DNA from: a virus
Lineage: Duplodnaviria; Heunggongvirae; Uroviricota; Caudoviricetes
Reading direction: 5' to 3' (one strand)
Virus record (IMG/VR): IMGVR_UViG_2529292972_000014
Length of the DNA stretch: 19,436 nucleotides
How positions within the stretch are numbered: position 1 is the stretch's first letter; the number at the start of each line of letters is the position of its first letter. The notes beneath the pieces were generated by a model that was given only the letters and a program-made list of their open reading frames with translations, did not search any database and had not been told where the DNA came from. The translations under genes and the position numbers were made by a program. Of this stretch, positions 1-19,436 are shown piece by piece.

Positions 1-507
1 CTCATTTAAAATTATTTGCATGCAATTTAAAATCATATCTTATTACTAATTGGAATTTGATGTTGCTATATTGAGGTCTATATTAATAATGCCTGTGAAT
101 GGTGTTTTTGATGTATTTGATATGTTATCAATTTATATTATTTACAAACTAATTGTTTCAAATAATACATGGCTGATTATGCGGAAATAAATAATTTCCC
201 ACCGGAATTAAGTAGCAGCGGTGACAAGTATTTTCATCTACGTAACTATTCGGAATATTCAGAATATACTAGCGGTTTTTTTTTGAGTTTGATGATTTTT
301 ATCAAATCATGACTTTTTTCCTGAAAAGTCAGTAGATATTCATAGGCAAGTAAGGTTTTATACTTTGCTGACAGGATTCAGGCCTGTCTCAGACTGACAT
401 GGATGTAATGAACAAAAGGGAATGGCTATGGAAAATGAGCATCAATACAGTGGTGCCCGGTGTTCAGGGCAAGCCGCATATGTTGCTAAACGTCAGGAGT
501 GCGCAAA

Positions 508-900
508 ATGATGCGCCAATCACTTCAGGCTGTTTTACCTGAAATTTCAGGCAATAAAACGTCATTGCTGCGTAAATCGGTATGCAGCGATCTCCTCACT
601 CTTTTTAATTCTCCTCATTCGACATTACCGTCATTACTTGTTTCAGGCATGCCCGAGTGGCAAGTGCATAACCCGAGCGACAAACATCTCCAGAGCTGGT
701 ATTGCCGTCAGCTGCGTTCTGCACTGTTATTTCATGAGCCACGGATTGCGGCGTTGCAGGTTAATTTGAAAGAAGCGTACTGCCACACTCTGGCGATCAG
801 CCTTGAGATAATGCTGTACCACGACGATGAACCGCTAACGTTTGATCTGGTCTGGGATAATGGCGGTTGGCGCAGTGCGACGCTTGAGAATGTCAGCTAA
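508..900 (+). CDS. GPW/gp25-family protein, type VI secretion TssE-like baseplate component (host flank)
   Basis: ORF track 499..900 is called from a GTG; an ATG at 508 sits 9 nt after an aggag RBS. The C-terminal pattern ...[13 protein letters not shown]...[27 protein letters not shown] resembles the EPRL...W C-terminus of TssE/gp25-like proteins as recalled. Size (about 130 aa) fits. Confidence 0.45.
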
Positions 901-1438
901 GCACAATCTCCAGCTCGCGCAGTTCACGCCAGAAGCGTTCGGCAACTGGATTCATGCGGGTATTCATCCGGTATGCGTAGGCCTGAATCGGGATCACCAG
1001 TTCGTCCCGATTCAGCACAACGAGCTGCCCGCTGCGAATTTCTTGTTGGATGGCATACTCCGGCAGCCAGGCAATCCCACAGCCGTCGAGGGCAACCTGC
1101 TTTAAAAGCTCGCTCATCGAAGAGACAAAAAAGGTGCTGAAACTTAACTCACTGTGGCGCGTCAGGGTGCGATTAATCAATCGCCCCATGTAGGAGTTGC
1201 GGCTGTAATTCAGTAACGGAAAGTGTGGCTGCACGAGGTCAAAAAGTGCTTCTCCATGTTCGTCACTGGCGCAGACAGGGAACAATTGAGATTCAAATAA
1301 GCGAATGTGGTCAAACGGCGCTTCCAGCAAATCTTCGTCGTGAAAGGAAAAAATACAGTCACTTTGTCCTTCACGCAGTTTATCGACCGCTTCATCGACA
1401 TCAATGGCTTCAATCGCCCAGGTAAAGAGCGGCGGCAT
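893..1438 (-). pseudogene. LysR-family transcriptional regulator, C-terminal substrate-binding domain only (N-terminal HTH missing; likely disrupted by prophage insertion)
   Basis: The 181-aa ORF has LysR effector-domain features (...GCGIAWLPEYAIQQEIRSGQLVVL...). The frame stays open upstream only to a stop at 1529-1531, and no HTH-encoding sequence exists before the mom gene at 1621. Confidence 0.6.
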
Positions 1439-1511
1439 CTGGCTGATAATGGACGGTAACAGACCGAGGGAAAGAGAGTGTGCAGCGGCTATTATAGCGC
1501 GGCGATTTTTT

Positions 1512-1574
1512 TGATACCGATTTGCATTTCATTTGATACCGCTGAAAAACGCCGATACGCAACTTATTTGATAC
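1512..1574. repeat. Direct repeats of (T)TTGATAC(C) near the prophage terminus; candidate transposase end-binding sites
   Basis: tgatac at 1512-1517, 1534-1539 and 1569-1574, plus cgatac at 1553-1558, spaced about 16-22 bp, directly read from the sequence. Function inferred by analogy to Mu attR R1-R3 sites, though the motif differs from the Mu consensus. Confidence 0.35.
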
Positions 1575-1596
1575 TAAATCGGCGCTTTTCTTTTGA
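1550..1596. terminator. Possible bidirectional terminator downstream of mom (weak)
   Basis: Inverted repeat cgccgat (1550-1556) / atcggcg (1578-1584) with a 21-nt loop, flanked by an A5 run on the left and a T-rich run (cttttcttttgagtttt) on the right. The large loop makes this weak. Confidence 0.3.
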
Positions 1597-1620
1597 GTTT
1601 TAGAATGAGTTTTTAAGCGC

Positions 1621-2358
1621 TCATTCACTCTCTTTCAAACCAGTTTTAACTGTTTGTGGTTTTGGGTAAGGCTGGACTTTGAATAGCTTTGTGTTGAGGC
1701 GTTTTCTGGCCCTCTTGTTCAGAAACCGGATGTAACGAAACTGTCGGAACTTATGAACACTGGCTCTGTCAATATTAGCCCTCAGATGTTCACCTCGTTG
1801 TCCGCCTCGTTTAATGGCATTCCTGCAAATCTCGTGATACCACTCGCCATCAAGTTCATAGAATATTGATTCATGGCTGCCTACATAATCAAAATTGCTT
1901 GCCTGATACACGACACCAAGACAGCCACAACGCTCATCTGCAAACGACTGAACCCACTGTACCTGCGGATAAAGCTGCCTGATTAGCTTGAGCGCGTAAC
2001 TGATTGCCCTTGATTCGGAGTTTCTCGGCATACAGTCATGCAGCCATAGCCGGTTAAGCTCCATATATTCTCGGTTCTGCGTACCCGTTACGACGCGTGC
2101 ACCACTGTTTGGGTTAAGGGCGTAACCCCATTGCATTACGCCAACAAGTTCCCGTTCTGAAAATATGCCCAGATGAAGGTAGGAGTTATTTACGAAACGG
2201 TGGCTGTAATGTTTATTGACGATGACCAGTCTGGCCAGCCAGCAACTTATTGTCTCAACCCGCAACTCACGGGAGCCATAACCAACGATATTGTCGTTAT
2301 AGCGAATAAGTTCAGGCGTGCTGATGATTCGGGATGTGACTTGCTTTCTGTTCCCCAC
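1621..2358 (-). CDS. mom: Mom-family DNA modification protein (adenine modification, anti-restriction)
   Basis: 245-aa ORF immediately downstream of, and overlapping by 47 nt, a Com-like zinc-finger gene; located after the invertase at the prophage terminus exactly as in Mu. GTG start at 2358 with an aaggaa RBS about 9 nt upstream. Identity rests on context and size, not on a remembered sequence alignment. Confidence 0.75.
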
Positions 2359-2512
2359 GACAGGATTTCCTTGTGTATGTGGGGTGCTCTGTGGCGCTCG
2401 GAGATGTGATTTGATTGAGGGTTTTACAGCGCGGACATTTTACTTCCAGATAACTGAAACTGGCCCGTGCCAGTAGCTTATTGCAGTGTCGGCACCGTAT
2501 GTTTCGATACAT
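2312..2512 (-). CDS. com: Com-like zinc-finger translational activator of mom
   Basis: [18 protein letters not shown]...[10 protein letters not shown]...EHPT closely parallels the Mu Com pattern (IRCKNCNKLL...IRCPRCK...EHPT) as recalled. ATG at 2512 is preceded by an aggagg RBS; the ORF track's longer 2557 start is a TTG. Confidence 0.8.
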
Positions 2513-2555
2513 GACCGCATAACCTCCTGCTTTGTTGTTGATGCCTTTCTCATGC

Positions 2556-2698
2556 AATCGATCGACAAAAACGATCGATTCGATTTGTTTAATTGATACA
2601 ACAAATAGATTGAAAAGTCATCAACAATGATTCAGGGAGGTGATTATTTACTTAAAGAAAACGAAGAGTTAGGTGGTGAAAACGATCATAAAATGATC
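2556..2698. promoter_or_regulatory. GATC-rich palindromic region upstream of com-mom (candidate Dam-methylation-sensitive promoter/operator region)
   Basis: Perfect 9-bp inverted repeat aatcgatcg(2556-2564)/cgatcgatt(2572-2580) carrying GATC at 2560-2563 and 2573-2576. Second palindrome gatcat aaa atgatc (2684-2698) carrying GATC at 2684-2687 and 2695-2698. Mu mom is known to be controlled through clustered upstream GATC sites. Confidence 0.4.
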
Positions 2699-2784
2699 AT
2701 TTTATTGACTTTTTATACAGTGAAGGTAGGATCACGCGTATATGTAGTATGTTTCAAATCAACAGGATACTACATAAAAGTGAA

Positions 2785-2812
2785 ACCCAGCATAGCTGGA
2801 ACTATGCTGGGT
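2785..2812. repeat. Perfect 11-bp inverted repeat (acccagcatag ctggaa ctatgctgggt); stem-loop or dimeric protein-binding site
   Basis: Read directly from the sequence. On the minus strand it is followed by a U-rich stretch (ttcacttttatg), so it could terminate or insulate minus-strand read-through into com-mom. Confidence 0.5.
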
Positions 2813-2923
2813 CAATCTGTAAAAACTTGCATCAATGCTTTACTTCGAGCTCGTGGCGTATCCTATGATATTCCCCGGTCTCCTGTAAAGCAGAGATGCA
2901 TAAAAAGGAGATCTTTATCATGG

Positions 2924-3091
2924 ATGAAAGAGCCTGTTTGCCCTGCCTGTAAGACTCCCTTACAGCTCATCTATCGCCGTTCTCGATCTCAAAATGGCAA
3001 GACATACAAACCCAAAAATGCTTCCTGTTTCAGGATGCTGATATGTCCTGCCTGTTCTCCCAGGAGGGAAAATACACAAAACGTGCATTAA
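2924..3091 (+). CDS. Small zinc-ribbon protein (CPAC...29 aa...CPAC), divergent from com-mom; N-terminal extent uncertain (ORF open from 2627)
   Basis: Two CxxC pairs (MKEPVCPACKTPLQLIYRRSRSQNGKTYKPKNASCFRMLICPAC). aaggag RBS at 2905-2910. Ends in a convergent arrangement with the minus-strand 81-aa ORF across a GC-rich hairpin. Plus-strand position among minus-strand genes makes it less certain. Confidence 0.35.
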   Translation: MKEPVCPACKTPLQLIYRRSRSQNGKTYKPKNASCFRMLICPACSPRRENTQNVH

Positions 3092-3100
3092 CAAACTCAC

Positions 3101-3120
3101 CCGGCAGGGAAACCTGCCGG
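3101..3120. terminator. GC-rich hairpin with GAAA tetraloop between convergent ORFs (candidate bidirectional terminator)
   Basis: ccggcagg gaaa cctgccgg, an 8-bp perfect stem. Lies between the stop of the plus-strand ORF (3091) and the stop of the minus-strand 81-aa ORF (3130). U-rich flanks are imperfect on both strands. Confidence 0.45.
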
Positions 3121-3129
3121 TCGGTATTG

Positions 3130-3375
3130 TTACATCATAGTACCGTCAGTTCCGGGCTGAACCGGCTCTGGTTGCTCTACGGGTTGAGGATCATTTTCCG
3201 TGCTGTTTTCAGCCGGAGAACGGCCAACCATTCGGGCCAGCACTTCATCAACATATGCGTCGATTTGTGCCTCAAAATCCTTGCGAACCTGCGCCTTCAG
3301 CACGCGGTTCACTTCTTCAGAATAAAGTGCCTGTTTGACAAGCTCTTCAGTAACCGTGCCTTTAATCTCTGGCAT
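3130..3375 (-). CDS. Hypothetical 81-aa acidic, Pro/Glu-rich C-terminus protein
   Basis: Strong aaggag RBS 7 nt upstream of the ATG at 3375. Followed by the hairpin at 3101-3120. No family recognised. Confidence 0.5.
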   Translation of the reverse strand: MPEIKGTVTEELVKQALYSEEVNRVLKAQVRKDFEAQIDAYVDEVLARMVGRSPAENSTENDPQPVEQPEPVQPGTDGTMM

Positions 3376-3410
3376 GAATATTCTCCTTTTGCAGGTATAT
3401 TGCCCCGTTA

Positions 3411-3593
3411 TCAGAGCGGGGTCGGGTCGTTTGGGGATGACGGTGCCTGTGCTGTTTTACTGAGTTTTTCAGCTGCCGCATCATCAATTTTACGGCGAAT
3501 ATAATTTCTGATGACCTTATAACCACCGCTCACCAGATATAACGCACTGACCACAGCGCAGAAATAAAGCAGCATTGTATGAACGAATGTCAT
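3411..3593 (-). CDS. Hypothetical 60-aa small membrane protein (single N-terminal TM helix, charged C-terminus)
   Basis: Hydrophobic stretch MLLYFCAVVSALYLVSGGY followed by a basic/acidic tail. Plausible RBS (aaggtaagg) upstream of the ATG at 3593. No family recognised. Confidence 0.4.
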   Translation of the reverse strand: MTFVHTMLLYFCAVVSALYLVSGGYKVIRNYIRRKIDDAAAEKLSKTAQAPSSPNDPTPL

Positions 3594-3661
3594 ATAACCT
3601 TACCTTTGATATTGACTACATAATTCGTTATCGGGTAAAAACATCGAAGCGACTGATAACC

Positions 3662-3686
3662 ACTCCTTCGGGAGTATTTTTATTTT
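3662..3686 (+). terminator. Intrinsic-terminator-like hairpin on the plus strand (actcc-UUCG-ggagt followed by atttttatttt)
   Basis: 5-bp stem with a UUCG tetraloop and a T-rich tail, read directly. Oriented opposite to all neighbouring genes. Confidence 0.35.
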
Positions 3687-3705
3687 CCTTTATGGGTTAG
3701 GTAGC

Positions 3706-3742
3706 TCCCGCCAGCCATATCATGACCGGCGGGATTTTTTTA
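3706..3742 (+). terminator. Intrinsic-terminator-like hairpin on the plus strand (cccgcc...ggcggg followed by T7)
   Basis: GC-rich stem cccgcc(3707-3712)/ggcggg(3728-3733) followed by attttttta. Overlaps the stop codon of the minus-strand 679-aa gene. Confidence 0.4.
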
Positions 3743-5779
3743 TTCTGTTACCGCTTTTTTCACTTCCACCACAATGCTGTCAATCAGCACCGGGTAAGTT
3801 GCATTTTTTGTGATATCCGTTACGCGGAGTTTGTCCACCGGGAAAGTTCCTACTGGTGACTGCGTCAGGGTAAACGCGGCACCATCCTGACCATCAATAA
3901 CCGGAATAACCTGAAGGCTGTTATTTCCTGCAAAACGGAAGGCCAGCGTATGCCATTCATTATCAAATGCACCAAAGGTTCCCAGTTTCTGGTTATTTGT
4001 TGCCACTTTTGCATTGTGGTACATCACATTCAGGTCTTTTGCGTCTGTCTGGATGTAGAACGATGCCAGCAGATTATTCCCTGCATCCCCTGTCAGGGTG
4101 ACACCCTGCGGCAGAGAGGAAACCGGCCAGTAAAGCCCCATGACATACTGGTTTGCCACCAGGTCGCCAGGTACTTTAAAACGACAACTGATTAAACCAC
4201 CATTTTTCAGCAGTTCAGCACCAGTACCGGCATCATGATCCAGATACCAAGATGATTTACCTGTTTCCTTGGTCAGTTTCATTGCCTTACCACCTGTGCC
4301 TCCTGCATCACTGATAATTTCAGCTTTACCGCCAGCCGGCTCCCAGCCCTGGGCTTTCAGATTTCCTTCTGACTCACTGACACGATAAGACAGCAGTGTT
4401 GTGGTTACTGCTTCAGTTTCTGAAGGTGACGGCACTGGTGCTTCAGTTTCAGAAGATGGAACATCGGCTTTTACTGTGGTTCGCCCCGCATGAGTCAGAA
4501 CTGCCGTGGCCAGACGGTCGGAAATAATCCCACGACGTGCCCATGAACTGAAATGGCTGGCCCGGTCCGCAGATGTCCAGGTGGCGGCACTGTTACGCCA
4601 CGTTGAGCCGTAATAACCAATGGATTCAATATCCGGGTCTTCTGCCGGATTGTTGGTGGGTACATTCGCGTCATTTTCATCTGTCATTAATGGAACGAAA
4701 TGAATGTTTTTATCTGTTTTGTTTTTGTAGCCGCCATAGATTGCCTGGTATGCCGGTTCATTTTTCTGTTTCCAGAAATACGTGGTATCGCCACAAATCC
4801 ACGGAACGCCAGCAGCACTGCCACCGGTACACTGTTCCGCCTGTTCAGCCAGGTCTGCGCGGAATTTTTCCACCATCGCCAGAAACAGCGCGGAATGCTC
4901 CGTCGGCTTCGCATCAATATCAAACTCGCCCTGCATCCACACCACAGCAAGCAGGCGGTTTTTCGGGTTCTTCGCCAGTGCCGCTTTTGTCCGGCTGATT
5001 AAGTCCTTATACAGCGGCTTATCCACACCCCAGCGGGCTGAGTCCTCTGAAGCACCCGTGCTGTCACTGTACGTGCCGTCAGCACCCGCCGTGAATGCAG
5101 AACCACCACGGCAGCAGGGAACCAGCAGAATCCCCGCATCTGCCGGAATAAACGGCAGCAGTTTTTTGGCAATGTGAAGCCCCTGACCCACGGTGCCATA
5201 TTGCCCTTTAGCCACATCCGCTTTCGGGTGATTTTTTCCACTCATATCCTGCACATCATGCAGACAGTGGTCGGCCAGAATGATGTCGTTATACTGACAG
5301 GCTTTACCTCCCGGCGTGACTGTACTGCGACGGGCTAACTGCATAATACGCGGTTCGGGGCGGTCATATGTCTCCGGCAGTGGCAGACCTTCACCGTAAG
5401 CCATACCGTTTGACTGACCAGCAAGAACCACCACGTAATACCAGGAAGGGGAGCTGGAAGCAGTTTCATTTCCTGACGGACGGGTATGTGTTTCAGCATT
5501 ATCCCAGTCTGACGGTTCAGCAGTACCGGCAACATCAGCACTTAACGGAATGACCGCACCAATACCCGCTCCGGTAATTTCCACACTCGGATCACCGGAT
5601 ACTGGCCTTACCCACAGGCAATCCCGTGTATTAAAACTGATGAGACAGTCAGCAAATGTCATTCCTCCTTTTGTTTCGGCCGGAGGAAAGGGAGCCTCAA
5701 GAAATGCCGCTGTACCACCGGAAACTTTAACAGTAAAGTTTCCGGGCATTGATGATAGTTGAACCCATTTGGACGTCAT
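3740..5779 (-). CDS. SGNH/SASA-family carbohydrate esterase (sialate O-acetylesterase NanS-p-like) with C-terminal lectin/LamG-like beta-rich domain; phage accessory (moron) gene
   Basis: 679-aa ORF. Motifs YYVVVLAGQSNGMAYGEG (GQSN catalytic-Ser block), VVWMQGEFD (WxQGE block) and a later His-containing block are consistent with sialate O-acetylesterase-type SGNH hydrolases. C-terminal roughly 250 aa is beta-rich and lectin-like. Linker contains a duplicated SETEAPVPSPSETEA segment (direct repeat gcttcagtttc[t/a]gaag about 4410-4456). Confidence 0.65.
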   Translation of the reverse strand: MTSKWVQLSSMPGNFTVKVSGGTAAFLEAPFPPAETKGGMTFADCLISFNTRDCLWVRPVSGDPSVEITGAGIGAVIPLSADVAGTAEPSDWDNAETHTRPSGNETASSSPSWYYVVVLAGQSNGMAYGEGLPLPETYDRPEPRIMQLARRSTVTPGGKACQYNDIILADHCLHDVQDMSGKNHPKADVAKGQYGTVGQGLHIAKKLLPFIPADAGILLVPCCRGGSAFTAGADGTYSDSTGASEDSARWGVDKPLYKDLISRTKAALAKNPKNRLLAVVWMQGEFDIDAKPTEHSALFLAMVEKFRADLAEQAEQCTGGSAAGVPWICGDTTYFWKQKNEPAYQAIYGGYKNKTDKNIHFVPLMTDENDANVPTNNPAEDPDIESIGYYGSTWRNSAATWTSADRASHFSSWARRGIISDRLATAVLTHAGRTTVKADVPSSETEAPVPSPSETEAVTTTLLSYRVSESEGNLKAQGWEPAGGKAEIISDAGGTGGKAMKLTKETGKSSWYLDHDAGTGAELLKNGGLISCRFKVPGDLVANQYVMGLYWPVSSLPQGVTLTGDAGNNLLASFYIQTDAKDLNVMYHNAKVATNNQKLGTFGAFDNEWHTLAFRFAGNNSLQVIPVIDGQDGAAFTLTQSPVGTFPVDKLRVTDITKNATYPVLIDSIVVEVKKAVTE

Positions 5780-5878
5780 AATAATCAGCCTGTTCCTGAA
5801 TAAACTGAATTATCATATCCACAGACCGATAAACGCCATTTTGCGTTAATTCAGTAAAGGCCCAACAAAGGGAGCGTC

Positions 5879-6439
5879 TTATTTTTCCGAAACGCTCGCA
5901 GGATAATAACGATAAAGGGTTGAAAGGCCGATATCAAAAATAAGTGCCACCTGTCTTCGACTGACACCCCCGGCCAGTAAACGCCCGACCTGCTCGTATT
6001 GTTCCTGCGTGAGACGACGGGGTCTGCCGCCGGTTCGTCCCCTTTCACGGGCAGCTGCAAGACCAGCCCGTGTCCGTTCGACAATTAATTCACGCTCCAT
6101 TTCTGCCAGCGCACCCATTATGTGAAAAAAGAAGCGCCCCATGGGGGTTGACGTATCAATGTTGTCAGTAAGACTACGAAAATTTATCCCCTGTTGCTGT
6201 AATTCATCTGTCAGCGCAACAAGGTGGCGCATACTGCGCCCCAGCCTGTCCAGTTTCCAGACCATCAGTGTGTCACCGGGTTTTAGTTTCTTCAGTGCCC
6301 GCTTCAGTCCCGGCCGCTGTGTCGTTTTACCACTCATTTTATCTTCAAAAATCTGCTCACATCCTGCACATTCCAGCGCATTTCTTTGTAAACCTGTGTT
6401 CTGGTCATTTGTTGATACGCGTATATAGCCAATCAGCAT
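5879..6439 (-). CDS. gin: Serine DNA invertase, Gin/Pin/Cin/Hin family
   Basis: MLIGYIRVSTNDQNTGLQRNAL...WKLDRLGRSMRHL...GRFFFHIMGALAEMERELIVERT... is the canonical resolvase/invertase catalytic domain with a C-terminal HTH. Adjacent to a gix-like crossover site and the invertible fibre segment. Symbol gin chosen from Mu-like context; pin is equally possible. Confidence 0.93.
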   Translation of the reverse strand: MLIGYIRVSTNDQNTGLQRNALECAGCEQIFEDKMSGKTTQRPGLKRALKKLKPGDTLMVWKLDRLGRSMRHLVALTDELQQQGINFRSLTDNIDTSTPMGRFFFHIMGALAEMERELIVERTRAGLAAARERGRTGGRPRRLTQEQYEQVGRLLAGGVSRRQVALIFDIGLSTLYRYYPASVSEK

Positions 6440-6493
6440 GTATTTACCTTCCTTAAAAAGAGGTGGAAAGGCCTTTTAAAGCAGATATACGGC

Positions 6494-6519
6494 ATCCCTG
6501 AAACCTCGGTTTACGGGAT
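6494..6519. other. Invertase crossover site (gix/pix-like), left
   Basis: atccctgaaacc tc ggtttacgggat: two 12-bp half-sites in inverted orientation around a 2-bp core, resembling the gix half-site TTCCTGTAAACC as recalled. Confidence 0.7.
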
Positions 6520-6864
6520 ACTGTAAACAGGGCCGCGAATGCCCTGCCATCGAACGGAGCGGCTGTTGCAGCGAATAAACTCGCCACTCCAAGAAATATT
6601 AATGGTGTCCCATTTGACGGAACGCAGGATATAAATATTACATCGGGGATGACGCAGTCTGTGGCTGACTCACGTTATGTTCAAAGCATTCGAAGAGGTT
6701 CAAGGTCAACGATTGGAATGCAATATAATATTTTTGAGGTTCCTGACGGATGCGTACTTACAGGGCTTGATGTCGCTGGTGATGGTAATGCAACGGTAAC
6801 CGCATATTATCGACCTGTTCAGTTTCTGATAGATGGTTCGTGGAAAACAGCTTCCAGCGCATAA
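6508..6864 (+). CDS. Alternative (currently silent) tail-fibre C-terminal segment; no own start codon, expressed only after inversion fuses it to the constant fibre N-terminus
   Basis: Frame open from the crossover site; translates GLRDTVNRAANALPSNGGAVAANKLATPRNINGVPFDGTQDINITSGM...TAYYRPVQFLIDGSWKTASSA, paralogous to residues 178-303 of the expressed fibre. Confidence 0.6.
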   Translation, partial: GLRDTVNRAANALPSNGAAVAANKLATPRNINGVPFDGTQDINITSGMTQSVADSRYVQSIRRGSRSTIGMQYNIFEVPDGCVLTGLDVAGDGNATVTAYYRPVQFLIDGSWKTASSA

Positions 6865-6943
6865 AAGTGCAGTAGTTCAAAAAACAGATTATCTGAATAA
6901 ATATATGATGATTTTGTCTTTTCAACAAAAACAAGGTGAAATA

Positions 6944-7465
6944 ATGGAGCTTATTAACGTAAAACGATATTACCCGGAACACAAACCCTATGGTGAGGAT
7001 GTTCAGTATTTCCAGAGTGAGGACGGAAGGGATTTTTATGAATCTATCCCGCTTTTCACAAAGAAATACAAACTCTGTATTTCGCCTGTAACGGGTATTA
7101 TCTGCTCTGTTGCTGAAGATGTCTCTGCTTTATATCCGGCAGGTTTTACTGTTGTTGAAGTGGACGAACTGCCGGAAGGTGTGAATATTGACGGTAACTG
7201 GCAGTTTTCTGATGGCCTGATATCAAAGGTGCCGGTAAACTGGAAGACGGTTGCTGAAAAGCGCCGCTCATCGCTGCTCCAGGAAGCCAACGAAACTGTG
7301 GATGACTGGAAAACGGAATTAAAACTGGACATGATTAGCGATGAAAATAAATTACAGCTGACGCGCTGGATGGCGTATATCCGACAGCTTAAAGAAATGC
7401 ACTTTAATGATATTGCCAGTGAGGGGCATTACCAGGCGATTCCCTGGCCGGAAAAACCGGAATAA
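6944..7465 (+). CDS. Tail fibre assembly protein (Tfa/U family), belonging to the silent fibre arm
   Basis: aaggtg RBS 7 nt upstream of the ATG at 6944. C-terminus ...QAIPWPEKPE matches the conserved Tfa ending (WPxKPE). The ORF track's longer 6833 start is unlikely. Confidence 0.8.
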   Translation: MELINVKRYYPEHKPYGEDVQYFQSEDGRDFYESIPLFTKKYKLCISPVTGIICSVAEDVSALYPAGFTVVEVDELPEGVNIDGNWQFSDGLISKVPVNWKTVAEKRRSSLLQEANETVDDWKTELKLDMISDENKLQLTRWMAYIRQLKEMHFNDIASEGHYQAIPWPEKPE

Positions 7466-7499
7466 TTCAGAGGGTGCATTCAGCACCCTTTTCTGTGGT

Positions 7500-8411
7500 T
7501 TACACTGAACTTACCGTTCTCCAGGCATTATTAATATAAATCTGAACCGGGCGATAATAGACCCCACCGATATTGTCCGCAGACCGGGAGCCGGTTTCCT
7601 GCACGTTAATTCCGGAAAGCATACAACCGGAAGGTGCGCTGTAATTCCATGACATTTCATTGCCTCCGGGTGAATGATAGCTCTGTGCTCCAAGCTGAAC
7701 ATTCTGTACATACCGGCCATCTGCGGTTGACTGCGTCATTCCTGACGTGATGTTGATATCCAGCGTTCCGTCAAAAGGAACACCATTAATATTTCTTGGG
7801 GTGGCGAGTCTGTTTGCTGCCACGGCGGTTCCACCCGATGGCAGGGCATCAGCAGCCTTATTTACCGTTTCCCGTAAACCGACGTTATCGATAAAAGCGC
7901 CTTTATCCGGAATGTCTGCGCCGTTCTGCTCCCTGCGCAGGTAACGGTTATCACCTTCGCTTTTGCTGTAAACATCCAGATTATTACGGGCGGTTCCCGC
8001 ATTCTCCAGGTCGGCAAGGTTCTGATCCTTCGCCAGAGCATTAACGTCACCGGGACCAAGACTGTTTTTTGTGGCAAGCGCCCCAAGACCAAGATAACCA
8101 CGGGCAAGACGCTGGGCTTCCGCACCGGCATCAGCAATTTCTTTCAGGTTGTTTTTCCGGGAAAAGGCATTCGCAGCGATAATGGCTTTAATGGACAGCG
8201 TAAGCTGGTTTAACTGCGCCTTATCCGGCTGAATACTGGCTTCAGCCAGAATATTCAGCAGTTCGGCCTGGAGAATATTCAGCCAGTCCTGACCAATCCA
8301 GCTGATACCTTTTTGTCCGTCACCTTCGGTAAACCAGGTGGTGGTATTACTCTGCGCCGGTGCCAGCGCAGGCATATTCGCCACGCCGGAATTATTATCA
8401 ACATGGAACAT
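7500..8411 (-). CDS. Tail fibre protein (constant N-terminal part residues 1-177 plus currently expressed variable tip 178-303)
   Basis: ATG at 8411 overlaps the upstream stop by 1 nt (taatg). C-terminus ...GGVYYRPVQIYINNAWRTVSSV resembles myovirus fibre C-termini. The right crossover site lies at codons 177-178. Confidence 0.8.
   Translation of the reverse strand: MFHVDNNSGVANMPALAPAQSNTTTWFTEGDGQKGISWIGQDWLNILQAELLNILAEASIQPDKAQLNQLTLSIKAIIAANAFSRKNNLKEIADAGAEAQRLARGYLGLGALATKNSLGPGDVNALAKDQNLADLENAGTARNNLDVYSKSEGDNRYLRREQNGADIPDKGAFIDNVGLRETVNKAADALPSGGTAVAANRLATPRNINGVPFDGTLDINITSGMTQSTADGRYVQNVQLGAQSYHSPGGNEMSWNYSAPSGCMLSGINVQETGSRSADNIGGVYYRPVQIYINNAWRTVSSV
7869..7894. other. Invertase crossover site (gix/pix-like), right, inside the tail-fibre gene
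   Basis: ttcccgtaaacc ga cgttatcgataa: left half matches the gix half-site 11/12, right half matches the TTATCnnAAACC consensus 9/12. Core ga is the reverse complement of core tc in the left site, as required for inversion. Confidence 0.6.
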
Positions 8412-8971
8412 TAAATATTCTCCTCTTCGTGACTGTTTGCATATACGTAAATAAACGTCTGCCATGCAGGCTTATAACGGTTCAGAATACATTCCAGCGC
8501 ACCGCCTTCATAAATACGCAGCGGCGTGAGAATATCATCCAGCACATTCATATTCCGGTAGCCGGTTTCACTGTTAATCGTGACAATACTGACCCACTGT
8601 GAATCCGGTGATGGCTGAATATCTATTTCATAACCAAACTCTGCCGCAAACCGGATATAAAATTCACGGTTAAGAGAGGGTTTCATCCGGTATTTATTCC
8701 CGGCATAACGCTGACGCTCCTGAATGGTTGCGCCGGTCATATCACATTCCGGTAACCCCAGATAACGCTCCCAGTCTTCCAGCAGCAGACGGGATGAATC
8801 AGGAAAACGTTCTGCCAGCATCTGGTTACCGGTCCAGGAAACACGCTCCGTGGAATGACTGAGGCCCAGGCACAAAGCCGCAAGAACGGATGACGGCCGC
8901 TTATCCCATGCCAGCCCGTCAGGCAGCAACTGCAACAGGGCGCGCTGATGCGGGGTCAGGGTTACAGCCAT
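8411..8971 (-). CDS. Mu gp48-like baseplate/tail protein (DUF2313, YmfQ-like)
   Basis: 186 aa; position between the baseplate J-like gene and the tail fibre gene. Confidence 0.65.
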   Translation of the reverse strand: MAVTLTPHQRALLQLLPDGLAWDKRPSSVLAALCLGLSHSTERVSWTGNQMLAERFPDSSRLLLEDWERYLGLPECDMTGATIQERQRYAGNKYRMKPSLNREFYIRFAAEFGYEIDIQPSPDSQWVSIVTINSETGYRNMNVLDDILTPLRIYEGGALECILNRYKPAWQTFIYVYANSHEEENI

Positions 8972-10047
8972 GTGATTTCCCCCACGGTCAGCAACTCTGT
9001 ATCTCCGGCCATCACGGACTTCAGCGGGCTGCGAACTTCAAAATCCTCCAGTCCTTTCACCCCTGCAACAGCCCGCCAGAATGATGAAGGCAATACAAGT
9101 CCACCCGGCCGCGATTCGTTATAAAGCAGGTCTGTTAATGCCTGTTTTACGGCAGCCTGATTTTCCGGCGTTTTGGGTACAATCCTGATCTCAAACGCCA
9201 CCGGCTTATTGGTCAGCTTAAACACGCTGATTGTCGGCCCAAGTGGCTGACCAACGGGCTGGCCCGTCGCCGGATCATCATGACTGCGGATATAATCCGC
9301 CACCCGCTTCACATCACCTTCTCCGGGGAAAATGTCAGGGTTATTATCCTGAACAAAAGTCACACCAACACTACCCGCCTCAGGCCATTCAGGCTTACAC
9401 CATGCCCGCGTCACGCCCGGTACTTCCCGTGCCCAGCGTTCAAAATCATACTGTGTTCCCCCTGATGGCGGGTTCTGTACCCGGAATACCAGCCTGGACA
9501 GCAACTCCGGCACCGTTTCCACATCCGCACCACCGGTGAGTCCCGTGCCGGTGACCGTGGCTGTCTGGTTGATGCCCGCCTGTGGCGTGATAAAGGACAG
9601 GCGGGTTCCGGTCGGGGTATTTCCAGCGCGCCCCGCACTTTCCGCCTCCACATTAACATTCAGTGTTCCGGCTTTTCCGGTCGCAGAGCCGGTGATGCGG
9701 TACACAACCCCATCGCTTCGCTGAAGGAGTACGCCTTCCGTGATCCCTGCATCCGTGGTCAGCATCAGTTGTACCGGTCCGTCAGCGCGGGAAGCCGGTT
9801 TACGGATGACACCCCAGAATGCGCAGTGTTTCAGGAGTTCGGCTTCATCAGCTTCTGTCGGAATTATCTGCCGGGAGATCCAGGCCAGATGTTCATGCTC
9901 CTGTGCTGACAGACCCGCCAGTGCATACGCAATGGCATTCAGGGTGGTTTCATTCACGCCCGGCTGCGAACCGGGCAGGCGCTGGCTGATATCCTGTTGT
10001 GTCTGTGTGATCAGTTGCGCCAGTGGTAAGGGCTGATAAGGCATCAT
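8962..10047 (-). CDS. Baseplate J-like protein (Mu gp47 / P2 gpJ / T4 gp6 family)
   Basis: 361 aa; conserved synteny after the gp25-like gene; start overlaps the upstream stop. Confidence 0.75.
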   Translation of the reverse strand: MMPYQPLPLAQLITQTQQDISQRLPGSQPGVNETTLNAIAYALAGLSAQEHEHLAWISRQIIPTEADEAELLKHCAFWGVIRKPASRADGPVQLMLTTDAGITEGVLLQRSDGVVYRITGSATGKAGTLNVNVEAESAGRAGNTPTGTRLSFITPQAGINQTATVTGTGLTGGADVETVPELLSRLVFRVQNPPSGGTQYDFERWAREVPGVTRAWCKPEWPEAGSVGVTFVQDNNPDIFPGEGDVKRVADYIRSHDDPATGQPVGQPLGPTISVFKLTNKPVAFEIRIVPKTPENQAAVKQALTDLLYNESRPGGLVLPSSFWRAVAGVKGLEDFEVRSPLKSVMAGDTELLTVGEITWL

Positions 10048-10481
10048 TCCCCCTTCATATCAGCATAAAAAATCATCGGATGTCTGCTTCCGTCCGGCAG
10101 GGTGATTTTCACGGAAAGCGAAAGGCGAGCATGCCCCACACGCATGGCATGACATACCACGGATGTGGCAGCACCGCTTTTATGCAGCCACGCCAGCGCT
10201 TCATCAGCATAGGCCTGTGCACGGCTGACCACGGAGGACAGCGTCTTTTCACGGCTTAACAGCCAGAGACGGGAGCCAACGGGGCGCTCCCGGAAACTGT
10301 CTCCCCACCATCCCCGACGGTCACGGGTGCCGTCAGGGATTTCATCGGAATCCAGCGCCCGCCTGTCCGTAAACAGTGAAATAATGACCGCAGTCAGCAG
10401 GCTGTTATCCGTCAGAAGATCTGCGCCGTTCAGTTGCAGGGAACCGCAACCCTGATCCCAGACGACAGCAATATCAGCCAT
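10044..10481 (-). CDS. gp25/GPW-like baseplate wedge protein (Mu gp46-like)
   Basis: Start taken at the internal ATG (10481), giving 145 aa and an atggctga overlap with the upstream gene stop. The ORF track's longer 216-aa version overlaps the preceding gene. Confidence 0.65.
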   Translation of the reverse strand: MADIAVVWDQGCGSLQLNGADLLTDNSLLTAVIISLFTDRRALDSDEIPDGTRDRRGWWGDSFRERPVGSRLWLLSREKTLSSVVSRAQAYADEALAWLHKSGAATSVVCHAMRVGHARLSLSVKITLPDGSRHPMIFYADMKGE

Positions 10482-11088
10482 TCTCTGGTCCTCCCGTTTT
10501 GCTGCCTTCACCGTTATCGTGATGCACATGACCTGAATAGGTGATCCCGGCAATAACCGCTTCGGACATCGTGAACGTCCCCTGTGATCTTCCGGTGCCG
10601 TCAATGGACACATTGCCTTTGACATGCAGGTTCTTATCCACTGTGACATTACCGGTAAAGTGAGCCTCCGGTGTATCCACCTGAACACCTTCATCGGCGT
10701 AAATCTCCAGCGTCTTACAGGTCACAATGATCCGGCCGTTCTTTGTCAGACGTATACGGTGCCCCTCATGGTGATACACGCCGGTATCTCCGGCGGTAAG
10801 TCCGGTCGGGCGACTGCGGCGGTCTTCCACCACAAGCACCACGGCCTGATCCCGTTGTCCGCCAGCACAGGCCAGAAAAACTTCCGCACCAGGCAGGGGG
10901 ACGCTGATTTGCCCGTACTGCTGGGGGCGTTCAACGTCATCAAAGGTTTCACCATCCATACCGGTGATTTGCACATTCTGGATTTTCAGCGTGTCCGTTG
11001 TGCCGGTCAGTACACCACGCCCGAACAGCAGACGAACACCCCGCATCACGGGGGCCAGAAGGCGGCTGATGACTTCGTCATTCATCAT
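10474..11088 (-). CDS. Baseplate assembly protein V-like spike/hub (Mu gp45-like)
   Basis: 204 aa; N-terminal OB-fold-like region and C-terminal His-rich motif (SGHVHHD), typical of gpV-type spikes. Confidence 0.7.
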   Translation of the reverse strand: MMNDEVISRLLAPVMRGVRLLFGRGVLTGTTDTLKIQNVQITGMDGETFDDVERPQQYGQISVPLPGAEVFLACAGGQRDQAVVLVVEDRRSRPTGLTAGDTGVYHHEGHRIRLTKNGRIIVTCKTLEIYADEGVQVDTPEAHFTGNVTVDKNLHVKGNVSIDGTGRSQGTFTMSEAVIAGITYSGHVHHDNGEGSKTGGPENG

Positions 11089-12202
11089 TGAATTTAATCC
11101 CCTGTTTTTTCATCTGTGCCCGCACGAAGGCGTCCACGTCACCCGCATTTCCGCTTCCGCTGTTTCCCGGCTCTGCCGGAACAATAAAGCCGTCACGGGG
11201 TGCCAGAATCAGACGGGTGGTTTCGCCGTGATTTGCATCCAGCGAAAACTCCACCTGACAGACAAGAAGATCACGCTCTTCCACTCCGGTGCGGGGAGCC
11301 GTGACAGCCGTCAGCAGGTTGATATCCCACAACTGGCCGTTCTCCCGAAACCAGTGCCGCACGGTGGCTGTCAGGCGCACAGAGCGGGCAACCGCCCGGC
11401 GCATTTCCCGGACAGCCCTCTGGCGTGCACCGTCTGCATCAACAGCATGATCCGCCAGCACAATTTTCGGTCTGTAACGGTGGATGGCACTGTCTGTCAC
11501 CGTACCAACGGGTGCGGCCAGCGTTCCGGCTGTCAGTGCATCCCCGGCATGACCACCACCACGCCCGTGCCCCCGTACACGGTATTCACTGTGGCGCAGA
11601 CGGTGATCCACGTTGTGATCCAAATCCAGCAGATTTTCGCCCAGCGTCAGCGTGTCGCCACGCTGACTGCCGGCCTGAGTGAAAACCAGTTCACCGGCGG
11701 CATTACTGGTTACCAGGACGCCTCTGTGTCTCGCGGCCCGTGTCAGCGCATCTGCCACGGTTTCTGAGTTTTCCAGTGTGAAGGTGGAAAAGGGCCGGGC
11801 TGCCGTTGCATCATTTACCTGCCAGCGCACCGTGACCCCGAACGGAGCACACAAATCTGAAGCAATGTGCTCCAGCGTGCGGTTCCTCCACTGGCTGCCC
11901 GGATGAATGGCTGAACAGTCCACCAGGTCACCGGTTTTATCCCGTCCGCTGAGCGTGATCTGAAAACGCGTGGCGCTGATGCGCTGCCGGACCTGATCCA
12001 GCCAGCCAGTGATCACAGGCTGACCGTCAATGCGCAATTCCAGAGACTGACCGGCACGGACGGATGACGGAAGGCGTACACCGGGCATCATTACCCCCAG
12101 TTCAAAGGAGCCCGCCAGATGTTCAAGAGAGCGACGAACACTCACCGTCAGCCAGCCGGAAAAAATCTCACCGCCCAGATACAGTTCAACCCTGCTGCTC
12201 AC
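11078..12202 (-). CDS. Tail/baseplate hub protein, phage late-control gpD-like (Mu gp44/P-like)
   Basis: 374 aa; size and position between the DNA-circulation gene and the gpV-like gene. Confidence 0.65.
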   Translation of the reverse strand: MSSRVELYLGGEIFSGWLTVSVRRSLEHLAGSFELGVMMPGVRLPSSVRAGQSLELRIDGQPVITGWLDQVRQRISATRFQITLSGRDKTGDLVDCSAIHPGSQWRNRTLEHIASDLCAPFGVTVRWQVNDATAARPFSTFTLENSETVADALTRAARHRGVLVTSNAAGELVFTQAGSQRGDTLTLGENLLDLDHNVDHRLRHSEYRVRGHGRGGGHAGDALTAGTLAAPVGTVTDSAIHRYRPKIVLADHAVDADGARQRAVREMRRAVARSVRLTATVRHWFRENGQLWDINLLTAVTAPRTGVEERDLLVCQVEFSLDANHGETTRLILAPRDGFIVPAEPGNSGSGNAGDVDAFVRAQMKKQGIKFNDE

Positions 12203-13556
12203 TAATCACCTCCACTGAATGGCCTCCGGGAATGAACAGCGGATCAACAATACCGTTACGGCGCACAAAACGTTGCCAGCCGGTACTGTTCCCGGTGGCA
12301 CGGTACAGGGTCACCAGTGCAGGCTCGGTGGTACGTACAGTCACTACTGTTGCACCGGGTAGCTGAACTCCCCGTGTATTCAGATCCTCTGTCAGTGCCA
12401 GTCTGGCATCACGAAGCGTCAGCGCCGTGGCGGTATACCCCTGCCCGGACAGTGTCATCACCTGCCGTTCGAGCGCTTCGCTTAAGTCACGGTTAATGCG
12501 CTGAAGATCAACTGAACTTTCCAGCCAGACAGGCCAGGTACGGTGGGCTGCGTCACTGTCCGGCAGGGTTTCCTGACTGAGAACCTGATCCAGCAGTTTT
12601 CCCACGGTCTGTGCCTGGGCCACCACGGCAGCACTCTGCATTACCGCCCGTATCAGACGAATATTCTTTTGTGCTGCCGGTGTCAGACCGATGAGAGTCT
12701 GCGGATTATCCTGCTCATCCAGCACGTAACGCAGGGAAGATAATGTCCTGTACAGTTGCGGCATTCCCTGAGAGAAGGCGGATGTCGTCCGGCCGATACT
12801 GCCACCGGGCCGGGTATTCAGGCCTCCTGAAGACAGTGACGGCAGCGATGGCAGGGTGATCAGGGCACTGAAAAGCCCCGCAAAAGATGAGGCCATGCGG
12901 GAAGGTGCTGTCAGTAATGCCGTGGCATTCCCTTTCAGCGCCGTGAACGTGGCAGTAAAGGCACTGATATCCTGTACAATCCCCATGCCGGAAACGGCAT
13001 TTTCCAGGGCGGACACCTTATCGCTGATGGTTTCGGTCATTGCCTGGACATCGTGCATTCCGTCAGAAATCACCGTCCAGCCCGCTTCCAGGGTTTCAAA
13101 AACCTTCCCGAGCGCGGTGGTACTCTTCTGCTCCAGAATGGCGGCCGTGTCCTGTGTGACAGCAGGTGCGGTATCATCACTTACCGGCGTGACATTAATG
13201 GTGAACTCAACCACGCCCTGTTCAGCAGCGTTATAACGACTTTCAAAGCTGTTTATCAGCACATTTAACGTGCCGTAATCCGGGTGAAGCAGCTCCCCGG
13301 CACCGGGAGCACGAAGGGCATCACGCAGACGATTTCGCTGTGTCTGAACATCATCCCCCATCACAAGTACACTGAACGTAAATTCAGCCAGTTTAGGTCC
13401 CAGATCGTCTGCACCACCGGTTTCCCGTAACGGATATTCCCGACGGACAATGTTTCGCCCGCCACGTTCGCGCTGCTCACGCCAGACGAGGAACGGCACA
13501 CCACGGAACGCACCACGACCGTCACCAGAGGCCATAATTCCCTCCGTTCCAGACAT
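12186..13556 (-). CDS. DNA circulation protein (Mu gp43/N-like)
   Basis: 456 aa, directly downstream of the tape measure gene in Mu order. Start may be a later in-frame ATG to reduce the overlap with the tape measure. Confidence 0.6.
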   Translation of the reverse strand: MSGTEGIMASGDGRGAFRGVPFLVWREQRERGGRNIVRREYPLRETGGADDLGPKLAEFTFSVLVMGDDVQTQRNRLRDALRAPGAGELLHPDYGTLNVLINSFESRYNAAEQGVVEFTINVTPVSDDTAPAVTQDTAAILEQKSTTALGKVFETLEAGWTVISDGMHDVQAMTETISDKVSALENAVSGMGIVQDISAFTATFTALKGNATALLTAPSRMASSFAGLFSALITLPSLPSLSSGGLNTRPGGSIGRTTSAFSQGMPQLYRTLSSLRYVLDEQDNPQTLIGLTPAAQKNIRLIRAVMQSAAVVAQAQTVGKLLDQVLSQETLPDSDAAHRTWPVWLESSVDLQRINRDLSEALERQVMTLSGQGYTATALTLRDARLALTEDLNTRGVQLPGATVVTVRTTEPALVTLYRATGNSTGWQRFVRRNGIVDPLFIPGGHSVEVISEQQG

Positions 13557-15597
13557 TCACATCCAGTCCGTGACCGGACGTGTCATCAATATCAATACTG
13601 CGAGCCTGCCACCCTTCCGGGGCAACCAGCTCCACACGGGCAGAGGCTTTTTGTACCGCCTGTCCACTGCTTTCATCATCACTGCCCCGTAATTTCTGCC
13701 AGGCTTCAGTCAGCCATCCCCCCAGATAGTTACCGAGATAGCTGCCCACCGTAGAACCAATGGCAATCCCCACAGGTCCGGCTGCCGCCCCCAGCGCACC
13801 ACCGGCAATACTGCCTGCAAGAGAGCCGACCGCTTCTCCCTTGTCTGTGGCACTGGCGCTGCCATCCAGCAGAACCGGGGCTGCCATCGCGCCAGCCCAC
13901 AGGGCACCTCCACCCAGCCGGCCGGCCAGTCCACCGGCACTGCGGAAAAAGCCGGAGAAACGCCCCAGCCCCATGCGGCTACCGACAGACGAAAGTAACC
14001 CACCGGCGCGCCCCATCATGCGCCCCCAGAACCCTGCCCCACCAGAAGAGGGAGACGGTGGCACTGGGGACGGTGGCAGGGGAGGCGTGACCGGTCTTCC
14101 GCGCCCCGGTCCGCGTTTCCTGCGGCCCCGCCCCTGACGTCCGCCTGAGGATGTATCGGTCGCGCCGGTGCCGGACAGTCCTCCTGTGGGCCAGTTTGTT
14201 ACAAGTACTGGCTGAACGGCTGCCGGATTTACCCCGGTAAGAAAGTTTATAAAACGTTGCCCTCGTCCCTGAGATGTGCCTGGTGGTGTTCCGGCCGGAG
14301 GAGAGCGCCGGAAAGGTGAGGTCAGGAAGGCCGCCGCTGATAATCCGTATCCCAGCAATGCAGCACCCGGACGTATAATCCCCGTTCCGACAGCCCGCGC
14401 CATTTTCAGGGCACGGGTGGCGAGATACATGTACAGCAGGTATTTCGCGGCGGTCTGTGCCCCCTGACCAATGCGATCCAGCGCATCACCATAGCCCGCA
14501 TCCCGCAGAGCCTGAAGCGTGTCGCGTACCTTTCTGATCGCCTGATAAAACCCAGTCACTGCATCACGGGCATACTCAAAGCCCTGGTTCATGGCTGATG
14601 CCGTGCTTTCCGCCAGGGAATGGTAACTGCCATCAGATTTGGCACTGTCAACCCATGAAAGAAATCCCCTGAGATTACCCTTCAGTTTTTCAAATGGCCC
14701 ACTGTCCATCACATCCCGGGCAAACTGGTCCCAGACGTCACCCATCATGGCCGTCAGGCCACTCCAGGAATTCATTGCGTCCTTTTGTGCTCCCCTGGCC
14801 TGTTCCGCCAGCGTCTGAAATAACAGGCGAATACTGTCCGGCCCAAGCAGCCCTTTTTCACCAAGTTTTCTGACCACTTTCTGGTCCACACCCAGACGAT
14901 CAGCCAGCACGCGGTAGGCATTAATGCCGTAGGTGGCAAGAATATTTGCATCCGCCGCCTGAATACTGCCTCTTGCATACATCTGTTTCAGTTGCAGGGA
15001 TGCCCCCTGTGCATCGGACAGTGACCAGCCGCCCACGGCACCCTGATCCTGAAGCATGGTGACAAAATTTCGGGCCTCCCTGTCACTCATACCAAAGCCC
15101 AGACTGGACGTATATTCCTGCATGACGCCAGCCAGCCCCCAGGTGGTTTCCTTCGCATTCTGTATTGCCCACCTGCGGACATCATCAGTTTTCGCCCGAT
15201 CCCCTTTGTAAAGGGAGTTCAGGCGAATCATATAGGTTTCCATCTCCGCTGCCGGGCGAATAAATCCCCGGTTAAAGCCATATACAGCAGCACCACCGGC
15301 CAGCATTCCGTAAAGATTGCTGATCCGCCCGATGGTGCCGGTAATACTGCCCTGAAGACGGTCAAAATCAGAAGTGACATGGCGGATACTGCCCCGCACC
15401 CCGGCCAGCGTGCGCTGCATCCTGCTTCCGAGTACATCTGTTTCCTGCCCGGCACGGCGGGCAGCATTTCCCAGGCCACCCAGCCCCGCCTGGCCGGAGC
15501 GTGAGAATGCCCCCAGCTCCTGTGACCACTGGCGGGATTTGGCTGAGATATTGCCGAGCAAATCAACTATCAGAGATGCTCTGAGATTTCGGGCCAT
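13522..15597 (-). CDS. Tail tape measure protein
   Basis: 691 aa; helical N-terminal half, Gly/Pro/Arg-rich low-complexity region, Gly-rich hydrophobic C-terminal region; position after the tail assembly chaperone. Confidence 0.8.
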   Translation of the reverse strand: MARNLRASLIVDLLGNISAKSRQWSQELGAFSRSGQAGLGGLGNAARRAGQETDVLGSRMQRTLAGVRGSIRHVTSDFDRLQGSITGTIGRISNLYGMLAGGAAVYGFNRGFIRPAAEMETYMIRLNSLYKGDRAKTDDVRRWAIQNAKETTWGLAGVMQEYTSSLGFGMSDREARNFVTMLQDQGAVGGWSLSDAQGASLQLKQMYARGSIQAADANILATYGINAYRVLADRLGVDQKVVRKLGEKGLLGPDSIRLLFQTLAEQARGAQKDAMNSWSGLTAMMGDVWDQFARDVMDSGPFEKLKGNLRGFLSWVDSAKSDGSYHSLAESTASAMNQGFEYARDAVTGFYQAIRKVRDTLQALRDAGYGDALDRIGQGAQTAAKYLLYMYLATRALKMARAVGTGIIRPGAALLGYGLSAAAFLTSPFRRSPPAGTPPGTSQGRGQRFINFLTGVNPAAVQPVLVTNWPTGGLSGTGATDTSSGGRQGRGRRKRGPGRGRPVTPPLPPSPVPPSPSSGGAGFWGRMMGRAGGLLSSVGSRMGLGRFSGFFRSAGGLAGRLGGGALWAGAMAAPVLLDGSASATDKGEAVGSLAGSIAGGALGAAAGPVGIAIGSTVGSYLGNYLGGWLTEAWQKLRGSDDESSGQAVQKASARVELVAPEGWQARSIDIDDTSGHGLDVNVWNGGNYGLW

Positions 15598-15723
15598 ACT
15601 TACTGCTTCGTTCTGATGATTTTTTCTGTCTGTCGGCAGTGCCGGTAAAGTTGCGACAGGGGGAGGTTAAGCGCCCATTCCGGACCGCTTTTTGTCACCA
15701 TCCCCAGGATAATTGCCGCTTCT

Positions 15724-16200
15724 TCAATCTGATCCCGACACTGCGCCTGATCGCCCCCGGTCAGCTGCCAGCTTTCCGGCAAGCGCGGTATCCAGCAGGC
15801 TGACCGCTGCCATCAGGCGGGAGAGATCGCGCTCGCTTAACTGTCCAATCTGACGGGGTGACAACGGACCTTCAATGTCTCCCACTGCGGCAATCTGACG
15901 GCGCAGCAGTGCAACACCGCGTAACGACGGAGACGCTATCAGCATCGGGCCATTGTTTGTCTCCACCACGCGCTCGGCTTCTGCTTCTGCGTCAATACTG
16001 TCTTTCGCTGTCAGTTCCCGGAACGTGACACGATATTCACGGGTCTCACCAAACGGCAGACCATCAAGCAGATCCACATATCCCTTTGCCAGTTGCTCTG
16101 TCAGCCCGGCAGTGCGTGGATCAGCCCCCTCAAGTGCTTCCCGGATTGCCTCCATCACGGCTGCCTCGGAAACTGCCGTTTTTTTCTTACGTGTGGTCAT
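15724..16200 (-). CDS. Tail assembly chaperone (Mu gp41-like)
   Basis: ATG at 16200 with an agga RBS; acidic protein between the tube and tape measure genes. A 60-aa ORF (15600..15782) overlaps its 3' end in another frame. Confidence 0.5.
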   Translation of the reverse strand: MTTRKKKTAVSEAAVMEAIREALEGADPRTAGLTEQLAKGYVDLLDGLPFGETREYRVTFRELTAKDSIDAEAEAERVVETNNGPMLIASPSLRGVALLRRQIAAVGDIEGPLSPRQIGQLSERDLSRLMAAVSLLDTALAGKLAADRGRSGAVSGSD

Positions 16201-16214
16201 TTTATTTTTCCTGA

Positions 16215-16580
16215 TCACTGAACACGGGTACTGGAGGCGCTGGCGAACTTCACGGAGATCTCCCCGCCACCGTCAAGCGAGGCCGGTTCACTGCTCCAGG
16301 CCTTCGTCATCATGTGGACTTCGCCGGTATCCGCCACAAACTCGATAGTGACCGCAGTCCAGTTGTTGATTTCATCGGCGGCTGGTGAACCTTCTCCGCC
16401 TGCCGGAAATTTGCAGTCCAGCGTCGCTTCACGTGGTTTCTGGCGGTAACCATAGACTTTCGCGCCTTTCACCACTTCACGTTCAAAACCAGACGGAGAA
16501 AATGTAGCCCCCTCAAGCGTCTCGTATTCCTGACCGTTCACACGGATAGTGGCCGTACCCTGATACTGTTTTCCGCTCAT
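16215..16580 (-). CDS. Tail tube protein
   Basis: 121 aa, immediately downstream of the sheath gene; size and position typical of Mu-like tube proteins. Confidence 0.75.
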   Translation of the reverse strand: MSGKQYQGTATIRVNGQEYETLEGATFSPSGFEREVVKGAKVYGYRQKPREATLDCKFPAGGEGSPAADEINNWTAVTIEFVADTGEVHMMTKAWSSEPASLDGGGEISVKFASASSTRVQ

Positions 16581-16588
16581 GCCTTACC

Positions 16589-18091
16589 TCACAAAATGAA
16601 ACGGATCTGTGCTGCCAGGAAGCGGAACTGGTTAACCAGATCCGGCGTGCATAACACGTCAAGACGGTTTCGATCTGACGCATTACGCTCCACAAGCAGA
16701 TTCTTTTTAAAGGTGTCCAGATTTTCGACCAGCCCGAGTTCCACCCACTCTTCACCCAGCGAAATTAACTGAAGCTTCATGATCTCCGGCGTCACGATAT
16801 TCTGACCGGCACGAACGGGCGTCCCGTCATCAGCCAGTTTATGGCGCGGAAAACGTTGTGTGATAAAAGTACGCAGGGAATAACGCAGCCAGGAGAGGGT
16901 GTAGATGGTTTCCACATCCAGATAGCTGGGATCACTTTCGCCGTACACGTTCTGGCGATACATGGTCACCTGACGTTCGATCTGAACCACATCACCGGCA
17001 GCCACACTGACCGTGGCAATCCCTCCCCACAGCAGACTGTTACGCTCTTCACGCGTCAGACGATCGGCCGGAGCCGGGGCCATGCGTGACGGAAGCGCCA
17101 GCGTCTGAAGCGGACGCGCAGGATCTGCTCCCAGAGAGGGTGCACAGGTGGCACAGACCGCCGCTGCCCAGAGGTAATCCGGTTCAGGGGCTTTGGGAAT
17201 GGATGTGCAGGTCGCCAGAAAATCATTGCGTTTTGCCCCGAATGCCTGCACCTCACCAAACGTGCCGGTATGTGCCAGCCACAGCACGCCGTCAGACATT
17301 TTGGCCGGTCCCCAGCGTTTCAGAAGCTCATCACTGATGATTTTCAGGTTTGCATCATCCTTATAGGGCATGACGACATAGTTGTACTGGCGATCGCCCA
17401 TACCCGCCACGCTTCGGGTGATATCCGGGTTAGCCGCTTTTTGTTTCGGATAGGCTATAGCGACCTGTATTCCTTCCGGGGTTGCTTCCCCGTCGTGATA
17501 GTTCAGGCGCACATCATGAACGGAGCATTCACCGGTAAAGCGGGCGGTGATCCCCAGAGACCCTTTCAGACCTGCGCCATTATCACCACTTCCTGCACCA
17601 GAGGAGGCCGTGAAGGGCGCGTCAGGATCGGCATTGATCAGCGCGGCCAGCTCGTCGGTCAGTTCTTTGCCTTTCTTACCTTTTGGTGCCGGGAGTGTAT
17701 AACGCCGCCCCCCCACGCAGGCATAAACAATCCCGTCACGGGTGACCGTTCCGGTCAGATTCATGGCCGCAGCCGTTGCCTGTCCGGTGCCGTTCCCCTG
17801 AGCAATGGCATACAGTTCAGCATCAGGATTGATGGCGATAAATTCCGCCACCATCAGGGCAATCATGGAGCCGCGCCCCCAGAGTTCTGTTGCCTGAGAC
17901 GCACGGGTGATCCTGACCGGAACATCCAGAACACCGGCACCGTCCACGGCATTCTCTTTCATTCTCGCCTGACCAAACAGCAGCACACACTGACGCTGTG
18001 CCGGAGTGCCGGTGACAGCCATGGAGTTATTAAACTCAACCTCAATCAGCGGTATACGGCGGTCATTACCGATCCCGTCAAAATTAATCAT
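16589..18091 (-). CDS. Contractile tail sheath protein
   Basis: 500 aa; position between the gp38-like gene and the tube gene, matching Mu gpL size and order. Confidence 0.8.
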   Translation of the reverse strand: MINFDGIGNDRRIPLIEVEFNNSMAVTGTPAQRQCVLLFGQARMKENAVDGAGVLDVPVRITRASQATELWGRGSMIALMVAEFIAINPDAELYAIAQGNGTGQATAAAMNLTGTVTRDGIVYACVGGRRYTLPAPKGKKGKELTDELAALINADPDAPFTASSGAGSGDNGAGLKGSLGITARFTGECSVHDVRLNYHDGEATPEGIQVAIAYPKQKAANPDITRSVAGMGDRQYNYVVMPYKDDANLKIISDELLKRWGPAKMSDGVLWLAHTGTFGEVQAFGAKRNDFLATCTSIPKAPEPDYLWAAAVCATCAPSLGADPARPLQTLALPSRMAPAPADRLTREERNSLLWGGIATVSVAAGDVVQIERQVTMYRQNVYGESDPSYLDVETIYTLSWLRYSLRTFITQRFPRHKLADDGTPVRAGQNIVTPEIMKLQLISLGEEWVELGLVENLDTFKKNLLVERNASDRNRLDVLCTPDLVNQFRFLAAQIRFIL

Positions 18092-18333
18092 TGCGGTTTC
18101 TCCTTATCGGATGCCGGTTGGGCGACCGGTTTTTCTGTCGCAGTCGTTGCATCCGCAGATACAGCCGGAGCCTCTTCAGCGGCTTTTTCAGCCTGAATGA
18201 CATCGCCGTCATCAAGACGCCGACACCAGAACGGCGTAAAGGGCTTTTCCTCCCCCTCCTGTGCCAGCGGGCGCATTGTGTCGGGATCACGAATCAGGCG
18301 TCCCGGCGCGGGTTTGATAAAGATGGTTTTCAT
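18088..18333 (-). CDS. Mu gp38-like protein (DUF2635-type small protein)
   Basis: 81 aa; stop overlaps the sheath start; synteny. Confidence 0.55.
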   Translation of the reverse strand: MKTIFIKPAPGRLIRDPDTMRPLAQEGEEKPFTPFWCRRLDDGDVIQAEKAAEEAPAVSADATTATEKPVAQPASDKEKPQ

Positions 18334-18894
18334 TTACAGTTCCTCCGGCGGTTCGACCGCCGTTGTCGTGTTCCCCGGCAAATCAATATGTGCCTCAAAC
18401 GGCGGCGTACCGGGCGGCTCCACAAAGGTTTCGTAATGACGCAGGAAGTCGTCCAGCGAGCTGGTATCGGTCAGCGGTGCGATCATTTCCTCGCAGGAGA
18501 AATAAAGCGCATACATCACCGCACCACTGTCCGCCTGGGTTTCGGTGTAACCGTTGACCGCCTTTTCAAAGTAAAGCGGTGAGGTTTTTTCTGTTCTGAA
18601 GCCGTTAAGCACGGCAATCAGCCGGGCCACAATCTGATACAGTCCGGGACGGCTGGCCTCACGCCCGTTGAGCATGTCGCCGATGACGTAGAACACCCAG
18701 TGACTGACCAGGCGACCACGGGTACGGCCTTCACCGGCACCCAGCCAGGCAACGTAGATCGCCGGGGCGTTAATCAGCATGGTGCGCAGTACGCTGTCGC
18801 TCCAGTCGCCGGGATGCGTGTCAACAGACACCAGTTCATTCCCGAAATACTCACGGATACGGGCGATGTATGCCTGTTCGGTTTCCGTAATCAT
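18334..18894 (-). CDS. Mu gp37-like protein (DUF1834-type, head-tail joining/neck region)
   Basis: 186 aa; synteny with gp36/gp38. Confidence 0.55.
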   Translation of the reverse strand: MITETEQAYIARIREYFGNELVSVDTHPGDWSDSVLRTMLINAPAIYVAWLGAGEGRTRGRLVSHWVFYVIGDMLNGREASRPGLYQIVARLIAVLNGFRTEKTSPLYFEKAVNGYTETQADSGAVMYALYFSCEEMIAPLTDTSSLDDFLRHYETFVEPPGTPPFEAHIDLPGNTTTAVEPPEEL

Positions 18895-19310
18895 ATGAAG
18901 CCCTTCTGGTTGCGCCCGAATACCGCTGCATCAGACTGAACCTGTGGTAAATCCCCGGATTCAGGGGCCGCACCGTTCGTATCCACACCGACCGGCACAT
19001 TGCCGTTCATGACATCTTTCAGCCAGGCCAGCGCTTCACGGTAACGGTCACGCGCCTGATCGGAGGCTCGCTGATCGCACAGGTAATAAAAGGCAATCGC
19101 GCAACAGTGCTGAACAAGAACGGCCGGAATAACCTCCAGCGGCAACGTGTAACGGGCGGACAGATAGCTGTCGATAAGGGCTGACGCATCTGTCAGCGCC
19201 CGGTTCAGCTTGCGCGTGTCCGGCTCATCCGAACGGGGCACAGCCAGTAACGGCCTGAGCAAATCCTCGCGGTAACGCGCCCGCATATCGGTTTCAGTGG
19301 CGTAATTCAT
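18891..19310 (-). CDS. Mu gp36-like protein (DUF1320-type)
   Basis: 139 aa; ATG at 19310 overlaps the upstream gene stop (gcatga). Confidence 0.55.
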   Translation of the reverse strand: MNYATETDMRARYREDLLRPLLAVPRSDEPDTRKLNRALTDASALIDSYLSARYTLPLEVIPAVLVQHCCAIAFYYLCDQRASDQARDRYREALAWLKDVMNGNVPVGVDTNGAAPESGDLPQVQSDAAVFGRNQKGFI

Positions 19311-19436
19311 GCACGGGCCTGTTCCGCTTTGTTACCGGTCTTTTTCCGGGGAGCATCCTGTCCGGCTTCGGCTTCGGCTTCGGCTTCGGCTTCGGCTTCG
19401 GCTTCGGCTTCGGCTTCGGCTTCGGCTTCGGCTTCG
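19307..19436 (-). CDS. Partial CDS (3' end only; gene continues beyond the window): head-module protein with C-terminal (Glu-Ala)n repeat
   Basis: Frame open across the whole repeat; translates ...(EA)n EAGQDAPRKKTGNKAEQARA-stop, with the stop overlapping the next gene's ATG. Confidence 0.5.
   Translation of the reverse strand, partial: EAEAEAEAEAEAEAEAEAEAEAEAGQDAPRKKTGNKAEQARA
19364..19436. repeat. Hexanucleotide tandem repeat (GGCTTC/GCTTCG)n, at least 12 copies, truncated by the window edge
   Basis: Read directly: ggcttcggcttcggcttc... from 19364 to the end of the window. Confidence 0.95.

Follow-up and report, generated by a model that had tools for sequence, protein, structure and literature searches.

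The com-mom operon of an Sp18-like Mu-type prophage and its predicted translational switch and GATC-containing operator

Phage DNA with Mom-type hypermodification withstands many restriction enzymes, and the control of mom in phage Mu is a textbook example of layered regulation. Control of the Mu promoter Pmom by Dam and OxyR, and likewise that of agn43 (flu) in Escherichia coli, is described in PMC3378877, PMC2909390 and PMC4872104. In gtr of phage P22, a 13-bp GATC pair is held by one OxyR dimer half-site (PMC2909390). Translation is governed by Com, whose target motif is CC(N)2-3GAG (PMC6483171). In FluMu, Pnm1 and B3, com and a start-codon hairpin drive a different DNA-modifying enzyme, a methyltransferase (PMC3299994), whereas the locus described here carries a true Mom. 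Homologues of Mom and of the Mom regulators are also encoded by Sp18 (PMC3299994), the Mu-like and apparently intact prophage of E. coli O157:H7 Sakai (PMC2669165). No description of the Sp18-type mom regulatory region was found in the literature searched.

The DNA analysed here, referred to as the window, is a stretch of 19,436 nucleotides containing the same kind of prophage. The best explanation of its com-mom locus, and a probable one, is an operon under a Dam/OxyR-type operator and a Com switch, serving Mom hypermodification in an Sp18-like prophage.

The prophage and its mom gene

The window contains an Sp18-like transposable prophage of the Mu type with the com-mom operon at its right end, the position and gene order also found in Mu. 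The right end of the prophage is at 1491-1620; in genomes whose flanks differ, phage matches begin at 1488-1491, and TTTGATAC-containing motifs that resemble transposase sites are repeated across this interval (repeats D1 and D4). To its left is host hypT sequence, and host matches extend through 1490, indicating insertion in hypT, by which this copy differs in location from the Sp18 of strain Sakai. The region is present in 202 complete E. coli genomes, at different insertion sites. Both genes were named in RefSeq beforehand, as 'protein mom' and 'Com family', so their annotation here is routine; the initial annotation had missed that this is the system of a prophage already known and annotated (PMC3299994). 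In Mu, gin is adjacent, whereas here it is separated from the operon by a 3.3-kb esterase cassette and a divergent zinc-ribbon gene.

The mom gene (1621-2358, minus strand, GTG start) encodes 245 aa, by homology the Mom adenine-N6 hypermodification enzyme. The initial annotation had proposed a com-mom operon, a proposal that would have fallen with a 245-aa protein unlike the Mom family. Both the operon and the family assignment are borne out: the protein matches the Pfam Mom family PF25680 at 4e-77 (258.9 bits, cut-off 27.1, profile positions 1-202 of 202) and is 79% identical to Mu Mom in alignment, while the com product matches Zn_ribbon_Com (PF10122) at 3e-12 (46.1 bits, cut-off 22.9) and is 47% identical to Mu Com, the alignment running from residue 2-3. 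Mom also matches PHROG 1384 and the Mu Mom structure PDB 8bv8 (E 4.5e-124). The residues relevant to Mom activity (R111, S124, D149 and R151, and also W48, H58, Y59, Y159 and W181; PMC13219725, with residue numbers 10 higher than those of the 231-aa Mu protein) are all identical to those of Mu Mom in the alignment, and the HTH-like insertion at about 175-209 aligns without gaps. The gene is under purifying selection (pN/pS 0.05-0.16) and is intact in 25 of the 25 near-identical viral contigs that cover its full length. Since identity to Mu Mom is 79% and all of the key residues are kept, the enzyme would be expected to move glycine from Gly-tRNA(Gly) to the N6 of adenine, giving N6-carbamoylmethyl-adenine, a modification that would shield the phage DNA from many restriction enzymes.

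The predicted translational switch

The com gene (2312-2512, minus strand) encodes a 66-aa zinc-ribbon protein that is, by homology, the Com translational activator. Its RCRHC...CPRC residues align with C6, C9, C26 and C29 of Mu Com, the four cysteines of a CxxC...CxxC zinc ribbon. The most likely start is the ATG at 2512, giving the 66-aa product; an AGGAGG (2523-2528) is found 9 nt 5' of this codon, RefSeq has the same 201-nt coding sequence, and the start so placed corresponds to residue 1 of Mu Com. A start at the TTG at 2557 is less likely. With com ending at 2312 and mom starting at 2358, the 47-nt overlap reported previously is correct. The overlap in Mu is 50 nt, and a GUG start for mom is common to both.

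A predicted Com-binding mRNA segment, GAGCGCCACAGAGCA (2385-2399, minus strand), contains CC-ACA-GAG and aligns with the 19-mer Com target of Mu, where the motif also has the form CC(N)3GAG; the motif match itself is CCACAGAG at 2387-2394. The Com-binding stem is weak in the predicted fold, with 2-3 pairs and a C-A mismatch, and is weaker than in Mu. Immediately 3' of this segment, the minimum free energy fold contains a translation-inhibition hairpin (2353-2384, minus strand) in which CCCCAC (2379-2384) pairs with GUGGGG (2353-2358). The mom GUG is in the stem of this hairpin and the AAGGAA Shine-Dalgarno sequence (2367-2372) is in its loop. In Mu the mom GUG is likewise in a CCCAC/GUGGG hairpin, and this arrangement recurs in all of the enterobacterial relatives examined, the Com motif and the stem aligning across 35 distinct relatives. 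Because the alignment of the com-mom junction is gappy, RNAalifold returned no consensus structure for it, and the structure was judged from single-sequence folds and inspection of the alignment columns. The Rfam search gave nothing at gathering thresholds, its sole match in 2300-3200 being at chance level.

The Com-dependent translational layer is thereby conserved at the level of sequence. Because sequence and fold are conserved, it may be expected that com is translated first, that Com would then bind CC-ACA-GAG just 5' of the hairpin sequestering the mom Shine-Dalgarno sequence and GUG, and that binding would open the hairpin and permit translation of mom. The two-layer control suggested by the initial annotation is supported at sequence level in its translational half by the Com motif and the hairpin enclosing the mom GUG, and in part of its transcriptional half.

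Putative operator and candidate promoters upstream of com

Six GATC sites are present here, at 2560, 2573, 2684, 2695, 2730 and 2910. The first four had been described as lying in two perfect palindromes and as being far above random expectation. The positions are right, although neither palindrome is perfect, both being interrupted inverted repeats. An excess is seen in the 413-bp AT-rich intergenic region, which has 6 GATC against 1.4 expected from base composition, but not in the window, which has 71 against 75.6 expected; random placement yields some cluster of 4 sites within 139 bp in 53% of cases, and one of 5 within 174 bp in 17%. Density across the window is thus weak evidence and, being non-significant, was rejected as an argument. 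Conservation in relatives is the stronger evidence that the proximal pair, 2560 and 2573, is not there by chance.

The proximal pair is contained in a putative operator at 2557-2581 (both strands), situated 43 nt from the com ATG; the sequence at 2556-2580 is a 9-bp inverted repeat, AATCGATCG-acaaaaa-CGATCGATT, with a non-symmetric 7-nt spacer. The two GATCs of the operator are 13 bp apart, which by sequence makes it an OxyR-type half-site. A GATC pair with exactly this spacing is found in 38 of 52 distinct com upstream regions, in which the flanks are conserved and the spacers variable; the right arm CGATCGATT is very strongly conserved. Within each lineage the pair is at a constant distance from the com ATG. 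The operator is invariant in the E. coli lineage and has one change in L049, a more distant relative, so that 0-1 operator changes accompany a mom synonymous divergence of 0.19 (L029 and L039) and 0.77 (L049). A scan of viral contigs for ATCGATCG-N7-CGATCGAT returned 59 stretches, about half from the Sp18-like phage group; the others are mostly in high-GC or unrelated contexts, and their number is near a rough chance expectation.

When aligned with Mu, as had been recommended, the proximal pair is the counterpart of the Dam/OxyR target, and by sequence it is the same element as GATC sites II and III of that phage. The two share a ATCGATCG-N8-GATCGATT element with 13-bp GATC spacing. The OxyR-like site of Mu has three GATCs and that of the window two, and the distance from the pair to the com ATG is 70 nt in Mu and 43 nt here. 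The core of the chromosomal agn43 operator, ATCGATCGTTTATATCGATCGAT, and ATCGATCGTTTTTGTCGATCGAT of the window agree at 20 of 23 bases, and GATCs II and III of agn43 are also 13 bp apart; a third GATC is found 19 bp upstream of these in agn43 and is missing from that position in the window. An OxyR-like 37-mer with two half-sites (2561-2597, both strands) agrees with 13 of 20 consensus positions, a register and score equal to those of the known Mu site, the footprint details of which rest in part on secondary citations. The best background score per 260 nt averages 10 with a maximum of 14, and this 14/20 was reached by one unrelated 260-nt segment of the window, making consensus matching weak evidence.

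Following the logic demonstrated for Mu Pmom and agn43, the conserved operator (2557-2581, or to 2597 in its extended form) would have a weak promoter beside or overlapping it. As long as GATCs 2560 and 2573 lack full methylation, host OxyR would bind the operator, and Dam methylation of both would block OxyR and allow transcription of com-mom.

The promoter layout differs from that of Mu, in which the OxyR site is followed by a C-activator site and by a weak promoter with a 19-bp spacer, a T6 run and TAAGAT. This third layer of control in Mu, which the initial annotation did not consider, is without a counterpart here. Neither TTAT-N6-ATAA or ATAACC, nor a T6 run, nor a TAAGAT -10 is found upstream of com, and there is no TTAT-N6-ATAA/ATAAyC box at the 28-nt offset common to four Mu late promoters; with only 43 nt between the GATC pair and the com ATG, a Mu C-activator site has no room. 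The segment at 2649-2691 (TTAT...CACCAC...T-run TAAGTA) was considered as a homologue of Mu Pmom and dropped, because L029 and L039 lack it yet retain com-mom and the operator. The ATAATCAC within it was also rejected as a C-site, being without a -10 at the 28-nt offset of all four Mu late promoters.

A promoter scan of the minus strand over 2513-2860 found no sigma-70 promoter of good quality, and the candidates from the PWM scan are low-scoring. Candidate A (2593-2621, minus strand) consists of ATGACT (2616-2621), 17 nt and TATCAA (2593-2598). It lacks a T at -7; L029, L039 and L032 share both of its hexamers despite divergence just upstream. With this promoter the operator would fall at about +5 to +30, just 3' of the transcription start as in agn43. 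Candidate B (2538-2568, minus strand) consists of TTGTCG (2563-2568), 19 nt and CATCAA (2538-2543), with its -10 as far from the com ATG as the TAAGAT is in Mu; the counterparts of this -10 are TATCAT in L032 and TATCAA in L039. In L049, L050, L051 and L003 there is a good -10 after the GATC pair. In the E. coli lineage the corresponding position is a hypervariable segment, so the promoter of the ancestor may have decayed.

A single Mor/C-family activator is encoded by the prophage, and its box is unlike that of Mu. The late box, TGAwATyCCGCAAArCCyGCC, was derived from only two examples, the lys and I promoters, where it is 30 nt (counted from CCGCAAA) 5' of a TAyGCT -10. No match is found near com at 3 or fewer mismatches; beyond lys and I the best scores in the prophage are 15-16 of 21, none of them upstream of com.

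It could be argued that the ligand of the proximal dyad is not OxyR but a class II phage activator or repressor, or SeqA on hemimethylated DNA, with GATC methylation still being read. The perfect 9-bp inverted repeat has symmetry beyond the needs of an OxyR half-site, and the strong conservation of its right arm fits such a ligand. The dyad is also where the C protein of Mu would be relative to a -10 at the Mu distance, its centre being near -38 with candidate B. However, the late boxes of lys and I are wholly unlike the dyad, the same core is found in the agn43 operator, for which OxyR is the known ligand, and the homologous Mu sites are a documented OxyR target (PMC3378877). A different ligand is therefore considered unlikely, and OxyR is preferred.

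A further reading, in which the GATC pair is a functionless relic or works solely at the RNA level, as a hairpin of the com leader, with com-mom silent or expressed by read-through, is very improbable. It would account for the loss of the -10 of the relatives, for the hypervariable 16 nt after the operator and for the missing late-activator box, and the dyad if transcribed would fold as a hairpin of -11.4 kcal/mol. Against this, no operator change is seen where synonymous divergence is about 0.19, and hardly any where it reaches 0.77, and mom and com are intact under strong purifying selection, which argues for expression. Read-through is disfavoured by two upstream elements, the terminator-like hairpin at 2784-2813 and a further inverted repeat at 3089-3132.

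Because both the translational switch of Mu and a two-GATC, putatively methylation-sensitive operator are kept, the com-mom of this prophage is an ordinary, annotated system with a promoter layout modestly different from that of Mu. The control parts that travel with the genes are the Com switch and the two-GATC OxyR-type half-site, and not the C-activator site or the third GATC. The operator-com cassette seems to be portable, the same GATC operator and com preceding a dcm-family C5-methyltransferase in the relative L108. The operon of the window, a natural and compact variant, could be used to test what portion of the Mu control is needed. It also raises a question posed earlier for Mu in the literature, whether mom expression can phase-vary. 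In its strongest form, the Sp18-like com-mom would have lost the C-dependent late promoter of Mu and be governed by an agn43-like Dam/OxyR operator with heritable ON and OFF states in lysogens. There is little probability that this is so; if it were true, a subpopulation of E. coli O157 cells would have their own DNA hypermodified by Mom.

The distal repeats and the divergent gene

The distal inverted repeats (2684-2705, both strands) consist of GATCAT-aaa-ATGATC (2684-2698) and a perfect 18-bp palindrome, ATAAAATGATCATTTTAT (2688-2705), and are unique within the prophage. The initial annotation had in effect treated all four GATCs as one control cluster. Such a cluster, with or without the fifth site, could form a single two-operator epigenetic switch in which distal and proximal binding alternate as in pap or gtr. 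In favour of this, each pair is in a dyad, with 111-135 bp between them; alternative OxyR sites with two GATC pairs operate in P22 gtr (PMC2909390); and the intergenic region has an excess of GATC. However, the distal GATCs are 11 bp apart and not 13, a spacing that makes them unfit as an OxyR half-site. They are also absent from L029 and L039, in which Mom is 97% identical and the proximal block is the same, while one is kept in L049 and none in L050. In addition, the pair is immediately next to the -35 of the promoter-like sequence that the divergent gene has on the plus strand. A joint switch is thus improbable, and the distal palindrome is probably outside the control of com-mom. Overall, the operon, the translational layer and one GATC pair of the earlier interpretation are retained, and the four-GATC cluster and the density argument are not.

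The promoter-like site of the divergent gene (2705-2732, plus strand) is TTGACT-16-TAGGAT, with the GATC at 2730 overlapping its -10; AGTCAA and TAAGATC are kept in L049. The terminator-like element (2784-2813, minus strand) is a 13-bp hairpin with a T-rich tract after it. It is in the 5' leader region of this gene, and compensatory changes preserve its stem in L049 and L050. The gene itself (2924-3091, plus strand) encodes a 55-aa CxxC...CxxC zinc ribbon and is called in RefSeq as a longer ORF of 154 aa (2627-3091). Compared with Pfam and PHROGs, the 55-aa protein had only generic zinc-ribbon matches below threshold, and a large protein search yielded only near-identical E. coli copies. In L049 and L050, homologues with 43% identity occupy the equivalent position and have the same orientation.

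The com and mom genes and a predicted translational switch

The system belongs to the com-mom kind known from Mu, and both the gene-level and the translational features of that kind are found in the window. The open reading frames of mom (1621-2358, minus strand) and com (2312-2512, minus strand) and their 47-nt overlap are as described in the initial annotation. Its proposal that the 245-aa protein is related to the Mom family held in the database search it had named as a test: the protein covers the whole of Pfam profile PF25680 (4e-77), is 79% identical to Mu Mom and matches 8bv8, the crystal structure of Mu Mom. Residues reported as essential or important for Mom activity (PMC13219725) are all identical to those of Mu, and the HTH-like insertion aligns without gaps. 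Selection on mom is strongly purifying (pN/pS 0.05 in comparison with close relatives, 0.15 with distant ones). Mu Mom makes N6-carbamoylmethyl-adenine from Gly-tRNA(Gly) (PMC13219725) and, by inference, the Mom of the window would do the same.

Com shares 47% identity with Mu Com and has all four cysteines. Its most likely start, as judged from the sequence, is the ATG at 2512 (66 aa) rather than the TTG at 2557, since the ATG has AGGAGG 9 nt upstream, agrees with RefSeq and aligns with the start of Mu Com.

The mom gene starts with GUG in the 3' arm of a predicted hairpin (CCCCAC 2379-2384 / GUGGGG 2353-2358) that has the Shine-Dalgarno in its loop; in Mu, mom likewise begins with a GUG in a hairpin arm. 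Just 5' of this hairpin, GAGCGCCACAGAGCA aligns with the 19-mer Com target of Mu and contains CC-ACA-GAG, in agreement with the motif that SELEX gave, CC(N)2-3GAG (PMC6483171). The layout of Com motif and hairpin is retained in 35 distinct relatives. The predicted Com-binding stem is weaker in the window than in Mu and has a C-A mismatch; a close relative (L043) has a perfect small stem. Com-dependent translation of mom is a prediction for the window that is well supported by sequence.

The GATC pairs upstream of com

GATC sites are present at 2560, 2573, 2684, 2695, 2730 and 2910. The two palindromes initially taken as perfect are both inverted repeats with an interruption; a palindrome of 18 bp that is truly perfect is at 2688-2705. 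The 413-bp intergenic region has 6 GATCs versus 1.4 expected from base composition. For the window as a whole, 71 sites against 75.6 expected represent no enrichment. A four-site cluster equally tight occurs somewhere in 53% of random placements. The density by itself is not compelling.

On the coding strand the proximal pair reads AATCGATCG-tttttgt-CGATCGATT and Mu GATC sites II and III read AATCGATCG-gtaatac-aGATCGATT, with the same 13-bp spacing. The com gene was located in each of 101 Mom loci and 52 distinct upstream regions were compared; 38 of these contain a GATC pair with a spacing of exactly 13 bp, variable spacers and conserved flanks. The pair is absent upstream of com in non-enteric relatives such as L010, L011, L093 and L097. 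The E. coli lineage shows a single flank change in an otherwise invariant operator, at a 19% difference in synonymous sites of mom, and there is one operator change relative to the locus L049 at a synonymous divergence of 0.77. In P22 gtr, a 13-bp GATC pair is the content of one OxyR dimer half-site (PMC2909390). Of 20 OxyR consensus positions, 13 are matched by the 37-mer at 2561-2597, against a background averaging 10 with a maximum of 14; the known site of Mu has the same score in the same register. The agn43 operator core of E. coli K-12, ATCGATCGTTTATATCGATCGAT, is identical to the window at 20 of 23 positions. Together, the conserved pair, the operator conservation, the P22 gtr half-site, the consensus score and the agn43 match make Dam-methylation-sensitive binding of OxyR at the proximal pair the best reading, predicted from sequence. 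A reduced version of Mu's Dam/OxyR feature would be present, having two GATCs. It is unlikely that the DNA-hypermodification gene is under an agn43-like phase switch in O157 lysogens.

The distal pair does not share in this. Its GATCs are 11 bp apart, to which the OxyR half-site is not fitted. L029 and L039 have a Mom that is 97% identical and share the proximal block; their sequence diverges completely upstream of about -115 and the distal pair is missing; one of its two GATCs is kept in L049 and none in L050. The distal palindrome adjoins the -35 of a promoter-like site on the plus strand (TTGACT-16-TAGGAT). The fifth GATC overlaps the -10 of this site, which is directed at a zinc-ribbon gene of 55 aa (CxxC...CxxC) that diverges from com (2924-3091, plus strand; upstream region 2705-2923). 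This gene is in the same divergent position, at 43% identity, in L049 and L050. Based on the spacing, the absence from relatives and the adjacent promoter-like site, the distal repeats are assigned to the control region of the divergent gene, or to no function, rather than to mom control. Of the Mu-like two-layer control proposed initially, the Com layer and a reduced two-GATC layer are retained as predictions, without the distal pair.

No family could be assigned to the 55-aa protein. The RefSeq ORF is 154 aa from 2627, with conservation confined to the 55-aa part, and the gene is truncated in L108. A GATC lies within the -10 of its promoter-like site (TAGGATC; TAAGATC in L049). On the minus strand there is a terminator-like 13-bp hairpin with a T-tract (2784-2813), its stem kept with compensatory changes in L049 and L050, behind a promoter-like site, TTTACA-18-TAGGAT (2860-2889). 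These could generate a small RNA of ~75 nt antisense to the zinc-ribbon leader, for which Rfam has no match.

In L108 (8340-9614) the same GATC operator and a com nearly identical to the L049 type are followed by a dcm-family cytosine-5 DNA methyltransferase in place of mom (TIGR00675, 3.9e-40), beginning with a similar GTG MGNK. This indicates that one operator-com cassette drives different DNA-modifying enzymes. Two more recurrent families of ATCGATCG-N7-CGATCGAT sites are found in viral contigs without Mom, one with spacer GTTTCAA (L113, L126, L132, L151, L153, L155, L161) and one with spacer CGTTATG and further GATCGAT nearby (L115, L127, L134, L142). These might be other methylation-sensitive operators.

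Candidate promoters of com

In Mu, all four late promoters have an ATAAyCmC box that lies 28 nt upstream of the -10. This C-dependent architecture is not seen in the window, which has no such box in a usable position upstream of com. The GATC pair is 43 nt from the com ATG, versus 70 nt in Mu. The prophage has a single Mor/C-family activator, versus two in Mu. Its lysozyme (lys) and protease (I) genes share an upstream box, TGAwATyCCGCAAArCCyGCC-N16-TAyGCT, 30 nt from the -10. These features were seen in L105 (28440-28560 and 20545-20740), the same prophage in strain FRIK2455. Nothing resembling the box is upstream of com, and none was seen inside the N gene, the site of the P promoter in Mu.

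Three weak candidates for the com promoter are predicted. Candidate A (2593-2621, ATGACT-17-TATCAA), which the E. coli lineage conserves, would place the operator just after the start, like agn43. Candidate B (2538-2568, TTGTCG-19-CATCAA) has its -10 at Mu's distance from the com ATG, and candidate C (TTCACT-17-AATGAT) overlaps the distal palindrome. In L049, L050, L051, L003 and L108 a good TAnnnT hexamer is 11-13 nt after the GATC pair, so the operator there overlaps the -35 and spacer. For candidates A and B, and in these five relatives, a protein bound at the operator would interfere with initiation. The TAnnnT position has decayed in the E. coli lineage. Among 14 distinct near-identical sequences of this lineage, 11 of 16 columns vary, with a 6-nt indel, in the 16 nt after the operator (2538-2556, minus strand), the place of the good -10 hexamer in relatives; the two neighbours of this segment, the operator and CAACAACAAAGCAGGAGG, hardly vary.

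The prophage and its setting

The left 1.49 kb of the window is E. coli chromosome, containing iraD and hypT without its N-terminal part, and the remainder, from ~1491, is the right half of a transposable prophage of Mu-like type. Its DNA recurs in 202 complete E. coli genomes, most of them O157, inserted at many different places, with the RefSeq labels 'protein mom' and 'Com family DNA-binding transcriptional regulator'. It is of the Sp18 type described for O157 Sakai (PMC2669165), and one paper reports that homologues of Mom and of its regulators are encoded at the corresponding place in Sp18 (PMC3299994). Annotation of the genes already exists and their occurrence in Sp18 is in print; no published description of the regulatory variant, a modest variation, was found in the literature searched.

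The 3' end of a Mu-type gin may have left two relics on the minus strand: an ORF fragment, NILHIRVILPSLYKKSIK-stop (2695-2750), resembling Mu Gin ...ALIYDVALSTLYKK, and ATCAATTAA (2588-2596), which matches the last codons of Mu gin. These similarities are short and could be chance. The functional gin (5879-6439) has a different end (...STLYRYYPASVSEK). Between gin and com-mom is a cassette typical of Stx/lambdoid phages (3130-5779, minus strand), encoding a 679-aa DUF6645 and sialate O-acetylesterase-like protein as well as one protein each of DUF1378 and DUF826. The convergent DUF826 and zinc-ribbon genes flank an inverted repeat of 20 nt with 75% complementarity (3089-3132). Three repeats containing TTTGATAC at the phage end (~1491-1600) look like transposase-binding sites. 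The insertion target, hypT, encodes a hypochlorite-stress LysR regulator, of which the remaining ORF (893-1490) has the substrate-binding domain only.

Follow-up and report, generated by a model that had tools for sequence, protein, structure and literature searches.

The DNA between the invertase gene and com in this Mu-like prophage is, with a probability that we put at roughly 78%, the known nanS-p/DUF1378/DUF826 cassette of lambdoid Stx phages, which in the Sp18 lineage lies between these two genes. It represents a type of phage cargo already described rather than an unexplained defence island, and its new feature, as judged from sequence, is a small beta domain in place of the lambdoid DUF1737. 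The window (the whole stretch of 19,436 nucleotides analysed here) represents a Sakai Sp18-type Mu-like prophage of E. coli O157, with the cassette region corresponding to ECs4993-4996, for which we found no mention in the searchable literature. The initial annotation had described this region as an accessory island inexplicable from known phage biology, an interpretation that is partly supported: the insertion and its listed elements, i.e., ORFs of 679, 60, and 81 aa on the minus strand and a divergent ORF of 154 aa on the plus strand, are all present, while its content is that of a named module.

The insertion is bounded upstream by the gene of a Gin-like serine DNA invertase (5879–6439, minus strand; Pfam Resolvase, E 1e-51, and HTH_7), 75% identical to Mu Gin by tblastn, and downstream by com (2312–2512) and mom (1621–2358), which together span 1621–2512 on the minus strand and match Pfam Zn_ribbon_Com and Mom. 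The com-mom DNA is 67% identical to that of Mu, Mom itself is 79% identical to Mu Mom, and a comparison of ends places the right end of the prophage at ~1493. By Pfam, the order of invertase, Com zinc ribbon, and Mom is that of Mu, which identifies a Mu-like right end. The locus shares with the Mu right end (gin–Pmom–com–mom) the Gin-like invertase, Com, and Mom as well as GATC sites clustered ahead of com and an invertible tail-fibre segment, whereas the spacing differs as had been proposed: ~3.37 kb separate the invertase stop from the com start here, compared to 94 bp from gin to com in Mu (AF083977). The corresponding distance amounts to 82 bp in Yersinia phage vB_YpM_6 and to about 120–280 bp among further Mom-bearing prophages, those of Edwardsiella and Pantoea included, i.e., in Mu and the other Mom-bearing phages the cassette is absent and the invertase-com junction is empty and tight. 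The regulatory region upstream of com (2513–2650, minus strand), kept in CI5 (L007) to about this point, contains a GATC-containing palindrome (2556–2580) that by eye resembles the region of Dam sites ahead of Pmom in Mu, with no significant BLAST match. Also differing from Mu, a search of the locus for the C-activator box (C-box consensus) did not find one, and a promoter scan returned weak matches only. The DNA-modification gene beside the cassette is either mom or a C5 methyltransferase, swapped among relatives, and the prophage end is therefore mosaic.

The largest gene of the cassette (3740–5779, minus strand; ECs4993) encodes a 679-aa NanS-p homologue with Pfam SASA and DUF6645 domains, in line with the esterase and lectin-like domain initially annotated. 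The protein consists of an N-terminal beta domain (aa 1–~78), a linker containing SSSP, an SASA/SGNH esterase domain (aa ~104–428), a linker rich in Pro, Ser, Thr, and Glu, and a lectin-like DUF6645 jelly-roll (aa ~459–674). The esterase domain (PF03629) matches the NanS structure 3pt5 over aa 104–428 (E 1.9e-118), and the lectin-like domain (PF20350, E 2e-69) matches the NanS-p C-terminal domain structure 6yp6 (E 1e-111). The NanS-p family is characterized by the block motifs GQSN and RSSH/RASH and by a list of binding-site residues (PMC10462455); in ECs4993, the SGNH block motifs are found as GQSN at 121 and RASH at 406, and the four sugar-site aromatics (Y545, Y550, Y575, and F646) occur at the expected spacing. 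At the sequence level, these features establish the protein as an SGNH/SASA esterase of the NanS-p type that carries a lectin-like jelly-roll for carbohydrate binding. No signal peptide was detected, the maximum Kyte-Doolittle value being 0.85 for 15-residue windows in the first 60 aa.

Comparison with Stx-phage NanS-p proteins (L0105/z1466 of 933W; vb_24B_21, i.e., gp84, of phi24B; PDB 6yp6) further supports this assignment. Both types combine SASA/SGNH and DUF6645 domains at 77–81% identity over aa 100–676 (81% for phage 1720a-02), and they share the catalytic motifs, the sugar-site aromatics, an SSP-type motif in the linker, the lack of a signal peptide, and DUF1378 and DUF826 genes behind. 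However, the Stx-phage proteins carry a capsid-binding DUF1737 domain where ECs4993 has an unrelated ~78-aa beta domain, and their genes belong to a late operon under Q control, with stx on one side and holin S on the other, rather than following the invertase gene of a Mu-like transposable prophage. The chromosomal NanS of E. coli (YjhS; PDB 3pt5) has a homologous catalytic domain and presumably shares its 9-O-acetyl sialate esterase chemistry with ECs4993, but is a single-domain protein of ~326 aa that belongs to the NanR-regulated sialoregulon and has neither extra N- or C-terminal domains nor DUF1378 and DUF826 partners.

The two small ORFs, in which no family had been recognized at first, both belong to Pfam families. 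ECs4994 (3411–3593, minus strand) is a 60-aa DUF1378 protein (PF07125, E 1e-38) with a single N-terminal transmembrane helix by hydropathy, a basic/acidic tail, and a pI of 9.3, while ECs4995 (3130–3375, minus strand) is an 81-aa acidic DUF826 protein (PF05696, E 3e-15; pI 4.3) with ~50 conserved N-terminal residues and a Pro/Glu-rich tail. They are 54% and 47% identical, respectively, to their counterparts in Stx phage 1720a-02, in which nanS-p, DUF1378, and DUF826 have identical order and sizes at the lambdoid Stx site between stx and holin S. We surveyed synteny across 80 loci retrieved via DUF1378 (25 Mu-like and 55 lambdoid), a set biased towards E. coli phages. Wherever a locus included the upstream side, DUF1378 was immediately preceded by NanS-p, and in every locus long enough to show it, except one (L094), DUF826 followed immediately. 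Being strictly syntenic with nanS-p in two unrelated phage backbones, DUF1378 and DUF826 appear from gene order to act together with the esterase rather than with lysis genes. At two loci (L035 and L057), lambdoid and Mu-like prophages are joined by recombination through nanS-p.

All four strong stem-loops initially reported are present. A 13-bp GC-rich hairpin with an A-run lies directly 3′ of the nanS-p stop (3706–3734, minus strand; −23.2 kcal/mol, z −5.3); it has no U-tract in the sense direction, and the same arrangement of A-run and hairpin recurs with different sequences in the other Mu-type and lambdoid cassettes compared (L004, L007). A second hairpin, closing the cassette where the DUF826 and zinc-ribbon ORFs converge (3089–3132; −22.9 kcal/mol, z −3.7), has terminator-like equivalents behind DUF826 in both lambdoid and CI5 cassettes. 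A minus-strand terminator hairpin with a T-rich tail is found at 2785–2812 (−21.5 kcal/mol, z −6.5), and a perfect 12-bp hairpin within nanS-p codons 12–21 (5718–5745, minus strand; −16.6 kcal/mol, z −2.4) is allele-specific, diverged alleles having a different one. Overall, 12 terminator-like sites were observed, compared to 4.8 ± 2.0 in shuffled sequences. None was reported by the scan in the spacer between the invertase gene and nanS-p (5780–5878, minus strand), and read-through from the invertase gene into nanS-p is possible. An alignment of seven Mu-type loci showed that the blocks TTGAATT..CGCAAAA and TATGAT/TATTCT of this spacer are kept across alleles ~35% diverged; TATGAT/TATTCT may represent a −10 element, and the spacer as a whole possibly acts as a promoter or regulatory site.

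The divergent ORF is a zinc-ribbon gene as initially annotated, but its length of 154 aa (ECs4996; 2627–3091, plus strand) is intact in only some relatives. In two loci (L002 and L005), the upstream 99 codons are out of frame owing to a 1-nt indel while the zinc-ribbon part is 100% identical, and a 55-aa CPAC..CPAC zinc-ribbon gene with an AAGGAG ribosome-binding site ahead can be delineated at 2924–3091 (plus strand). The annotated ORF is therefore probably this 55-aa gene fused to upstream sequence via a 1-nt indel. The upstream part itself (2627–2923), which contains the terminator hairpin at 2785–2812, is broken, frameshifted, truncated, or absent among relatives and is probably non-coding. 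No significant family match was obtained for the 55-aa protein, and its gene is missing from L006, L007, and L032-34, where a 66-aa opposite-strand ORF is found instead.

The N-terminal domain of ECs4993 (5546–5779, minus strand) sets the Mu-type esterases apart. It has no Pfam match to DUF1737 (PF08410), nothing aligns N-terminal of aa 100 with the lambdoid NanS-p of 1720a-02, and the Mu-type proteins compared contain PF03629 and PF20350 only, whereas the lambdoid type also contains PF08410. Across Mu-type alleles the domain is 55–59% identical, residues 1–10 included. AlphaFold2 predicted an all-beta fold at marginal confidence (pLDDT 60–74 for residues 1–70), and fold searches with this model yielded weak cupin-like matches only, with no known capsid or tail anchor resembling it. 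A search of 1.84 billion proteins returned only 5 representatives: three, which we retrieved and read, were truncated gene calls in which the domain runs into the esterase domain, and the other two were fragments of 62 and 26 aa. One of those retrieved belongs to a non-E. coli Mu-like prophage, directly behind its invertase gene. Truncated gene calls aside, these sequences establish that the domain is found only joined to the esterase domain and, wherever genomic context is readable, only in Mu-like prophages. In phi24B, a T=9 podovirus, DUF1737 was recently described in a preprint as the anchor by which the esterase gp84 decorates the capsid (bioRxiv 10.64898/2026.04.10.717836), and we therefore favour reading the lineage-specific N-terminal swap as a re-fitting of the same esterase to another virion or partner. 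The Mu-type protein would then resemble enzymatic or glycan-binding capsid decoration proteins such as phi24B gp84 and T4 Hoc, the latter the mucus-adherence model, in its modular architecture of a small virion-binding domain with outward carbohydrate-active or -binding domains. The Mu-type domain differs in having no detectable similarity to DUF1737 or Hoc, and phage Mu has neither decoration nor cement proteins (PMC11915804).

We then considered whether the cassette could be inert or defensive. Contrary to the expectation of a variable hotspot with changing cargo, the same three genes occupy the identical site in all Sp18-type prophages examined, with NanS-p alleles 60–94% identical, and only the short spacer from DUF826 to com and the gene behind com vary nearby. 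At least 128 complete genomes carry all three ORFs intact, alleles 35–40% diverged included, and dN/dS ratios of 0.13–0.20 (nanS-p), 0.17–0.25 (DUF1378), and 0.13–0.14 (DUF826) establish purifying selection on all three genes, as measured from sequence. The cassette and the invertase gene have dS values of similar magnitude, and the acquisition is therefore old. Decaying passenger DNA, left over after a lambdoid prophage recombined with this one and no longer functional, could be suspected from the lambdoid/Mu-like junctions through nanS-p and from the visible decay or variability of the 154-aa ORF region, but is contradicted by the selection analysis and by the retention of catalytic and binding residues, and we regard it as very improbable. 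An anti-phage defence or superinfection-exclusion island, in which the small membrane protein and its partners would block incoming phages, is also improbable, if somewhat less so. It would suit the accessory position at a mosaic prophage end, next to a swapped modification gene, and the presence of DUF1378 and other small proteins with no assigned function. However, PADLOC gave no significant match for the four proteins (best E 0.05), defence hotspots typically vary where this cargo is constant, the main gene is a well-characterized carbohydrate esterase, and DUF1378 and DUF826 travel strictly with it.

Of the functions initially suggested, lysogenic conversion agrees with the prevailing view in the literature, which assigns NanS-p a role in lysogen fitness (PMC8065619). 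In its purest form, the cassette would be transcribed in the repressed prophage, e.g., by read-through from the invertase gene, and sialate de-O-acetylation would feed the Nan pathway, serving host nutrition only with no virion or lytic role. Mu gin is constitutively expressed, and the cassette is co-oriented with the invertase gene, lies outside the tail operon, and has no reported terminator-like site ahead of it. NanS-p also provides lysogens with a published growth advantage on Neu5,9Ac2 (PMC8065619, PMC10462455). We nevertheless consider a purely metabolic role rather unlikely: with no signal peptide, an intact lysogen could not place ECs4993 outside the cell, lambdoid nanS-p is expressed late and co-induced with stx (PMC10462455), and a lineage-specific exchange of the N-terminal domain is difficult to account for in a free metabolic enzyme, given that DUF1737 anchors the phi24B esterase to the capsid (preprint). 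Two findings that the initial annotation had named as counter-evidence were both obtained at least in part: the gene set is conserved at the same place in relatives, and the close homologue gp84 has a documented virion-structural role (preprint).

For the nanS-p/DUF1378/DUF826 cassette, several NanS-p proteins have esterase activity and support growth on Neu5,9Ac2 (PMC8065619, review). By analogy with these characterized homologues, the enzyme would act outside the cell and strip Neu5,9Ac2 and mucin sialoglycans of their O-acetyl groups, reaching its substrate via the phage lytic cycle, either by release at lysis or by virion display. More tentatively, the Mu-type N-terminal domain could be a new virion anchor for the esterase and lectin, a functional analogue of DUF1737 with an unrelated fold that would attach to the capsid or tail of Sp18-type phages, and DUF1378 and DUF826 could be dedicated partners for assembly, processing, or delivery of the esterase in both lambdoid and Mu-like phages; we hold this joint proposal to be possible but doubtful. 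The proposed outcome would be de-acetylated sialic acid for the lysogen population, phage–mucus interaction, or both, and if the N-terminal domain is indeed a virion anchor, Sp18-type Mu-like phages would be mucus-interacting transposable phages.

The window is the right end of a transposable Mu-like prophage, named Sp18 in strain Sakai (PMC2669165, PMC7430833). In a genome comparison, it was 100% identical from position ~1493 onward to many E. coli O157:H7 genomes, and the sequence to the left of this position varied among strains. The prophage right end lies at ~1493 (sequence TATAGCGCGGCG...), next to the LysR-family regulator gene carrying the insertion (893-1438, minus strand), of which only the substrate-binding half is found on this side; the first 500 bases of the window have a G+C content of 33%. 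Sp18-type phages are inserted in other genes in other strains, which indicates that the phage has transposed. From the right end inward, the prophage encodes mom (1621-2358) and com (2312-2512), followed by an island that includes three cassette genes, and then by a Gin-like invertase (5879-6439), all on the minus strand. Beyond the invertase lies an invertible tail-fibre segment bounded by 95-nt inverted repeats (6589-6683 and 7705-7799), and then baseplate and tail genes, again on the minus strand. The two repeats are 79% complementary, and the segment holds an alternative fibre C-terminus (6649-6864, plus strand) along with a single Caudo_TAP chaperone gene (6833-7465, plus strand). As the segment is now oriented, the fibre gene at 7500-8465 (minus strand) lacks a chaperone gene on its downstream side.

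The initial annotation had described the interval between invertase and com as an insertion relative to Mu, and this holds: the two genes are ~3.37 kb apart here, compared to 94 bp from gin stop to com start in Mu, a gap filled by the mom promoter. Yersinia phage vB_YpM_6 has a corresponding gap of 82 bp, and in Mom-bearing prophages of other genera an invertase or tail-fibre chaperone gene is found 120-280 bp from com. All the open reading frames (ORFs) it listed were present at their positions, and the four strong stem-loops were also borne out (z-scores of -2.4 to -6.5 against shuffled sequences), along with an enrichment in terminator-like sites (12, compared to 4.8 +/- 2.0 in shuffles). 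The two small ORFs, for which no family had been recognized, do belong to Pfam families, the 60-aa protein (ECs4994, 3411-3593, minus strand) to DUF1378 (E 1e-38) and the 81-aa protein (ECs4995, 3130-3375, minus strand) to DUF826 (E 3e-15). The original observation is real and its anatomy well described, but what the island carries belongs to a type of phage cargo already known, found here in new surroundings. Separately, a remnant of a Mu-type gin 3' end beside com was considered based on short by-eye matches (CTGTATAAAAA and ATCAATTAA) and rejected, with BLAST E-values of 0.03-1.4.

The largest island gene (ECs4993, 3740-5779, minus strand) encodes a 679-aa protein with Pfam matches to SASA and DUF6645. 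In sequence searches against the PDB, residues 104-428 matched the E. coli NanS/YjhS structure 3pt5 (E 1.9e-118), and residues 459-674 matched 6yp6, the C-terminal lectin-like domain of the NanS-p protein from phage phi24B (E 1e-111). The protein is 81% identical to the NanS-p of Stx phage 1720a-02 over residues 100-676, retains the SGNH-type motifs GQSN and RASH, and keeps Y545, Y550, Y575, and F646, the four aromatic positions of the putative sugar site (residues named in PMC10462455). We conclude that it belongs to the NanS-p family, as a variant whose N-terminal domain is of the Mu type and whose genomic context is Mu-like. For several members of this family, de-O-acetylation of Neu5,9Ac2 and mucin glycans is established, and it lets EHEC grow on these substrates (PMC8065619); the Sp18 enzyme would have the same activity as these characterized homologues. 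Hydropathy analysis revealed no hydrophobic N-terminal segment and hence no signal peptide, and the enzyme may instead meet its extracellular substrate via lysis and/or display on the virion. In lambdoid phages, nanS-p is expressed late and co-induced with stx (PMC10462455).

Beyond the esterase itself, the same three genes occur together in lambdoid phages. In 1720a-02, nanS-p is followed by genes for a 60-aa DUF1378 and an 81-aa DUF826 protein (54% and 47% identical to those in the window, respectively), and then by holin S and endolysin; the presence of DUF826 and DUF1378 genes in the interval from nanS-p to S is also noted in PMC10462455. We surveyed synteny across 80 viral loci retrieved by DUF1378 alone, a sample biased towards E. 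coli phages. NanS-p was encoded directly upstream of DUF1378 wherever that sequence was present, and DUF826 directly downstream in all loci extending that far, with the exception of L094. The context was Mu-like for 25 of these loci (an upstream invertase, and downstream com with either mom or a C5 methyltransferase after it) and lambdoid for the other 55, where holin S and endolysin lie downstream. Since the three genes are kept together in two phage backbones that are unrelated, we infer from this E. coli-biased sample that DUF1378 and DUF826 are linked to the esterase rather than to the adjoining lambdoid lysis cassette. Searches of the two small proteins against NCBIfam and PDB sequences yielded no matches. 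In some lambdoid loci (L067, L070, and L078), the esterase (SASA) domain has been lost and DUF1737 runs straight into the lectin domain, yet DUF1378 and DUF826 are retained.

The distinctive feature of the window esterase lies at its N-terminus. Lambdoid NanS-p proteins carry a DUF1737 domain there which is absent from the window protein, whose homology with the lambdoid proteins starts around residue 100 (DNA homology spanning 3751-5441). Its first ~78 residues form instead a domain that is 55-59% identical among all Mu-type alleles from residue 1, which supports the 679-aa start. An AlphaFold2 model of this domain, built from six sequences, was all-beta at no more than moderate confidence (mean pLDDT 55, core 60-74), and Foldseek comparison to BFVD and PDB returned weak matches to cupin-like or small uncharacterized phage proteins, none at E <= 0.001. 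A word-indexed sequence search retrieved only fragments of the same protein, and when 1.84 billion representatives were searched exhaustively with a profile, no more than five proteins with the domain came up. The three that were retrieved are broken-off gene calls running from the N-domain into an esterase domain, and the other two are short fragments of 62 and 26 aa. One of the three retrieved proteins is from outside E. coli, in a diverged Mu-like prophage of another enterobacterium, where the esterase gene lies just after the invertase (L118:6792-8461). Between these two genes, the contig has additional small ORFs of 58 and 87 aa, and it ends inside the esterase gene.

Overall, N-domain type follows phage type, with DUF1737 in lambdoid and the Mu-type domain in Mu-like contexts. 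There are two exceptions (L035:608-4658 and L057:27-7079), in which a NanS-p with a lambdoid DUF1737 N-terminus is followed by Mu-like DUF1378, DUF826, com, and mom. These look like products of lambdoid/Mu-like recombination within the nanS-p body that both types share, or else like chimeras created by assembly at a multi-copy gene; L057 also encodes a Q-like antiterminator and an N6 methylase upstream of nanS-p. A possible function for the N-domain is suggested by a 2026 preprint on phi24B (bioRxiv 10.64898/2026.04.10.717836), in which the NanS-p homologue gp84 is described as a capsid-decorating protein and among the most abundant virion proteins, with its DUF1737 bound in hexameric form within the central hexons of a T=9 capsid, and with self-cleavage at SSP-containing linkers. 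The linker of the window protein also includes an SSSP motif (residues 108-111). If the N-domain were a virion adaptor, the Mu-like replacement would re-fit the same enzyme to another particle, and a lineage-specific swap of this domain would be expected. Mu itself has no decoration proteins (PMC11915804).

Expression of the cassette was evaluated from sequence signals. A terminator scan found no terminator-like site between the invertase gene and nanS-p, a spacer that includes conserved blocks. A C-dependent late promoter before nanS-p or com was rejected, as the box CATAACCCC, derived from four annotated Mu late promoters, had no minus-strand match in the window; its five plus-strand matches correspond to the chance expectation, and the activator of this phage may differ in specificity from that of Mu. 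No significant known RNA family was detected by Rfam over 1400-6700, and ECs4993-4996 are not mentioned in the searchable literature, transcript data included (Rangel et al. 2016 and Saile et al. 2016 lie outside it). A perfect 12-bp hairpin (5718-5745) lies inside nanS-p codons 12-21, directly past the in-frame Met11 taken as the start in many database entries (669 aa). It is not kept in diverged alleles, which have a different hairpin enclosing the Met11 AUG, and a conserved RNA element at these codons was thus rejected. An A-run followed by a GC-rich hairpin is found directly 3' of the nanS-p stop (3706-3734 in the window, and also L004:3950-3985 and L007:5985-6025), an arrangement common to the Mu-type and lambdoid cassettes compared despite their differing sequences. 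The window hairpin is without a sense-strand U-tract, and is predicted at -23.2 kcal/mol for the sense RNA, compared to -15.4 kcal/mol for the antisense RNA.

On the opposite strand, the 154-aa divergent ORF (ECs4996, 2627-3091, plus strand) is split in LC727881, annotated as frameshifted in strain 03_3503, truncated in NCCP 13905, and absent in CI5. Alignment revealed a 1-nt indel just past an ATG preceded by AAGGAG: in relatives, a small ORF of its own (56-64 aa) begins at this ATG, and in the window an extra base makes the small-ORF frame continuous with 99 codons upstream. Across the zinc-ribbon part (CPAC..CPAC), protein conservation is 100%, and the DNA has two synonymous changes. Based on this indel pattern and conservation, the real gene likely encodes a 55-aa zinc-ribbon protein (2924-3091, plus strand). 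Neither the zinc-ribbon ORF nor a 66-aa alternative ORF had significant Pfam or PHROG matches. The upstream part of the 154-aa ORF includes a very stable minus-strand hairpin (2785-2812) with a T-rich tail behind it, resembling a terminator placed before the regulatory region of com. Closer to com, 45-70 nt upstream, a palindrome (AATCGATCG..CGATCGATT, 2556-2580) with two GATC sites is similar to the Dam-methylation region that lies upstream of the Mu mom promoter, although nearer to com, and no Mu C-binding sequence was recognizable around it.

The interval had also been raised as a possible hotspot with variable cargo and a likely location for a defence or exclusion function. Neither reading was supported: the same cassette was found at the same junction in every Sp18-type prophage inspected (O157, the Mu-like phage LC727881 inside Stx phages, strains 03_3503, NCCP 13905, and CI5, and metagenomic contigs), a PADLOC scan of all four island proteins returned nothing significant, and the cargo is dominated by a characterized enzyme. 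Variation is instead found in small parts, namely the DUF826-com spacer and the gene for DNA modification behind com, for which some prophages have mom and others a 350-aa C5 cytosine methyltransferase. In several close relatives (L002:4906-5958, L007:3749-4801, L032:9792-10844, L036, L038, and L051), the latter overlaps an almost identical com and lies directly behind it, which suggests that Com-type translational control is coupled to a different DNA-modification enzyme in these phages.

Decaying passenger DNA is excluded by the selection analysis, with dN/dS ratios of 0.13-0.25 for all three cassette genes. Synonymous divergence is of the same order for the cassette (1.1-1.8) and the invertase gene (1.6-2.1), which fits an old acquisition that diverged along with the phage. 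NanS-p alleles range from ~60 to 94% identity, and strain 03_3503 is 100% identical to the window for the invertase and 99% for DUF826, but only ~60% for NanS-p and DUF1378; alleles have therefore been exchanged by recombination. Near-full-length matches to the DUF1378, DUF826, and spacer part of the island were found in ~168 of 5,426 complete E. coli genomes. A role in lysogen metabolism alone is conceivable, but fits poorly with both the absent export signal and the N-domain swap.

Genes for NanS-p esterases rank among the cargo found most widely in prophages of pathogenic E. coli, and the enzymes are believed to aid EHEC in feeding on O-acetylated sialic acids of mucin. That an unrelated, transposable Mu-like phage carries this enzyme together with its two small partners, and differs only in the N-domain, suggests that the three genes are one functional unit moving between phage types, and that the N-domain looks like an adaptor by which the enzyme is matched to the phage that carries it. 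On the annotation side, names can now be given to the "hypothetical proteins" ECs4993-4995, and ECs4996 is probably best cut back to the 55-aa zinc-ribbon gene. ECs4993 also represents one more nanS-p copy to count when dissecting nanS-p redundancy in O157 strains.

Follow-up and report, generated by a model that had tools for sequence, protein, structure and literature searches.

Described systems

PasA and PasC of EPEC E2348/69 are Hfq-dependent RNAs of 78-85 nt that have been validated by Northern blot (Pearl Mizrahi 2021, PMC8550237), and both also appear in the 2026 preprint of Zhu, Shabalina & Storz. Each is convergent with a prophage SASA esterase gene, and the terminator of PasC and of the long form of PasA lies at the esterase stop codon. 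Their promoter consists of TTGACA, an 18-nt spacer and an A-rich hexamer. Processing of PasA from a longer transcript has been suggested. Esr41 (EcOnc14; RF02676) is an Hfq-dependent sRNA of EHEC. It sits in SpLE1, a phage-like element, with no intact esterase gene adjoining, and its promoter (TTGACA, 18 nt, TATATA) follows the same plan. The anti-sRNAs AsxR and AgvB of lambdoid prophages are likewise short (51-60 nt), Hfq-bound and convergent with the late genes in prophages of the Stx type; their genes sit in the interval from stx to the esterase gene.

A small membrane-peptide gene beside an antisense-oriented RNA is also the arrangement of type I toxin-antitoxin systems such as hok/sok, tisB/istR-1, ldr/rdl and ibs/sib. 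The target of some type I antitoxins lies some 100 nt 5' of the ribosome-binding site, as with IstR-1 on tisB.

The locus considered here is nothing unusual for a prophage, and its RNA is already catalogued as EcOnc37. Tree et al. 2014 (PMC4104026) place EcOnc37 in Sp18, on the Sakai minus strand, with a predicted terminator (Table S2), and it recurs in the data of Waters et al. 2017 (PMC5286369). Our locus is the same one and does not differ in sequence; in both papers the RNA is a supplementary-table entry only. We infer its promoter, its full extent and its family relations. We argue that the spacer separating the esterase gene from DUF1378 is very probably the convergent EcOnc37 gene, with a product of about 95 nt, set in a prophage cassette that holds no toxin-antitoxin pair.

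The prophage setting

The window is the whole stretch of viral DNA that was analysed (19,436 nt), and it covers the right-hand end of a Mu-like prophage. Positions 1493-9217 are 99.95% identical to Sp18 of E. coli O157:H7 Sakai, and there are 0 mismatches to Sakai from 2600 to 4249. An esterase-DUF1378-DUF826 cassette occupies the minus strand between the invertase gene and com/mom. It was probably taken over from lambdoid phages of the Stx type. RefSeq labels the three genes DUF6645 esterase, DUF1378 and DUF826. The first (3740-5779, minus strand) is an ORF of 679 aa whose profile matches, SASA and DUF6645 domains, mark it as a NanS-p-like sialate O-acetylesterase gene. Its stop codon at 3740-3742 overlaps the T-tract of the sRNA terminator. 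The DUF1378 gene (60 aa) is at 3411-3593 on the minus strand with its Shine-Dalgarno region at 3598-3606, and the DUF826 gene (81 aa) is at 3130-3375 on the same strand. The ORF list also has a 154-aa ORF at 2627-3091 on the plus strand, convergent to the DUF826 gene. Between these two is an 8-bp GC hairpin (3101-3124) that is equally stable on either strand and has only a weak T-tract. This hairpin is likely to be the end of the esterase-DUF1378-DUF826 transcript.

Anatomy of the small RNA gene

The esterase and DUF1378 genes are 146 nt apart, and a convergent plus-strand sRNA gene takes up nearly all of this spacer. A reading made earlier from the sequence only had found no convincing sigma70 promoter here, a view that we revise. 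The box TTGACT at 3612-3617, 19-24 nt from the DUF1378 start codon, is separated by 18 nt from a putative -10-like box TAAAAA at 3636-3641. The first box is near consensus and both boxes are kept across alleles. A consensus promoter scan did not list the site because the second hexamer has no T at position 6. We infer that this is the sRNA promoter and that the 5' end lies at about 3647. The published 5' end of PasC is 6 nt past its hexamer, which is the same register as that of the -10-like box in the window.

Transcription would start near 3647, pass through a stem-loop with a UUCG cap and a linker rich in U, and stop at a Rho-independent terminator. The predicted RNA of about 95 nt (3647-3741, plus strand) takes its 3' end from the terminator T-tract. 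The first element, SL1 with its U-rich tract, spans 3662-3686. Its stem-loop, ACUCC-UUCG-GGAGU at 3662-3675, folds at -6.6 kcal/mol (z -2.3), with AUUUUUAUUUU after it. Next comes the linker to the second hairpin, CCUUUAUGGGUUAGGUAGC (3687-3705, plus strand), and a candidate seed, GGUUAGGUAG, occupies 3695-3704. The terminator at 3706-3741 is made of a hairpin at 3706-3734 and seven T at 3735-3741. The hairpin reaches -14.7 kcal/mol (z -3.2) and none of 200 shuffles was equally stable. When both strands of the 19.4-kb window were scanned for compact terminators, defined as a hairpin with a folding energy of -13 kcal/mol or below and a run of 7 or more T behind it, this was the sole site; dinucleotide shuffling of the window gave at least one such site in 6 of 60 shuffles.

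The earlier claim that two hairpins with T-tracts are oriented as terminators for the plus strand is borne out by SL1 and the hairpin at 3706-3734. So is the claim that the plus strand carries no convincing protein gene, as only mechanical ORFs of 41 and 45 aa are found there. The first of the two supposed terminators (3662-3686) does have its hairpin and T-tract, but published RNA fragments indicate that it is read through at least partly. A search of the region against Rfam matched no family.

Published reads from the locus

Published data document the plus-strand RNA in vivo and its binding to Hfq; hybrids of it with mRNAs were also recovered on RNase E. The EcOnc37 peak was found in all five Hfq-CRAC datasets, and its Northern entry is blank (Table S2, PMC4104026). 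In Sakai v1 coordinates the peak is at 5077340-5077410 on the minus strand. It was placed on the window by its read sequences (v1 5077401-5077373 is window 3689-3717), which puts it at 3680-3750 on the plus strand. The spacer, entered as 'ECs4993...ECs4994', ranks 57 among the Hfq-bound intergenic regions of Table S1B (PMC4104026). Its reads per strand are 15921/0, 5032/0, 11303/1, 91585/187 and 2303/0, and the plus-strand Spot42 and cpxP 3'-end RNA sit in the opposite column of that table.

RNase E-CLASH hybrid reads (Waters et al. 2017, PMC5286369) include TTTTCCTTTATGGGTTAGGTAGCTCCCGCCAGCCATATC, which is window 3683-3721 on the plus strand. The fragments extend from 3683 into the second hairpin. 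The short plus-strand RNA ending at the hairpins that the sequence-only reading had proposed is therefore real, since the Sakai reads have the identical plus-strand sequence. Table EV7 of the same paper holds about 20 EcOnc37 hybrid entries. Two were inspected, one with the ibpA 5' UTR (FDR 0.10) and one with ECs2098 (FDR 0.37), and the linker at 3687-3705 pairs with the ibpA 5' UTR in its hybrid; each is a single read, so these hybrids do not establish a trans target. The sense strand is represented too, in an intramolecular CLASH hybrid of 51 reads that joins both arms of the esterase-proximal hairpin (PMC5286369).

Conservation across spacer alleles

The comparison covered 39 distinct spacers 5' of DUF1378 genes; their sources were the window, five reference loci and 80 loci of IMG/VR. 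Of these spacers, 38 have TTGAC and the remaining one has TTAAC, and the arrangement TTGAC-18 nt-TAAAA is kept in 38 of 39. In all 39 the promoter boxes are followed by 75-105 nt that end in a hairpin of -15 to -22 kcal/mol, and in every allele that hairpin is followed by a run of 5-8 T, mostly 7-8, beside the esterase stop. The sequence between promoter and terminator has otherwise diverged. The -35 box stays invariant when PasA and PasC are included (alignment A1). SL1 retains its hairpin through paired changes in the variants L010 and L015. The linker at 3687-3705 is invariant among six Sp18-type variants, and the lambdoid alleles and Esr41 have a related CCAUUGGGAUUACC. Stable tetraloops, UUCG in the window and GAAA in lambdoid alleles, can be read on the antisense strand only. 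On the sense strand the hairpin preceding the T-run is weak and inconsistent among alleles, so the T-run is not a terminator in the sense direction. In the allele EcOnc33 a CLASH fragment begins exactly at the predicted +1. Esterase genes without DUF1378 and DUF826 beside them, as in EPEC PP2 and PP5 and in Sakai Sp12, have the same kind of RNA gene after them too. A distant-mode blastn search with the whole 646-nt region (3100-3745) retrieved just two Mu-like inserts among phage records.

EcOnc37 has alleles or positional counterparts in PasA, PasC, Esr41 and several more RNAs of the EcOnc series. PasA and PasC share its position, orientation and promoter plan, and in PasC and the long PasA its terminator at the esterase stop. 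Their bodies cannot be aligned with the window allele; the match is limited to the promoter and terminator columns. The window allele lacks the nucleotide similarity over most of the RNA that Zhu et al. used as their blastn criterion. The EPEC prophages also have a holin or an IS element downstream, where the window has DUF1378. The 3' half of Esr41 aligns with lambdoid esterase-flank alleles at 78% mean column identity, sharing UCUCCAUGGGG, then CCGCC.G...CUGGCG, then U7. The window allele retains a related linker, UUUUCCUUUAUGGGUUAGG, and a terminator of the CCGCCAGC type. The Rfam model of Esr41 (RF02676) gave no match to 3050-3850 at E up to 10. A model that we built from Esr41 and lambdoid alleles had its best window match at 3679-3740 on the plus strand, a weak one (11.1 bits, E about 0.1). 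The Esr41 seed differs from that of EcOnc37, so their targets probably differ. AsxR and AgvB are unrelated to EcOnc37 in sequence; Rfam matches to them are present in L002 and L069 and absent from the window.

The DUF1378 and DUF826 genes

The two small ORFs had been called orphans, and this description does not stand. The 60-aa ORF matches Pfam DUF1378 (PF07125) with 131.5 bits (E 1e-38, residues 1-59 of 59), and the 81-aa ORF matches DUF826 (PF05696) with 56.7 bits (E 3e-15, residues 1-52), the cut-off being 25 in both cases. Their PHROG families are phrog_494 and phrog_311 respectively, the latter matched over its full length (E 7e-30). Matches to the small ORFs were found by tblastn in 309 phage records. 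Across allele pairs of both genes dN/dS is about 0.05-0.4, and both are under purifying selection as judged from these ratios. The esterase gene is upstream of DUF1378 in 83 of 83 assessable loci, DUF826 is downstream in 83 of 84, and a holin gene is usually next in the same-strand array. DUF1378 and DUF826 are genuine genes, and their co-transcription with the esterase gene, which is on the same strand, is probable.

The physical descriptions given earlier from sequence, a single-TM peptide with a charged tail and an acidic protein with a strong RBS, agree with what we find. DUF1378 has one hydrophobic segment near its N-terminus, at residues 3-21 (KD19 2.02), then a basic stretch in its middle, and a pI of 9.3. 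The DUF826 product has a pI of 4.3, and its Shine-Dalgarno sequence AAGGAG (3383-3388) is 7 nt 5' of the ATG. About 50 residues of its N-terminal part are conserved, and the Pro/Glu-rich tail is variable. The DUF1378 product would be a small inner-membrane protein and the DUF826 product its acidic partner. The homology searches suggested for both peptides returned the families named above. DUF1378 has no match to toxin or defence families in Pfam (beyond DUF1378 itself), PADLOC or NCBIfam. Both are conserved phage families, and they very probably do not form a toxin-antitoxin pair with the RNA.

Function of the RNA

We argue that EcOnc37 is most likely, on this analysis, a trans-acting Hfq sRNA. 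Like Esr41, PasA and PasC, it would act in trans for the most part, by way of the linker around GGUUAGGUAG. It is fully complementary to the esterase-DUF1378 intercistronic RNA, and a secondary effect in cis is possible, either by cleavage of the duplex or by interference between the converging transcriptions.

One can imagine instead that the RNA works mainly in cis, with pairing or head-on interference tuning or uncoupling the esterase relative to DUF1378 and DUF826, and that trans pairing is incidental. About 95 nt of perfect complementarity would serve this, the esterase stop codon included, and the sRNA promoter overlies the DNA of the DUF1378 translation start region. Sense RNA over the hairpin is seen in vivo in the 51-read hybrid, and the abutment on the esterase stop is fixed in all alleles. 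We nevertheless consider this unlikely. The RNA gene keeps its position where a holin gene or an IS element follows in place of DUF1378. Promoter and terminator stay while the middle of the RNA diverges fast, a pattern more in keeping with seed diversification than with cis pairing, for which no particular sequence is needed. Trans-acting RNAs also typically bind Hfq and turn up in mRNA hybrids.

It is quite unlikely that the hairpins are nothing but structures of the sense mRNA, such as stabilisers or processing sites at the esterase 3' end, with incidental T-tracts. The esterase-proximal hairpin is indeed stronger on the mRNA strand (-23.2 kcal/mol, vs -14.7 on the plus strand). Among 17 distinct family hairpins 12 are stabler as sense RNA and 3 as antisense RNA, and the sense-strand CLASH hybrid links both hairpin arms. 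But the plus strand has its T-run of 5-8 in every allele, whereas a U-tract on the mRNA strand is found in none. The Hfq-bound reads are nearly all antisense, and the conserved promoter boxes point toward the hairpins. The alternative raised in the sequence-only reading, that the hairpins stabilise the leader, thus survives only in part: the terminator hairpin may have a second role as a structure of the sense transcript, but this is not the sole explanation.

Two further scenarios give DUF1378 a harmful product. One has the sRNA at the esterase flank as a cis-antisense switch that gates DUF1378 and its acidic partner DUF826. Such a switch would use pairing with the polycistronic late RNA or head-on promoter interference, and if true it would be an RNA-controlled toxin-like or lysis-timing module within a phage gene array. 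We regard it as highly doubtful. The other, which we consider very improbable, is a type I system with DUF1378 as a membrane-damaging toxin and the plus-strand RNA as an antisense antitoxin on the leader of its mRNA. DUF1378 is shaped like a type I toxin, with 60 aa, one transmembrane segment and a basic tail. The RNA gene is present in 39 of 39 distinct spacers 5' of DUF1378 genes, and if DUF1378 is read from a promoter inside the esterase gene or farther upstream, the plus-strand RNA matches its transcript 5' of the start codon with full complementarity. However, the predicted RNA (3647-3741) stops about 41 nt short of the DUF1378 Shine-Dalgarno region and leaves the coding sequence untouched. 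The proposal that it is antisense to the leader of the small ORFs holds for the spacer after the esterase gene and not for the ribosome-binding site. The RNA gene keeps to the esterase stop codon even without DUF1378 and DUF826, and the Esr41 relative sits elsewhere, in SpLE1. DUF1378 is not autonomous either, given its constant esterase and nearly constant DUF826 neighbours in a longer same-strand array. RNAs related to EcOnc37 bind numerous mRNAs in trans by way of Hfq. In the type I systems listed above the layout is similar, but here the RNA overlaps neither the RBS nor the coding sequence, toxin homology is missing and the RNA follows the esterase gene. The data do not support the toxin-antitoxin-like module proposed for this locus.

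Scarcely credible is the idea that the terminators block read-through from the plus-strand 154-aa ORF upstream, past the weak T-tract of the hairpin at 3101-3124, antisense into the esterase gene, since that ORF is present in only 15 of 84 loci and the terminators are also found in lambdoid phages, where the neighbours are all co-directional and there is no convergent gene.

Implications

A false lead is removed: DUF1378 and DUF826 are very unlikely to be an orphan toxin-antitoxin locus. EcOnc37, PasA, PasC, Esr41 and EcOnc33/35/51 make up one positional class. Each member is a convergent sRNA gene in which 18 nt separate a conserved -35 box from an A/T-rich -10-like hexamer, and in all but Esr41 the terminator sits on a NanS-p esterase stop codon. 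The middle diverges fast and is likely to be the seed, and the class accompanies the esterase gene as this passes between lambdoid and Mu-like phages. In pathogenic E. coli, host regulation is rewired by prophage sRNAs such as Esr41, which does so for LEE and flagellar expression. The outcome here is a simple rule for annotating sRNAs of this class, together with a collection of natural variants of the seed.

An Hfq-bound RNA on the plus strand

The sequence-only reading proposed a short plus-strand RNA ending at two hairpins opposite two small ORFs. Exactly this sequence occurs in published Hfq-CRAC and CLASH data for E. coli O157:H7 Sakai, where the RNA is called EcOnc37. Tree et al. 2014 (PMC4104026) place EcOnc37 in prophage Sp18 on the Sakai minus strand, which is the plus strand of the window, and predict a terminator for it. 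Its peak was found in 5 of 5 Hfq-CRAC datasets; that paper has no Northern blot for it. In their Table S1B the spacer 'ECs4993...ECs4994' is 57th among the Hfq-bound intergenic regions, and essentially all its reads are on one strand. The plus-strand RNAs Spot42 and the cpxP 3'-end RNA are in the opposite column, so the ECs4993-ECs4994 reads are minus-strand in Sakai.

The CLASH read sequences are decisive. Waters et al. 2017 (PMC5286369) print them in their RNase E-CLASH table, with the EcOnc37 halves TTTATGGGTTAGGTAGCTCCCGCCAGCCA and TTTTCCTTTATGGGTTAGGTAGCTCCCGCCAGCCATATC, which fall on the window plus strand at 3689-3717 and 3683-3721. Therefore a plus-strand RNA exists, and it runs beyond the first hairpin into the second. 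The same reads set the coordinate offset between Sakai genome versions (about +127). Through them the Hfq peak maps to 3680-3750 (+). EcOnc37 exists, binds Hfq and occurs on RNase E ligated to mRNA fragments.

The two hairpins with T-tracts are where they had been noted. The first stem-loop, SL1 (3662-3675, +), is ACUCC-UUCG-GGAGU at -6.6 kcal/mol, followed by AUUUUUAUUUU. The second (3706-3734, +) folds at -14.7 kcal/mol, a stability equalled in 0 of 200 shuffles, and is followed by a T7 tract (3735-3741, +). We scanned both strands of the whole window for compact hairpins that reach -13 kcal/mol and have 7 or more T after them. The second hairpin with its T7 is the sole site that passes, and 6 of 60 shuffled windows had any such site. 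This T7 extends into the stop codon (3740-3742) of the 679-aa esterase gene on the minus strand.

The hairpins had also been considered as structures of the sense leader, and part of this idea may hold alongside the plus-strand RNA. As minus-strand (mRNA) RNA the 3706-3734 hairpin folds at -23.2 kcal/mol versus -14.7 for the plus strand. This difference of 8.5 is due to two G.U pairs. The hairpins of the family overall lean towards greater mRNA-strand stability, though weakly. In the Sakai RNase E-CLASH data, a 51-read intramolecular sense-strand hybrid joins both arms of this hairpin (PMC5286369). This suggests a second role for it as a 3' structure of the esterase mRNA.

Predicted gene model of the RNA

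We extracted the 300 nt upstream of each DUF1378 gene (DUF1378 is the family of the 60-aa ORF). This gave 39 distinct sequences, which were read on the antisense strand. Of the 39, 38 have TTGAC[A/T/G] at a distance of 19-30 nt from the start codon of DUF1378, and the remaining one has TTAAC. Exactly 18 nt past this box is TAAAA(A), with the variants TAAAAG, TAAAAC and TAGAAA, and CAGAAA in the sRNAs PasA and PasC. Another 75-105 nt on there is a GC-rich hairpin of -15 to -22 kcal/mol, and the T-run of 5-8 (mostly 7-8) after it abuts or overlaps the esterase stop. The inter-box spacer and the RNA body are otherwise diverged. The stems are of several types (CCCGCC/GGCGGG, GCCGCCGG/CCGGCGGC, CGCCAGCG/CGCTGGCG, GCTCCCG/CGGGAGC) and every one folds. 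A joint analysis of 21 diverse alleles by MAFFT and RNAalifold misaligned the terminator stems and yielded only 3 pairs, with no covariation, so each allele was folded individually. The loop of the 5' stem-loop is UUCG in the window and GAAA in lambdoid alleles, and these are stable tetraloops on the antisense strand only. The conserved T-run that TAAAAA forms in reverse complement is unlikely to terminate sense transcription, as the preceding sense hairpins are weak and inconsistent across alleles.

Applied to the window, the conserved boxes put a -35 box at 3612-3617 (+) and a -10-like box at 3636-3641 (+), and from the allele register the RNA would start near 3647 (+). SL1 would be followed by a U-rich linker with a candidate seed (3676-3705, +) and then by the terminator (hairpin and T7, 3706-3741, +), for a predicted length of about 95 nt. 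The published 5' end of PasC is in the same register, 6 nt past the hexamer. In the CLASH data an EcOnc33 fragment begins exactly at the +1 predicted for its allele. The earlier statement that there is no convincing sigma70 promoter is true of a consensus scan, which does not list the site because the second hexamer has no T at position 6. The conservation of TTGAC, 18 nt and TAAAA calls for it to be revised. Since the scan omits the site, we infer the window promoter from this conservation.

Relatives

PasA and PasC of EPEC E2348/69 are Hfq-dependent, Northern-validated and convergent with a prophage SASA esterase gene (PMC8550237). Of these, PasC (79 nt) and a 236-nt PasA form have their 3' ends at the esterase stop codon. 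When the window plus strand is aligned with their loci and two Stx-type phages, the invariant columns are few: TTGAC, then after one promoter-spacer a block with T..TC and A.AAA, and finally the terminator and T-tract. EcOnc33 (the allele type of sampled loci L021 and L042), EcOnc51 (the esterase-proximal unit in Sp12) and EcOnc35 (PasA-like) are the same positional element in other Sakai prophages. HnrS (EcOnc10-12) was considered as a relative and rejected, as it is a different sRNA.

Esr41, in Sakai SpLE1 (L088, 2013-2119), shares its terminator type and promoter plan (TTGACA, 18 nt, TATATA) with the esterase-flank sRNAs. Its 3' half has 78% mean column identity to lambdoid alleles, with TCTCCAT, CCGCC.G, CTGGCG and the T-run invariant. 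What follows the Esr41 T-tract may derive from the 3' end of an esterase gene.

In the window allele the linker and the terminator are still recognisably related. A covariance model built from Esr41 plus lambdoid alleles finds its best window match at the right place and strand, at a non-significant 11.1 bits (E ~0.1). Rfam matched nothing in the whole window at gathering thresholds, and at permissive E-values gave only chance-level matches in 3050-3850 (nse_sRNA, Spot42, PhotoRC-I). In 20 related loci its matches were STnc100, AgvB and AsxR, all of them outside the esterase-DUF1378 spacer. On these scores we regard EcOnc37 as homologous by position and probably a distant relative, not as a proven member of the sequence family of Esr41 or that of PasA/PasC.

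The two small ORFs and their cassette

The ORF calls agree with the two minus-strand ORFs proposed earlier, at 3411-3593 (60 aa) and 3130-3375 (81 aa), and with how their products were described. The 60-aa product has a single hydrophobic segment (residues 3-21, Kyte-Doolittle 19-residue mean 2.02), then a basic stretch, and a pI of 9.3. The 81-aa product is acidic (pI 4.3), and an AAGGAG Shine-Dalgarno lies 7 nt 5' of its start codon. The ORFs are not orphans, as had been thought. Profile searches identify the 60-aa ORF as Pfam DUF1378 (131.5 bits, full length) and the 81-aa ORF as Pfam DUF826 (56.7 bits); in PHROGs they match phrog_494 and phrog_311. Only about 50 residues of DUF826 are conserved, and its tail is variable. 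Lambdoid and window alleles of both ORFs have about 50% of residues in common with synonymous sites saturated, and pairwise dN/dS is about 0.05-0.4 for both across allele pairs. Both are genuine, conserved protein genes. PADLOC, NCBIfam and PDB sequence searches with both ORFs gave no match. When species-representative genomes were scanned using the DUF1378 alignment, 69 pattern matches came up, and tblastn confirmed none of them.

The 679-aa neighbour has SASA sialate-esterase and DUF6645 domains (Pfam), as in prophage esterases of the NanS-p type. By tblastn DUF1378 is in 309 phage records, nearly all from Stx-converting or related lambdoid phages. VT2-Sakai and PhiR5_2 have the order stx or another upstream gene, esterase, DUF1378, DUF826, holin S, lysozyme R, and a published survey also noted the DUF826 and DUF1378 ORFs between nanS-p and S. 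We sampled 84 DUF1378-encoding loci: 80 came from IMG/VR, three were reference loci and one was the window. In 83/83 assessable loci the esterase gene is immediately 5' of DUF1378, and in 83/84 DUF826 is immediately 3'; no DUF826 was found there in the L074 type. The next gene along is a holin in 54/84 and a convergent 154-aa ORF in 15/84.

Window 1493-9217 is 99.95% identical to the Mu-like prophage Sp18 of Sakai, with zero mismatches across 2600-4249. The minus-strand order is tail genes, Gin-type invertase, esterase, DUF1378, DUF826, com and mom, and the Mu right end. The three-gene cassette is therefore lambdoid cargo transferred into a Mu-like phage. At least 80% of an 801-nt region is present in 173 of 5426 complete E. 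coli genomes. A distant-mode blastn of 3100-3745 against phages finds only two Mu-like inserts, so as DNA the lambdoid alleles have diverged too far.

Lambdoid loci have STnc100 (Rfam, 97-208 bits) once or twice on the sense strand upstream of the esterase gene, with AsxR or AgvB convergent to it (L002 1014-1273; also L003, L065, L066, L069, L076 and L087). None of these RNAs is in the window; what passed to the Mu-like phage was therefore the esterase-sRNA-DUF1378-DUF826 part alone. DUF1378 alleles are mosaic. The L042 type (3001-3171 there and in other IMG/VR loci; 815-985 in L064) joins a window-like N-terminal half to a lambdoid-like C-terminal half and has a lambdoid DUF826, which points to recombination within the cassette.

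Several other features of this prophage copy must be noted. The 154-aa ORF at 2627-3091 (+), convergent with DUF826, matches phrog_26524 over residues 1-104 (E 2.5e-52) and nothing in Pfam; two CPAC motifs in its C-terminus resemble a zinc ribbon. Within it, just upstream of com/mom, is the strongest intrinsic terminator of the window (2784-2813, -), a 13-bp stem of about -21 kcal/mol with TTTCACTTTTAT after it. This terminator probably keeps read-through of the cargo genes from reaching mom. An 8-bp GC hairpin at 3101-3124, between the ORF and the DUF826 gene, reads CCGGCAGG-GAAA-CCTGCCGG on the plus strand. Its stability, about -18 kcal/mol, is equal on the two strands, and it resembles a bidirectional terminator whose T-tracts are weak. 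The Gin-type invertase gene (5879-6439, -) adjoins tail-fibre and tail-fibre-assembly ORFs at 6649-6864 (+), 6833-7465 (+) and 7500-8465 (-), and 5879-8465 resembles the invertible host-range segment of phage Mu. In 1-1620, the Mu-like right end begins at about 1493 and has repeated TTTGATAC motifs. Left of 1493 nothing matches Sakai, where Sp18 interrupts sorM, so this copy is at another chromosomal site; its flank has a LysR-like gene fragment (893-1438).

How the RNA would act

EcOnc37 would act in trans through its linker. Table EV7 of the CLASH paper holds roughly 20 EcOnc37 entries. In one of them the RNA forms a hybrid with the ibpA 5' UTR, 40-61 nt upstream of the start codon (a single read, FDR 0.10; PMC5286369). 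There ibpA CUACCUGACC can pair with EcOnc37 GGUUAGGUAG (3695-3704) over 10 bp including one G.U pair. A second hybrid is with ECs2098 (FDR 0.37; PMC5286369). These two are candidate leads rather than targets. Between EcOnc37 and the spacer's sense RNA the complementarity is perfect, and with that sense RNA present in vivo a cis effect is possible.

A cis effect of the type I toxin-antitoxin kind, suggested earlier with DUF1378 as the toxin and the plus-strand RNA opposing it, is not supported. A plus-strand RNA and a single-segment membrane-type peptide are both there. However, the predicted RNA stops short of the DUF1378 Shine-Dalgarno (3598-3606) and coding sequence. The RNA gene is bound to the esterase stop codon and is kept without DUF1378 and DUF826 in EPEC PP2 and PP5 and in Sakai Sp12. 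DUF1378 never forms an autonomous pair with the RNA, as it always follows the esterase and nearly always precedes DUF826, mostly with a holin next. It matches no toxin family in Pfam, PADLOC or NCBIfam. We give the cis, toxin-like reading a small probability.

Much of this is already known: EcOnc37 is catalogued, Hfq-binding prophage sRNAs are a known kind, and the ORFs belong to known DUF families. What we add is modest. It is a full gene model with a conserved promoter, and the finding that a single esterase-linked locus, which moves between lambdoid and Mu-like phages, has Esr41, PasA/PasC and several EcOnc RNAs as its alleles or counterparts.

Follow-up and report, generated by a model that had tools for sequence, protein, structure and literature searches.

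Why does a Mu-like transposable prophage carry a gene for a NanS-p-type sialate O-acetylesterase, and what does the N-terminal part of its product do there? The window analysed here is a stretch of 19,436 nucleotides of tailed-phage DNA (IMGVR_UViG_2529292972_000014). The esterase gene is the sole long open reading frame in its span (Table 1), and its 679-aa product is 100% identical to ECs_4993 of prophage Sp18 in E. coli O157:H7 Sakai, here called ECs4993. Very probably it is an active NanS-p esterase which is resident in a Mu-like prophage and has a swapped N-domain. Our literature search found ECs4993, or any Mu-like NanS-p, mentioned in no paper. Many database records already name the gene "sialate O-acetylesterase".

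Table 1. Coordinates of the esterase gene, its predicted domains and neighbouring features in the window.
Feature	Position	Strand	Remarks
CDS, NanS-p-type sialate O-acetylesterase (= ECs_4993 of Sp18)	3740..5779	-	679 aa, ATG start
N-domain, aa 1-75, predicted mini-cupin beta-barrel, phrog_4772	5555..5779	-	in place of DUF1737
Linker 1, aa 76-112	5444..5554	-	low-complexity
NanS-type SASA/SGNH esterase domain, aa 113-435	4475..5443	-	profile and structure matches, motifs
Linker 2, aa 436-458	4406..4474	-	duplicated PS(S)ETEA motif
DUF6645 lectin-like jelly-roll domain, aa 459-679	3743..4405	-	
DUF1378 small membrane-type protein, 60 aa	3411..3593	-	cassette partner
DUF826 protein, 81 aa	3130..3375	-	cassette partner
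154-aa ORF, phrog_26524	2627..3091	+	conserved along with cassette
com, translational activator of mom	2312..2512	-	mapped from RefSeq annotation of identical prophage
mom, DNA modification	1621..2358	-	
Mu-like prophage right end, three TTTGATAC repeats	1489..1600	.	similarity to other genomes from 1488-1493
Gin-type serine invertase	5879..6439	-	99 bp upstream of esterase gene
Invertible tail-fibre segment	6502..7886	.	182-nt inverted repeats 6502-6683 and 7705-7886

The initial annotation had read the protein as an SGNH hydrolase of the sialate O-acetylesterase (SASA) type with GQSNGM and WMQGEFD blocks, a duplicated linker and a lectin-like C-terminus, and this reading was borne out. The SASA profile (PF03629) matched with E 6.5e-12 and 46 bits, above the Pfam gathering cutoff of 24.8, and the solved structure of NanS/YjhS (PDB 3pt5) aligned to aa 104-428 with E 1.9e-118. 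The SGNH blocks of NanS are GQSN with the nucleophile Ser, QGE, and RASH or RSSH with the His (PMC10462455). All are intact in ECs4993, with GQSN from aa 121, QGE from aa 283 and RASH (block IV) at aa 406. The catalytic domain shares 80-81% identity with Stx-phage NanS-p and about 65% with chromosomal NanS, the latter value being estimated from the 3pt5 alignment.

The C-terminal part matched DUF6645 (Pfam, E 2.4e-69) and the structure of the NanS-p C-terminal domain (PDB 6yp6, aa 459-674, E 1e-111), and four of the four sugar-site aromatics of this domain are kept (Y545, Y550, Y575 and F646). The linker in front of it carries PSSETEA at aa 441 and PSETEA at aa 452. The full-length AlphaFold model (19 close homologues) had a mean pLDDT of only 54, but the C-domain alone was modelled confidently. 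By these matches ECs4993 is an intact copy of the phage NanS-p family enzyme, and it is almost certainly a real sialate O-acetylesterase, predicted to be active. According to a review (PMC8065619), the lambdoid NanS-p proteins of EDL933 and O104:H4 were shown to act on Neu5,9Ac2 and mucin, and from these roughly 80%-identical paralogues we infer that ECs4993 would act on both as well.

The idea that the product is no esterase but a spike or fibre of the tail whose motifs look similar by chance has practically nothing left in its favour: one weak match in PHROG, to a family called "tail protein" (E 4.4e-05), stands against the NanS and NanS-p structure matches, which at E 1e-111 to 1e-118 span aa 104-674. 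Identity as a beta-helix spike or fibre, which the initial annotation had named, together with a missing SASA match, as the contrary outcome, was rejected, with no such Pfam or PDB match and with NanS plus the lectin domain filling aa 104-674.

An N-terminal extra domain of roughly 110 aa had also been proposed. The extra region was confirmed, but it is not a single domain; it consists of a folded domain of about 75 aa and a linker of about 37 aa. Nucleotide similarity to lambdoid nanS-p starts at 5441, close to the end of this linker. A profile search against PF03629 and DUF1737 had been recommended, and only the former matched: the Pfam profile of DUF1737 gave no match in ECs4993 even at E up to 1, and the lambdoid NanS-p copy taken as control scored E 3.5e-18. 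Identity between the N-domain and DUF1737 is 15-19%. The structure model of the N-domain (pLDDT 80) has six strands and is all-beta; it does not match the fold of the DUF1737 anchor, one alpha-helix and three antiparallel strands, which binds at hexon centres of the capsid.

The N-domain by itself matched phrog_4772 weakly (E 0.004). Its family alignment, compared profile to profile with ORF168 of Dickeya phage LIMEstone1, gave 97.1% probability and E 6.1e-11, and ORF168 is a member of phrog_4772 (E 1.5e-37). By this comparison the N-domain belongs to phrog_4772, matched over the whole domain of about 78 aa. Read from its sequence, ECs4993 is therefore a NanS-p with a new domain architecture, in which the capsid-anchoring N-terminal domain is swapped for a small phrog_4772 domain. 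The domain is a small beta-barrel with zero histidines, so it is no metal-dependent cupin enzyme. Residues W5, P33 and W56 are invariant across Mu-like lineages and genera, and identity with Salmonella N-domains is 29-38%. Selection on the domain is argued by its being kept across these genera and across Mu-like lineages whose esterases are only 66% identical over their whole length.

Homologues of the N-domain were found solely as fusions to NanS-type esterases or as stand-alone proteins of 77-80 aa. Salmonella prophages with Mu-order tail modules encode the domain by itself, in a small gene which has the corresponding position and lies upstream of one or another of several partners. These partners include an ILEI-domain protein and, in Salmonella, a 332-aa protein with a DUF4376 fibre chaperone encoded behind it, or an unfused NanS-type esterase 16 bp downstream. 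The Salmonella esterase version has an extra C-terminal module which is absent from the E. coli copy. In Ackermannviridae the partner, which lies behind a late promoter, is a "tail needle knob" whose annotation gives it as a confirmed structural protein. Sequence similarity was detectable neither between the ILEI and knob partners nor between the ILEI and 332-aa partners. The PHROG matched by a DUF1353 gene near the Salmonella small gene has the annotation "tail assembly chaperone". The stand-alone phrog_4772 proteins (LIMEstone1 ORF168 and those of 77-80 aa in Salmonella) share with the ECs4993 domain their length and the conserved W, P and W-x-R; they stand upstream of a separate partner, whereas the ECs4993 domain is covalently fused to it. 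The N-module of ECs4993 appears to derive from the small gene of related Salmonella prophages at the equivalent position.

The host element is, as first annotated, a Mu-like transposable prophage, and it is of the Sp18 type. Pfam matches in the window include Mu Gp37, Gp44, Gp45 and Gp48, baseplate J, DNA_circ_N, the tape-measure protein and the tail sheath, and Gin and Mom are present. Positions 1493-19415 are 99.97% identical to Sp18 of Sakai. The prophage end adjoins different host genes in different genomes, which means variable insertion sites.

At the right end of this prophage, the esterase gene has gin on one side and com-mom on the other. The initial annotation had placed it next to the fibre switch, and it does adjoin gin; however, the cassette also occurs in RM9245, whose Mu-like prophage has no gin, and the gene is not bound to the switch as such. 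The genes for NanS-p, DUF1378 and DUF826 form a three-gene cassette with the gene order of Stx phages. In a second Mu-like lineage the order gin-esterase-DUF1378-DUF826 is kept, with an esterase 66% identical to the window protein. When the region of DUF1378, DUF826 and the 154-aa ORF was searched against phages with blastn, no match was obtained besides two Mu-like inserts, and for this reason the origin of the cassette is not datable by DNA similarity. A promoter consensus scan gave 5 promoter-like sites, against 8.0 in shuffled sequence. Between gin and the esterase gene, no terminator-like site was found on the gene's strand by consensus scan, which says little on expression.

The check for a signal peptide, advised at the outset, found none (Kyte-Doolittle maximum 0.85, 15-residue window, start positions covering aa 1-74), so ECs4993 would depend on phage lysis to get out of the cell, as free protein or bound to particles. 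It would then strip 9-O-acetyl groups from the sialic acids of mucin glycans in gut mucus, and its C-terminal lectin-like carbohydrate-binding domain would assist the deacetylation. The N-terminal module in this scheme is the phrog_4772 mini-cupin, not the DUF1737 capsid anchor.

It is in this N-terminus that ECs4993 is chiefly new. In a 2026 preprint, DUF1737 of the phi24B NanS-p (gp84) is a capsid-binding hexamer which displays the enzyme on the phage capsid, and lambdoid NanS-p, once held to be pure cargo, proved to be a structural decoration protein (bioRxiv 10.64898/2026.04.10.717836). The new N-domain of ECs4993 may likewise dock the enzyme on the Mu-like virion, a tentative reading to which we give somewhat less than an even chance. 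A wider and more speculative proposal is that NanS-p might be a portable virion decoration, made of a lectin and a receptor-destroying esterase, which switches morphotypes by exchange of the N-terminal anchor alone, DUF1737 serving for lambdoid capsids and phrog_4772 for the Mu-like capsid or baseplate. If this is true, phrog_4772 would serve Mu-like prophages and Ackermannviridae alike as a general adaptor, recruiting one glycan-binding head or another (esterase, ILEI domain or knob).

A different view takes ECs4993 as pure lysogenic-conversion cargo, that is, a soluble cytoplasmic enzyme released by lysis to feed surviving lysogens, with the N-domain as an inert relic of fusion to a resident small gene. 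Gene neighbourhood is an indirect guide to function, and non-structural cargo, too, is classically found at the right end of Mu-like phages, where the gene stands, beside com-mom. The lack of a signal peptide agrees with this view, the many paralogues in O157 genomes fit nutritional gene dosage, and it is the published model for lambdoid NanS-p (PMC8065619). However, the conservation of the N-domain and its three invariant residues across Mu-like lineages and genera does not suit an inert relic, and the lambdoid counterpart was found to be structural (bioRxiv 10.64898/2026.04.10.717836). Pure cargo is a serious contender, though not one we would expect to prove right.

It is improbable that the N-domain is an added carbohydrate-binding module, of small jelly-roll or cupin type, which widens glycan specificity and does not anchor the enzyme to the virion. 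The histidine-free beta-barrel fold and the glycan-related partners (ILEI, lectin-esterase, knob proteins) are in keeping with it. But no known carbohydrate-binding module matched its structure significantly, PA14 domains reaching a TM of about 0.3 only, and stand-alone 78-aa forms with no enzymatic partner domain are common.

Still less likely is a tail-associated esterase which deacetylates the O-acetylated O-antigen or capsule of bacteria to help adsorption or to exclude superinfecting phages, in the manner of the SGNH tailspike esterases known from some coliphages. The position after the tail-fibre and invertase module, the DUF4376-chaperoned protein among the Salmonella partners and the DUF1353 neighbour point in this direction, and the idea was raised for NanS-p in the literature (PMC8065619). 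It is opposed by a catalytic domain about 80% identical to proven sialic-acid enzymes and about 65% to NanS, by Pfam and PHROG searches of ECs4993, which found neither trimerisation elements of a fibre or spike nor beta-helix elements, and by the E. coli copy being without the extra C-terminal module of the Salmonella version.

The active esterase with a swapped N-domain can be compared with several known systems. With Stx and lambdoid NanS-p it shares the SASA/SGNH domain, the DUF6645 domain (78-83% identical), the SGNH blocks, the sugar-site aromatics, flexible Ser/Pro-rich linkers and the DUF1378 and DUF826 genes downstream. They carry DUF1737 in lambdoid phages, whereas ECs4993 carries the phrog_4772 mini-cupin in a Mu-like transposable myovirus. 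Lambdoid nanS-p lies in the late region, after Q/stx and before the lysis (holin) genes, and not between gin and com-mom. Chromosomal E. coli NanS (YjhS, 3pt5), a periplasmic enzyme and member of the nan regulon, has the same catalytic fold and motifs over aa 104-428 but is a single-domain protein, while ECs4993 is phage-borne, without signal peptide, and has additional N- and C-terminal domains. The haemagglutinin-esterases of influenza C and some coronaviruses combine an SGNH 9-O-acetyl-sialate esterase with a jelly-roll lectin, as a virion-displayed pair for receptor binding and receptor destruction. They are a working analogy only, virion display of ECs4993 being putative.

NanS-p is thought to help enterohaemorrhagic E. 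coli use O-acetylated sialic acids of mucus as food, and Sp18-type prophages give O157 strains one more nanS-p locus. The Mu-like copy, with the same enzyme and lectin but another conserved N-module, is a natural experiment on the role of the N-terminus. Should this module dock to Mu-like particles, the display of enzymes directed at mucus would be no peculiarity of Stx phages but a transferable phage trait under selection. Docking would also be the first function for phrog_4772, which is found in Enterobacteriaceae prophages and Ackermannviridae phages.

The Mu-like context had been called unusual. This holds for phage records, since nearly all of the 348 with a homologue are Stx or lambdoid phages and the full-length form occurs in just two, each within an "inserted Mu-like phage". 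It is not a one-off, as about 205 complete E. coli genomes out of 5426 (~4%) carry the gene, which is stably resident in Mu-like transposable prophages of the Sp18 type. The gene recombines with lambdoid paralogues, and its locus is a recombination substrate between otherwise unrelated prophages. Up to 13 places per O157 genome match a 7.5-kb query, a count which includes flank matches.

The esterase gene of the window is one ORF whose 679-aa product is 100% identical with ECs_4993 of Mu-like prophage Sp18 in E. coli O157:H7 Sakai. The initial annotation had read it as a NanS-p-like SGNH esterase with a lectin-like C-terminus, and both parts were borne out. SASA (PF03629) matched at aa 116-312 (E 6.5e-12, exceeding the Pfam gathering score) and DUF6645 at aa 524-642 (E 2.4e-69); among solved structures, E. 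coli NanS/YjhS (3pt5) was aligned to aa 104-428 (E 1.9e-118) and the NanS-p C-terminal lectin-like domain (6yp6) to aa 459-674 (E 1e-111). Both motif blocks that it named were located, GQSN at aa 121 and WMQGEFD with its QGE at aa 283, as was the duplicated linker, with PS(S)ETEA copies at aa 441 and 452; a RASH block is present at aa 406. The SASA, NanS and NanS-p structure matches exclude a tailspike beta-helix protein without SASA. In the phi24B C-domain, four aromatic residues have been proposed to make up the sugar site (PMC10462455), and their equivalents Y545, Y550, Y575 and F646 are conserved here. No signal-peptide-like hydrophobic stretch was seen near the N-terminus. With high confidence, the protein is predicted to be an active sialate O-acetylesterase that carries a lectin module and is set free on lysis. 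Many public records give a 669-aa product starting at M11; M1 is likely the true start because W5 is invariant across the N-domain family.

Coordinates of features in the window and in comparison loci
Feature	Coordinates	Strand	Remark
gp25/TssE-like gene	499-900		
LysR-family regulator gene	893-1438	-	truncated
Prophage boundary	~1489-1493		
Direct repeats	1500-1580		three copies
Mom	1621-2358		
154-aa ORF	2627-3091	+	phrog_26524
Hairpin	3700-3745	+	G+C-rich
Esterase ORF	3740-5779	-	one long ORF
Alternative start region	5749-5779		M1 to M11
Gin-type invertase	5879-6439		
C5 cytosine DNA methylase	L018:12792-13844		second Mu-like lineage
Chimeric nanS-p gene	L021:608-2539		draft genome
Mu-like esterase copy	L001:12001-14043		in Stx-phage records
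332-aa partner protein	L014:8297-9295		Salmonella prophage
C-terminal module of esterase	L006:11990-12337		Salmonella, ~100 aa

Compared with lambdoid NanS-p, the enzyme and lectin parts are ordinary; what sets the protein apart is its N-terminal module and its host phage type. Lambdoid enzymes start with DUF1737 (TL-2011c, E 3.5e-18), one of the defining NanS-p features; the check for it, proposed in the initial annotation, gave no Pfam match at the N-terminus of the window protein. Aa 1-112 showed 14-19% identity with lambdoid N-termini, and nucleotide similarity to lambdoid nanS-p begins at window position 5441 (about aa 113). An exhaustive HMMER scan of the N-domain against 1.84 billion representative proteins gave five matches, four of them NanS-type esterases with the same N-terminal domain, or fragments (two are truncated records); the fifth, a long repeat protein, was judged unrelated. 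The 32 proteins retrieved by a profile search fall into two groups. One comprises the N-terminal parts of NanS-type esterases in E. coli, Shigella and Salmonella (29-61% domain identity), the other stand-alone proteins of 77-80 aa, nearly all from Salmonella. By sequence comparison the family is phrog_4772, whose core members are 78-aa Ackermannviridae proteins; one of these, LIMEstone1 ORF168, matched the N-domain in a profile comparison (97% probability, E 6e-11).

In Salmonella prophages with Mu-order tail modules, the stand-alone gene lies directly after the invertase or the fibre chaperone, which is the position of the 5' end of ECs4993. Its downstream partner varies: a 183-aa ILEI-domain protein followed by DUF1353 in one case, a 332-aa protein that has a DUF4376 fibre chaperone of its own in another. 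In viral contig L007, an esterase without N-domain (SASA, DUF6645 and a C-terminal extension) begins 16 bp downstream of the small gene, and in contig L006 a fused 784-aa form follows the fibre and chaperone genes of a Mu-like tail module. LIMEstone1 ORF168 follows an annotated late promoter and precedes ORF169 by 8 bp; the latter is annotated as 'tail needle knob' and 'confirmed structural protein'. In this pattern, a small conserved module has interchangeable heads, glycan-binding or structural, either as separate partners or fused to it. The series from stand-alone gene with another partner, through stand-alone gene with esterase, to fusion reads as a Rosetta-stone argument for joint function of the module and its downstream partner. 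The additional C-terminal module of the Salmonella esterase and the C-terminus of the 332-aa partner are homologous (E 3e-7); these two proteins, otherwise unrelated and in the same slot after the small phrog_4772 gene, both have a G-x-DGK-x-W ending.

NanS-p of phi24B (gp84) is a capsid decoration protein through its DUF1737 hexamer, and is later self-processed at the linkers (bioRxiv 10.64898/2026.04.10.717836, 2026). For the window protein, the reading that we find most attractive, and hold only tentatively as rather short of probable, is an anchor swap in which the N-domain would attach the enzyme to Mu-like particles. Soluble cargo is the main alternative, with another role or none for the N-domain. 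Lambdoid NanS-p enzymes remove O-acetyl groups from Neu5,9Ac2 and mucin glycans, so that the lysogen can grow on them (PMC8065619). Action on O-acetylated surface glycans of bacteria is possible, but the close similarity to sialate-specific enzymes makes it less likely.

ECs4993 entered the databases with publication of the Sakai genome and often bears a correct name; it is 'hypothetical protein' in Sakai and elsewhere 'sialate O-acetylesterase' or 'DUF6645 domain-containing protein'. The exact protein sequence is on at least 999 contigs, and the N-terminal coding segment was present at ≥95% identity in 205 of 5426 complete E. coli genomes. We found no paper on ECs4993 or a Mu-like NanS-p copy in the literature covered, nor did any title or abstract on sialate O-acetylesterase, phage and virion concern them. 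The N-terminal module and host phage type are what differ from described NanS-p.

The window has the order gin, esterase, DUF1378, DUF826, the 154-aa ORF (opposite strand), com, mom and prophage end, while Stx phages have stxAB, nanS-p, DUF1378, DUF826 and holin; therefore the esterase belongs to a three-gene cassette common to both phage types. SASA and C-domains share 78-83% identity with the lambdoid copies, DUF1378 only about 51% and DUF826 only 38-44%. For the genes downstream of the esterase, nucleotide-level matches in the phage collection were limited to two Mu-like inserts. A second Mu-like lineage (L018) keeps the gin-esterase-DUF1378-DUF826 order with an esterase 66% identical to that of the window, and in strain RM9245 the Mu-like prophage that carries the cassette lacks gin. 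Taken together, these points argue that the cassette is not a recent transfer. The placement beside the fibre switch holds here, as the gene adjoins gin, but RM9245 indicates that the association is with the Mu-like right end, not the switch. In L018 a C5 methylase replaces com-mom of Sp18; at this phage end it would serve as another kind of anti-restriction module. The 154-aa ORF has a weak zinc-ribbon-like C-terminus and goes with the cassette in E. coli Mu-like copies ending com-mom; it is frameshifted in RM9245. Just 3' of the esterase stop codon, the hairpin cccgccagccatatcatgaccggcggg, followed by seven T, looks like an intrinsic terminator of plus-strand transcription converging on the esterase gene; it was absent from the list of the consensus terminator scan.

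The paralogues also recombine. In a draft genome (L021; GCA_012426925.1, AASMET010000054.1), a chimeric nanS-p gene has a 5' part of ~760 nt, DUF1737 included, with 94-100% identity to the lambdoid TL-2011c type. The remainder shares 99-100% identity with the window copy and leads into the Mu-like right end with DUF1378, DUF826, com and mom. Homologous recombination of a lambdoid with a Mu-like prophage is implied, and probably a chromosome rearrangement. The Mu-like copy L001, inserted in Stx-phage records JNE082796 and JNE122137, matches the window copy at 98-100% identity in N-domain and esterase but at only 86% in the lectin domain. Between about nt 1400 and the 3' end, its DNA generally resembles a lambdoid copy (86-99%) more closely than that of the window (70-95%), which looks like gene conversion of the C-domain (window 3740-4400). 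From the chimera and this mosaic, therefore, paralogues swap sequence between unrelated prophages.

That the prophage is Mu-like was confirmed by Pfam matches to Mu Gp37, tail sheath, tape measure, DNA-circularisation protein, Gp44, Gp45, baseplate J and Gp48. The fibre segment is flanked by 182-nt inverted repeats, and window 1493-19415 is 99.97% identical to Sp18. To the left of the boundary lies the LysR-family gene that the prophage end truncates, adjoined by the gp25/TssE-like gene. This insertion site was shared by none of the 5426 complete E. coli genomes, as expected because the phage transposes (PMC7430833). The Mu-like copies of RM9245 and L018 are inserted in type VI secretion genes too. 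Within ~80 bp of the prophage end, TTTGATAC is repeated directly, and these repeats are probably transposase binding sites of the right end.

Follow-up and report, generated by a model that had tools for sequence, protein, structure and literature searches.

A 1.4-kb segment, probably flipped by a Gin-like invertase, exchanges the tail-fibre tip in an Sp18-type Mu-like prophage of Shiga-toxin E. coli

The DNA analysed here, hereafter the window, is a 19,436-nucleotide stretch of a Caudoviricetes record (IMGVR_UViG_2529292972_000014). It belongs to a Mu-like prophage of the Sp18 type that is carried by Shiga-toxin E. coli. The window and Sp18 of strain Sakai represent one and the same element. 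Up to window position 19415 the prophage part departs from Sp18 at six positions, and the last 21 bases of the window, which lie outside this count, also differ. Two of the six differences fall in the crossover cores (TT/AA in Sakai, TC/GA in the window). The Sakai prophage is inserted at sorM, a chromosomal site different from that of the window, and its genes ECs_4989 to ECs_4992 correspond to the fibre, Tfa, the silent tip fragment, and the DNA invertase. Since an invertible host-specificity region was already noted in Sp18 in 2009 (PMC2669165), we rate the switch itself as already known; the crossover sites, the reading frame, the natural inversions, and the single-chaperone layout are not described for Sp18 in searchable papers. 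The locus contains the following features.

5879..6439, minus strand: DNA invertase of 186 aa, homologous to Gin, its transcription directed away from the segment (Pfam Resolvase, 1.4e-51, plus HTH_7; PHROG 125, DNA invertase).
6355..6418, minus strand: putative recombinational enhancer inside the invertase gene, with two Fis-type 15-mers whose centres are 49 bp apart.
6494..6519, no strand: invertase-proximal crossover site, gixR-like, ATCCCTGAAACC-TC-GGTTTACGGGAT, core TC at 6506-6507.
6508..7880, no strand: invertible segment between the cores, 1373 bp, whose exact in-silico inversion reproduces natural genomes at 100%.
6508..6864, plus strand: silent tip B, 118 aa, lacking a promoter and its own start codon, stop codon at 6862-6864.
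6944..7465, plus strand: tail-fibre assembly chaperone Tfa, 173 aa (Pfam Caudo_TAP, 1.9e-18; PHROG 136).
7469..7491, plus strand: hairpin and T-run in the gap where tfa and tip A converge, 9-bp stem with 5 G-C pairs.
7500-8411, minus strand: fibre gene, 303 aa, ATG at 8411.
7500..7880, minus strand: variable tip A, 126 aa, currently expressed, no chaperone gene downstream.
7869..7894, no strand: fibre-side crossover site, gixL-like, TTCCCGTAAACC-GA-CGTTATCGATAA, core GA at 7881-7882, in codon 177.
7883..8411, minus strand: constant N-terminal part of the fibre, the Sc equivalent, codons 1-176/177, with homology to Mu S.

Small serine recombinases of this type have an N-terminal resolvase catalytic domain, an active-site serine near position 9-10, and a C-terminal HTH, and the invertase has all three. 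It is identical to Mu Gin at 136 of 181 residues (75%) and carries the catalytic Ser9 in the motif RVSTNDQ; among crystal structures it matches those of Gin, 3uj3 and 4m6f (E about 2e-91). NCBIfam offered only distant recombinase models for this protein and no specific family for the fibre, Tfa, or the esterase of the window. Enhancer-dependent invertases have specific residues that contact Fis and the enhancer, namely K47, K/R48, and K/R51 together with Q151, R154, and L155 in Hin (McLean et al. 2013, PMC3798978). These subclass residues are all present: Hin K47, R48, and K51 correspond to K46, R47, and K50 of the window protein, in GLKRALKKL, and Hin Q151, R154, and L155 have their counterparts (Q, R, and L) in EQVGRLL. 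These correspondences follow from the Gin alignment and the positions in PMC3798978, the +1 offset of the Hin numbering being taken from our own alignment.

The preliminary description of this DNA had suggested a search for a Fis-binding enhancer in the 5' part of the invertase gene, and a candidate is indeed present there at the sequence level (6355-6418). It comprises two Fis-type 15-mers of the form G-N13-C, GTATCAACAAATGAC (6404-6418) and GTGCAGGATGTGAGC (6355-6369). The distal one contains G/C in its centre, which we counted against a functional switch. Nucleotides 22-41 and 70-80 of the invertase gene are invariant, synonymous positions included, among the window gene, Mu gin, SfMu gin, and e14 pin. 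Within these blocks codons are identical in 9/9 cases, compared with 40/122 for conserved residues overall in the same four invertase genes. Moreover, the centre of the proximal 15-mer lies 95.5 bp from the centre of the nearer core, as in Mu, and the spacing of the enhancer blocks is also that of Mu. Judged from these sequence features, inversion would be expected to depend on Fis.

Two 26-bp sites with tc and ga cores had been proposed, and both were recovered, one at 6494-6519 and the other at 7869-7894. Their 2-bp cores match, one being the reverse complement of the other, hence the sites are in inverted orientation. All four half-sites (4/4) fit the pattern xTCCC/TTATC..AAAC(C/G), and each site forms an imperfect dyad around its core; the window sites have 4 and 7 mismatches out of 26 with respect to Mu gixL and gixR. 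The outer half-site on the fibre side has G, not C, beside the core; we counted this, too, against a functional switch, but the functional e14 pix site has the same feature. From the centre of the proximal core to the start codon of the invertase the distance is 67.5 bp, exactly that found in Mu. The arms of the segment form a 182-nt inverted repeat (6502-6683 / 7705-7886) that is 79% complementary, with a longest perfect run of 20 bp, and the similarity ends abruptly at the core on its outer side. A scan for the half-site AAACCNNGGTTT allowing ≤2 mismatches returned 9 matches where 9.3 were expected, so that the motif alone is not significant. What makes the sites significant is their geometry, the Gin homologue next to them, and the inversions found in nature. 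The same scan gave no convincing third site, and a multi-site shufflon or a Min-type system was therefore rejected.

The fibre-side site covers roughly codons 173-181 of the fibre gene, and its core supplies bases 2-3 of codon 177 (GTC, Val), in keeping with the earlier placement of this site at codons 177-178. It encodes FIDNVGLRE; the homologous stretch of Mu S at the G-segment boundary is FIQNLGLQE, and the codon position is homologous to the Mu Sc/Sv boundary. Fibre residues 1-198 align with Mu S 1-191 (E 3e-43; 46% identity by BLASTP). Tip A is 60% identical to the SfMu S' tip and 41% identical to the Mu S tip, and matches Mu S 435-503 in PDB 5yvq, while tip B is homologous to Mu S residues 437-504. 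As in the Mu G and P1 C segments, a crossover site thus lies inside the fibre ORF at the boundary between constant and variable parts, and two opposed 3' ends are in frame with it. The two tips are indeed paralogous, as had been described, but the length given for their nearly identical stretch did not hold: it is 59 residues long (50/59 identical) rather than about 45, and is followed by 59-67 diverged residues. The last roughly 60-67 residues, which differ between the tips, correspond in alignment to the distal part of the Mu S tip (PDB 5yvq). By analogy with Mu and P1, the two orientations would give different host ranges.

Inverting 6508..7880 in silico fuses the silent arm (6508-6864, plus strand) to the constant part and yields an uninterrupted fibre of 295 aa. 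The predicted frame survived a second check and is also intact in natural inverted loci. A 2701-nt stretch carrying the in-silico inversion matched three complete E. coli genomes at 100.0%. The 295-aa fibre is encoded in natural inverted genomes (L001, L006, and L007), and the fused ORF was intact in 6/6 inverted loci with tip B; a seventh inverted locus, L012, has another tip, and its fibre of 298 aa is intact. In every inverted genome that matched at 100%, the crossover is confined to a 13-bp run, TCGGTTTACGGGA, which includes the predicted core. Both orientations are therefore found in public complete genomes: about 23 are inverted and 182 are of the window type (89% window-type), each public assembly reporting only the majority orientation of its culture. 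This strong skew, 182 to 23, we counted against the reading of a functional switch. Strain 07_3636 carries two copies of the prophage at different chromosomal sites and in opposite orientations; over 15 kb the copies differ by the inversion of 6508..7880 and by one SNP, and by nothing else.

We considered whether the inverted copies could be artefacts of assembly, since assemblers can mis-orient short invertible segments flanked by repeats. We give this almost no credence. The same precise junction recurs in 23 independent complete genomes from different laboratories and platforms, PGAP calls an intact fused ORF in most of the inverted assemblies, and mixed reads that confuse an assembler would themselves be evidence of switching. 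On these grounds the artefact was rejected.

Another possibility is that RecA-dependent homologous recombination between the 182-nt inverted repeats, rather than the invertase, produced the inversions in public genomes. The repeat is there, and in one allele (L009) the arms have been homogenised over ~55 nt beside the core, a mark of gene conversion between them. Nevertheless, the arms are only 79-81% identical with no perfect run above 20 bp, and the crossover falls in the 13-bp run that contains the core at the outer edge, not in the longer inner runs. The cores also co-vary: in Sakai both have changed together, to TT/AA, and the AA allele in the inverted state occurs only with TT. Co-variation is what a staggered 2-bp cut predicts and general recombination does not. 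Homologous recombination is accordingly very improbable as the source, and we rejected it on these grounds.

Upon closer inspection of the cores, we noted that about 63 genomes (~63/205) have apparently incompatible cores and that all of them are in the window orientation, a figure obtained by subtracting counts of exact 30-mer matches, with 6 loci sampled. In the sampled loci the cores were incompatible in 6/6 cases (TC/AA, or a 3-nt TTC spacer). Strains 113 and FRIK804 are examples of TC/AA, and RM10386 of TTC/AA. This suggests that the incompatible-core genomes are locked switches. It also bears on the idea that the window copy is a relic, with intact anatomy, no meaningful rate of flipping, and a fibre effectively fixed as tip A. 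The window orientation in 89% of carrier genomes would fit a relic, and the ~63 genomes with incompatible cores suggest that loss of switching is tolerated or even favoured. We nonetheless regard a relic as improbable: in the window the GA cores match, the invertase is intact, and the enhancer blocks are conserved; the same allele is found inverted at 100% in three genomes, and both orientations occur within one genome. No lysogens with the same insertion site and opposite orientations were found; every insertion site is unique, the window's included, so that much of the orientation polymorphism could date from infection rather than from flipping in the lysogen, a further consideration against a functional switch. 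Any rate of switching in the window's particular lysogen is one that we infer.

Inversion had been expected to swap only the receptor-binding tip. The exchange of tips was borne out, but "only" was not, because the single chaperone gene changes orientation as well. This gene, tfa, had been absent from the preliminary description. It is the sole chaperone gene in the segment, is co-oriented with the silent tip B, and inverts with the tips; its product matches Mu U (PDB 5yvq_B, 2.3e-15). The stop codons of tfa and tip A are only 34 bp apart, and the hairpin between them is terminator-like for the plus strand, its T-run on the minus strand being weaker. Mu and SfMu each have two chaperone genes. 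One Tfa per tip, as in the S-U and S'-U' pairs, is not the arrangement here, where a single Caudo_TAP gene lies behind tip B, and the single-chaperone layout is kept in every related allele examined. The segment is hence a miniature G segment with one chaperone gene. The closest phage homologue of Tfa (53%) is that of Rac-SA53, where it stands behind a tip A-like tip, the similarity lying mostly in the first 100 residues. No cognate chaperone accompanies tip A in cis, an observation that we also counted against a functional switch.

This layout raises the possibility that the element is mainly an on/off switch for a properly assembled fibre, and not a host-range switch, given that only the tip B state would put the chaperone gene in the late transcript. 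Such a role would agree with the single tfa being co-oriented with tip B and with the short gap between tfa and tip A. The plus strand of 6508-6944, upstream of tfa, contains no sigma-70-like promoter in a scan whose model excludes Mu late promoters; such a promoter would have accounted for a supply of chaperone in the tip A state. In SfMu and Rac-SA53, moreover, a Tfa stands behind each tip homologous to tip A. By contrast, most independent insertions of this nearly identical and evidently spreading phage are in the tip A orientation; provided that a lysogen takes its orientation from the particle that infected it, tip A particles are infectious. In addition, allele L012 has a nearly identical Tfa beside a different, Mu-S-like tip, hence the window Tfa may not be tip-specific. 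Shiga-toxin E. coli hosts also carry many other tfa genes, which could act in trans. Overall, we think a mainly on/off role unlikely.

A further, tentative interpretation, to which we give somewhat less than even weight, is that of an asymmetric switch in the course of being disabled in nature: the chaperone accompanies only tip B, most copies show tip A, and about one third appear to have cores unfit for productive recombination (GA against AA, or the 3-nt TTC spacer), all of these in the tip A orientation. Localized conversion at the crossover sequences has reportedly been described for P1 Cin; the AA/AA state of Sakai might be an example of it, and the TTC spacer might be the scar of an aberrant TT x TC exchange.

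The claim of a frame-preserving tail-fibre tip switch of the Gin/Pin type is supported by the Gin homologue, the gix-like sites, the fibre-side site at the codon homologous to the Mu Sc/Sv boundary, and the natural inversions. That the segment inverts is borne out by the two orientations in public complete genomes, with a crossover within 13 bp that hold the predicted core. The locus is a working switch of the Mu "G-segment" type, in which a Gin-like invertase flips 1.4 kb and exchanges the tail-fibre tip. We consider it very likely that this is a functional inversion switch of the Gin family in an Sp18-type Mu-like prophage, and that it is probably dependent on Fis and the enhancer. In the mechanism that we propose, the 186-aa serine invertase would bind the two 26-bp gix-like sites and synapse them with the enhancer in the 5' end of its own gene. 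Cutting at the 2-bp GA cores would then be followed by a 180-degree rotation of the 1373-bp segment. With the fibre-side site in codon 177, the constant N-terminal 176 residues would be joined to tip A or to tip B. In the window orientation the fibre would have 303 aa and end in tip A, and no chaperone gene would lie downstream. In the other orientation it would have 295 aa and end in tip B, with tfa coming next.

A Mu-like prophage that is now spreading in Shiga-toxin E. coli (O157, O26, O103, O111, O121, and O145) can thus present two alternative fibre tips. This capacity bears on the range of strains open to the prophage. It also bears on annotation, in which the silent tip and the fused fibre are frequently given wrongly. 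Since the mechanism is that of the textbook Mu G segment, no new principle is involved. The additions are modest: a minimal one-chaperone switch, natural copies in both states, and natural core mutations that are expected to lock it and are ready-made experimental controls.

Every component of the locus is homologous to a part of the Mu system. The two share the gene order gp47-gp48-S fibre, invertible segment, gin, and then com/mom; the GA core; a site-to-gin spacing that is equal to the base pair; identical enhancer blocks; an invertase at 75% identity; a crossover at the homologous S codon; and a fibre N-terminus, tip, and chaperone homologous to S and U. They differ in size, the Mu G segment measuring 3056 bp against 1373 bp in the window and Mu S 504 aa against 303 aa for the window fibre, which is without a middle part of ~240 residues. 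Mu has two chaperone genes (U and U') and the window one. Unlike in Mu, the two outer half-sites of the window differ from each other, and extra genes (a 679-aa esterase, DUF1378, and DUF826) lie between gin and com/mom.

The P segment of e14 in E. coli K-12, with its invertase Pin (stfP-tfaP / tfaE-stfE-pinE), likewise has a short fibre (StfP, 209 aa) after a YmfQ-family baseplate protein. Its small invertible segment is also adjoined by the invertase gene, with the same enhancer blocks in the 5' end, and one of its sites also has CGTT instead of GGTT beside the core. However, e14 has a chaperone for each arm and the core TT/AA, and it is a defective lambdoid element whereas the window is from a Mu-like phage. 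Salmonella flagellar phase variation by Hin/hix shares with the window the invertase subclass, the 26-bp sites, and the 2-bp core. The Hin enhancer measures ~65 bp, is bounded by two Fis sites, and lies ~100 bp away from the closer recombination site (PMC3798978). Hin flips a promoter and is encoded inside its own segment, whereas the window swaps a coding 3' end and its invertase gene lies outside the segment.

The minus strand of the window carries the right-hand portion of a Mu-like prophage, in which the following features were identified (listed in minus-strand order):

Minus strand: sheath, tube, tape measure and baseplate genes
8962-10047, minus strand: Baseplate_J
8411-8971, minus strand: Mu gp48
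7500-8411, minus strand: tail fibre (ATG at 8411, 303 aa)
7469-7491: terminator-like hairpin, within the invertible segment
6944-7465, plus strand: tfa, the tail-fibre assembly chaperone gene, within the invertible segment
5879-6439, minus strand: serine recombinase (invertase)
3740-5779, minus strand: 679-aa SASA/DUF6645 protein, directly downstream of the invertase
3411-3593 and 3130-3375, minus strand: small DUF1378 and DUF826 genes, after the 679-aa esterase-domain gene
Minus strand, beyond the SASA/DUF6645 gene: Com, then Mom (1621-2358)
1-1492: chromosomal flank (prophage end near 1493)

We noted that the sialate O-acetylesterase (SASA)/DUF1378/DUF826 block has no counterpart in Mu between gin and com/mom. 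The 679-aa gene and its small neighbours resemble the NanS-p esterases and adjacent small genes of Stx phages; its product may be either a virion protein or a lysogenic-conversion factor.

The preliminary description had proposed an invertible tail-fibre switch with two 26-bp crossover sites, and both sites lie where it placed them (6494-6519 and 7869-7894). Their 2-bp cores, TC on the invertase side and GA on the fibre side, are reverse complements. The right site falls within the fibre gene as claimed, its core forming bases 2-3 of codon 177 of the 303-aa fibre, and the silent arm B (6508-6864, plus strand) is likewise in frame: inverting 6508..7880 in silico yields a 295-aa fibre in which tip B replaces the expressed tip A. 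The tips do share a near-identical stretch, but its estimate of about 45 residues was slightly too low, as 50 of 59 residues are identical, followed by 59-67 diverged residues. The same account was right on sites and arms, but left tfa and the hairpin inside the segment unmentioned. Together the arms make up an inverted repeat of 182 nt, with an abrupt boundary at the core. Since the half-site motif alone is not more frequent in the window than expected by chance, the case for a switch draws on geometry, homology and natural variation, not on motif frequency.

A 2701-nt query (5800-8500 with the segment inverted in silico) was searched against 5,426 complete E. coli genomes. At a query coverage of 80% or more, 182 genomes have the window's orientation and 23 have the inverted one, of which three match at 100.0% across all 2701 nt. 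The switch had been staked on an in-frame fusion and on the existence of both orientations; the fused ORF is in frame, and both orientations occur among public genomes. Strain 07_3636 (NZ_CP074928.1) carries two prophage copies, inserted respectively in appC and a glc-operon gene; over the 15 kb compared, these differ by one SNP and the inversion of exactly 6508..7880. SMN197SH3 and OkiPb01679 each have one copy per orientation (98.9-100% identity). An intact 295-aa fibre was present in all six inverted loci bearing tip B; L012, a seventh inverted locus, has another tip on an intact fibre of 298 aa. The crossover is limited to a 13-bp run, TCGGTTTACGGGA, at the outer repeat edge, although identical runs of greater length (up to 20 bp) lie further in; this speaks for site-specific recombination and against the homologous kind. 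Because the insertion site is unique to each lysogen, flipping within a lysogen is inseparable from an orientation that came with the infecting phage particle; were the latter the main source, the 8:1 excess would imply that tip A is the tip infecting these E. coli.

One inverted locus, L009 (NZ_CP027440.1; regions equivalent to window 6494-6560 and 7829-7869), carries one additional A within the outer half-site on the invertase side (AAAACC). Over roughly their first 55 nt, both arms have been homogenised to tip A sequence, showing that gene conversion has taken place between them.

Upon comparison of otherwise near-identical prophage copies (window, Sakai and loci L014-L020), we found that the cores vary. 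Two of the six differences between Sakai and the window, 6507 C>T and 7881 G>A, jointly change the cores to TT/AA, the fibre-side change being synonymous (GTC to GTT). By exact 30-mer matches, invertase-side TT beside arm B (the window's orientation) occurs in 24 genomes (Sakai and 23 others) and fibre-side AA beside arm A (the same orientation) in 87; in the inverted orientation, fibre-side AA beside arm B occurs in two genomes, and the same two have invertase-side TT beside arm A. By subtraction, ~63 genomes have fibre-side AA without the exact invertase-side TT 30-mer, and all six sampled from these have an incompatible core: TC/AA in strain 113 and FRIK804, and a 3-nt TTC spacer with fibre-side AA in RM10386 (O26), RM8385 (O103), 12E115 (O145:H28) and F8798 (O157:H7). 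Because, in the Hin system, strands in the inverted configuration fail to ligate when the cores mismatch at a single position (PMC4817059), the incompatible-core copies are probably locked switches. None of the ~63 is inverted (all are in the tip A orientation) vs 23 of 142 compatible copies, a difference that is suggestive only (Fisher's test, p = 2e-4), as many genomes are clonal. The window, with matched cores, should be switch-competent. In 1986, Iida and Hiestand-Nauer reportedly described, for P1 Cin, how a mutation in one core can be passed to the second site.

Several RefSeq calls in this region are annotation artefacts. A 61-aa "hypothetical protein" (6453-6638, minus strand) is a wrong-strand call over the invertase-side site, tagged "frameshifted" in TTC alleles, and the silent tip (6649-6864, plus strand) appears as a 67-aa "tail fiber protein". 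The intact 295-aa fused fibres of the inverted genomes with loci L010 and L011 are missing from the annotation.

The window recombinase is 75% identical to Mu Gin with Ser9 conserved, and matches Gin crystal structures (E about 1e-91). Two features described as unique to enhancer-dependent invertases (McLean et al., PMC3798978) are retained: the basic residues of helix B and, in DBD helix 1, the Q/R/L patch. A search of the 5' part of the invertase gene for a Fis-binding enhancer, as had been suggested, yielded a candidate at the sequence level. Nucleotides 22-41 and 70-80 are invariant, synonymous positions included, in the window gene, Mu gin, SfMu gin and e14 pin; codons are identical at 9/9 residues in these blocks vs 40/122 conserved residues overall (chance ~4e-5, which overstates the case because Mu and SfMu are closely related). 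Within the blocks are two 15-mers of the form G-N13-C; their centres are separated by 49 bp (total span 64 bp), and the proximal centre lies 95.5 bp from the core. This pair fits the described enhancer of roughly 65 bp, with a Fis site at either end and about 100 bp from the nearest recombination site (PMC3798978), and we regard it as a putative Fis enhancer.

A chaperone gene follows both tips in Mu, SfMu and e14, whereas in the window, and in every related allele examined, Tfa lies behind tip B alone. In SfMu and Rac-SA53, which have tips homologous to tip A (60% identity, and 57% over 92 residues, respectively), a Tfa comes after that tip; among phage homologues, the Rac-SA53 Tfa is closest to that of the window (53%). 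In L012 (NZ_AP042676.1), a Mu-S-like tip stands in place of tip B, the silent tip A is kept and Tfa is nearly identical, changed mainly in its first roughly 12 codons. Tip cassettes have evidently been exchanged with the one-chaperone layout preserved, and the retention of a near-identical Tfa with a different tip suggests that window-type Tfa may not be tip-specific. Tip A might fold without a chaperone, borrow one in trans, or depend on a tfa promoter of its own, although a scan for sigma-70-like promoters upstream of tfa found none. The hairpin between tfa and tip A (7466-7499) has a good T-run on the plus strand only; speculatively, late read-through into the invertase and esterase genes might therefore be easier with tip A in place than with tip B.

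Up to 19415, the prophage differs from Sakai Sp18 at six positions; the last 21 bases of the window differ too. Its insertion site (near 1493) is absent from all 5,426 complete E. coli genomes searched, and the site differs in almost every carrier genome. Near-100% identical copies are present in O157:H7, O111:H8, O103:H2, O121, O26 and O145. The prophage looks like a phage that is actively transposing and spreading.

The element is homologous to Mu component by component. The fibre-side site has 4/26 mismatches to gixL and the invertase-side site 7/26 to gixR; the distance from core centre to first invertase base is 67.5 bp in both phages, though the spacer sequence has diverged. The first 198 fibre residues align with Mu S 1-191 and the last 74 with Mu S 435-503, the fibre-side site encodes FIDNVGLRE, the counterpart of FIQNLGLQE at the G boundary of Mu, and the window Tfa matches Mu U. 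At 1373 bp vs 3056 bp for G, the segment is, by this alignment, a G-segment orthologue with the fibre shaft deleted. The underlying mechanism is the textbook Gin system, and programmed inversions within phage fibre genes have reportedly been catalogued by an earlier study. The tail-fibre switch is correctly identified and already known, the invertible host-specificity region of Sakai Sp18 having been noted before (Asadulghani et al., 2009; PMC2669165); the sites, frame, natural inversions, one-chaperone layout and core variants add useful detail to it rather than a new kind of system.

Follow-up and report, generated by a model that had tools for sequence, protein, structure and literature searches.

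An invertible 1.4-kb segment of an Sp18-type Mu-like prophage exchanges the tail-fibre tip and carries a single chaperone gene that apparently serves both tips

Invertible tail-fibre segments are a textbook case of programmed host-range switching, and P1 C and e14 P are symmetric invertons of the Gin/Pin/Cin type. Din-family invertons are further characterised by a Fis-dependent recombinational enhancer within the invertase gene, towards its 5' end. Tail-fibre assembly (Tfa) proteins are usually regarded as cognate partners of one fibre; those of the TfaMu type bind the distal tip of their client and are needed for it to trimerise. North and Davidson reportedly found in 2021 that the Tfa of Mu also binds LPS. 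Mu Tfa remains on the fibre tip, and the N-terminal half of Tfa is its fibre-binding part (PMC9608196). In the classical layout of Mu G and P1 C each arm has its own tfa (Sv-U and U'-S'v), an arrangement not matched by the locus described here, which has a single tfa.

The window—the whole 19,436-nt stretch of DNA analysed—corresponds to the right end of a Mu-like prophage of the Sp18 type from E. coli O157. The element is matched in 231 of 5426 complete genomes and is common among Shiga-toxin-producing E. coli. It shares the Mu and SfMu backbone of gp46, gp47 and gp48 baseplate genes, fibre, gin and then com/mom, with DUF6645/SASA as an additional late gene that separates the invertase from com/mom. 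Its likeness to Mu extends to the fibre, which is homologous to Mu S over its constant N-terminal ~190 aa and its final ~70 aa; to the gix-like sites with their GA core and the same conserved fibre motif; and to a Tfa homologous to U. Size and layout differ: The fibre has 303 aa (tips about 125 aa) and the segment 1.4 kb, against 504 aa and 3 kb in Mu, and whereas SfMu has 34-bp repeats (PMC4406740), the repeat arms here (6502–6683 and 7705–7886) extend inward from the sites over 182 nt at 79% identity as inverted, complementary copies. In Mu and SfMu each of the two tips has its own tfa 2–3 nt behind it, whereas here one tfa follows a 79-nt spacer.

Inversion at two gix-like sites

The invertase has the build expected in a Din-family tail-fibre inverton, a small serine recombinase that combines a resolvase catalytic domain with a C-terminal HTH, and is 69–81% identical to invertases adjoining tail-fibre invertons of other enterobacteria (Table 1). 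Scanning with the gix sequence and the dix-gix consensus (PMC3241671) located exactly two gix-like 26-mers in the window at 17/26 or better, in inverted orientation and both with a GA core. With only these two sites in the window, a shufflon- or Min-type multi-inversion system is ruled out. The right site falls within the codons for a conserved fibre motif, N-V-G-L-R-E-T-V-N, whose counterpart in Mu S is IQNLGLQETVN.

Inversion occurs in nature and gives a single fibre gene a different 3' end. Both orientations are present in natural genomes, with the junction exactly at the crossover sites, and in-silico inversion anywhere within 6506–6517 and 7871–7882 yields the arrangement of E. coli Z1323MEC0002 with 2 mismatches in 1.6 kb. 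Of the complete E. coli genomes, 184 carry an intact junction that turns tip-B on and 15 carry an intact one that joins tip-A, as type A1, to the constant fibre part. The Gin-family invertase thus recombines the GA cores of the two gix-like sites within the fibre gene, and inversion exchanges the last ~125 fibre codons between tip-B, expressed here, and tip-A. The preliminary description had begun the switched part of the expressed arm at 7808; its actual start is the crossover core at ~7881.

Table 1. Features of the invertible segment and its surroundings (positions in the window)
Feature	Position	Strand	Basis or remark
Gin/Hin-family serine DNA invertase, 186 aa	5879..6439	-	Pfam Resolvase E 1.4e-51 and HTH_7 E 1.7e-14
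Left crossover site, gix-like 26-mer ATCCCGTAAACC GA GGTTTCAGGGAT	6494..6519	-	19/26 to gix; natural inversion endpoint
Silent tip, tip-A (type A1), tfa-linked arm	6508..6864	+	Open frame
Dyad resembling the phage's late-activator (C-type) box	6866..6883		2 nt past tip-A stop; 13/17 to box TTTYTGAWNTYCCGCAAA
-10-like hexamer TATGAT of the putative tfa promoter	6904..6909	+	Spacing from the dyad; predicted
tfa, sole tail-fibre assembly gene, 173 aa	6944..7465	+	Shine-Dalgarno AAGGTGA at 6933–6939
Hairpin terminator between convergent tfa and fibre genes	7469..7491		Fills the 34-bp gap
Expressed tip, tip-B, arm without tfa behind	7500..7881	-	C-terminal part of 303-aa fibre ORF
Right crossover site TTCCCGTAAACC GA CGTTATCGATAA	7869..7894	+	22/26 to gix
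Constant N-terminal part of tail fibre, equivalent to Mu Sc	7882..8411	-	Mu S homology, PHROG 1833 over full length

Two related tips and one tfa gene

The expressed fibre ORF runs from 8411 to 7500 on the - strand. Its residues 1–198 align with residues 1–191 of Mu S (5YVQ_A; whole-sequence E 4e-49), and the last ~70 aa of tip-B are homologous to Mu S residues 435–503. Tip-A and tip-B, 39% identical over their last 77 aa, belong to one domain family, that of the distal tip of Mu S. Among relatives tip-B has a dN/dS of 0.04–0.13 at dS above 1, which points to strong purifying selection, and no other part of the segment is as constrained.

By sequence, with the conserved helical region at its C terminus and its homology to Mu U, the tfa product belongs to the Tfa/Caudo_TAP family of the TfaMu type: It matches Pfam Caudo_TAP PF02413 (E 1.9e-18; 67.3 bits vs. 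a cutoff of 22.1), Mu U in PDB 5YVQ_B (E 2.3e-15) and, at E 1e-57, PHROG 136 "tail fiber assembly protein". Its dN/dS among relatives is 0.07–0.27 wherever dS is measurable and above 0.05. No second tfa, hidden and frameshifted copies included, was found by tblastn with five diverse Tfa queries at E ≤ 10 in the window and two complete related prophages; each of these sequences returned one tfa locus only. The earlier account of two fibre tips and one tfa within the invertible segment is borne out, all elements lying where it had placed them apart from small corrections. The expressed tip has, as had been proposed, no chaperone in cis: The sole tfa is convergent with the fibre gene and 34 bp away, its stop codon ending at 7465 and that of the fibre occupying 7500–7502. 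The intervening 7466–7499, a hairpin and too small for a gene, contains no second tfa-like ORF. The hairpin has a folding energy of -15.3 kcal/mol on the + strand (z -3.1) and -14.7 kcal/mol on the - strand. Relatives carry an equally strong hairpin of different sequence in the same place, so that the structure is retained despite complete sequence change.

The contrast drawn earlier with classical two-tfa invertons also stands. Two tfa genes are present in SfMu, in a Mu-type prophage of E. coli, in Morganella prophages and in 17 IMG/VR loci. In a census of tfa near Gin homologues the Morganella loci had been candidates for a one-tfa layout, but plain tblastn undercounts divergent Tfas and a search with an HMM built from ten Tfas shows two. 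Symmetric invertons of Morganella, Pluralibacter, Kluyvera, Erwinia and IMG/VR resemble the present locus in having a serine invertase (69–77% identical to that of the window) beside a fibre gene with alternative 3' ends; they differ in having two convergent tfa genes. In one of them, L091, the two Tfas come from different subfamilies and are 29% identical. In a survey of contigs with an invertase, most loci end at the contig edge beside the invertase, and about 12 were classifiable.

Outside the Sp18 group, the nearest relatives of tip-B (64% identity) and of the Tfa (53% identity, with the same N-terminal fibre-binding half) both come from the Escherichia phage Rac-SA53, where the tfa lies 2 nt after the tip. 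That locus, which has no invertase or second tip in the part shown, differs in having tfa directly behind the fibre gene on the same strand. The pair links tip-B to the Tfa subfamily of the window. The S' tip of SfMu is 60% identical to tip-B and has U' directly behind it. By analogy with Rac-SA53 and SfMu S', tips of the tip-B class are probably Tfa clients elsewhere.

One-tfa invertons also occur beyond the Sp18 group, in Enterobacter soli (L017) and two IMG/VR loci (L157 and L172). As here, their expressed tip lacks a tfa behind it, and their only tfa goes with the silent tip nearer the invertase; unlike here, the neighbours are P2-type baseplate genes and the tips belong to an unrelated family. 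The tfa overlaps its linked tip by 1 nt in L157 and L172, and probably in L017, leaving tfa no space for a promoter of its own.

Conservation of the layout and locked derivatives

Every Sp18-type relative examined has the one-tfa asymmetry. The order tip-A > tfa > < tip-B is kept in L003–L007 and L010, despite different tips and Tfa identity down to 64%, and in 14 IMG/VR loci. Three kinds of tip-A, two of tip-B and two Tfa classes occur in several combinations: Tfa class 1 is found with tips A1 or A2 plus B1, and class 2 with A2 or A3 plus B1 or B2. The N-terminal half of Tfa stays conserved while tip-A types change. On these combinations, Tfa appears to be promiscuous within the tip family.

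The one-tfa layout is conserved and under purifying selection. Because the architecture is conserved and the tips and tfa are under purifying selection, the asymmetry is best read as conserved design rather than decay, and this is strong evidence against the earlier suggestion that one arm had decayed.

A derivative that can no longer switch carries the layout further. A single deletion removed the invertase and tip-A, with an identical junction in seven genomes and five IMG/VR loci. These locked prophages, carried for example by E. coli M1 and CI5, are full length. Two of their sites lie within genes (flgL and bcsA) and two beside genes (xdhB and citF); four insertion sites in unrelated strains imply spread after the deletion. 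They have lost nearly all of tip-A and the invertase-proximal border, so that about 135 nt of original sequence is left upstream of tfa. The tfa itself is intact and still converges on the fibre gene; it is present in three alleles, whose dN/dS is 0.10–0.15. The alleles differ at dS 0.22–0.43, against 3–5% difference in the flanking noncoding junction. Allele divergence far above junction divergence implies some import of tfa alleles by recombination, and the locked lineage is therefore not necessarily where the purifying selection acted. The layout is compatible with a spreading phage even where tfa can only ever converge on the fibre gene.

Chaperone supply to the expressed tip

The spacer between tip-A and tfa is 51–120 nt long across Sp18-type loci; symmetric relatives have about 23 nt at this point, and in SfMu and Rac-SA53 tip and tfa are 2 nt apart. 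A sigma-70 scan of the + strand from 6300 to 6943 found no complete -35/-10 promoter before tfa. Mu-type C-dependent late promoters combine a -10 element, without a -35, with an imperfect dyad near -43.5 (PMC2582627). We derived a box, TTTYTGAWNTYCCGCAAA, from three promoters of a related prophage (Plys, PI and that of the DUF6645 gene). In L013 the lysozyme gene directly follows that of the Mor/C-family activator. In L013 and L014 the three perfect matches are at these same promoters, and the tfa spacer, at 14/17, ranks next together with one or two other sites in 90,000 positions; the Pmom and PP regions of L013 gave no convincing match. Shuffling gave P = 0.023 for the window class of spacer (13/17) and P = 0.002 for the other class (14/17), whereas the match in a third class (L010 type) was not significant (P = 0.52). 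The spacer boxes are partial (13–14/17), lie in the opposite orientation to those of the three clear late promoters and are 2–3 bp nearer the -10: The dyad is centred at about -41.5 from the start predicted from TATGAT (about 6916), vs. -43.5/-44.5 in those promoters. In class-2 spacers a conserved dyad is followed by 10 variable nt and then a conserved -10 region. The activator-box match and the -10-like hexamer suggest a tfa promoter within the 79-nt spacer.

We consider it reasonably probable that the locus represents a Mu-G-type host-range switch in minimised form, in which the tips share one chaperone and tfa is transcribed on its own. The preliminary description had listed a single Tfa for both tips among four explanations without choosing, and the evidence favours it. 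A single Tfa would fold and cap both tips, recognising features common to them such as the C-terminal Y-Y-R-P-x-Q...I-x-G-x-W...S motif. The tfa gene would be an autonomous late transcription unit, driven by the activator box and -10 in the spacer and complete with Shine-Dalgarno sequence and hairpin terminator, and the chaperone would therefore be produced whichever way the segment lies; the hairpin may in addition protect tfa against transcription coming from the convergent fibre gene. A more specific proposal, a "chaperone hub" inverton in which a generalist Tfa, made from an orientation-independent, activator-dependent late promoter inside the invertible DNA, caps whichever tip is on, is one that we entertain tentatively, without quite leaning towards it. 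Such a hub would leave the tips free for single exchange by recombination and reduce a host-range switch to about 1.4 kb. More generally, one Tfa for two or more alternative tips would mean broad Tfa specificity within a tip family; tip and chaperone could evolve as separate modules, and chaperone expression would have to be independent of the switch. The locked derivatives offer a clean genetic system for Tfa dependence of the minimal 303-aa fibre, and phage or tailocin host ranges might be engineered with a single helper gene.

The shared-Tfa reading has to be weighed against one in which Tfa serves tip-A only, so that tip-B folds without it and tfa is silent and unneeded in the window orientation; the two fibre versions would then also differ in the Tfa cap. 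The position of tfa downstream of tip-A, where it would be cotranscribed after inversion, and the lack of a complete sigma-70 promoter fit this account, and the one-tfa invertons with a 1-nt overlap (L157, L172 and probably L017) make an orientation-limited chaperone supply less than absurd. We nevertheless judge it unlikely, and the earlier suggestion that the expressed tip folds unaided is disfavoured with it. Tip-B-class tips elsewhere directly precede a Tfa, of the same subfamily in Rac-SA53; locked prophages lacking tip-A retain an intact tfa in three alleles at a dN/dS of about 0.1; the N-terminal half of Tfa is conserved across tip-A swaps; and simple cotranscription leaves unexplained a 51–120-nt spacer with a dyad like the activator box. 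A variant keeps the shared Tfa but has tfa transcribed, when tip-B is on, by read-in from the tip-A coding region or the invertase-proximal border. The predicted status of the spacer promoter and its imperfect box match speak for read-in, but the locked prophages have lost that border and nearly all of tip-A, keeping about 135 nt upstream of tfa, and the sigma-70 scan found nothing on the + strand from 6300 to 6943, making the variant quite unlikely.

That the tip-B-on state is a dead end, with tfa needed but unexpressed, particles without working fibres and the asymmetry a form of tolerated damage, would agree with the convergent tfa and fibre genes and the terminator between them, and with Sp18 being known from packaged DNA rather than infectious particles (PMC2669165). 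It is very unlikely given the 184 genomes with tip-B on vs. 15 with tip-A1 on, the constraint on tip-B as the tightest in the segment, locked tip-B-only prophages at four insertion sites in unrelated strains, and a layout conserved across deep divergence. Least credible to us is a tip-B chaperone from elsewhere, another of the possibilities raised earlier, whether a nonhomologous prophage protein (DUF6645/SASA or a small DUF gene product) or the Tfa of another prophage acting in trans. O157 genomes do carry many prophages with tfa genes, and the DUF6645 gene beside the invertase has a clear late-promoter box; against this, the window and complete prophages contain no second tfa homologue, dependence on another prophage would fail in a new host although phages of this family are found in many strains and at many sites, and retention of tfa in locked prophages would be unexplained.

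One of the spacers still holds the fossil end of an older tip.

Segment structure and inversion

By its annotated context, the invertible segment lies at the right end of a Mu-like prophage of Sp18 type, and the 2.7 kb around the segment is 100% identical to many chromosomes of E. coli O157:H7 and other Shiga-toxin-producing E. coli. Within the segment, two fibre tips—silent tip-A, linked to tfa, and expressed tip-B, with no tfa behind it—accompany one tail-fibre assembly (chaperone) gene, tfa. The ORF positions, tblastn with five Tfa proteins and the natural inversion all bear out this claim of the preliminary description: the fibre, tfa, silent-tip, and invertase ORFs lie as it had placed them, and the convergent stop codons of tfa and the fibre are 34 bp apart (7466–7499), a gap filled by a hairpin (7469–7491). 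The tblastn search, with five diverse Tfa queries, covered the window and two complete related prophages and returned a single tfa locus in each, with no second tfa. Pfam Caudo_TAP, PHROG 136, and homology to Mu U (PDB 5YVQ) all identify the gene product as a genuine Tfa.

Fibre residues 1–198 align with the constant part of Mu S (5YVQ_A residues 1–191; whole-sequence E = 4e-49) and the C-terminal ~70 residues with Mu S 435–503, the distal tip; the fibre thus amounts to a shortened Mu S, its constant part joined almost directly to a distal tip domain. Tip-A and tip-B are 39% identical, with a common C-terminal motif, YYRPVQ..I..W.T.SS.

An inverted repeat of 182 nt (6502–6683 and 7705–7886; 79% complementary) begins at the segment ends. 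Searched with the 26-mer of gix, the crossover site of the Mu G segment (PMC3241671), the window contains exactly two gix-like sites, at 7869–7894 (22/26) and, on the opposite strand, 6494–6519 (19/26), both with core GA. The crossover site sits in fibre codons for NVGLRETVN, whose counterpart in Mu S is IQNLGLQETVN. The segment really does invert in nature: in E. coli Z1323MEC0002, the interior (6508–7886) matches one strand and the flanks the other, and inverting the window in silico at the gix-like sites yields the sequence of that genome but for 2 mismatches over 1.6 kb. Among complete E. coli genomes, 184 carry an intact tip-B-ON junction and 15 an intact tip-A1-ON junction.

Features of the window and of related loci (L-numbered; positions within the named locus)
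Feature	Position	Strand	Details
Tail fibre ORF	8411->7500	-	303 aa
tfa	6944-7465	+	ORF
Silent tip frame (tip-A)	6508-6864	+	ORF
Invertase	5879-6439	-	ORF
Late-box-like dyad	6866-6883		13/17; shuffle P = 0.023
Promoter-like box before DUF6645/SASA gene	about 5839-5857	-	Related prophages have a perfect late-promoter box copy (L013 36565)
SASA/DUF6645 gene	3740-5779	-	679 aa; SASA/SGNH carbohydrate-esterase domain and C-terminal DUF6645; between invertase and com/mom
Opposite-strand ORF	2627-3091	+	154 aa; between com/mom and DUF826 gene; matches PHROG 26524 alone, function unassigned there
Locked-prophage junction loci	L011 2935-3238; L012 3120-3423; L039 6501-6804		Shared deletion
One-tfa P2-type invertons	L017 5060-7001; L157 3427-6118; L172 3392-5100		Single tfa linked to invertase-proximal silent tip

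One chaperone gene, probably for both tips

We consider it reasonably likely that the locus is a Mu-G-type switch pared down to a pair of short tips and, between them, a single chaperone gene that both share and that is probably transcribed on its own. Given the textbook layout, such a one-tfa switch is unexpected; it builds on a familiar mechanism and reveals no new one. Several lines of evidence—conservation, mixing of parts, selection, and usage—indicate that the asymmetry is design, not decay. Every Sp18-type relative opened (L003–L007 and L010, as little as ~78% identical in DNA and 64% in Tfa) has the same order, tip-A and tfa convergent with tip-B and then the invertase, as do 14 IMG/VR loci. 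Class 1 Tfa is paired with tips A1 or A2 and class 2 with A2 or A3, tip-B being of two types; L003 pairs the window's tip-B and a Tfa 99% identical to the window's with another tip-A, so tfa is not bound to any single tip-A. Values of dN/dS are 0.04–0.13 for tip-B (dS above 1) and 0.07–0.27 for tfa. Between Tfa classes, the N-terminal half, which is the fibre-binding half (PMC9608196), is far less diverged than the C-terminal half (dN 0.15 vs. 0.44).

The main rival, that tip-B has no need for Tfa, we regard as improbable. The tips nearest to tip-B outside the Sp18 group, those of phage Rac-SA53 (64% identity) and SfMu S' (60%), are each followed within 2–3 nt by a tfa, and over its whole length the Tfa of Rac-SA53 shares 53% identity with that of the window. 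Locked prophages, derivatives without invertase and tip-A, also bear on the choice. At a single deletion junction, common to seven complete genomes and five IMG/VR loci, the final ~75 nt of the invertase gene are joined to the final ~50 nt of a frameshifted tip-A, which leaves the fibre, tipped with B1 or B2, permanently convergent with tfa. A Tfa serving tip-A only would be useless there, yet tfa is kept intact, as three alleles with dN/dS of 0.10–0.15. The locked prophages are full-length and Mu-like, and since they occupy four different chromosomal sites (in flgL in M1 and bcsA in S1-CAM-01-A, beside xdhB in CI5 and citF in JE86-ST05), the phage spread after the deletion. Their tfa alleles differ much more (dS 0.22–0.43) than the 305-nt noncoding junction region (3–5%), so recombination imported part of this diversity.

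The one-tfa layout can also be set against other invertons. Two-tfa layouts are present in SfMu, in a Mu-type E. coli prophage that long reads confirmed to invert (PMC9881135), in Morganella prophages (counted with an HMM, as tblastn undercounted tfa), and in 17 of 48 classifiable IMG/VR loci with an invertase 73–77% identical to the window's. Symmetric locus L091 carries two Tfas of different subfamilies (29% identical), one of them of the window's type, whereas the Sp18 group has kept only that type. Other, unrelated one-tfa invertons are found in L017 (Enterobacter soli) and IMG/VR loci L157 and L172; all three have a 150–210-nt gap, free of a chaperone gene, behind the expressed tip, and in L157 tfa overlaps its linked tip by 1 nt. 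Single-chaperone invertons may thus be recurrent, possibly with a different logic. Neither the single-tfa layout nor the locked derivatives turned up in the searchable literature.

The spacer upstream of tfa

The tip-A stop precedes the tfa start by 79 nt in the window, 120 nt in class 2, and 51 nt in class 3 (the L010 type); elsewhere the distance is 2 nt (SfMu and Rac-SA53) or ~23 nt (symmetric relatives with the same Tfa subfamily). Of the 120 nt in class 2, about 35 are a fossil, left from the end of an older tip: the spacer starts (L004 about 2935–2970; likewise L003 and L005–L007) with its last codons in frame, INGSWRTAGSA and a stop. Recombination immediately before the old stop codon seems to be how tips are replaced.

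A sigma-70 scan found no complete promoter in the spacer, as expected for Mu late promoters: these lack a −35 and combine a −10 hexamer with a dyad, centred at −43.5, to which the activator C binds (PMC2582627). We derived the late box of this phage family from the regions upstream of the lysozyme, protease, and DUF6645 genes of complete prophage L013, which share TTTYTGAWNTYCCGCAAA and, ~21 nt on, TTAYKCT, with the dyad centre at −44.5 or −43.5. Perfect matches (17/17) in L013 and L014, another complete relative, are those three only among 90,000 positions; 14/17 matches occur at only two or three positions per locus, one of them within the tfa spacer. By shuffling, the box-like element of the spacer has P = 0.002 in class 2 and is not significant in class 3. 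The best match in all three classes has the same inverted orientation and lies 41.5–42.5 nt ahead of the start that a −10-like hexamer would predict (TATGAT at 6904–6909 in the window; TAGTAT or TATTTT otherwise). In the class 2 alignment, a conserved dyad and a conserved −10 region flank 10 variable nt. Downstream of tfa, the tfa/fibre hairpin (~−15 kcal/mol) is retained even where its sequence is wholly different. Box-like dyad, hexamer, and hairpin together suggest that tfa may form an autonomous late transcription unit.

Prophage setting and neighbouring genes

On the minus strand, genes for tape measure, DNA circularisation protein, baseplate proteins (V, gp46, J/gp47, and gp48/YmfQ), and tail fibre are followed by the invertible segment, the invertase, the DUF6645/SASA gene, DUF1378, DUF826, com, and mom. 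Beyond com/mom, the prophage right end (about 492–1620) abuts a truncated host aminopeptidase gene adjoining frvB. Sakai Sp18 and the FRIK804 copy are instead in sorM and between prpD and prpE (PMC7430833), so the element has transposed among O157 lineages.

Mu, unlike the Sp18-type prophage, has no gene at the position of the SASA/DUF6645 gene, whose product is probably a late surface-glycan esterase, perhaps virion-borne. Pfam gives no match for the 154-aa opposite-strand ORF, whose place is taken in related prophages by a different short gene. Three GATC sites clustered upstream of com (2560–2600, minus strand) are reminiscent of the Mu Pmom Dam/OxyR control region; no late-activator box match was found near the cluster. 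In L013 (20246–20325) and L014 (21044–21123), a "tRNA-OTHER" is annotated in RefSeq between the minor head protein and virion morphogenesis genes, on the strand opposite the head genes.
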